This document shows, one piece after another, positions 1 through 64,000 of a stretch of 64,000 nucleotides of DNA. How positions within the stretch are numbered: the first letter of the stretch is position 1; each line of letters begins with the position of its first letter. This stretch comes from Eledone cirrhosa (taxonomy: Eukaryota): contig OZ024755.1 in assembly GCA_964016885.1 (NCBI GenBank), positions 27,652,001 through 27,716,000 on the forward strand. Direction: 5' to 3'. The position numbers were made by a program, and so were the translations under genes. A model generated the notes under the pieces. The model was not told the origin of the DNA. It saw nothing but the letters and a program-made list of their open reading frames with translations, and made no database searches.

Positions 1-1240
1 TATCTGTAGTTGACACCAACTGTCAGTTCTCTGTCTGTAGTTGACTCCAACTGTCAGTTCTGTATCTGTAGTTGACACCAACTGTCAGTTCTGTATCTGT
101 AGTTGACACCAACTGTCAGTTCTCTGTCTGTAGTTGACTCCAACTGTCAGTTCTGTGTCTGTAGTTGACACCAACTGTCAGTTCTGTGTCTGTAGTTGAC
201 ACCAACTGTCAGTTCTGTATCTGTAGTTGACACCAACTGTCAGTTCTGTATCTGTAGTTGACTCCAACTGTCAGTTCTGTATCTGTAGTTGACACCAACT
301 GTCAGTTCTGTATCTGTAGTTGACTCCAACTGTCAGTTCTGTCTGTAGTTGACACCAACTGTCAGTTCAGTATCTGTAGTTGACACCAACTGTCAGTTCT
401 GTATCTGTAGTTGACACCAACTGTCAGTTCTGTATCTGTAGTTGACACCAACTGTCAGTTCTGTCTGTAGTTGACACCAACTGTCAGTTCAGTATCTGTA
501 GTTGACACCAACTGTCAGTTCTGTATCTGTAGTTGACACCAACTGTCAGTTCTGTATCTGTAGTTGACACCAACTGTCAGTTCTCTGTCTGTAGTTGACA
601 CCAACTGTCAGTTCTCTGTATGTAGTTGACACCAACTGTCAGTTCAGTATCTGTAGTTGACTCCAACTGTCAGTTCAGTATCTGTAGTTGACACCAACTG
701 TCAGTTCTGTATCTGTAGTTGACACCAGCTGTCAGTTCTGTATCTGTAGTTGACTCCAACTGTCAGTTCTGTATCTGTAGTTGACACCAACTGTCAGTTC
801 TGTGACTGTAGTTGACACCAACTGTCAGTTCTGTATCTGTAGTTGACACCAACTGTCAGTTCTGTATCTGTAGTTGACACCAACTGTCAGTTCTCTGTCT
901 GTAGTTGACACCAATTGTCAGGTCTGTGTCTGTAGTTGACACCAACTGTCAGTTCTGTATCTGTAGTTGACACCAACTGTCAGTTCTGTGTCTGTAGTTG
1001 ACACCAATTGTCAGTTCTATGTCTGTAGTTGACACCAACTGTCAGTTTTGTCTTTAGTTGACTCCAACTGTCAGTTCTGTGTCTGTAGTTGACACCAACT
1101 GTCAGTTATGTCTGTAGTTGACTCCAACTGTCAGCTCTGTATCTGTAGTTGACACCAACTGTCAGTTCTGTGTCTGTAGTTGACACCAATTGTCAGTTCT
1201 GTGTCTGTAGTTGAGTCTAACTGTCAGTTCTGTATCTGTA
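1..1240. repeat. 31-bp tandem minisatellite (TATCTGTAGTTGACACCAACTGTCAGTTCTG), runs off the window start
   Basis: About 40 head-to-tail units, some 29 bp; internal hairpin AGTTG-ACAC-CAACT. Confidence 0.97.
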
Positions 1241-4200
1241 GTTGACACCAACTGTCCTTGCCAACACAGTTCTGTGTCTGTAGTTGACACCAACTGTCCT
1301 TGCCAACACAGTTCTGTGTCTGTAGTTGACACAAACTGTCCTTGCCAACACAGTTCTGTGTCTGTAGTTGACACAAACTGTCCTTGCCAATGCAGTTCTG
1401 TATCTGTAGTTGACACAAACTCTCCTTGCCAACACAGTTCTGTGTCTGTAGTTGACACAAACTGTCCTTGCCAATGTAGTTCTGTATCTGTAGTTGACAC
1501 CAACTGTCCTTGCCAACACAGTTCTGTGTCTGTAGTTGACACAAACTGTCCTTGCCAACACAGTTCTGTGTCTGTAGTTGACACAAACTGTCCTTGCCAA
1601 TGCAGTTCTGTATCCGTAGTTGACACAAACTCTCCTTGCCAACACAGTTCTGTGTCTGTAGTTGACACCAACTATCCTTGCCAATGCAGTTCTGTATCTG
1701 TAGTTGACACCAACTGTCCTTGCCAACACAGTTCTGTATCTGTAGTTGACACCAACTGTCCTTGCCAACGCAGTTCTGTATCTGTAGTTGACACCAACTG
1801 TCCTTGCCAATGCAGTTCTGTATCTGTAGTTGACACAAACTGTCCTTGCCAACGCAGTTCTGTATCTGTAGTTGACACCAACTGTCCTTGCCAACACAGT
1901 TCTGTATCTGTAGTTGACACCAACTGTCCTTGCCAACGCAGTTCTGTATCTGTAGTTGACACCAACTGTCCTTGCCAATGCAGTTCTGTATCTGTAGTTG
2001 ACACAAACTGTCCTTGCCAACGCAGTTCTGTATCTGTAGTTGACACAAACTGTCCTTGCCAACACAGTCCTGTATCTGTAGTTGACACAAACTGTCCTTG
2101 CCAATGCAGTTCTGTATCTGTAGTTGACACCAACTGTCCTTGCCAACGCAGTTCTGTATCTGTAGTTGACACCAACTGTCCTTGCCAACGCAGTTCTGTA
2201 TCTGTAGTTGACACCAACTGTCCTTGCCAATGCAGTTCTGTATCTGTAGTTGACACCAACTGTCCTTGCCAACGCAGTTCTGTATCTGTAGTTGACACAA
2301 ACTGTCCTTGCCAACACAGTCCTGTATCTGTAGTTGACACCAACTGTCCTTGCCAATGCAGTTCGGTATCTGTAGTTGACACAAACTGTCCTTGCCAACG
2401 CAGTTCTGTATCTGTAGTTGACACAAACTGTCCTTGCCAACACAGTTCTGTATCTGTAGTTGACACCAACTGTGCTTGCCAACACAGTTCTGTATCTGTA
2501 GTTGACACCAACTATCCTTGCCAACACAGTTCTGTATTTGTAGTTGACACCAACTGTCCTTGCCAACACAGTTCTGTATCTGTAGTTGACACCAACTGTC
2601 CTTGCCAACACTGTTCTGTATCTGTAGTTGACACAAACTGTCCTTGCCAACACAGTTCTGTGTCTGTAGTTGACACCAACTGTCCTTGCCAACACAGTTC
2701 TGTATCTGTAGTTGACACCAACTGTCCTTGCCAACACAGTTCTGTATTTGTAGTTGACACCAACTGTCCTTGCCAACACAGTTCTGTATCTGTAGTTGAC
2801 ACCAACTGTCCTTGCCAACACAGTTCTGTATTTGTAGTTGACACCAACTGTCCTTGCCAACACAGTTCTGTATCTGTAGTTGACACCAACTGTCCTTGCC
2901 AACACAGTTCTGTATCTGTAGTTGACACCAACTGTCCTTGCCAACACAGTTTTGTATCTGTAGTTGACACAAACTGTCCTTGCAACACAGTTCTGTATCT
3001 GTAGTTGACACCAACTGTCCTTGCCAACACAATCCTGTATCTGTAGTTGACACCAACTGTCCTTGCCAACACAATCCTGTATCTGTAGTTGACACCAACT
3101 GTCCTTGCCAACACAGTTCTGTATCTGTAGTTGACACAAACTGTCCTTGCCAACACAGTTCTGTATCTGTAGTTGACACCAACTGTCCTTGCCAATACAG
3201 TTCTGTATCTGTAGTTGACACCAACTGTCCTTGCCAACACAGTTCTGTATCTGTAGTTGACACCAACTGTCCTTGCCAACACAGTTCTGTATCTGTAGTT
3301 GACACCAACTGTCCTTGCCAATACAGTTCTGTATCTGTAGTTGACACCAACTGTCCTTGCCAACACAGTTCTGTATCTGTAGTTGACACCAACTGTCCTT
3401 GCCAACACAGTTCTGTATTTGTAGTTGACACCAACTGTCCTTGCCAACACATTTCTGTATCTGTAGTTGACACAAACTGTCCTTGCCAACACAGTCCTGT
3501 ATCTGTAGTTGACACCAACTGTCCTTGCCAACACATTTCTGTATCTGTAGTTGACACCAACTGTCCTTGCCAACACAGTTCTGTATCTGTAGTTGACACC
3601 AACTGTCCTTGCCAACACATTTCTGTATCTGTAGTTGACACCAACTGTCCTTGCCAACACAGTTCTGTATCTGTAGTTGACACCAACTGTCCTTGCCAAC
3701 ACAGTTCTGTATCTGTAGTTGACACAAACTGTCCTTGCCAACACAGTTCTGTATCTGTAGTTGACACCAACTGTCCTTGCCAACACAGTTCTGTATCTGT
3801 AGTTGACACAAACTGTCAGTTCTGTGTCTGTAGTTGACACCAATTGTCAGTTCTGTGTCTGTAGTTGAGTCTAACTGTCAGTTCTGTATCTGTAGTTGAC
3901 ACCAACTGTCCTTGCCAACACAGTTCTGTGTCTGTAGTTGACACCAACTGTCCTTGCCAACACAGTTCTGTGTCTGTAGTTGACACAAACTGTCCTTGCC
4001 AACACAGTTCTGTGTCTGTAGTTGACACAAACTGTCCTTGCCAATGCAGTTCTGTATCTGTAGTTGACACAAACTCTCCTTGCCAACACAGTTCTGTGTC
4101 TGTAGTTGACACAAACTGTCCTTGCCAATGTAGTTCTGTATCTGTAGTTGACACCAACTGTCCTTGCCAACACAGTTCTGTGTCTGTAGTTGACACAAAC

Positions 4201-7200
4201 TGTCCTTGCCAACACAGTTCTGTGTCTGTAGTTGACACAAACTGTCCTTGCCAATGCAGTTCTGTATCCGTAGTTGACACAAACTCTCCTTGCCAACACA
4301 GTTCTGTGTCTGTAGTTGACACCAACTATCCTTGCCAATGCAGTTCTGTATCTGTAGTTGACACCAACTGTCCTTGCCAACACAGTTCTGTATCTGTAGT
4401 TGACACCAACTGTCCTTGCCAACGCAGTTCTGTATCTGTAGTTGACACCAACTGTCCTTGCCAATGCAGTTCTGTATCTGTAGTTGACACAAACTGTCCT
4501 TGCCAACGCAGTTCTGTATCTGTAGTTGACACCAACTGTCCTTGCCAACACAGTTCTGTATCTGTAGTTGACACCAACTGTCCTTGCCAACGCAGTTCTG
4601 TATCTGTAGTTGACACCAACTGTCCTTGCCAATGCAGTTCTGTATCTGTAGTTGACACAAACTGTCCTTGCCAACGCAGTTCTGTATCTGTAGTTGACAC
4701 AAACTGTCCTTGCCAACACAGTCCTGTATCTGTAGTTGACACAAACTGTCCTTGCCAATGCAGTTCTGTATCTGTAGTTGACACCAACTGTCCTTGCCAA
4801 CGCAGTTCTGTATCTGTAGTTGACACCAACTGTCCTTGCCAACGCAGTTCTGTATCTGTAGTTGACACCAACTGTCCTTGCCAATGCAGTTCTGTATCTG
4901 TAGTTGACACCAACTGTCCTTGCCAACGCAGTTCTGTATCTGTAGTTGACACAAACTGTCCTTGCCAACACAGTCCTGTATCTGTAGTTGACACCAACTG
5001 TCCTTGCCAATGCAGTTCGGTATCTGTAGTTGACACAAACTGTCCTTGCCAACGCAGTTCTGTATCTGTAGTTGACACAAACTGTCCTTGCCAACACAGT
5101 TCTGTATCTGTAGTTGACACCAACTGTGCTTGCCAACACAGTTCTGTATCTGTAGTTGACACCAACTATCCTTGCCAACACAGTTCTGTATTTGTAGTTG
5201 ACACCAACTGTCCTTGCCAACACAGTTCTGTATCTGTAGTTGACACCAACTGTCCTTGCCAACACAGTTCTGTATCTGTAGTTGACACAAACTGTCCTTG
5301 CCAACACAGTTCTGTGTCTGTAGTTGACACCAACTGTCCTTGCCAACACAGTTCTGTATCTGTAGTTGACACCAACTGTCCTTGCCAACACAGTTCTGTA
5401 TTTGTAGTTGACACCAACTGTCCTTGCCAACACAGTTCTGTATCTGTAGTTGACACCAACTGTCCTTGCCAACACAGTTCTGTATTTGTAGTTGACACCA
5501 ACTGTCCTTGCCAACACAGTTCTGTATCTGTAGTTGACACCAACTGTCCTTGCCAACACAGTTCTGTATCTGTAGTTGACACCAACTGTCCTTGCCAACA
5601 CAGTTTTGTATCTGTAGTTGACACAAACTGTCCTTGCAACACAGTTCTGTATCTGTAGTTGACACCAACTGTCCTTGCCAACACAATCCTGTATCTGTAG
5701 TTGACACCAACTGTCCTTGCCAACACAATCCTGTATCTGTAGTTGACACCAACTGTCCTTGCCAACACAGTTCTGTATCTGTAGTTGACACAAACTGTCC
5801 TTGCCAACACAGTTCTGTATCTGTAGTTGACACCAACTGTCCTTGCCAATACAGTTCTGTATCTGTAGTTGACACCAACTGTCCTTGCCAACACAGTTCT
5901 GTATCTGTAGTTGACACCAACTGTCCTTGCCAACACAGTTCTGTATCTGTAGTTGACACCAACTGTCCTTGCCAATACAGTTCTGTATCTGTAGTTGACA
6001 CCAACTGTCCTTGCCAACACAGTTCTGTATCTGTAGTTGACACCAACTGTCCTTGCCAACACAGTTCTGTATTTGTAGTTGACACCAACTGTCCTTGCCA
6101 ACACATTTCTGTATCTGTAGTTGACACAAACTGTCCTTGCCAACACAGTCCTGTATCTGTAGTTGACACCAACTGTCCTTGCCAACACATTTCTGTATCT
6201 GTAGTTGACACCAACTGTCCTTGCCAACACAGTTCTGTATCTGTAGTTGACACCAACTGTCCTTGCCAACACATTTCTGTATCTGTAGTTGACACCAACT
6301 GTCCTTGCCAACACAGTTCTGTATCTGTAGTTGACACCAACTGTCCTTGCCAACACAGTTCTGTATCTGTAGTTGACACAAACTGTCCTTGCCAACACAG
6401 TTCTGTATCTGTAGTTGACACCAACTGTCCTTGCCAACACAGTTCTGTATCTGTAGTTGACACCAACTGTCCTTGCCAACACAGTTCTGTATCTGTAGTT
6501 GACACCAACTGTCCTTGCCAACACAGTTCTGTATCTGTAGTTGACACCAACTGTCCTTGCCAACACAGTTCTGTATCTGTAGTTGACACAAACTGTCCTT
6601 GCCAACACAGTCCTGTATCTGTAGTTGACACAAACTGTCCTTGCCAACACATTTCTGTATCTGTAGTTGACACCAACTGTCCTTGCCAACACAGTTCTGT
6701 ATCTGTAGTTGACACCAACTGTCCTTGCCAACACAGTTCTGTATCTGTAGTTGACACAAACTGTCCTTGCCAACACAGTTCTGTATCTGTAGTTGACACC
6801 AACTGTCCTTGCCAATACAGTTCTGTATCTGTAGTTGACACCAACTGTCCTTGCCAACACAGTCCTGTATCTGTAGTTGACACCAACTGTCCTTGCCAAC
6901 ACAGTTCTGTATCTGTAGTTGACACCAACTGTCCTTGCCAACACAGTTCTGTATCTGTAGTTGACACCAACTGTCCTTGCCAACACAGTTCTGTATCTGT
7001 AGTTGACACCAACTGTCCTTGCCAACACAGTTCTGTATCTGTAGTTGACACAAACTGTCCTTGCCAACACAGTTCTGTATCTGTAGTTGACACCAACTGT
7101 CCTTGCCAACACAGTTCTGTATCTGTAGTTGACACAAACTGTCCTTGCCAACACAGTCCTGTATCTGTAGTTGACACAAACTGTCCTTGCCAACACATTT

Positions 7201-9870
7201 CTGTATCTGTAGTTGACACCAACTGTCCTTGCCAACACAGTTCTGTATCTGTAGTTGACACCAACTGTCCTTGCCAACACAGTTCTGTATCTGCAGTTGA
7301 CACCAACTGTCATTGCCAACACAGTTTTTTATCTGTAGTTGACACAAACTGTCCTTGCCAACACAGTTCTGTATCTGTAGTTGACACCAACTGTCCTTGC
7401 CAACACAGTTCTGTATCTGTAGTTGACACCAACTGTCCTTGCCAACACAGTTCTGTATCTGTAGTTGACACAAACTGTCCTTGCCAACACAGTCCTGTAT
7501 CTGTAGTTGACACAAACTGTCCTTGCCAACACATTTCTGTATCTGTAGTTGACACCAACTGTCCTTGCCAACACAGTTCTGTATCTGTAGTTGACACCAA
7601 CTGTCCTTGCCAACACAGTTCTGTATCTGTAGTTGACACAAACTGTCCTTGCCAACACAGTTCTGTATCTGTAGTTGACACCAACTGTCCTTGCCAATAC
7701 AGTTCTGTATCTGTAGTTGACACCAACTGTCCTTGCCAACACAGTCCTGTATCTGTAGTTGACACCAACTGTCCTTGCCAACACAGTTCTGTATCTGTAG
7801 TTGACACCAACTGTCGTTGCCAACACAGTTCTGTATCTGTAGTTGACACCAACTGTCCTTGCCAATGCAGTTCTGTATCTGTAGTTGACACAAACTGTCC
7901 TTGCCAACACAGTTCTGTATCTGTAGTTGACACCAACTGTCCTTGCCAATACAGTTCTGTATCTGTAGTTGACACCAACTGTCCTTGCCAACACAGTTCT
8001 GTATCTGTAGTTGACACCAACTGTCCTTGCCAATACAGTTCTGTATCTGTAGTTGACACAAACTGTCCTTGCCAACACAGTTCTGTATCTGTAATTGACA
8101 CCAACTGTCCTTGCGAACACAGTTCTGTATCTGTAGTTGACACCAACTGTCCTTGCCAACACAGTTCTGTATCTGTAGCTGACACCAACTGTCCTTGCCA
8201 ACACAGTTCTGTATCTGTAGTTGACACAAACTGTCCTTGCCAACACAGTTCTGTATCTGTAGTTGACACAAACTGTCCTTGCCAACACAGTTCTGTATCT
8301 GTAGTTGACACCAACTGTCCTTGCCAACACAGTTCTGTATCTGTAGTTGACACCAACTGTCCTTGCCAACACAGTTCTGTATCTGTAGTTGACACAAACT
8401 GTCCTTGCCAACACAGTTCTGTGTCTGTAGTTGACACAAACTGTCCTTGCCAACACAGTTCTGTGTCTGTAGTTGACACAAACTGTCCTTGCCAATGCAG
8501 TTCTGTATCTGTAGTTGACACAAACTCTCCTTGCCAACACAGTTCTGTGTCTGTAGTTGACACAAACTGTCCTTGCCAATGTAGTTCTGTATCTGTAGTT
8601 GACACAAACTGTCCTTGCCAATGCAGTTCTGTATCTGTAGTTGACACAAACTCTCCTTGCCAACACAGTTCTGTGTCTGTAGTTGACACCAACTATCCTT
8701 GCCAATGCAGTTCTGTATCTGTAGTTGACACCAACTGTCCTTGCCAACACAGTTCTGTATCTGTAGTTGACACCAACTGTCCTTGCCAACGCAGTTCTGT
8801 ATCTGTAGTTGACACCAACTGTCCTTGCCAACACAGTTCTGTATCTCTAGTTGACACCAACTGTCCTTGCCAACACAATTCTGTATCTGTAGTTGACACC
8901 AACTGTCCTTGCCAACACAGTTCTGTATTTGTAGTTGACACCAACTGTCCTTGCCAACACAGTTCTGTATCTGTAGTTGACACAAACTGTCCTTGCCAAT
9001 GCAGTTCTGTATCTGTAGTTGACACCAACTGTCCTTGCCAACACAGTTCTGTATCTGTAGTTGACACAAACTGTCCTTGCCAACACAGTTCTGTATCTGT
9101 AGTTGACACCAACTGTCCTTGCCAACACAGTTCTGTATCTGTAGTTGACACCAACTGTCCTTGCCAACACAGTTCTGTATCTGTAGTTGACACCAACTGT
9201 CCTTGCCAACACAGTTCTGTATCTGTAGTTGACACCAACTGTCCTTGCCAACACAGTTCTGTATCTGTAGTTGACACCAACTGTCCTTGCCAACACAGTT
9301 CTGTATCTGTAGTTGACACCAACTGTCCTTGCCAACACAGTTCTGTATCTGTAGTTGACACCAACTGTCCTTGCCAACACAGTTCTGTATCTGTAGTTGA
9401 CACCAACTGTCCTTGCCAACACAATTCTGTATCTGTAGTTGACACCAACTGTCCTTGCCAACACAGTTCTGTATTTGTAGTTGACACCAACTGTCCTTGC
9501 CAACACAGTTCTGTATCTGTAGTTGACACAAACTGTCCTTGCCAATGCAGTTCTGTATCTGTAGTTGACACCAACTGTCCTTGCCAACACAGTTCTGTGT
9601 CTGTAGTTGACACCAACTGTCCTTGCCAACACAGTTCTGTATCTGTAGTTGACACCAACTATCCTTGCCAACACAGTTCTGTATCTGTAGTTGACACCAA
9701 CTGTCCTTGCCAACACAGTTCTGTGTCTGTAGTTGACACAAACTGTTCTTGCCAACGCAGTTCTGTATCTGTAGTTGACACAAACTGTCCTTGCCAACAC
9801 AGTTCTGTATCTGTAGTTGACACCAACTGTCCTTGCCCAACACAGTTCTGTATCTGTAGTTGACAACTGT
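1233..9870. repeat. 42-bp tandem satellite (TATCTGTAGTTGACACCAACTGTCCTTGCCAACACAGTTCTG), about 205 units
   Basis: Direct periodicity; equals the 31-mer plus an 11-bp insert; explains all ORFs at 1162-9873. Confidence 0.98.
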
Positions 9871-10268
9871 CAACTCTGTGTCTGCAGCTTCGTTATTGCT
9901 TGAAACTGGTACTTCATGTTTTAGATAAACCAGTTCTACTAGTTGTTCTATAGATCTATCATAACGTGCTGTACCAAAATTTGACTGTCTTAATACTAGT
10001 CATAGATTGAGATATATCGAGATTAATTTGGAGACCTATTTCTTTTGTATTTGCAGCTAAAGGATCAATGGAGCCCTGTAGGCTAGCAATATTATTGTTA
10101 ATAGCAGTAATATCATCTACTTAACATAGATTATAAATTATTTGAACCCCTATAGAGAATCCAGTGCTATTTTCTTGCTCCATTTTTTTCTTTTCTTTTA
10201 AGATAACAGACCCCCCCCCCCTGATAAAATGTTCCCCTGCTTAATATCTTTCATTATATCAACAAATT

Positions 10269-10453
10269 GGTGGATTGGCAGTATCGGTAGAGGGTTGGAC
10301 GTCATGCTTTCTAGTATAGTTACGTCCTATTACGGTCTGAGTTCAAATCCCGCCGAGGTTAACTTTGCCTTTCATCCTTACGGGGTCGATAAAATAAAGT
10401 ACCAGTAATGCACTGGGTAATTGCTGGCCTTGTGCCAAAAGTAGAAACAATTA
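10269..10453 (+). mobile_element. tRNA-derived SINE (dominant family, about 185 bp)
   Basis: A-box-like TGGCAGTATCGG, B-box GAGTTCAAATCCC, body CCTTTCATCCTTACGGGGTCGATAAAATAAAGTACCAG, tail GTAGAAACAATTA; many copies in the window. Confidence 0.9.
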
Positions 10454-11457
10454 CATTGACAAATCTACTTGTGCCAATATTAATCATGATCCCAGATTGT
10501 GAGCCTTCATATGAAAATTTAAGGAAGCTAATGTAACTCCTTTCGATAGGGCTGCTTTCTTTGACTTTCCAAAATGAATGTTGTCAAAAGACTTGGTAAA
10601 AATCGATAGAAACATTATACTCACAGGGACATAACTTCTATAATGCAAGGGAAGTAAGTCTAATTTTACTTCATTTATTTTGACTATAAATGCCATAAAT
10701 GAGAAGAAAAGAAGAAAGAGCAAGGACTATTAGGCCATAGAAGAAAGAGAGGGGGAATCCGTCTGCCTTCCTTGAGTAGAATTGATAATTAAGTTAAGGT
10801 TTCTCTCTCCATACCAAGGGCGTGATTTGATAAATATTTCTTGGTTCACCACATTAAGTATGCTAACATTGACTTTAACATCTATTTTTATATACAGCGT
10901 GTTCTCAGAAAATTTTCTCTAGTCAATACGTTCTGTGGGCAATAAGTTTACAAAAGGTAGCAAATGAATTTGTGAATTTGTGTTTACTTATACCACTGGA
11001 TCGGCAGAATTGATAGAGCATTGAACAAAATGCTTTCATGTATATAATTACAATATATATATCATTCTCTCAAACAAGTAATTTAACTATTCACAAATAT
11101 ATTCACACAGGAGGAACCATATAACTGCGATATTTTTGGTAAAACATTCTCACAAAATAGTGACCTAACTAAGCACAAACACGTTCATATAAGAGAGAAA
11201 CCATATCATTATGATATACACAGTAAATCATTTTCTTAAAGAATTGGCTTAAATAATCATGAAAATAATGATATCATGAAGAGAGGCTGTATCACGGTTA
11301 GCTGAGGTAAATCCTTTTTTAAAATAGGTGATTTAATTACTTACAAATATAGGAGAGACACTATCACAATGGTACATACGAGAGAAACAGAAAAACTGGC
11401 AAATTATTTTCTAAAAAATGTCACTTTACATGTAGGTATTAATACAGGAGAGTAACT

Positions 11458-11703
11458 GCATCATCTTCGCCCACTTATTCCTGGGAGGGTCGTGGGGGAG
11501 GCACAGTCCTCAAACACTCCTCCCAGCGGGTCCTGTCAGAAGCAACCGTCTCCAACTGATCCAGCTGGATCCCCAAGCGAAACCAGCCGAGCTCACGGAT
11601 GTTATCCAGCCATCTTGCTCGGGGTCTACTCCTGGGTATCTTTCCGGTTGGGTTTGCTCGTAAAATCTGTCCAGCGGTTCTTTCCTTACATGGTCATCAT
11701 TCT
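11458..11703 (-). mobile_element. RTE-clade LINE 3' fragment (Expander/Rex3-like C-terminus)
   Basis: Minus translation RANPTGKIPRSRPRARWLDNIRELGWFRLGIQLDQLETVASDRTRWEECLRTVPPPRPSQE*. Confidence 0.8.
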
Positions 11704-11850
11704 AATTTAAGCCTACCCCACATTCTATCTTCAATTTCATATATGCGTAGGAGCAGTCGATAAAACGAAGTACCAGTAATGCACTGGGGTAATTTCTGAC
11801 CTTGTGCCCAAAGTAGAAACAATTATATATTAGTAGTTCATTATCATTCT

Positions 11851-12231
11851 GGTGAATTGGCAGTATCGGTAGAGAGTCGGACGCCATGCTTTGAAGCATA
11901 GAGTTACGTCCCTTTATGATCTGAGTTCAAATCCCGCCGAGGTTAACTTTGCCTTTCATCCTTATGGGGTCGATAAAATAAAGTACCAGTAATGTACTGG
12001 GTAATTGCTGGCCTTCTGCCTAAAATAGAAACAATTATCATTCTGGTGAATTGGCAGTATCGGTAGAGAGTCGGACGCCATGCTTTCCAGCATAGAGTTA
12101 CGTCTCTTTACGGTCTGAGCTCAAATCCCGCTGAGGTTAACTTTGCCTTTCATCCTTACGGGCTCGATAAAATAAAATACCAGTAATGTATTGGGTAATT
12201 GCTGGCCTTGTGTCAAAAATAGAAACAATTA
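11851..12231 (+). mobile_element. Tandem dimer of the tRNA-SINE (194-bp period), preceded by a 3' fragment at 11756-11825
   Basis: Two full copies; ATTATCATTCT at 11840, 12034 and 12228. Confidence 0.9.
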
Positions 12232-12585
12232 TCATTCTAGGACTGTTTTTCATACTGACATGGGTTGTATAGATTTTCACGTTCTAAGAGTAGATGTGTC
12301 AGATAAATATGTCTTGCTCATTTATTCCATTTTGGCATGATTTCTATGGCTGGATGCCCACCCTAATGCTAACTACATTACAGTGTGTACTGGATGCACA
12401 TTACAGTACCAGCGCTATCAATTACGTCATTTACCTCCCCGAGTTGAAATTCAGCTCAAACTGATCTTATTCTGGTTAATTTAATTCTCCTCTCAAAATT
12501 TCTAACCCTGTGTCAAAATCAGATACTAAATATGGTGTTAGATTAAAGGATACGAAAGATATTTTAGATCGTATTATATTGTTAG

Positions 12586-12796
12586 GGCGGTGGATTGGCA
12601 GTATCGTAGAACGTCGGACACTATGCTTTGTAGCACAGAGTTACGGCCCTTTATGTTATGAATTCAAATCCCGCTGAGGTTAGCTTTGCCTTCATCCTTA
12701 TGAGGTCGATAAAATAAAGCACCAGTAATACACTGGGGTCGATTTGATCGACTTTCCCTTCCCTAAAATTGCTGACCTTGTGCCTATAGTAGAAAT
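12586..12796 (+). mobile_element. tRNA-SINE, long variant, with 14-bp TSD
   Basis: TSD TATTATATTGTTAG at 12572-12585 and 12797-12810; a further 3' fragment at about 12830-12930. Confidence 0.9.
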
Positions 12797-12938
12797 TATT
12801 ATATTGTTAGAGTATCAGACAAAATACCACGGGGTCGATAAAATAAAGCACCAGTTAAGTACTGGGTCGATTTAATCAATTCCTTCACCTCCAAACAAAT
12901 ATTGGTATTGTGCTCAAAGTAGAAATAATTACTAAATA

Positions 12939-14209
12939 CTAGCAGAAAAACAACCCTTCGGGTGGTTTTCTGCTAGCATGTGTAGTGTGTATATTATACG
13001 TAAGTATATATACATGTAGATATGATACGTCAAATAAAATCGTAATTGACAATATAAACAGAAATTGAACGAAGACTGCGTTACACTGTCTTATGTAATC
13101 AGGAACGTAATCCATGATACATTAAAAAAAGACGATATCTAATATATATTTGTGAAATGGGTGGTGGTTGAAATTCAGTTGTGCACGGGTAAATGGTAGT
13201 AGACGTGGTCGGACGGACATGAAAAATTTACACACCAATGTAAAAAGTGCCAAGGAAGCAAATAGACGAGGTTTCAAATCTCTAACTTGAAAAATGTGGT
13301 CTCTAGGGCCCCCAAACAGTCTATTTACTATCGCTTCCGGTGAGTTATTTCCCCCTGTTCTAATACTTGGATGAATTATTTTCTGTAGTCGCTTTCAATA
13401 TTCATTGTCTTATTTACAATTTCATACAAATTTTTAAACTCATCAATTTCTTCATAACATATCAAACACAACGTTCTTTCGCTGTTAACATACAGTACCG
13501 TTTTATGAAATAGATTCTGCAGTACCATTTTACGAAAACGGTCACTGTTTTCCATAAAAAAAAATAAAACCCTTAAATTACGAAGAAGGGACACGTGTTT
13601 TTATTTTAATTCTAATACATGTTAACCACCACTAACAGTAAGTAGTATTTTTCAAATTGCATATCATCGACATTGCTATTTCGCTGTTAATAAACAACGC
13701 TTTTCACGTCGCTCCACTTCTCATTGTACGCCGTCCAGCGCCAAGTGCATATTTCTATTTTTTTCCCTGAAAATGCTTCTTTATAATAAACTTTCAATAA
13801 TATTTTTCAAATTATTAACTTAATAAAAAGTGGCCCCGGGTGCAACCGGGCTCAGCTGCTAGTTATATATAAACTGCATTAGGAGAAAATTAGTGACAGA
13901 AAATTATTATGTTTATTTAAGTGATCGCCACCGGAAGTGTTGACATCACACACTCTCTCTTTCTATATATATGGTAGTTGAAGTGGTGGTGGTGGCGGCA
14001 ACGATATAACGGAAGGGCAACTTTGAAAAGAAGTCAATTTTAAATTATTTATTTTTACGAAATTATTTTTGTTTACGAAATTTAGTAGATAAATTATGTA
14101 ATATTCATTCATTATTTATTCAAAGTAATCCAACTTATTTTACTAACGGGATAAAAAAAAAAAATAAACCGTACGCAGTCCCGCAGACCTTCCTTTATTA
14201 TAGCTTAGA
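12939..14209 (-). mobile_element. Non-autonomous Helitron A (host copy)
   Basis: Minus strand starts A|TCTAAGCTATAATAAAG and ends hairpin (GCAGAAAACCACCCGAAGGGTTGTTTTTCTG) then CTAG|T; second copy at 21507-22473. Confidence 0.78.
13138..13862 (+). mobile_element. Non-autonomous Helitron B nested in Helitron A
   Basis: A|TCTAATATAT ... CCCGG-GTGCAA-CCGGG hairpin ... CTAG|T, no TSD; empty site GACGATA|TTATAT seen in the 21.5-kb copy of A. Confidence 0.88.
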
Positions 14210-14335
14210 TTGTATTAAAATAAATCATAATTATAAAACACGATTTTTTGGGGGGTTTTGAAAATCAAATATACAAAGAAATTTTATTAGATATTAATTA
14301 ACATGAAACACAGAAATATTGCAGAAATATTTCTC

Positions 14336-14341
14336 TTTATT
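14336..14341 (-). terminator. Candidate polyadenylation signal AATAAA of the calcitonin-like gene
   Basis: AATAAA on the minus strand about 57 nt after the stop; common motif in AT-rich DNA. Confidence 0.35.
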
Positions 14342-14397
14342 CTCGAAATACAAACTCGAGAGGAATGTTTTTGTATCTGGCTTTAATAACTTGTTGG

Positions 14398-14569
14398 TCA
14401 GATAACATTGGCACGTTGCTGCAACTTTAATTGAATGGCACTTCTCTTCCTTCGTCCAGGACTTTTTGCACTGTCCAGATAACGCCATCTGTCTAAATCT
14501 ATGGAAGTGTGATACGTGGGACACTGTCCACCAAGTGCTCCTATTTTACTATCACAGCCTCTCTTCCGC
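14398..14569 (-). CDS. Calcitonin-like neuropeptide precursor, last coding exon (mature peptide 14559-14458)
   Basis: Acceptor CTTCTTTTCTTTCTATTGTAG; reads (A)RKR-GCDSKIGALGGQCPTYHTSIDLDRWRYLDSAKSP-G-RRKR-SAIQLKLQQRANVI*: two N-terminal Cys, C-terminal Pro-Gly amidation signal, basic cleavage sites. Confidence 0.9.
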
Positions 14570-14634
14570 CTACAATAGAAAGAAAAGAAGAATGTTTACA
14601 TCAAATAAAAAAAGAAGAAAAAAGATAATAATAA

Positions 14635-15020
14635 TAATTGTTGCTACTTTTGGCACAAGGCCAGCAATTACCCAGTGCATTACTGGTACTTTATTTTATC
14701 GACCCCGTAAGGATGAAAGGCAAAGTTAACCTCGGCGGGATTTGAACTCAGAATGGCAAGGGCCGTAACTCTATGCGTCAAAGCATGGCGTCTGACCCTC
14801 TACCGATACTGCCAATCCACTGCCAAAAAAGATAATAATTGTTTCTACGTTAGGCACAAGGCCAGCAATTATCGCAGTGTATTACTGGTACTTTATTTTA
14901 TCGACCCCGTAAGGATGAAAGGCAAAGTTAACCTCGAGGGGATTTGAACTCAGACCGTAAAGAGGCGTAACTCTATGCTGTAAAGCATGACGTCCGACCC
15001 TCTACCGATACTGCCAATCA
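14635..15020 (-). mobile_element. Two tandem tRNA-SINE copies
   Basis: Reverse complement of the SINE at about 14635-14823 and 14836-15020. Confidence 0.9.
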
Positions 15021-15467
15021 AATAATAATGATTTCTTTATTAACCACAAAAGGTTTACGTCAAGAAAAACATTATGACAGTACAGGACGAAAACATAGTG
15101 TGTGTGCGTGTATATATATATATATATATATATATGCGTGTGTGTGCGTGTGTGTGTGTGTGTGGTGGGGGTGGTGGTGCGTGTAAACAAATTTTAACAA
15201 TGTTAAAAAATATAACAATAAAATTAAAACAAAGTAAGTTCCTCAATAGGGAGGAGACATTCGAGGGTCATTCGTGGAAAAAACCCATAAAACCAGGGAT
15301 GTCTTGATCTTTAGGGTAAGAGCCCTGTCCCAGTTGTACTCGTCCAACCTACAGGCTTACACCTGTCTTAGATTCTTAAACATATCGTTTTCTACATGAG
15401 AACATTATGTTTATATATACAATGAATTATCGAAAGGCTTGGATGATTAGAAATTTGAAAATGTGGG

Positions 15468-15668
15468 ATTTTTAGCTGAGGTTAGCGACATAACTTTCAT
15501 CCGCAGACCCATTGGTGCATCAGGGCTGACGAAAAATGTTCTAATGGGATGTCGATCTTTCCTCATAAAAAACACAGGATCTTTATTTATCACCATACTC
15601 TCACCCTAGTCAAAGACTAATTGAATTATGCTCAATTAGTTCGACAATTCCTCTGTTGAGATTACAAG
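15468..15668 (+). repeat. Unclassified interspersed repeat (other copies 30305-30505 inverted, 30639-30764)
   Basis: Shared CCGCAGACCCATTGGTGCAT...GTCGATCTTTCCTCATAAAAA...TTTATCACCATAC; internal hairpin CTAATTGA-ATTATGC-TCAATTAG. Confidence 0.8.
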
Positions 15669-16224
15669 GAGATAACTGTAATAACAGCCGATCGCTATAA
15701 GTAAAAGCTTGGAAAAGGGTAAAATACCTCCAGGGACGGAAAAATAAGTGGCCAACAACTGTTCCTTGGGATATTTTATCCATGGCCTCCAAGTGCCTGA
15801 TCCATCGGAGCTCAGAAGTATCAGATCATACTAAGATCTTGATAGCGGACCTAATAAGAGGGATGATAGATGTGTCCCGCACGTGCGATCTAACAGAGTT
15901 AGACACACACACAGTACTTTATCCACGGCACACAGTACTCAATATGTGTGGGCGTGCGCACACATGTATCTGTAGATGTGAATGTGTCTGGTCTTTGTTT
16001 TAAAGAACAAAGACAACAATTCAGGGTTTCCCAACTTTGGGCGATTTCTGCTACTGGGTAGCTTAGTAGAAAATTGGGCAACTTAGTAGAAAATTGTGAG
16101 TGATTGGAAATTTTGGTGGACCATTAGGATTTTGTGTATTAATAAGGTATCTACTCGAAAATAATATCCAAAGGAGATATACAAAGAACCTGTATAAAAA
16201 AAAAAAAAAAAATTAGGAGGCTAA

Positions 16225-16662
16225 ATGGGAATTAAGGAGCACCTCTTCCTAGCAACTGTTGAGTTCGTTCTGCTTTACGGCAGTGAAACGTGGACTATTG
16301 ACGAAGTCCTATGCAAGAGACTTGACGGATGTTACACGAGGATGCTGAGAATGGCTCTCAACGTTTCTTGGAAACAGAAGCTGACAAATAAGGAACTATA
16401 CAGCTCAGTACCACCAGTCTCAAAAAGAGATGCCTGCTGACGAATGAAACTGGCCGGGCACTGCATCCGTCATCCAGAAGAGACAGCATCACAACTTGTG
16501 CTTAGGAAACCGGCGGTCGGACGAAGAAGCGTGGGAAGACAGGCCGTCTCATTCATTGATACCCTGCTGAGAGATGCCAACATTGATAACATCGACGAAC
16601 TGAGAAATGTCATGTTCGACCGGGACGATTGGAGGAGGCGTGCTGAATCTTTGCGAGTGTAA
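16225..16662 (+). mobile_element. RTE-clade LINE 3' fragment with in-frame stop
   Basis: VLLYGSETWT...LDGCYTRMLRMALNVSW...*RMKLAGHCIRH...GRRSVGRQ...DRDDWR typical RTE ORF end. Confidence 0.9.
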
Positions 16663-16666
16663 ACTC

Positions 16667-16982
16667 GAAAGAAGAAGAAGTAGAAGTAGAAGAAGAAGAA
16701 GAAGAAGGCAAAGAAGGCAAAGAAGAAGAAGAAGGCAAAGAAGAAGAAGAAGAAGAAGAAGAAGGCAAAGAAGGCAAAGAAGAAGAAGAAGAAGAAGAAG
16801 GCAAAGAAGAAGAAGAAGAAGAAGAAGGCGAAGAAGAAGAAGAAGAAGGCAAAGATGAAGAAGAAGAAGAAGAAGGCAAAGAAGAAGGCAAAGAAGAAGA
16901 AGGCGAAGAAGAAGAAGAAGGCAAAGAAGAAGGCAAAGAAGAAGGCAAAGAAGAAGGCAAAGAAGAAGGCAAAGAAGAAGAA

Positions 16983-17013
<31 letters not shown>

Positions 17014-17064
17014 GCAAATAATAATAATAAGAAGAAGAAGGTAAAGAAGAAGGCAAAGAAGAAA
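16667..17064 (+). repeat. Compound (AAG)n/GCA microsatellite, expanded LINE tail
   Basis: Starts immediately after the RTE stop codon. Confidence 0.95.
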
Positions 17065-17159
17065 TGGGAATAACTGGGCCACATTCCACGATATGATATA
17101 AATATCCTCCGCAAGCCAGAAACATTTTCTAGAGTTTTAAGAAGGGTCATTAACATTCA

Positions 17160-18097
17160 AATAGTTCTTCTGATAAAACAACATTTGTTTTCGGGTATAA
17201 ATCAGACCTTGAACAAAAGCTCGTGTAGAAAATTCACTGTTACTGTGGAGATCGATATTCTACATTTACAAATCTCTAGTCATTTTGTGAAACTGTCCAC
17301 AACTACTAGATAATTGTTTCTACTTTAGGCACAAGGCCAGCAATTATCCAGTACATTACTGGTACTTTATTTTATCGACCCCGTAAGGATGAAAGGCAAA
17401 GTCAACCTCGACGGGATTTGAACTCAGACCGTAAAAGGACGTAACTATGCTGGAAAGCATGGCGTCTGACTGTCTGACTCTCTACCGATACTGCCAACCC
17501 ACCGCCCTCCACAACTACTAGATAATACGATCCGTTTAACGATCCTGCAAAATCTATGTGTAACCTGATCCTTTGGGCCAAGGTTGAAATTTTATAGGTG
17601 GTGATTTCGCTGCAAGAGTACAGCCTCTGCAGGCATTTACTAATTTCTCGACATCGTGGTCCATTTTGGCCTGTAAACATAAATTCTCATGATTGACTTC
17701 ATCCTAGAAATTCCTGGATGTCCAGTGTGGAAATCATTTAACATTCGTTTTTGTAGTGAAACAGGCATTACGACCCTCTGTACATACATAAGTACATCAT
17801 CACATCGAATACGAGTTCGAATCCGTGTTACATCCAGCAACAGGCATTTTTTCTTTTATCTTCCAATCTCACTATTTTTTCATTTCATTAACAAACTCAT
17901 CCTTTTTTTGCCTTAATTTCTATTTCCTCCAATGTGACGGGCAATTCTCGCACACTGTTCCATAGTATATATTTTATTTTGTTTTCGGCTCTTAAAGCCG
18001 CGATCACAGTGTCTTCTAGTGGTCCACTGTATTTTGGTATTAATCTCGACAAATCATCCGCATTTTCCATTTTTTTTTTAGATGGCAAATACTCCAC
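17160..18097 (-). mobile_element. Gypsy LTR-retrotransposon pol fragment (RNase H end, HHCC zinc finger, start of integrase core), degraded
   Basis: MEYLPSKK..NADDLSRLIP; DFHTGHPGISRMKS; RLHIDFAGSLNGSYYLVVV; interrupted by a SINE. Confidence 0.88.
17315..17507 (-). mobile_element. tRNA-SINE inserted in the Gypsy integrase with 19-bp TSD
   Basis: TCCACAACTACTAGATAAT at 17296-17314 and 17508-17526. Confidence 0.93.
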
Positions 18098-18520
18098 TGT
18101 TCACAATTGACTACATCACTACTCCCCCGTATCATACAAGATCGAACGGACAAGCTGGACGCTTTGTGGACACGTTCAAAAGGGCGCTACAACAATTTAA
18201 CAATGAGGAAGCGGAGGAGGTATTGTTACAACAATTCCTGAGAGTTTACCGAGTAACGCCAAACCCAAATACCGTTTGAGGCATGTCACAGGCTGAACCG
18301 ATGTTTGCCAGAAAATTTTGATAAACTACTGCCAGGACGTAAAATAAAGACCTGGAGAAACAGCAATATTACATCCAAATATTTCAAATCTGAGGAGAAG
18401 GTATTTTTCAGAGTCTACAGGAATGGAAAGGAAGGTTGGGAAGACGGTGTAATAAAAAAAAAAAAAAATGGATCACTAAATGACGTACATGGTGCAAGGT
18501 TCGAAATGAGAACACAAAAG
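18098..18520 (+). mobile_element. Gypsy integrase C-terminal part, opposite orientation to the adjacent piece
   Basis: TPPYHTRSNGQAGRFVDTFKRAL...FLRVYRVTPNPN...EKVFFRVYRNGKEGWEDGVI. Confidence 0.85.
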
Positions 18521-18559
18521 GCAGATGTTTCTTACATTGTGTTTGTTTCGCTAGTAATT

Positions 18560-18893
18560 TAACAGCGTCCTTAGATACCAGGAAGTCAGGAACCGCACCA
18601 ACCAGCAGCTAGTCTAGTCTCTTCTGCCATCTGCAAGCGACGCCTGGGCTGGTTTGGGTCACGCTTTGAGACTTCCCCCGGAGAGACTGGCGAACCAAGT
18701 ACTTAAATGGAACCCACAGGGAAGCAGACGGAGAGGGCTACCCAAAATGAACTGGCACCAGACAGTTGAGAGGGACCTGCGAGCGACAAACAGACAATGG
18801 CGGGACGCTGTGCAACTGGCTGCTGACCGAACGCGGTGGAACACTATGATTGCCTCATGCGTCGCAAGACGCGGGAGCTTCTGAGTCTGAGTA
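18560..18893 (+). mobile_element. RTE-type LINE 3' fragment
   Basis: WFGHALRLPPERLANQVLKWNPQGSRRRGLPKMNWHQTVERDL...AADRTRW; short TGAGT tail repeat. Confidence 0.88.
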
Positions 18894-18899
18894 AGATAC

Positions 18900-19247
18900 C
18901 ATCTAGATAATAAACACAACCACAAGGATACGGTCCGAACGTGGAAGAGCCGAACTCCCACTGTCATCGCCTCCATCTCTCTCGCCCTCCCCATCTCTCT
19001 GTATGGTGGGTAAATGGGGTCCCACATGCTGGCCTCCCCACAGCCGTGGCGGACAGAATGGAGAAGGCGTTTCCCCGGCGGATGGTAAGGGAGATGCGCT
19101 GGAAGAGCCCTTCCATCTCGCGAGGCTCACACCTACGGCTGGCCAGCTCAGCACCTATGGTGGTGAGTAGGGAGGTAGCCCTAGGGCCAAGGACACCAGA
19201 AGTCTCCACTGCCGAGGGCACGGCCGCAAACCTGTCGGAGAGAGGTC
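18900..19247 (-). mobile_element. CRE-like non-LTR retrotransposon 3' end (restriction-like endonuclease C-terminus plus 3' UTR)
   Basis: PSAVETSGVLGPRATSLLTTIG...LFQRISLTIRRGNAFSIL matches the recalled P.AVET.G..G...FQR.S.AIQRGNA motif of CRE RLE domains. Confidence 0.75.
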
Positions 19248-19323
19248 AGGTTTTGATAAACTATTGTAAAATAAATACCAGGAGAAACAGCAATATTTCA
19301 AACCTGGGAATAAGGTGTTTTTG

Positions 19324-19493
19324 AGGGACATCAGACTCGGTTTGGATACTTCTGTCGCCCGTCATTTCTGTTCTCCTTATCATTCTTTCCTGCATGTTTC
19401 AGTACTGGGTGTCATGGATCACAGGCCTCGCGCACCAGGACTGAACAAAGTCTGATTCACCGCCTTGGGTCCTATTCCCCTCTTGGAAGAAAT
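19324..19493 (+). mobile_element. Penelope-like element GIY-YIG endonuclease C-terminal fragment
   Basis: RDIRLGLDTSVARHFCSPYHSFLHVSVLG, frameshift, then EQSLIHRLGSYSPLGRN. Confidence 0.75.
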
Positions 19494-19494
19494 A

Positions 19495-19585
19495 TGCTGT
19501 ATTCAGGCCTGGAGACGGTTGAACTCCGCTAGACTTAAAATGCCCAAGAAATGCTGTATGTCAATACGGCGACCCCACGATTCCT
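19495..19585 (-). repeat. Short interspersed repeat fragment (second copy at about 29575-29675, +)
   Basis: Shared GAATCGT..CGCCGTATTGACATACAGC..GGGCATTTT..AGGCCTGA.TACAGCA. Confidence 0.7.
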
Positions 19586-20403
19586 TCAGGAGATAAGAAA
19601 AAAAATTCTGTGTTTAGAAATGTGATGTGAAAGAACTCACTTGACTTATTTATTTACAAGTTTCCCACTGGGGACCTGGAATCCCTTTTGTGTTGAGCAT
19701 TCAATATTTCACATATCGTTTGGAAGTTTGAAATCAATGATTCCTCTTCTTGGAATAATGGCTGTACCTTATGGTGTAATGAAGCAGAATTTTTTTTTGC
19801 AAATTAACAGAGGGCGCTTTAGGTTTTATTTTATATTTCATCTAACGATGTCCCCCCCCCCCACCCTCACACACTTTTCAGTCCTCTCCATCTCATGGGA
19901 ACGTTTGGGTTCATTCTCCATTTCTACCAGTGCCATATATATACGAAGTTCCTGTGGTGTAGCGAAGCGACTCGATAAGAAGAAGAAGACTATTATTCTG
20001 TTGTTGGGTGGAGTTGTGAAAGAAGGTTTTATATATATTTTAGTATCATGCCTCTGATATTGTTGAAATACTTCTAGAACAAAAGGTTTTTCTCTGGATA
20101 TGATTAATGTAGTGTATTGTTAGTATAGCTAAGGTTTTAATTCAGTGAAGAGTAGAATGGTTTTCTTTTTTTTGCTGGATCAGCAACCGCTCTATTTAAT
20201 CAGTTCTGAAACATTACTGGAAATCTATAAGAATCCAGCTTCTATAATTCTCGGCAGAACCGAAGGGATAAGTAGTTTACTCCCCTTTGTTTTTGCCGAG
20301 AATAAATAAGTGACATAGTCACTACTTTAAAATTCATAGCGAATGGTCTTCAAAATGTTTTTAGTTAAACATATAGAATATAATCAAATATACTATAGAT
20401 ACA

Positions 20404-20519
<116 letters not shown>

Positions 20520-20560
20520 CGAAACATAAGTCAATTGCATGAACTCATAATCCTTTATTT

Positions 20561-20616
20561 ACTGCTATATATATTTCGATGATAGCCATTGAATGGCTAT
20601 GACCTCATCAGGCAGT
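20561..20616 (-). ncRNA. Minimal type-I hammerhead ribozyme, family 1
   Basis: ACTGC-CTGATGA-GGTcATAGCCATTCAATGGCTATcATC-GAAA-TATATA-TA-GCAGT: stem I ACTGC/GCAGT, palindromic stem III, AUA cleavage triplet. Confidence 0.85.
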
Positions 20617-21066
20617 TAGTCAGTTCTTAGATATGCCAGCTCTGTGTTTATAGTGTTGTTGGTATCAGAGCCTTGGGACATATGAGCTTCTTAGGAATAA
20701 TTTAATGTTGTCACCAGGAATAGTCTTGATTCTCACTGGTCAGTTTGTAGATGGTAGTAGGGTTGGTATTTGACCTGAAAGAGGCAGGTGGTGTTGTAAA
20801 GTTCAAACCGTCGGGCAAGATGACAATAGTTCCATATGACTGATTTTCATAAAAAGCATTCCTGGGCAGATATATATCCAATTGAGGTTTATAATATGAA
20901 ATTCGATACTACAGGTCATTCTTAAATTGAGGAATTTATGTGGAGTGGTGCTACTGAAGTTTATGGTTAGAGTAGAACATTTACAAATAAAAAGACTTAT
21001 GTAGGTTGGATTGCACTACACTCACACCCACCTCCACAGACACACACACACATATATATATATATT

Positions 21067-21243
21067 TATAGGAACGAGTAGGACCCCGACGGCTGAGCTC
21101 AAGCCGTTTCGACGGCTAATTCTGGAAACGGCTTGAGCTCAGCCGTCGGGGTCCTACTCGTTCCTATTACCCACTCTACTACCCTAAGTATTGAGTACTT
21201 TGGTGTGTTATGGTCCATCTGGTTCCTTACCACATTTCCTTCG
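21067..21243 (+). mobile_element. Palindrome-headed short element in TA-rich sites (copies 26363-26556, 56317-56511; partials 22483-22546, 25687-25770, 60578-60622)
   Basis: About 42-55-bp inverted arms (GACCCCGACGGC.GAGCTCAAGCCGTTTC) followed by about 80-bp tail TTACCCACTC...GGTTCCTTACCAC..TCCTTCG. Confidence 0.85.
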
Positions 21244-21506
21244 TTATATATATATATATATATTTATAAATTTCTGCGATTCTGTCACAACACGTAAAGA
21301 GGAAGGAGTAGTTTCGCTACCTCATACTACTCCTCTCTCTTTACGTCTACTGCCTGCGTGAATGTATGTGTGTAAAAGGAAGTAAGGGGATTAGTGAAAA
21401 AAAAAACAACTAACTATGTGTGAGTGTATGTGTATGTGTGTTAGTGTGAATGTATGTCTGTGAGTGTATTTTTGTAAGTGTGTCTGTGTTTGTGCGTTTA
21501 TATTTA

Positions 21507-22473
21507 CTAGCAGAAAAACCACCCGAAAGGTGGTTTTTCTGCTAGCATGTGTAGTGTGTATATTGATATTATACGCAAGTATACACGCATGTAGATATGA
21601 TACGTCAAATAAAATCGTAATTGACAATATACACAGAAATTGAAGAGAGACTGTGTTACACTGTCTTCTGTAATCAGTAAAGTAATCCATGATACATTTA
21701 AAAAAAACGATATTATATATCTGCTAGCATGTGTAGTGTGTATATGGATATACACATGATACATTTAAAAAAGACGATATTATATATCTGCTAGCATGTG
21801 TAGTGTGTATATTGATATACACATGATACATTTAAAAAAGACGATATTATATATCTGCTAGCATGTGTAGTGTGTATATTGATATACACATGGTACATTT
21901 AAAAAAGACGATATTATATATCTGCTAGCATGTGTAGTGTGTATATTGATAGAGACATGATACATTTAAAAAAGACGATATTATATGTAAATTGATATTA
22001 TATGTAAATTACGGTGAAATCTAATGAAACCTTATATAACGATGCAAATATATGGATGTTTATATAAGCAATGTAATAAGTGTTATGATATAATGGACAC
22101 TAACCGGAAGTTTAGACATTTGAAAATTTTAAAAGAAGTGAATCTTAAAATAAGCAATCATTATATATAAGAATATTTATGTTTAATCAACAGCTACGAA
22201 ATTTAGTAGATACATTATGTAATATTCATTCTTTATTTGTTGAAGGGCGGTGGATTGGCAGTATCGGTAGAGGGTCGGACGCCATGCTTTGCAGCATAAT
22301 TACGTCCCTTTACGGACTGAGTTCAAATCCCGCCGGGGTTAACTTTGCCTTTCATCCTTACGGGGTCGATAAAATAAAGTACCAGTAATGCACTGGTGAA
22401 TTGCTGGCCTTGTGCCAAAAGTAGAAACAATTATTTATTGAAAGTAATCTAACTTATTTTACTATAGTTATGA
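21507..22473 (-). mobile_element. Helitron A second copy with internal 67-bp tandem array and SINE insertion
   Basis: Same CTAG/hairpin end and internal sequence as 12939-14209; 4 x 67-bp units at 21721-21985. Confidence 0.75.
22246..22430 (+). mobile_element. tRNA-SINE with imperfect TSD inside Helitron A
   Basis: TTATTTGTTGAAG / TTATTTATTGAAAG flanks; empty site at about 14112 in the other copy. Confidence 0.92.
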
Positions 22474-23132
22474 TATACTCATACGTTCGGATCTAGCTGT
22501 CGAAACGGCCGGAGCTCAGCCGTCGGGGTCCTGACTCTTTTCCTATATACTCATACATATAAATGTATACATATGCACGTACACACACGCATGCACACAC
22601 CTATATATACATATACGCGTCAGCGCATGAAAAAGAATCTAGTACAATTAAAATATGTTTTGTTATGAAGGGTATAATATATTGTCTATATTAAATTTTG
22701 GTTTAGTCTAGACTAGTTAATATGGGTATGATATATTTTTAATAGGTTAACGATGATTAATTAATAGTGCCAGTCGTGATATTTGTAGCTGAGTTATGGT
22801 ATTTTGTAAGAGAGGTCACGCTTGGTTCAGGCTTGTTGTATTCATTTACTTTTATTTAGATGTTGGGTGGGGTTATGAAAAAGGGAATTACACATATATG
22901 CACACATATATTTATATATTAGTATATATATATATATATATATTGTTATATTTTGGGAGGGTCATGTTGCCAATAAGAAACACACGCACCATAAGTAACA
23001 CAAGCAGCGATTCTTTGCTTAAACTTTAATCTGTTATTTTAATAAATATTTGCTCTACGGTTCTTATATATCTGATATATATTTATCCTTATCGAGCCCT
23101 CTTTGGATTTTAGTCTTCAAATCTATTATTAT

Positions 23133-23192
<60 letters not shown>

Positions 23193-23231
23193 GAAAAAGT
23201 GAGTCCTTCATCATATATATATATATATATA

Positions 23232-23863
23232 GTTATACTTTGGGAGGGTCATGTTGCCAATAAGAAACACACGCACCAGTTGCTTTCACTTCAATTTATT
23301 ATAAATTAAATTTATAAATTTAGGAATTTATAAATTTCCGGTTGGTTGGTTGGTTCCACAACCAGACGATTGTTCATATATTGTCAAAGTTCTTTCGTCA
23401 CACATTCTGTGACCTCTTCGGTGACTGGGGATTATTTTCTTTGTTTTTGTGCCTCTCCTTTGTTCTGTCCTACGCCATCTTCTTTTTGTGTGTGTTGTGT
23501 GCTTAGTTTGCGCATGTGTTACATCCGGGTGTCTGTGTGTGTTTATATTTGTTTATTTACATGTTACTGGTTGTTTGTTTGTTTTATGTGTGTGTGTGTT
23601 TTCATTTTGTCCTTAATTGTAAGTTGTGATGTTGCTATTCCATTCATGTTTTCTATTTAATTTTGGTTGGAGTTCATTGGAGTTCACTGAAGAGGTCACA
23701 GAATGTGTGACGAAAGAACTTTGACAATATATGAACAATTGTCTGGTTGTGGAACCAACCAACCAACCGGAAATTTATAAATTCCTAAATTTATAATAAA
23801 TTGAAGTGAAAGCAACTGGTGCGTGTGTTTCTTATTGGCAATATGACCCTCCCAAAGTATAAC
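23232..23863 (-). mobile_element. 5'-truncated Penelope-like element with inverted pLTRs
   Basis: Inverted arms 23232-23425 and 23684-23863; minus-strand ORF end NELQPKLNRKHEWNSNITTYN* (GIY-YIG P.LN motif); hammerhead in each arm; related pLTRs at about 22944-22990 and 26060-26345. Confidence 0.82.
23682..23725 (+). ncRNA. Minimal hammerhead ribozyme, family 3 (inverted twin at 23383-23425 has mutated core CCGAAGA)
   Basis: GTTCA-CTGAAGA-G-GTCACA-GAATG-TGTGAC-GAAA-GAAC-TT-TGAC. Confidence 0.65.
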
Positions 23864-23922
23864 AATATCGGTTTCAAAACACGTTTTCAGATAAAGAATC
23901 TTGCTAAACAAATTCAGAAACG

Positions 23923-23970
<48 letters not shown>

Positions 23971-24108
23971 CCAAAGGTTAGTATGGTTCGTTGATTACTC
24001 AACGAATACAATATTACAATAGATTAGAAGCACTCTAGGATTTTCCTGGAGTTTTTAATATTATTCAAAATGTTAACAAATGAAAAATATTCTCATAATC
24101 AAAATATA

Positions 24109-24171
24109 TATTTTATTATACATATTTCAAAGGTACTATGGTGTTTAAGTACGTTTTCATCAGACAAAATA
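24109..24171 (-). ncRNA. Minimal type-I hammerhead ribozyme, family 2
   Basis: TATTTTGT-CTGATGA-AAAcGTACT-loop-AGTACcTTT-GAAA-TATGTA-TA-ATAAAATA. Confidence 0.75.
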
Positions 24172-24239
24172 TATGATTTGATATGTGACATACCGTTACG
24201 GTATTGATTATTGAATTCCAGTATTGGCTGTCATATATA

Positions 24240-25525
24240 CAAGGTGTGGACGATATTTGTTCGCAATTTTCAACTGCTAATTTTATGCAATTTTTTTTTA
24301 CTTCCGTTGTCACTCTTGTCTTCATAAAAACAGTGACTATATTTCCATTATTTATTTTCAGAATAATTGATTATGAATAATTTTGAACCTCCAAATTTGT
24401 GGAAGAGACGCGGAGTTCTTCTTGGAATCCGCGCCGGGAGGACAAATAAAGAAAATTCAGACTTTCTCAGCATCAGCAGGAGAATGGTAGACAAGGTCAG
24501 AAAGGAATTGGAAGATTCAGGATTCGACTACGAAGCAACATCAGCGAGGAAAGCACATGATCGACGATCTGACGCCTTCAGAACGCCTGAGTTCGTCGCT
24601 GAAGTTCAGGATATCATCAACAATGAACCTAGCAAGTCGATGCGTGCCATTGCAAAGGAGAAAGGCGTGGATGAAAAGCTCATTAGGCTGGTGGTACATG
24701 AAGACATTCGCTACGTTTCATACAAGATGACGAAAGGACAATTTCTGTCAAAGGCGATGCAAGAAAAGCGACTGAAGCACGCAAAGAAGCTGATCAACAA
24801 GTTGATTCACCCACTGGAGCCAGGCATGCTGTGGTTTTTCTCCGACGAGAAAAACTTCTGCCAAGACCAGAAGATCAACTCCCAGAACAACAGGTGGCTC
24901 GCTGTCTCATCCAAAGACGTGCCCAGAGTTATGCAGACAAAGTTTCCAGCGACAACATTGGTCTTAGGTGTCGTTAGCAGTCAAGGTGACGTCATGCATC
25001 CTCACTTCTTCCTTGAGGGCCTCAAGCTGAACACCGATGGCTACATCAGCGTTCTGAGCGAGGTAGTAAAGCCCTGGATCGACCAGGTAGCTGCAGGTAG
25101 GCCGTACGTGTGGCAGCAAGACTCAGCGCCCTGCCATACCAGCCAAAAGACCCAAGCCTAGCTGTTAGAGAACTTCGTCGACCACACTTCACCTGACATC
25201 TGGCCTCCCAGCTCGCCTGACTGCAACCCCCTCGACTTCTTTGTGTGGGGCGCAGTGGAACGAGACACCAACAGATCTAGCTGCAATACGAAAGACGATC
25301 TGAAGACCAGGACCACAAGTGCCTTTAGGGGGACAGTGATGAAGGCCTGTAGCCGGTTCCGAGGCCGCCTTGAGGCCGTCATCAAAGCCGGGTTTATCGA
25401 ATGAGATCGAAAGAACAAGTCATGAAGACAAACTGACCCAAGTTTGATAAATAAATCTTAAAAAATAAAACTACTGTGTTACTTTTTCCTAGACTGTAAT
25501 CTTGCGAACAAATATCGTCCGCACC

Positions 25526-25528
<3 letters not shown>
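24240..25528 (+). mobile_element. Full-length Tc1/mariner transposon, maT (DD37D) family
   Basis: TIRs CA(A/G)GGTG(T/C)GGACGATATTTGTTCGCAA, TA flanks at 24238-9 and 25529-30. Confidence 0.95.
24373..25404 (+). pseudogene. maT DD37D transposase with one in-frame TAG (25159-25161)
   Basis: WFFSDEK, WQQDSAPCHT, WPPSSPDCNPLD; 37 residues between the 2nd and 3rd Asp; frame stays open after the stop to ...AGFIE*. Confidence 0.93.
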
Positions 25529-25593
<65 letters not shown>

Positions 25594-25843
25594 TATCCAG
25601 GAAGCTCTAACCGCTAAGGTTGTCTTTTTTCCGGGTATGTCAATATTTATTTATAAAACAAATGTGTATTTTATCTGATGAAAGCGCACCATAACGCACA
25701 GAGTACTCAATACTTAAGGTAGTAGAGTGGGTAATAGGAGAAAGTATGACCCCGACGGCTATTTCTGGACTTTTTTTCCAGGAAAAATTTGAACCGTTAA
25801 GATCTCGTTCCTGGATATGTCAATATTTATGAAACAAACTTTG

Positions 25844-25906
25844 TATTTTATCTGATGAGGGCGTACCAAAGTTTTGGTACCCTTGAAATATATATATAAT
25901 AGAATA
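25844..25906 (+). ncRNA. Minimal type-I hammerhead ribozyme, family 2 (truncated tandem copy at 25667-25690)
   Basis: TATTTTAT-CTGATGA-GGGcGTACCAAA-GT-TTTGGTACcCTT-GAAA-TATATATA-TA-ATAGAATA. Confidence 0.8.
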
Positions 25907-25947
25907 AATATGGTTTTATAAATGTAGTTTCCATTTATTAATATAAT

Positions 25948-26002
<55 letters not shown>

Positions 26003-26061
26003 TTTATTTATTTAAATAAAAATGGCGTAGACATACAATACAATAGGAGGGAATATAATAG

Positions 26062-26105
26062 TACCACTGATGATGTTGCAGATGTGCAACGAAAGAACTT
26101 TGTTA
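26062..26105 (+). ncRNA. Minimal hammerhead ribozyme, family 3
   Basis: TACCA-CTGATGA-T-GTTGCA-GATG-TGCAAC-GAAA-GAAC-TT-TGTTA. Confidence 0.62.
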
Positions 26106-27039
26106 GACTATATATATATGTATTTATATCTGTATTTTTGACCGTTGGTCAGTCAATGTTAAACATTGATGGCCGGATGAATTAACTATGGAAATATAAA
26201 AAAAAACAGAAGCGAAAACCAACCAAACAGTGAGTGTGTTGTTATTATTTTTGGCAATATTATTACAACAATATGACCATCCCCAAGTATAACAATATTT
26301 GTTTCGACACACGATTTCATATCAAAAACCTTGCAAAACAAATATATATATATGTAATATATAATACGAAAAAAGTATGACCCCGACGGCAGAGCTCAAG
26401 CCGTTTCGACGGCTATTTCAGTCCAGAAATAGCCGTCGATCCGGCTTGAGCTCTGCCGTCGGGTTCATACTTTTCCCTATTACCCACTCTACTACCCTAA
26501 GTATTGAGTACTCTGGTGCGTTATGGTCCATCTGGTTCCTTACCACAATTCCTTCGTTTGTAATATATAATATATATATATATGTGTGTGTGTACACACG
26601 CATATATATATATATATGTATGTATACGTGCCTACACACTCACATACATACGTATGTGTGTATATATATTTATATATATTTCAAAATTGACAAGAGGTAA
26701 AATACATCTGCGGTTATCGACTCTTGAAATGGACGTACCCAATTTCGACGTCTACCGACAACACTGCTCGTCCATTCGGAGTCAGTGGTCTAGCAAAGAA
26801 GCTAAACACTGACCTGAAGTATTTTACGTGACAAAAACAAAGATTATGTTAAAGTTATTGTAGATATAACTATTGGCTTTGAATTAGAAGCCTTAGCTGT
26901 GAAAAACAAAACGAATTGCAAAGTTTAAACACATTCAAGTCTTCCTCTGTACACAGCAAAAAACCCAAACAATATTATTCTTATACTAACATGTTAACGA
27001 TTATTTTCATCTCATCAGAGAATGACTACCAGTAGTGAT

Positions 27040-27215
27040 TCTCCCTTACCACCCTCCGGGGAAATGCCGTCTCCATTCTGTCTGCCGGGGCTGTGGAGCG
27101 GCCAGCACGTGGGACCCCATTTGCTTACAACACAGAGAAATGGGGAGGGTGAGAGAAATGCAGGTGACAGTGGGAGTTCGGCTCCTCTGTGTTCGGACAC
27201 ATTGCACCTGTCATG
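27040..27215 (+). mobile_element. CRE-like retrotransposon 3' fragment
   Basis: Homologous to 18900-19100 in inverted orientation. Confidence 0.7.
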
Positions 27216-27680
27216 TGGATCTTGTGACGTCATTTTTTTTTCTGGCCACTCTGGTTTTATGATTCAAAACTGCTCCCTTTACAAATTTACTCGTGTTTTT
27301 ATTTGTATGTAGAATTATTAATGGTGATAGTCATAACTTAATTTCTGTGTAGATATTACCAAATACTCATTATCTTATATACACAGTGATTCCGTGTATG
27401 TAGTAATGTCGCTATAGGAACATCAGATATGTCATACAGATTAGAGAAACTAAAACAATTATCTGAAATGGTCAGTGTGACACTCTGCATGAATTGTATC
27501 CTACGTCTTGTGACCAAATTAAATAAATAATCAATATTTTTTGCTAGAATACAGCATAAATGTGAAGATTAAAACAAATTTAATGCAGATACAACTATAG
27601 TTGAATTTTTTAAATTAGAAATCTTAGCCATGAAAAGAATGAACTGTGAAGTGCAAGAACTTTCAACTACTCAATGAAAT

Positions 27681-28028
27681 ATTGTTTCTACTTTTGGTAC
27701 AAGGTCAGCAATTACCCCAGTGCATTACTAGTGCTTTATTTTATGAACCCCCGTAAGGATGAAAGGCAAAGAGTTAACCTCGGCAGGATTTGAACTCAGA
27801 CCGCAAAGGGTCGTAACTCTATGCTGCAAATCATGGCGTCCGAGGTTTCTATTTTTGGCATAAGGCCAGCAGTTACCCCGGTTTATTACTGGTACTTTAT
27901 TTTATCGATCCAGTAAGGATGAACGATAAAGTAAACCTCGGCGGGAGTTGAACTCAGAAAGTAAAAGGCCATAACTCTATGCTGCAATGCATGGCGTCTG
28001 ACGCTCTAGCGATACTGCCAATCCACTG
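27681..28028 (-). mobile_element. Two tandem tRNA-SINE copies
   Basis: Reverse-complement SINE bodies at 27681-27845 and 27846-28028. Confidence 0.88.
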
Positions 28029-28277
28029 CATGCCTAAATTAGCCGAGCAAGAACTATCCATTTTCAGAATTTTAATCTTGATTAGTAATCCCTCCATGGG
28101 AAATAGATGAAGGTAAATATAACTCCTCTAAAGATCGAACCTGCATTGCAGCCTCTACATGCTAGCAGCAAATGTTTGTGGCATCTGTGCCACAGCACCC
28201 ATACTGAGATAAATTTACAGAATTATATAGGAATACTCGTATTTTGTGAAACATAAATTATTAGAAGTTATACTCAC

Positions 28278-28355
28278 GCTTGTCTTAGTAGAGTCTGAAG
28301 TCTGTTTTGAAACCTGTTTACTGGTGCATCCCTTGTAATAGGATTGGTACGAATA
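28278..28355 (-). CDS. Calcitonin-like precursor, propeptide exon (78 nt, phase 2-2)
   Basis: Acceptor TTTTTTCTCTTTGATGGTTTTCAG, donor GTGAGT; reads (S)IRTNPITRDAPVNRFQNRLQTLLRQ(A); joins both neighbouring exons in frame. Confidence 0.85.
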
Positions 28356-28411
28356 CTGAAAACCATCAAAGAGAAAAAATATTATGTGCCGGAGATATAT
28401 TTTTAGTTTGA

Positions 28412-28619
28412 CCCTTTAGCATTTACATTACTCTATATTTACTATTGTATTTTCGTGGTAAAAACTTTATCTCGCATAATATCGAAGCTACGAGATTTTG
28501 TTGTTATTTATTTTGAGAACAATACCTTATCATTGGTATGAGTGGCCAGTTAGGGCCGGTTTGAACAGAAAGAGGTGAGAACATTCTAGCCAGATATGGT
28601 CGGTTTAAATGCTAAAGGG
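28412..28619. mobile_element. piggyBac-like MITE
   Basis: TIR CCCTTTAGCATTTA / TAAATGCTAAAGGG flanked by TTGA and TTAA. Confidence 0.8.
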
Positions 28620-28825
28620 TTAAGACTCCATATTACATTTTAGTAAACCGAAGAATTATAAAACTGAGTGATTCTGCCGAATCACTCAGTTCACGTAACT
28701 AGTTCACTTAATATACTCTACTAACGTTCTAGAGAACAGCATGAATATCATTTCTAATTTAGACACAAGGTCAATAAATTTGGTGGAGGGGTAAAGCTGT
28801 TTAAACAAAGCCAGTACTTTACTGT

Positions 28826-28955
28826 GGAGGCGCGTGGCCTAGTGGTAGGGGTGTTGCACTTATGATCATAATGTCGTGGATTCGATTCCTGGGCTGGGCT
28901 GTGTGTTATGTTCTTGAGCAAAGCACATCATTTCACGGTGCTCCACTATACTCAG
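28826..28955 (+). mobile_element. Second tRNA-SINE family (CORE-like body)
   Basis: A box TGGCCTAGTGG, B-box-like GATTCGATTCC, body TGTTCTTGAGCAAAGCAC. Confidence 0.65.
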
Positions 28956-29004
28956 TGGAGGTATGTGACCTTGTGGTAAGGGTGTTGGACTTTATAGAGG
29001 AAGA

Positions 29005-29163
29005 ATCGATCCCAGTACTGGACTGGCACTTTTTTTTATCGACCTCAAAAGGACGAAAGGACAAAGTTGACGTCGTGGGATTTGAACTCAGACCGCAGAG
29101 AGCCAGAACGAACACCGTAAAGCATTCTATCCGACGTTCTAACGACTCTGCCAATTCATCACC
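29005..29163 (-). mobile_element. Diverged tRNA-SINE; similar copies 29723-29882 and 31003-31112
   Basis: TTTTATCGACC...GGGATTTGAACTCAG...GCCAATTC. Confidence 0.8.
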
Positions 29164-29209
29164 TTTCATTGAATCTTATGAAATGGTAGAACTTGAAAAC
29201 GATTTTTAC

Positions 29210-29298
29210 CTGTCTAATTCGTTCAATTGCGGATCATACCAAGCCCAGGTAGATGGAAGCACAAGAAGCAAAGTGAGAAGATAATATAGTGTTGCCAT
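29210..29298 (-). CDS. Calcitonin-like precursor, first coding exon (signal peptide); exon starts at 29315 with 17-nt 5' UTR
   Basis: Acceptor TTTCTATCTATTTTCAG, GCAATGG start context, MATLYYLLTLLLVLPSTWA|WYDPQLNELD(S), donor AG|GTAAAA, phase 2. Confidence 0.87.
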
Positions 29299-31177
29299 TG
29301 CCGTAGAAAAGGAATCTGAAAATAGATAGAAATTTAATATAATATTATACATTAGATCCTATTTCCACGGTTTCTCCATAGCACGGTCAATAAATACTTT
29401 TATGAGCAACAATTATTTATTACCTCCATTGGAAGCATTTGAAGAATCTGATTGGAAATAAGCCCTCTCATGTCAGTTACGAATATAAGATGAATAATAG
29501 GAATATTTCAATGAATTGTGTGAAGTTGTGATTAGAATAGTGTATGTATGTATGTATGTATGGTCCCGTAATTCCTGATAGAATCGTAGGAGCGCCGTAT
29601 TGACATACAGCGTTCCTAGGGCATTTTTTAAAGCCTGGCGGAGCCCATCCCTCTCTAGGCCTGAGTACAGCAGATTTCTTCCAGAGAAAGAGAGAAAATG
29701 AGAAAGAGATATAGAGGAAGACTCGACCCCAGTACTAGACTGGTACTTTTTTTATCGACCTCGAGAGGATTAAAGGCAAAGTTGACCTCGATGGGATTTG
29801 AACTCAGAAAGCAGAGAGCCGGAAAAAATACTATAAAGTATTCTTATCCGACGTTCTAACGACTTTGCCAATTCGCCGCCATAGTGGATCTATATCGATT
29901 AACAAAAGCATACGTGTCAAGTTGCATGTTCAAATGAATGTCTCCTTATTAAAGAAGGAAATAAAGCAATAGATAAAGGAACTTATAGAAATTGTCTTTT
30001 CAAATAAAGTACTGCATTCCTCCCAAAGGGTTCTAAAATGAGACCCGTGGAATCAATAGGGCTTTAACATTAGTTTCTTTGTCTTCCATATAGACTACAT
30101 ACATATCAATTACTAACATCATTCCAAATTATTTCCTAAGAGAGTTATATGATGAATTTACAATTGCCTGTTTCACGTGGTCAGAAAAGATGAACGGCAG
30201 CGGTGGTGATTTTCCTTACAAATTGCTTAGGATTTGCTCCTTTGCAAATCTAAATCCTCTGAACACCCAAAAATTAATCTTCAGAGTTGGGTAGATTAGA
30301 TTCATTGTAATCTCAACAGAGGAATTGTCGAACTAATTGAGCATAATTCAATTAGTCTTTGACTAGGATGAAAGTATGGTGATAAACAAAGATCCTGTGG
30401 TTTTTATGAGGAAAGATCGACATACCATTAGGACAATTCGTCAGCCCTGATGCACCAATGGGTCTGCGGATGAAAGCTATGTCGCTAACCTCAGCTAAAA
30501 ATCACATATTTTGCACCATTCTCACACCTGCTTCAAATGAGGAGCATGGAGTACATGTAATAAGCTGTGTGGTAAACATAGGCAGACATCTTTGATATTC
30601 TTAAGTTGATGATCTTATTAAAAGGCTCTTCTATATCCGCGACATGGCTTTCACCCGCAGACCCATTGGTGCATGAGGATTGAAGAAAAATGCTTTAATG
30701 GTATGTCGATCTTTCCTCATAAAAACGGCAGGAACTTTATTTATCACCATACGCTGCCCCTAGTTAACGACTCCCGGAAAGACGACAGAGAATGTAGAAA
30801 AGGTTACTACTGTTGACTGGCATTAATGGTGGTGTTGTATACCATCAGGTCTATGACTTTTCACTGAGTAATCTGTAATATTATATCTATGACTAATGAC
30901 ACCCAATTATGGTGATGTCTAACATAGTGACAATGGTTGTTGAAGGAATGACTCAACGATAGTGGTGATAACATTATGTCTACTCCTATTGACTGATTTA
31001 ATATTTGTTTCTACTTTTGGCACAAAGCCAGCAATTATCCCATTGCATTACTGGTACTTTATTTTATCGACCCCGTATGGATGAAACGCAAAGTTAACCT
31101 TGGCGGGATTTAATAATGGCGGTATATAACAGTATGTCTATGACTTTAGACAGATCCAAACATTACGACTGTTTAAA

Positions 31178-34100
31178 TCAATGTAGTGTCTAACCTTATA
31201 TCTGTTTCTGGTGACTATGTCAATGTAGTGTCTAACCTTATATCTGTTTCTGGTGACTATGACAATGTAGTGTCTAACCTTATATCTGTTTCTGGTGACT
31301 ATGTCAATGTAGTGTCTAACATTATATCTGTTTCTGGTGAGTATGTCAATGTAGTGTCTAACATTATATCTGTTTCTGGTGACTATGTCAATGTAGTGTC
31401 TAACATTATATCTGTTTCTGGTGACTATGTCAATGTAGTGTCTAACATTATATCTGTTTCTGGTGACTATGACAATGTAGTGTCTAACATTATATCTGTT
31501 TCTGGTGACTATGACAATGTAGTGTCTAACATTATATCTGTTTCTGGTGACTATGACAATGTAGTGTCTAACATTATATCTGTTTCTGGTGACTATGTCA
31601 ATGTAGTGTCTAACATTATATCTGTTTCTGGTGACTATGACAATGTAGTGTCTAACATTATATCTGTTTCTGGTGACTATGACAATGTAGTGTCTAACAT
31701 TATATCTGTTTCTAGTGACTATGTCAATGTAGTGTCTAACCTTATATCTGTTTCTGGTGACTATGTCAATGTAGTGTCTAACCTTATATCTGTTTCTGGT
31801 GACTATGACAATGTAGTGTCTAACCTTATATCTGTTTCTGGTGACTATGTCAATGTAGTGTCTAACCTTATATCTGTTTCTGGTGACTATGACAATGTAG
31901 TGTCTAACCTTATATCTGTTTCTGGTGACTATGTCAATGTAGTGTCTAACCTTATATCTGTTTCTGGTGACTATGCCAATGTAGTGTCTAACATTATATC
32001 TGTTTCTGGTGACTATGTCAATGTAGTGTCTAACATTATATCTGTTTCTGGTGACTATGTCAATGTAGTGTCTAACATTATATCTGTTTCTGGTGACTAT
32101 GTCAATGTAGTGTCTAACATTATATCTGTTTCTGGTGACTATGTCAATGTAGTGTCTAACATTATATCTGTTTCTGGTGAGTATGTCAATGTAGTGTCTA
32201 ACATTATATCTGTTTCTGGTGACTATGCCAATGTAGTGTCTAACCTTATATCTGTTTCTGGTGACTATGTCAATGTAGTGTCTAACATTATATCTGTTTC
32301 TGGTGACTATGCCAATGTAGTGTCTAACCTTATATCTGTTTCTGGTGACTATGTCAATGTAGTGTCTAACCTTATATCTGTTTCTGGTGACTATGTCAAT
32401 GTAGTGTCTAACCTTATATCTGTTTCTGGTGACTATGTCAATGTAGTGTCTAACATTATATCTGTTTCTGGTGACTATGCCAATGTAGTGTCTAACCTTA
32501 TATCTGTTTCTGGTGACTATGTCAATGTAGTGTCTAACATTATATCTGTTTCTGGTGACTATGTCAATGTAGTGTCTAACCTTATATCTGTTTCTGGTGA
32601 CTATGTCAATGTAGTGTCTAACATTATATCTGTTTCTGGTGACTATGCCAATGTAGTGTCTAACATTATATCTGTTTCTGGTGACTATGTCAATGTAGTG
32701 TCTAACATTATATCTGTTTCTGGTGACTATGACAATGTAGTGTCTAACATTATATCTGTTTCTGGTGAGTATGTCAATGTAGTGTCTAACCTTATATCAG
32801 TTTCTGGTGACTATGTCAATGTAGTGTCTAACATTATATCTGTTTCTGGTGACTATGTCAATGTAGTGTCTAACATTATATCTGTTTCTGGTGACTATGT
32901 CAATGTAGTGTCTAACCTTATATCTGTTTCTGGTGACTATGACAATGTAGTGTCTAACATTATATCTGTTTCTGGTGACTATGTCAATGTAGTGTCTAAC
33001 ATTATATCTGTTTCTGGTGACTATGTCAATGTAGTGTCTCACATTATATCTGTTTCTGGTGACTATGTCAATGTAGTGTCTAACCTTATATCTGTTTCTG
33101 GTGACTATGTCAATGTAGTGTCTAACATTATATCTGTTTCTGGTGACTATGTCAATGTAGTGTCTAACATTATATCTGTTTCTGGTGACTATGTCAATGT
33201 AGTGTCTAACATTATATCTGTTTCTGGTGACTATGTCAATGTAGTGTCTAACATTATATCTGTTTCTGGTGAGTATGTCAATGTAGTGTCTAACATTATA
33301 TCTGTTTCTGGTGACTATGTCAATGTAGTGTCTAACCTTATATCTGTTTCTGGTGACTATGTCAATGTAGTGTCTAACATTATATCTGTTTCTGGTGACT
33401 ATGTCAATGTAGTGTCTAACCTTATATCTGTTTCTGGTGACTATGTCAATGTAGTGTCTAACATTATATCTGTTTCTGGTGAGTATGTCAATGTAGTGTC
33501 TAACATTATATCTGTTTCTGGTGACTATGTCAATGTAGTGTCTAACCTTATATCTGTTTCTGGTGACTATGTCAATGTAGTGTCTAACATTATATCTGTT
33601 TCTGGTGACTATGTCAATGTAGTGTCTAACCTTATATCTGTTTCTGGTGAGTATGTCAATGTAGTGTCTAACATTATATCTGTTTCTGGTGACTATGTCA
33701 ATGTAGTGTCTAACATTATATCTGTTTCTGGTGACTATGTCAATGTAGTGTCTAACATTATATCTGTTTCTGGTGACTATGTCAATGTAGTGTCTAACAT
33801 TATATCTGTTTCTGGTGACTATGTCAATGTAGTGTCTAACCTTATATCTGTTTCTGGTGACTATGTCAATGTAGTGTCTAACCTTATATCTGTTTCTGGT
33901 GAGTATGTCAATGTAGTGTCTAACCTTATATCTGTTTCTGGTGACTATGTCAATGTAGTGTCTAACATTATATCTGTTTCTGGTGACTATGTCAATGTAG
34001 TGTCTAACATTATATCTGTTTCTGGTGAGTATGTCAATGTAGTGTCTAACATTATATCTGTTTCTGGTGACTATGTCAATGTAGTGTCTAACCTTATATC

Positions 34101-37100
34101 TGTTTCTGGTGACTATGTCAATGTAGTGTCTAACCTTATATCTGTTTCTGGTGACTATGTCAATGTAGTGTCTAACCTTATATCTGTTTCTGGTGACTAT
34201 GTCAATGTAGTGTCTAACCTTATATCTGTTTCTGGTGACTATGTCAATGTAGTGTCTAACCTTATATCTGTTTCTGGTGACTATGTCAATGTAGTGTCTA
34301 ACCTTATATCTGTTTCTGGTGACTATGTCAATGTAGTGTCTAACCTTATATCTGTTTCTGGTGACTATGTCAATGTAGTGTCTAACCTTATATCTGTTTC
34401 TGGTGACTATGTCAATGTAGTGTCTAACATTATATCTGTTTCTGGTGACTATGCCAATGTAGTGTCTAACCTTATATCTGTTTCTGGTGACTATGTCAAT
34501 GTAGTGTCTAACATTATATCTGTTTCTGGTGACTATGTCAATGTAGTGTCTAACATTATATCTGTTTCTGGTGACTATGTCAATGTAGTGTCTAACATTA
34601 TATCTGTTTCTGGTGACTATGTCAATGTAGTGTCTAACATTATATCTGTTTCTGGTGACTATGTCAATGTAGTGTCTAACATTATATCTGTTTCTGGTGA
34701 CTATGCCAATGTAGTGTCTAACATTATATCTGTTTCTGGTGACTATGCCAATGTAGTGTCTAACATTATATCTGTTTCTGGTGAGTATGTCAATGTAGTG
34801 TCTAACATTATATCTGTTTCTGGTGACTATGCCAATGTAGTGTCTAACATTATATCTGTTTCTGGTGACTATGCCAATGTAGTGTCTAACATTATATCTG
34901 TTTCTGGTGACTATGTCAATGTAGTGTCTAACATTATATCTGTTTCTGGTGACTATGACAATGTAGTGTCTAACCTTATATCTGTTTCTGGTGACTATGT
35001 CAATGTAGTGTCTAACATTATATCTGTTTCTGGTGACTATGTCAATGTAGTGTCTAACCTTATATCTGTTTCTGGTGACTATGTCAATGTAGTGTCTAAC
35101 ATTATATCTGTTTCTGGTGACTATGTCAATGTAGTGTCTAACCTTATATCTGCTTCTGGTGACTATGTCAATGTAGTGTCTAACCTTATATCTGCTTCTG
35201 GTGACTATGTCAATGTAGTGTCTAACCTTATATCTGTTTCTGGTGACTAAGCCAATGTAGTGTCTAACATTATATCTGTTTCTGGTGACTATATCAATGT
35301 AGTGTCTAACCTTATATCTGTTTCTGGTGACTAAGCCAATGTAGTGTCTAACATTATATCTGTTTCTGGTGACTATGTCAATGTAGTGTCTAACATTATA
35401 TCTGTTTCTGGTGACTATGTCAATGTAGTGTCTAACATTATATCTGTTTCTGGTGACTATGCCAATGTAGTGTCTAACATTATATCTGTTTCTGGTGACT
35501 ATGTCAATGTAGTGTCTAACATTATATCTGTTTCTGGTGACTATGTCAATGTAGTGTCTAACCTTATAACTGTTTCTGGTGACTATGTCAATGTAGTGTC
35601 TAACATTATATCTGCTTCTGGTGACTATGACAATGTAGTGTCTAACATTATATCTGTTTCTGGTGACTATGTCAATGTAGTGTCTAACCTTATAACTGTT
35701 TCTGGTGACTATGTCAATGTAGTGTCTAACATTATATCTGCTTCTGGTGACTATGTCAATGTAGTGTCTAACATTATATCTGCTTCTGGTGACTATGACA
35801 ATGTAGTGTCTAACATTATATCTGTTTCTGGTGACTATGTCAATGTAGTGTCTAACCTTATAACTGTTTCTGGTGACTATGTCAATGTAGTGTCTAACAT
35901 TATATCTGCTTCTGGTGACTATGTCAATGTAGTGTCTAACATTATATCTGCTTCTGGTGACTATGACAATGTAGTGTCTAACATTATATCTGTTTCTGGT
36001 GACTATGTCAATGTAGTGTCTAACCTTATAACTGTTTCTGGTGACTATGTCAATGTAGTGTCTAACATTATATCTGCTTCTGGTGACTATGTCAATGTAG
36101 TGTCTAACATTATATCTGTTTCTGGTGACTATGCCAATGTAGTGTCTAACATTATATCTGTTTCTGGTGACTATGTCAATGTAGTGTCTAACATTATATC
36201 TGCTTCTGGTGACTATGACAATGTAGTGTCTAACATTATATCTGTTTCTGGTGACTATGTCAATGTAGTGTCTAACATTATATCTGCTTCTGGTGACTAT
36301 GACAATGTAGTGTCTAACATTATATCTGTTTCTGGTGACTATGTCAATGTAGTGTCTAACATTATATCTGTTTCTGGTGACTATGCCAATGTAGTGTCTA
36401 ACATTATATCTGTTTCTGGTGACTATGTCAATGTAGTGTCTAACATTATATCTGTTTCTGGTGACTATGTCAATGTAGTGTCTAACATTATATCTGTTTC
36501 TGGTGACTATGCCAATGTAGTGTCTAACATTATATCTGTTTCTGGTGACTATGTCAATGTAGTGTCTAACATTATATCTGTTTCTGGTGACTATGTCAAT
36601 GTAGTGTCTAACATTATATCTGTTTCTGGTGACTATGCCAATGTAGTGTCTAACATTATATCTGTTTCTGGTGACTATGACAATGTAGTGTCTAACATTA
36701 TATCTGTTTCTAGTGACTATGCCAATGTAGTGTCTAACATTATATCTGTTTCTGGTGACTATGTCAATGTAGTGTCTAACATTATATCTGTTTCTGGTGA
36801 CTATGTCAATGTAGTGTCTAACATTATATCTGTTTCTGGTGACTATATCAATGTAGTGTCTAACCTTATATCTGTTTCTGGTGACTAAGCCAATGTAGTG
36901 TCTAACATTATATCTGTTTCTGGTGACTATGTCAATGTAGTGTCTAACATTATATCTGTTTCTGGTGACTATGTCAATGTAGTGTCTAACATTATATCTG
37001 TTTCTGGTGACTATGTCAATGTAGTGTCTAACCTTATATCTGTTTCTGGTGACTAAGCCAATGTAGTGTCTAACATTATATCTGTTTCTGGTGACTATAT

Positions 37101-40100
37101 CAATGTAGTGTCTAACCTTATATCTGTTTCTGGTGACTAAGCCAATGTAGTGTCTAACATTATATCTGTTTCTGGTGACTATGTCAATGTAGTGTCTAAC
37201 ATTATATCTGTTTCTGGTGACTATGCCAATGTAGTGTCTAACCTTATATCTGTTTCTGGTGACTATGACAATGTAGTGTCTAACCTTATATCTGTTTCTG
37301 GTGACTATGTCAATGTAGTGTCTAACATTATATCTGTTTCTGGTGACTAAGCCAATGTAGTGTCTAACATTATATCTGTTTCTGGTGACTATGCCAATGT
37401 AGTGTCTAACCTTATATCTGTTTCTGGTGACTATGTCAATGTAGTGTCTAACATTATATCTGTTTCTGGTGACTATGTCAATGTAGTGTCTAACATTATA
37501 TCTGTTTCTGGTGACTATGTCAATGTAGTGTCTAACATTATATCTGTTTCTGGTGACTATGTCAATGTAGTGTCTAACATTATATCTGTTTCTGGTGACT
37601 ATGTCAATGTAGTGTCTAACATTATATCTGTTTCTGGTGACTATGTCAATGTAGTGTCTAACATTATATCTGTTTCTGGTGACTAAGCCAATGTAGTGTC
37701 TACATTATATCTGTTTCTGGTGACTATGTCAATGTAGTGTCTAACATTATATCTGTTTCTGGTGACTATGTCAATGTAGTGTCTAACATTATATCTGTTT
37801 CTGGTGACTATGTCAATGTAGTGTCTAACATTATATCTGTTTCTGGTGACTATGTCAATGTAGTGTCTAACATTATATCTGTTTCTGGTGACTATGTCAA
37901 TGTAGTGTCTAACATTATATCTGTTTCTGGTGACTATGTCAATGTAGTGTCTAACATTATATCTGTTTCTGGTGACTATGTCAATGTAGTGTCTAACATT
38001 ATATCTGCTTCTGGTGACTATGTCAATGTAGTGTCTAACATTATATCTGTTTCTGGTGACTATGTCAATGTAGTGTCTAACATTATATCTGCTTCTGGTG
38101 ACTATATCAATGTAGTGTCTAACATTATATCTGCTTCTGGTGACTATGTCAATGTAGTGTCTAACATTATATCTGCTTCTGGTGACTATGTCAATGTAGT
38201 GTCTAACATTATATCTGTTTCTGGTGACTATGTCAATGTAGTGTCTAACATTATATCTGCTTCTGGTGACTATATCAATGTAGTGTCTAACATTATATCT
38301 GCTTCTGGTGACTATGTCAATGTAGTGTCTAACATTATATCTGCTTCTGGTGACTATGTCAATGTAGTGTCTAACATTATATCTGTTTCTGGTGACTATG
38401 CCAATGTAGTGTCTAACATTATATCTGTTTCTGGTGACTATGCCAATGTAGTGTCTAACATTATATCTGTTTCTGGTGACTATGTCAATGTAGTGTCTAA
38501 CATTATATCTGTTTCTGGTGACTATGTCAATGTAGTGTCTAACCTTATATCTGTTTCTGGTGACTAAGCCAATGTAGTGTCTAACATTATATCTGTTTCT
38601 GGTGACTATGTCAATGTAGTGTCTAACCTTATATCTGTTTCTGGTGACTATGTCAATGTAGTGTCTAACCTTATATCTGTTTCTGGTGACTATGTCAATG
38701 TAGTGTCTAACATTATATCTGCTTCTGGTGACTATATCAATGTAGTGTCTAACATTATATCTGTTTCTGGTGACTATGTCAATGTAGTGTCTAACATTAT
38801 ATCTGTTTCTGGTGACTATGTCAATGTAGTGTCTAACATTATATCTGCTTCTGGTGACTATATCAATGTAGTGTCTAACATTATATCTGTTTCTGGTGAC
38901 TATATCAATGTAGTGTCTAACATTATATCTGTTTCTGGTGACTATGTCAATGTAGTGTCTAACATTATATCTGTTTCTGGTGACTAAGCCAATGTAGTGC
39001 CTAACATTATATCTGTTTCTGGTGACTATGTCAATGTAGTGTCTAACATTATATCTGTTTCTAGTGACTATGTCAATGTAGTGTCTAACATTATATCTGT
39101 TTCTGGTGACTATGTCAATGTAGTGTCTAACATTATATCAGTTTCTGGTGACTATGACAATGTAGTGTCTAACATTATATCTGTTTCTGGTGACTAAGCC
39201 AATGTAGTGTCTAACATTATATCTGTTTCTGGTGACTAAGCCAATGTAGTGTCTAACATTATATCTGTTTCTGGTGACTATGACAATGTAGTGCCTAACA
39301 TTATATCTGTTTCTGGTGACTAAGCCAATGTAGTGTCTAACATTATATCTGTTTCTGGTGACTATGTCAATGTAGTGTCTAACATTATATCTGTTTCTAG
39401 TGACTATGTCAATGTAGTGTCTAACCTTATATCTGTTTCTGGTGACTATGCCAATGTAGTGTCTAACATTATATCTGTTTCTGGTGACTATGCCAATGTA
39501 GTGTCTAACATTATATCTGTTTCTGGTGACTATGTCAATGTAGTGCCTAACATTATATCTGTTTCTAGTGACTATGTCAATGTAGTGTCTAACCTTATAT
39601 CTGTTTCTGGTGACTATGTCAATATAGTGTCTAACATTATATCTGTTTCTGGTGACTATGCCAATGTAGTGTCTAACATTATATCTGTTTCTGGTGACTA
39701 TGTCAATATAGTGTCTAACATTATATCTGTTTCTAGTGACTATGTCAATGTAGTGTCTAACCTTATATCTGTTTCTGGTGACTATGCCAATGTAGTGTCT
39801 AACATTATATCTGTTTCTAGTGACTATGTCAATGTAGTGTCTAACCTTATATCTGTTTCTGGTGACTATGTCAATATAGTGTCTAACATTATATCTGTTT
39901 CTGGTGACTATGTCAATGTAGTGTCTAACCTTATATCTGTTTCTGGTGACTATGTCAATATAGTGTCTAACATTATATCTGTTTCTGGTGACTATGTCAA
40001 TGTAGTGCCTAACATTATATCTGTTTCTGGTGACTATGCCAATGTAGTGTCTAACCTTATATCTGTTTCTGGTGACTATGTCAATGTAGTATCTAACATT

Positions 40101-64000: not shown

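Follow-up and report, generated by a model that had tools for sequence, protein, structure and literature searches.

A calcitonin-type precursor gene with an enlarged peptide ring in the octopod Eledone cirrhosa

Gene structure and transcript support

The analysed stretch of Eledone cirrhosa DNA (64 kb, referred to below as the window) carries on its minus strand a gene with three coding segments (29298-29210, 28355-28278 and 14569-14398; 89 + 78 + 172 = 339 nt), which when joined translate into 112 residues followed by TGA, with no stop inside. The first segment encodes a predicted signal peptide, roughly residues 1-19, followed by the start of a propeptide, the second encodes propeptide, and the third encodes the sequence RKR, a predicted mature peptide of 34 residues (Gly60-Pro93, 14458-14559), Gly-RRKR, a tail and the stop codon. 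The introns of 854 nt (28356-29209) and 13,708 nt (14570-28277, repeat-rich) are both in phase 2 and bounded by GT-AG signals, i.e. the donors GTAAAA and GTGAGT and acceptors made up of polypyrimidine tracts that end in TTTCAG and TTGTAG. A 3' untranslated region starts at 14397, and candidate polyadenylation signals AATAAA lie at 14341 and 14288 (region 14283-14397).

One contig assembled in run X4, with a length of 488 nt and a depth of 8.7, joins all three coding exons: its positions 112-219 align with 29317-29210 and 220-298 with 28355-28277, whereby intron 1 is skipped at 219/220, and positions 298-488 align with 14569-14379, this last part having been assigned to the exon 1-2 contig on the basis of equal length, depth and record positions. 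The spliced evidence thus consists of one contig from one study, and the run is of unrecorded type. The contigs of X1-X3 continue through the introns, and none of the four runs that carry exon 3 is recorded as RNA, the types of all four being unrecorded. The end of the X4 contig at 14379 need not coincide with the end of the transcript. Exon 2 is in addition recovered by the Octopus vulgaris protein P0006 (tblastn, E 7.5e-10), and a strict calcitonin-like pattern matches exon 3 and nothing else in the window. On the minus strand below 28277 there are six strong acceptors, two of which, including the one at 14569, open a frame of at least 25 codons. Taken together, the unique pattern match, the scarcity of frame-opening acceptors and the spliced contig imply that the three-exon structure is not due to chance. 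The earlier note on this DNA had proposed precisely these exons, with canonical splice sites and a product of 112 residues, and both the translation and the contig reproduce its model.

The gene does not begin with its first coding exon. That exon starts directly at an AG acceptor, with its first base at 29315 and 17 untranslated nucleotides (29299-29315) before the ATG, and the X4 contig holds 111 further 5' bases that have no place in 27900-30400, so that another exon must be located upstream. A search in which AG|GT donors were scored against the 7-residue N-terminal extension of P0006 did not recover this exon, the best of 166 donors in the window agreeing at 1/7 positions and the best of 693 donors in the next 200 kb at 3/7.

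The precursor and its relatives

The layout of the precursor is that of a neuropeptide precursor with a single product: a hydrophobic N-terminus (Kyte-Doolittle 9-mer maximum of 2.78 at residue 6, versus 0.7 beyond residue 25), RKR at residues 57-59, the 34-residue peptide ending in Pro-Gly, RRKR at residues 95-98 and a tail of 14 residues, all as the earlier note had read it. The peptide contains two cysteines, Cys61 (codon start 14556) and Cys72 (codon start 14523), in a C-x10-C arrangement that delimits a ring of twelve residues. Both are invariant in the two alignments that we made, as is S-P-G-R, and a disulfide bond between them as well as amidation at P93-G94-RRKR are predicted; for the amidated and disulfide-bonded form the calculated monoisotopic mass is 3706.76 Da. 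AlphaFold2 places a helix directly after the ring, at residues 18-32 of exon 3 (pLDDT 80 for 21-30), in a model that is weak overall (mean pLDDT 64, pTM 0.34) and in which ring residues 10-14 remain below a pLDDT of 50.

Orthologous proteins are present in Octopus bimaculoides (LOC106867831/Ocbimv22002419, XP_014768345.1), O. vulgaris (CAI9723354.1), O. sinensis (XP_029637143.1) and Argonauta hians (GAB1598914.1), and judged by sequence they are likely to be one-to-one orthologues of the E. cirrhosa gene, which is single-copy in the genome. They have the same single-peptide layout, C-x10-C ring and PG-basic end, and the RKR and RRKR convertase sites are kept. Over the 112 residues, 91 are identical in O. 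bimaculoides, 92 in O. vulgaris/sinensis and 75 in Argonauta, and the conservation is concentrated on the mature peptide: 30/34 residues are identical to each of the proteins P0003, P0005 and P0004, leaving four substitutions, whereas in the same order of species identity is 30/37, 30/37 and 22/37 for the propeptide and 7/14, 8/14 and 1/14 for the tail, which is shorter as well as divergent in sequence. Of the signal peptide, 16/19 residues equal those of O. bimaculoides. A match for the E. cirrhosa protein itself was not found in the protein searches, which is weak evidence. The orthologues are public predicted gene models, mostly labelled uncharacterized or hypothetical, and the O. bimaculoides protein, named 'Calcitonin peptide-like domain-containing protein' in UniRef, has been grouped with calcitonin precursors in the supplements of PMC6425005 and PMC8557429. 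To call the gene hidden, as had been done, is therefore an overstatement, and because it was already catalogued through this orthologue the discovery is a modest one.

Homology to the calcitonin family extends well beyond the octopods. When 10,691 frames were searched with a profile built from 49 calcitonin-type peptides of non-octopods, exon 3 came out at E 1e-10 and the next match at 0.22, and a search of 1.84 billion proteins retrieved P0008 of the annelid Owenia at E 1.6e-4; the named relatives include Urechis calcitonin-1 and -2. In reciprocal searches of the 3.0-Gb genome exon 3 was the only match for P0008 (E 0.138), for the squid-like protein P0051 (E 0.58) and for the short B-peptide protein P0038 (E 0.0027). 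Pfam assigned no family to exon 3 or to the full-length orthologues, nor to the relatives P0008, P0016, P0051 and P0052, and a sequence search of the PDB gave no match for the precursor. One hit, P0007 (566 residues, E 4.2e-8), is a tandem-repeat protein that lacks the first cysteine and the PG-basic end; it was for that reason dropped as a chance match and excluded from every count. PMC6283891 and PMC12638048 give a cysteine ring, a central helix and a Pro-amide as the defining features of calcitonin-type peptides, and DH31 is described as devoid of the N-terminal cysteine pair in PMC6425005 and PMC12638048. The identity of the peptide as a DH31 was rejected in view of its two conserved cysteines. 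The Atlas clusters nearest to the protein are neuropeptide precursors, DH31 among them at 0.91, an observation that we treat as a lead. With the octopod orthologues and the annelid and molluscan homology, the earlier assignment as a cephalopod calcitonin-like gene holds. Neither of the outcomes that the earlier note would have taken as refutation applies, since there is a spliced contig and since related proteins conserve the cysteine pair and the PG-basic site.

The enlarged ring and the origin of the peptide

Lophotrochozoan calcitonin precursors may carry internal (A) peptides besides the last (B) peptide, and the octopod peptide bears the marks of the latter, i.e. L-G-G-x-C and W-x-Y-L-x-S-x-x-S-P. 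It retains six residues (G, G, T, L, S and S) that are invariant in the 38 non-octopod B peptides retrieved, together with L (37/38), W (32/38), Y (36/38) and a distance of exactly 21 residues between Cys2 and Pro. All 38, which were retrieved through shared words and hence are biased to conserved forms, have a C-x7-C ring, so that the octopod ring is three residues longer, and all have a Glu that is replaced by Tyr in the octopod peptide (Thr-Tyr instead of Thr-Glu at the second and third residues past Cys2), the sequence following Cys2 being P-T-Y-H-T-S instead of A-T-E-S-A-A. The predicted helix is less amphipathic, with a hydrophobic moment of 0.14-0.16 versus 0.25 +/- 0.08 in relatives. 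On account of its ring and its Thr-Tyr we filed the peptide, on sequence grounds, as derived from the B type and not as a canonical member. The ring enlargement and the remodelled helix start constitute one derived trait in an otherwise ordinary gene.

As 3/11 internal peptides of relatives (P0010, P0011 and P0012) have a C-x10-C ring and two of these also start with C-D, the peptide could in principle stem from an A peptide, or be a chimera whose ring was contributed by an A-type exon. Octopod peptides score 24-31 bits on a B model and 5.0-9.3 bits on an A model, on which true A peptides, left out in turn, reach 28.5-53.9 bits; as 1/11 A peptides attains 30 bits on the B model, the B score by itself does not separate the two types. 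The octopod tail taken alone also favours B (14.9-22.9 versus 0.6-4.7 bits), L-G-G-x-C is a B signature, and the squid-like orthologue P0051, with which the signal peptide is shared, has a plain C-x7-C B peptide. We consider an A origin or a chimera very unlikely, where for the chimera this counter-evidence does not reach the first half of the ring, which has too few residues. The A-type profile gave at best 2.1 bits on 194 intronic minus-strand frames, and an alternative (CGRP-like) or A-type peptide exon was found neither in the introns, nor in the window, nor in 400 kb of flanks. Most likely, the peptide would descend from the last peptide of an ancestral multi-peptide precursor, and the insertion of three ring residues and the changed helix start would have been fixed before the split of Octopus and Argonauta.

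Putative function and comparison with other calcitonin systems

We hold it to be highly probable that this octopod gene encodes a calcitonin-type precursor of B-peptide descent that yields one ringed 34-residue amide, a likely ligand of a class B GPCR. Going by standard neuropeptide processing, the signal peptide would be removed, prohormone convertases would cut after RKR and at RRKR, carboxypeptidase trimming would be followed by conversion of Gly94 into the amide of Pro93, and a Cys61-Cys72 bond would close the ring. By analogy with the oyster, for which calcitonin-receptor pairing is described in PMC12638048 and PMC8557429, the amidated peptide would act on a calcitonin-type class B GPCR, namely a CTR/CLR-related receptor ('Cluster A'), and elicit cAMP and Ca2+ signals; it may plausibly serve to balance ions and water or to modulate neurons. 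Our searches, confined to open-access papers, brought up no study of calcitonin function in octopuses.

Octopuses produce salivary 'doppelganger' peptides aimed at receptors of their prey (bioRxiv 10.64898/2026.02.02.703354), and this peptide is divergent from its family. That it is such a mimic and not an endogenous neuropeptide is nevertheless highly implausible: the gene is single-copy, the peptide is conserved at 30 of 34 positions between Octopus and Argonauta, and the mimics named in that preprint (stanniocalcin, luqin, myosuppressin, tachykinin and neurotensin) include no calcitonin, although a calcitonin model was also absent from its molluscan queries.

The enlarged ring, the replacement of Glu by Tyr and the lower amphipathicity imply that receptor behaviour may differ. 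Truncation of calcitonin or CGRP at the N-terminus produces antagonists. The same gene might encode a peptide that addresses another receptor, or one that works as partial agonist or antagonist alongside a second calcitonin with a conventional ring, its C-terminal half, which likely docks on the outer domain of the receptor, being retained. The changes are concentrated in the ring and in the nine residues that follow Cys2, the C-terminal motif being kept; they are common to Octopus and Argonauta, and the supplement of PMC7200681 gives another calcitonin of O. bimaculoides, whose ring is C-x7-C. However, both cysteines, L-G-G and 30/34 residues are retained, as expected of an agonist that co-evolves with its receptor; the x8 to x10 rings of 11/11 internal peptides of relatives imply that ring size is flexible; and B peptides without the Glu do occur in published calcitonin supplements, outside our biased set. 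Furthermore, no second calcitonin gene was found in the E. cirrhosa genome by searches that depend on shared words or on the exact motif and that for this reason do not show its absence. Altered pharmacology is on balance unlikely. We regard as equally doubtful the broader idea that in coleoids the end of one calcitonin paralogue that activates the receptor was reshaped in opposite ways, with a twelve-residue ring and rewritten helix start in octopods and a lost pre-ring cleavage site in squid-like species, so that the octopod ligand would prefer a new receptor or be a natural partial agonist or antagonist of the second calcitonin. The locus provides a model, backed by a transcript contig, for a small neuropeptide gene of one more octopod, a 34-mer of calculated mass ready for receptor tests, and a natural variant for probing ring recognition by class B GPCRs of invertebrates.

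According to the earlier note, vertebrate CALCA has the same exon layout of signal, pro- and mature peptide with phase-2 introns. Its product shares the cysteine ring and, as far as predicted for the octopod peptide, the central helix and the Pro-amide, the chordate ring being of seven residues (Cys1-Cys7) versus twelve here. The lophotrochozoan last peptides, i.e. mussel CALCIb, oyster Cragi-CT1b (which would be of the B type, going by its name and the supplement of PMC7200681), Urechis calcitonin-1 and -2, Platynereis calcitonin and those of nemertean and chiton precursors, share with the octopod peptide the KR-x-C start, the L-G-G-x-C motif, the Cys2-to-Pro spacing and W-x-Y-L-x-S-x-x-S-P-G-basic; the octopod differs from them in its three additional ring residues, in P-T-Y-H-T-S and in that neither an internal A peptide nor an A exon was found. 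The squid-like precursor (P0051/P0050), whose peptide is near-identical to Idiosepius notoides 226650 in the supplement of PMC6425005, aligns with the octopod precursor at 33% identity over 120 columns (E 1e-14) and resembles it in signal peptide and N-terminus, in its single B peptide, in L-G-G-x-C and in Y-L-x-S-x-x-S-P-G-basic, whereas it has a C-x7-C ring, the canonical A-T-E after Cys2, a longer propeptide and no dibasic site immediately before the peptide.

Gene structure, splicing and surroundings

Three minus-strand segments, namely coding exon 1 (29298-29210, with a GT donor), coding exon 2 (28355-28278, with a polypyrimidine-AG acceptor and a GT donor) and coding exon 3 (14569-14398, with a polypyrimidine-AG acceptor and reading to the stop), each translate in frame and join into 112 residues plus stop, which bears out the earlier proposal of three small coding exons that splice in frame; the introns measure 854 and 13,708 nt and are both phase 2. 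The N-terminus of the precursor is hydrophobic, with a Kyte-Doolittle peak of 2.78 at residue 6 as against 0.7 past residue 25, and a convertase-type RKR site lies at residues 57-59. As the earlier note had it, a peptide with two cysteines follows, i.e. a predicted mature peptide of 34 residues (Gly60-Pro93, 14559-14458, minus strand) that contains Cys61 and Cys72, and then Gly94, RRKR and a 14-residue tail. Exon 3 was the sole match to a strict calcitonin-like pattern in the whole window, and it matched nothing but itself in the 3.0-Gb genome.

Exon 3 is present in four public sequencing runs (X1-X4), all from one study and none with its run type on record. Contigs from X1-X3 cross the exon-intron borders uninterrupted, as DNA would; X4 has zero depth in unique intron bins. 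A 488-nt X4 contig of depth 8.7 aligns with its positions 112-219 to 29317-29210 and with 220-298 to 28355-28277, and an X4 contig of equal length and depth aligns with 298-488 to 14569-14379 without mismatches; given the equal length and depth and the abutting positions, we took the two as one contig. Both junctions for which RNA evidence had been sought (29210^28355 and 28278^14569) are thus supported by a single X4 contig from one study. Its first 111 bases found no placement anywhere in 27900-30400 and an acceptor lies 17 nt upstream of the ATG (first exon base 29315); the gene must therefore comprise four exons or more. Neither the window nor the adjoining 200 kb yielded the upstream exon, which may sit beyond the satellite at 31178-48127 (404 copies of a 42-bp unit, 95-96% matches). 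An O. vulgaris isoform (P0006, CAI9723353.1) carries a 15-residue extension ahead of the signal peptide, which probably arises from an in-frame ATG of the upstream exon.

On its other side the gene is flanked by a second satellite (1225-9865; 206 copies of an unrelated 42-bp unit, again 95-96% matches), and a 50-bp array occupies 48163-49955. A 264-codon open frame in the long intron (24367-25158, plus strand) is probably a transposon remnant, with a weak Tc3/mariner transposase match under the Pfam cut-off (E 0.0078). Some 80 kb to the left of this stretch, an uninterrupted 630-codon plus-strand frame (L031:8075-9964; G000:C15:27570075-27571964) contains all four Ribophorin II Pfam domains and had no further genome match in a strict first look; it is apparently an intronless single-copy RPN2 gene. 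Two plus-strand 1040-codon frames (L015:3020 and L019:4333, ~41 kb apart), identical over their first 60 residues, are probably recent LINE copies.

Octopod orthologues and family membership

An exon 3 query recovered two proteins out of 13 candidates, O. bimaculoides XP_014768345.1, whose cluster also includes O. vulgaris and O. sinensis models, and Argonauta hians GAB1598914.1. Identity to the Eledone precursor is 91/112 for O. bimaculoides, 92/112 for O. vulgaris/sinensis and 75/112 for Argonauta; in the same order the propeptide retains 30/37, 30/37 and 22/37 and the tail 7/14, 8/14 and 1/14, whereas the mature peptide retains 30/34 in each comparison, so that conservation is centred on the predicted hormone.

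A search of 1.84 billion representative proteins gave three matches: the Argonauta protein, a repeat protein (discarded as a chance match) and a two-peptide Owenia precursor (P0008), the relatives of which include Urechis calcitonin-1 and -2 and precursors from Capitella, a chiton, a limpet and a nemertean. A profile of 49 non-octopod peptides, run on 10,691 frames from the window plus 400 kb of flanks, recovered exon 3 at E 1e-10 (runner-up 0.22), and in the genome exon 3 was the only match of each of three non-octopod proteins. The octopod precursors drew no Pfam match, and neither did P0008, the squid-like P0051 or the comparison proteins P0016 and P0052. Orthologues, lophotrochozoan homology and profile together support the proposed cephalopod calcitonin-like gene. 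It is not, as had been thought, hidden: four public annotations predict orthologues, which are already catalogued as calcitonin. The O. bimaculoides orthologue, Ocbimv22002419, is grouped with calcitonin precursors in supplement 3 of PMC6425005, where the O. vulgaris sequence also appears, and in the PMC8557429 supplement; no main text in the open-access literature searched names this gene id. The gene is therefore an additional member of a known family, with orthologues in other octopods on record.

An enlarged ring in a probable last-type (B-derived) peptide

Lophotrochozoan precursors have one last (B) peptide and often one or two internal (A) ones, a label that follows the a/b naming in section 7 of PMC7200681. 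The introns yielded no A-type exon: of 194 frames scored, the best reached 2.1 bits. Among distinct peptides from retrieved proteins the ring is C-x7-C in 38/38 non-octopod last peptides, C-x10-C in 3/3 octopod peptides and x8 to x10 in the 11 internal ones. The 26 non-octopus last peptides on one part of the PMC8557429 supplement have, by eye, x7 too. One phoronid peptide has x6. Scored against a B model, the octopod peptides obtain 24-31 bits, and against an A model 5-9, where genuine A peptides, each withheld from the model in turn, obtain 28.5-53.9; one A peptide, however, attains 30 bits against the B model, which counts against separation by score. The octopod peptides share with B peptides L-G-G-x-C, the spacing of 21 residues from the second cysteine to Pro, and W-x-Y-L-x-S-x-x-S-P; where B peptides read A-T-E-S-A-A, however, they have P-T-Y-H-T-S. 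The Glu of this B stretch is invariant in the 38 retrieved last peptides, whose retrieval through shared words overstates invariance; B peptides without it do occur in the PMC8557429 supplement.

A squid-like precursor, P0051, the peptide of which is near-identical to Idiosepius 226650 in the PMC6425005 supplement, has a signal peptide in common with the octopod precursor (E 1e-14), yet a C-x7-C ring without a dibasic site before it, in contrast to C-x10-C with RKR; the ring insertion is therefore likely octopod-specific. P0051 and P0050, likewise squid-like, have S-D-P before the first cysteine instead of the K-R-T of relatives, so that releasing their mature peptide would take a different cleavage, or else the peptide would carry an N-terminal extension. 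The PMC7200681 supplement prints another O. bimaculoides calcitonin, one whose ring is C-x7-C; weak searches of the Eledone genome found no counterpart. The C-x10-C ring and the remodelled residues after the second cysteine are the derived trait of the octopod gene. No discussion of C-x10-C as a derived feature was found in the open-access papers searched, nor in the portions covered of PMC13311285 and PMC12919962. Eleven relatives, chosen by eye as resembling genomic read-through frames, have Arg or Ser directly before the peptide, where an AG acceptor would read in phase 2, which hints that the phase-2 intron at this position may be old.

Predicted processing and action

Beyond the gene, splicing, conservation and homology that were observed, established neuropeptide processing predicts that the precursor would enter the secretory pathway, be cleaved by convertases at RKR and RRKR and trimmed, that Gly94 would supply the amide of Pro93, and that a ring would close between Cys61 and Cys72, giving a calculated mass of 3706.76 Da. 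AlphaFold2 (19 sequences) places a helix right after the ring, the ring itself being modelled at low confidence; this placement agrees with the ring-helix-amide family plan in section 4 of PMC6283891. In other animals, mussel CALCIIa increases mantle calcium uptake (PMC7200681), oyster CT2 is tied to water and ion balance (PMC8398477), and peptides of the sea cucumber act on PDF-type receptors as well (PMC12638048). Two CTR/CLR-type receptors of the oyster are activated by Cragi-CT1b and Cragi-CT2, and Ca2+ and cAMP signals follow (PMC12638048, PMC8557429); by analogy the octopod peptide would likely activate a class B GPCR of Cluster A, and a change in its pharmacology seems improbable.

Follow-up and report, generated by a model that had tools for sequence, protein, structure and literature searches.

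The window analysed here, a stretch of 64,000 nucleotides of the Eledone cirrhosa genome, contains a real and intact calcitonin-type gene, of a kind already known and with a ring no larger than some described before. The gene is very probably, in octopods, the orthologue of the LGGxC-type calcitonins of molluscs and annelids (the last peptide of the 'CALCI' precursor), from which the upstream peptide has been lost and in which the disulfide ring has gained three residues.

By tblastn and enumeration of exon boundaries, three GT-AG coding exons (Table 1) join into an intact precursor of 112 amino acids, collinear with the annotated Octopus proteins. Intron 1 is 854 nt long and intron 2 is 13,708 nt. 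In exon 3 the frame encodes RKR, then the peptide, followed by G and RRKR, and closes with 14 further residues and a stop. Its acceptor consists of a pyrimidine tract and AG, and the junction agrees with the annotated Octopus protein. An alternative in-frame acceptor at 14560 would remove the RKR, and was rejected because the annotated orthologues retain it. At the acceptor itself (14569), several genomic read-through ORFs of relatives start to match only from the RKR that precedes the peptide, a hint that the position of the intron may be old. An AG acceptor lies directly upstream of the ATG, so a further 5' exon is probable; none was found within the window, nor was an exon encoding an upstream peptide.

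Table 1. Features of the calcitonin-type gene of E. cirrhosa, by position in the window.
Feature	Position	Strand	Remarks
Coding exon 1, 89 nt	29210..29298	-	ATG and start of pro-region; GT donor; tblastn 83% to O. bimaculoides residues 1-29
Predicted signal peptide, 19 residues	29298-29242	-	Hydropathy peak 2.8; cleavage site placed by eye
Coding exon 2, 78 nt, pro-region	28278..28355	-	tblastn 81% to residues 30-56; AG/GT ends leave the frame open
Coding exon 3, 172 nt	14398..14569	-	Cleavage site, mature peptide, amidation signal, C-terminal extension, TGA
RKR prohormone-convertase site	14560..14568	-	Invariant among octopod relatives
Predicted mature calcitonin-type peptide, 34 residues	14458..14559	-	Cys2-Cys13 ring, 21-residue tail, Pro-amide
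Codon of first Cys	14556-14554	-	Ten residues lie between it and second Cys
Likely three-residue insertion, IGA	14536..14544	-	Directly before conserved LGG; MAFFT gap here
Codon of second Cys	14523-14521	-	
Thr two residues past second Cys	14515-14517	-	
Gly amide donor and RRKR cleavage site	14443..14457	-	
Candidate poly(A) signal	14336..14341	-	First of several AATAAA hexamers past the stop; AT-rich DNA

The window also holds repeats and remnants of mobile elements. A tandem pair of an interspersed SINE-like repeat (14631-14817 and 14832-15019, plus strand, 90-93% alike) begins some 60 nt away from the acceptor of exon 3; a 17-base motif of this repeat is present 17 times in the window as against none in shuffled sequence. 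Very long minisatellite arrays (about 1200-9900 and 31100-48200) give rise to spurious long ORFs in several frames. Inside intron 2 is a broken remnant of a Tc1/mariner-like transposase (24367-25401, plus strand; Pfam HTH_Tnp_Tc3_2 at E 0.0078, below the cut-off). Two other fragments (16225-16659 and 18618-18881, plus strand), which resemble C-terminal remnants of LINE reverse transcriptases, have no Pfam match.

Translation of the minus strand confirms the 34-residue C-x10-C peptide described in the earlier note, preceded by RKR and followed by G-RRKR, and both motifs claimed for it (LGGxC and YLxSxxSP) are present. Its predicted monoisotopic mass is 3706.76. When a profile of 53 calcitonin last peptides from outside the octopods was compared with 1685 six-frame pieces of the window, it matched the peptide frame at E 1.4e-10 and the next best piece at E 0.46, so that the match is not due to chance and the calcitonin-type identity holds. 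Named members among the relatives retrieved by profile search include Urechis calcitonin-1 and -2. The features expected of a protostome calcitonin-type precursor are found: a signal peptide (by hydropathy), flanking basic sites, an N-terminal Cys pair, and Pro followed by the Gly donor. Both the disulfide and the amidation are predicted. Assignment to the DH31 type was rejected, since that type has no cysteine pair and two Cys are present here. The ESM Atlas feature matches to DH31 (0.91) are level with those to kisspeptin and are generic, and the atlas returns nothing beyond generic look-alikes of neuropeptide precursors. Pfam assigns neither the peptide nor the exon nor any of the octopod precursors to a family; it is equally silent on the annelid and Aplysia precursors, giving no calcitonin-family match for relatives named calcitonin. 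The single match of a PDB sequence search, a cellulase at E 1.1, was judged to be chance. A search of sequencing runs lists no RNA data set carrying the sequence.

A search with the exon 3 translation identifies two proteins among 16 candidates, from Octopus bimaculoides (Ocbimv22002419 / XP_014768345.1) and Argonauta hians (GAB1598914.1); other members of their clusters come from O. vulgaris and O. sinensis (XP_029637143.1). These orthologues have the same precursor layout and C-x10-C ring as the E. cirrhosa gene; their mature peptides depart from it at four positions, and their C-terminal extension is shorter. Against O. bimaculoides, identity is 16/19 in the signal peptide, 33/40 in the pro-region and 30/34 in the mature peptide; for Argonauta the figures are 15/19, 25/40 and 30/34, the mature peptide being better kept than the pro-region. 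A single-sequence neighbour search gives only two octopod clusters, and a search of 1.84 billion representatives gives five matches: the Argonauta protein, a pair of annelid precursors of calcitonin type, and two unrelated repeat proteins (P0006 and P0008), which lack the motifs and were dropped.

The octopod gene is already catalogued as a calcitonin in related octopuses. The UniRef name of the O. bimaculoides protein is 'Calcitonin peptide-like domain-containing protein', and the available part of the PMC8557429 supplement places the O. bimaculoides sequence among calcitonins. In the PMC6425005 supplement, as far as it was available, the precursors of O. bimaculoides and O. vulgaris stand within a 20-sequence block that also holds Platynereis calcitonin; this block has no heading, and was taken as calcitonin by way of a truncated Ennucula sequence named in the text. 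No paper remarking on the octopod ring insertion or testing the peptide was found in the openly accessible article text covered. The accessible portions of PMC12919962 and PMC10725132 hold nothing on the octopod peptide.

The description of the ring as unusually large stands in comparison with vertebrates and with the peptide's own orthologues, which have seven residues between the cysteines, but it does not stand for lophotrochozoan calcitonins overall, where the spacing runs from x6 to x10. Vertebrate calcitonin and CGRP and echinoderm calcitonin share the N-terminal Cys pair and a central helix and, except for CGRP, the Pro-amide, while their rings have 4-5 residues between the cysteines, unlike the octopod x10 (PMC6002491, part available). 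The same source gives 4-5 residues for deuterostomes and 7-9 for protostomes; the ten of E. cirrhosa are just beyond the latter range, yet inside that of the published mollusc and annelid sequences available. By our own count on the sequence in the accessible part of PMC7200681, mussel CALCIIa has ten residues between its cysteines, as does a similar Modiolus peptide in the available part of the PMC6425005 supplement. The figure of about 7-8 given for bivalves in the earlier note is too narrow, their span by count being x6-x10. Mussel CALCIIa has been synthesised, and according to the available text of PMC7200681 it activated CALCRIIc, though only with an EC50 of 2.6e-5 M, and raised calcium uptake by the mantle. 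With x10 precedents among molluscs and with catalogued Octopus orthologues, the peptide is largely a described one, as the earlier note had allowed it might prove, the one-to-one relationship being judged from motifs and by-eye comparison.

Ring size was surveyed in 56 precursors (55 profile-search matches and P0009), one of which, P0060, is truncated: it is missing the first Cys, and no ring was scored for it. This set is biased, as the query contained annelid words and the matches are mutually related, the named ones largely annelid and most unnamed, and within it the last peptides (n=55) show x7 in 52 cases, x9 in one and x10 in two, both octopods. Among the upstream peptides (n=12) there is one x8, seven x9 and four x10 (Capitella, Urechis calcitonin-2, Paralvinella and one unnamed). 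In the published PMC6425005 block, as available and counted by eye, 17 of the 19 last peptides are x7, and the two Octopus sequences alone have x10. The tail after the second Cys is 21 residues long in all 55 last peptides and also in E. cirrhosa. Mussel CALCIIa and the annelid middle peptides (Capitella, Urechis 'calcitonin-2', Paralvinella) resemble the octopod peptide in C-x10-C and Pro-amide, but they occupy another position in the precursor and have another sequence; their x10 and that of the octopods were probably reached independently.

The last peptides of LGGxC type (mussel CALCIb, oyster CALCI, Lottia, Aplysia, chitons, Platynereis, Owenia and Idiosepius 226650) have LGGxC-x-T, the 21-residue tail, YLxSxxSP-amide and a polybasic site after Gly, as in E. 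cirrhosa. The E. cirrhosa peptide differs from them in its x10 ring, in a Pro after the second Cys, in the loss of a conserved Glu and Ala, and in having no upstream peptide. The C-x7-C ring typical of the subtype is thus absent, and because x7 is found in 52 of 55 last peptides the E. cirrhosa peptide is regarded as a variant of it. In the published sequences available, LGGxC is typical of the CALCI type and LGFHC of CALCII. O. bimaculoides has a second calcitonin gene, x7 and non-LGG, in the accessible part of the PMC7200681 supplement, and the available text of that paper describes a two-gene pattern in bivalves and gastropods. The pygmy squid Idiosepius likewise has two precursors in the published material available, one of which (226650) has an x7 LGG ring and, compared by eye, agrees with the E. 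cirrhosa N-terminus in 16 of 33 columns. The simplest reading would be two genes per cephalopod, with the octopod x10 gene as the LGG-type orthologue. The comparison is one of motifs, profiles and by-eye matching, with Idiosepius as the one decapodiform genus covered.

The earlier note had favoured a divergent, possibly lineage-specific paralogue. On one such reading the gene would be an octopod-specific duplicate which diverged to a new receptor, with an x7 LGG-type orthologue persisting elsewhere in octopod genomes. The strong divergence of the N-terminal half would fit such a duplicate, as would the many family B receptor genes of Octopus (18 table entries in the available part of the PMC7200681 supplement). 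However, among the 55 profile matches, most of them unnamed, there is no named octopod x7 protein; for each of the two Octopus species the published set, as available, gives only the x10 gene, the second calcitonin gene of O. bimaculoides is without LGG, and no second calcitonin-like exon was found in the window. The pygmy-squid precursor shares the N-terminus and keeps x7, and on motifs and by-eye comparison the evidence favours an LGGxC-type last-peptide orthologue, leaving a paralogue improbable. An origin from the upstream ('a' or middle) peptide would make an insertion needless, since rings of x8-x10 are normal there, as the counts above show, and the mussel x10 peptide is, in the published material available, itself an upstream peptide. 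It is nevertheless very improbable: exon 3 scores 37.4 bits with the last-peptide profile against 11.6 bits with the upstream-peptide profile (the latter from 12 sequences only), BLAST on two Owenia peptides gives 39.7 bits for the last and 25.0 bits for the upstream one, and LGGxC-x-T and WxYLxS are last-peptide motifs.

Least credible of all is that the peptide is a salivary-gland venom component mimicking the calcitonin or DH31 of prey, although octopod salivary glands do carry neuropeptide mimics, and the peptide sequence diverges from its family. In the accessible text of a survey of 822 gland transcripts (bioRxiv 10.64898/2026.02.02.703354), the source for such mimics, those named are of stanniocalcin, luqin, myosuppressin, tachykinin and neurotensin, with no calcitonin mimic; the models used included chordate calcitonin, CGRP and DH31 but no molluscan calcitonin, so this absence is weak evidence. 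Furthermore, the ring has moved away from the vertebrate x5 and the mollusc x7 rather than towards them, and 30 of 34 mature residues are conserved across octopods.

With the gene read as the LGG-type orthologue, the expansion of the ring is lineage-specific, as proposed earlier: octopods have x10 and the orthologous peptides x7. Exon 3 shows 19/42 identities to annelid last peptides (Owenia, Paralvinella) with a single 3-residue gap in the ring, and this, together with the constant length of the tail, indicates a clean insertion. Where the gap falls within the ring is not unique, since BLAST alignments put it in either of two places. The inserted tripeptide, IGA here and IGG in Octopus, is similar to the neighbouring LGG. 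Random insertions were equally LGG-like in 2.8% (IGA) and 0.14% (IGG) of 100,000 trials, in a test chosen after the motif was noticed, and between the inserted and the LGG codons only 5 of 9 bases agree. A source in tandem duplication of LGG is plausible, though the case for it is weak, and IGA, common to E. cirrhosa and Argonauta, may be the older state. The insertion would postdate the divergence of squids and octopods and predate that of Argonauta and Octopus. All 52 x7 relatives share the GG of the ring, the Thr at Cys+2, two Ser and a Pro without exception, and E. cirrhosa retains them; the same Thr also occurs in vertebrate CGRP and amylin sequences. At the C-terminus W, Y, L, S, S and P agree with the family majority, while Pro, Tyr, Thr and Leu at +1, +3, +5 and +9 after the second Cys are found in none of the 52. 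From the sequences, octopods appear to have inserted three residues and altered those after the second Cys, with the C-terminal half conserved.

Prohormones in general lose their signal peptide, are cleaved by convertases at basic sites, and have a C-terminal Gly converted to an amide. Processing of the E. cirrhosa precursor would accordingly remove the signal peptide, cut at RKR and RRKR, convert Gly to give Pro-amide and close the Cys2-Cys13 disulfide, releasing a 34-residue neurohormone. By analogy with relatives, this peptide would activate a secretin-family calcitonin-type GPCR through cAMP and Ca2+, with water and ion balance or muscle tone as its most likely role. In oyster, Cragi-CT1b and Cragi-CT2 activate their own receptors via Ca2+ and cAMP (PMC12638048, second-hand, part available), and CT2 has been linked to gill water and ion balance (PMC8398477, second-hand, part available). 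CT2 probably corresponds to the single-peptide oyster CALCI, which would make it the orthologue of the octopod gene.

AlphaFold predicts a helix at residues 17-29 of the E. cirrhosa peptide, starting four residues past Cys13 (mean pLDDT 64.6, ring below 50), and in one x7 control a helix at 9-26, from its second Cys (pLDDT 72.0); the predicted start is about 5 residues later in E. cirrhosa, at low confidence. The hydrophobic moment is 0.27, as against 0.22-0.61 (median 0.36) in relatives. The modelling, though weak for both peptides, suggests that the activating end of the octopod peptide has been remodelled. In the two-domain model of class B GPCRs, the C-terminal half of the ligand docks on the ectodomain and its N-terminal part engages the receptor core. 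The conserved C-terminal half would then dock on the ectodomain, with the remodelled ring and first helical turn engaging the core. Since the residues at +1, +3, +5 and +9 occur in none of the 52 relatives, receptor pairing could have shifted, and a different receptor pharmacology, as the earlier note proposed, is plausible because the receptor-activating end is what changed. A fuller version is tentative, and on balance unlikely: that the activating end was rebuilt (x7 to x10 by LGG duplication, Pro after the second Cys, a shortened helix) with the docking end kept, and co-evolved with one family B receptor, without cross-reaction with squid or bivalve ligands and in the service of an octopod-specific job.

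The analysis gives a clean gene model in one more octopod, and the published protostome range of 7-9 residues between the cysteines widens to about 6-10. The remaining interest is in an octopod-specific insertion and remodelling within an otherwise almost invariant peptide. The squid x7 and octopod x10 orthologues, with their conserved C-terminus, offer a direct ligand-swap test of ring size in the activation of calcitonin receptors. If the activating end has indeed been rebuilt, the octopod peptide would be a natural experiment on resizing the activation pocket of a class B GPCR.
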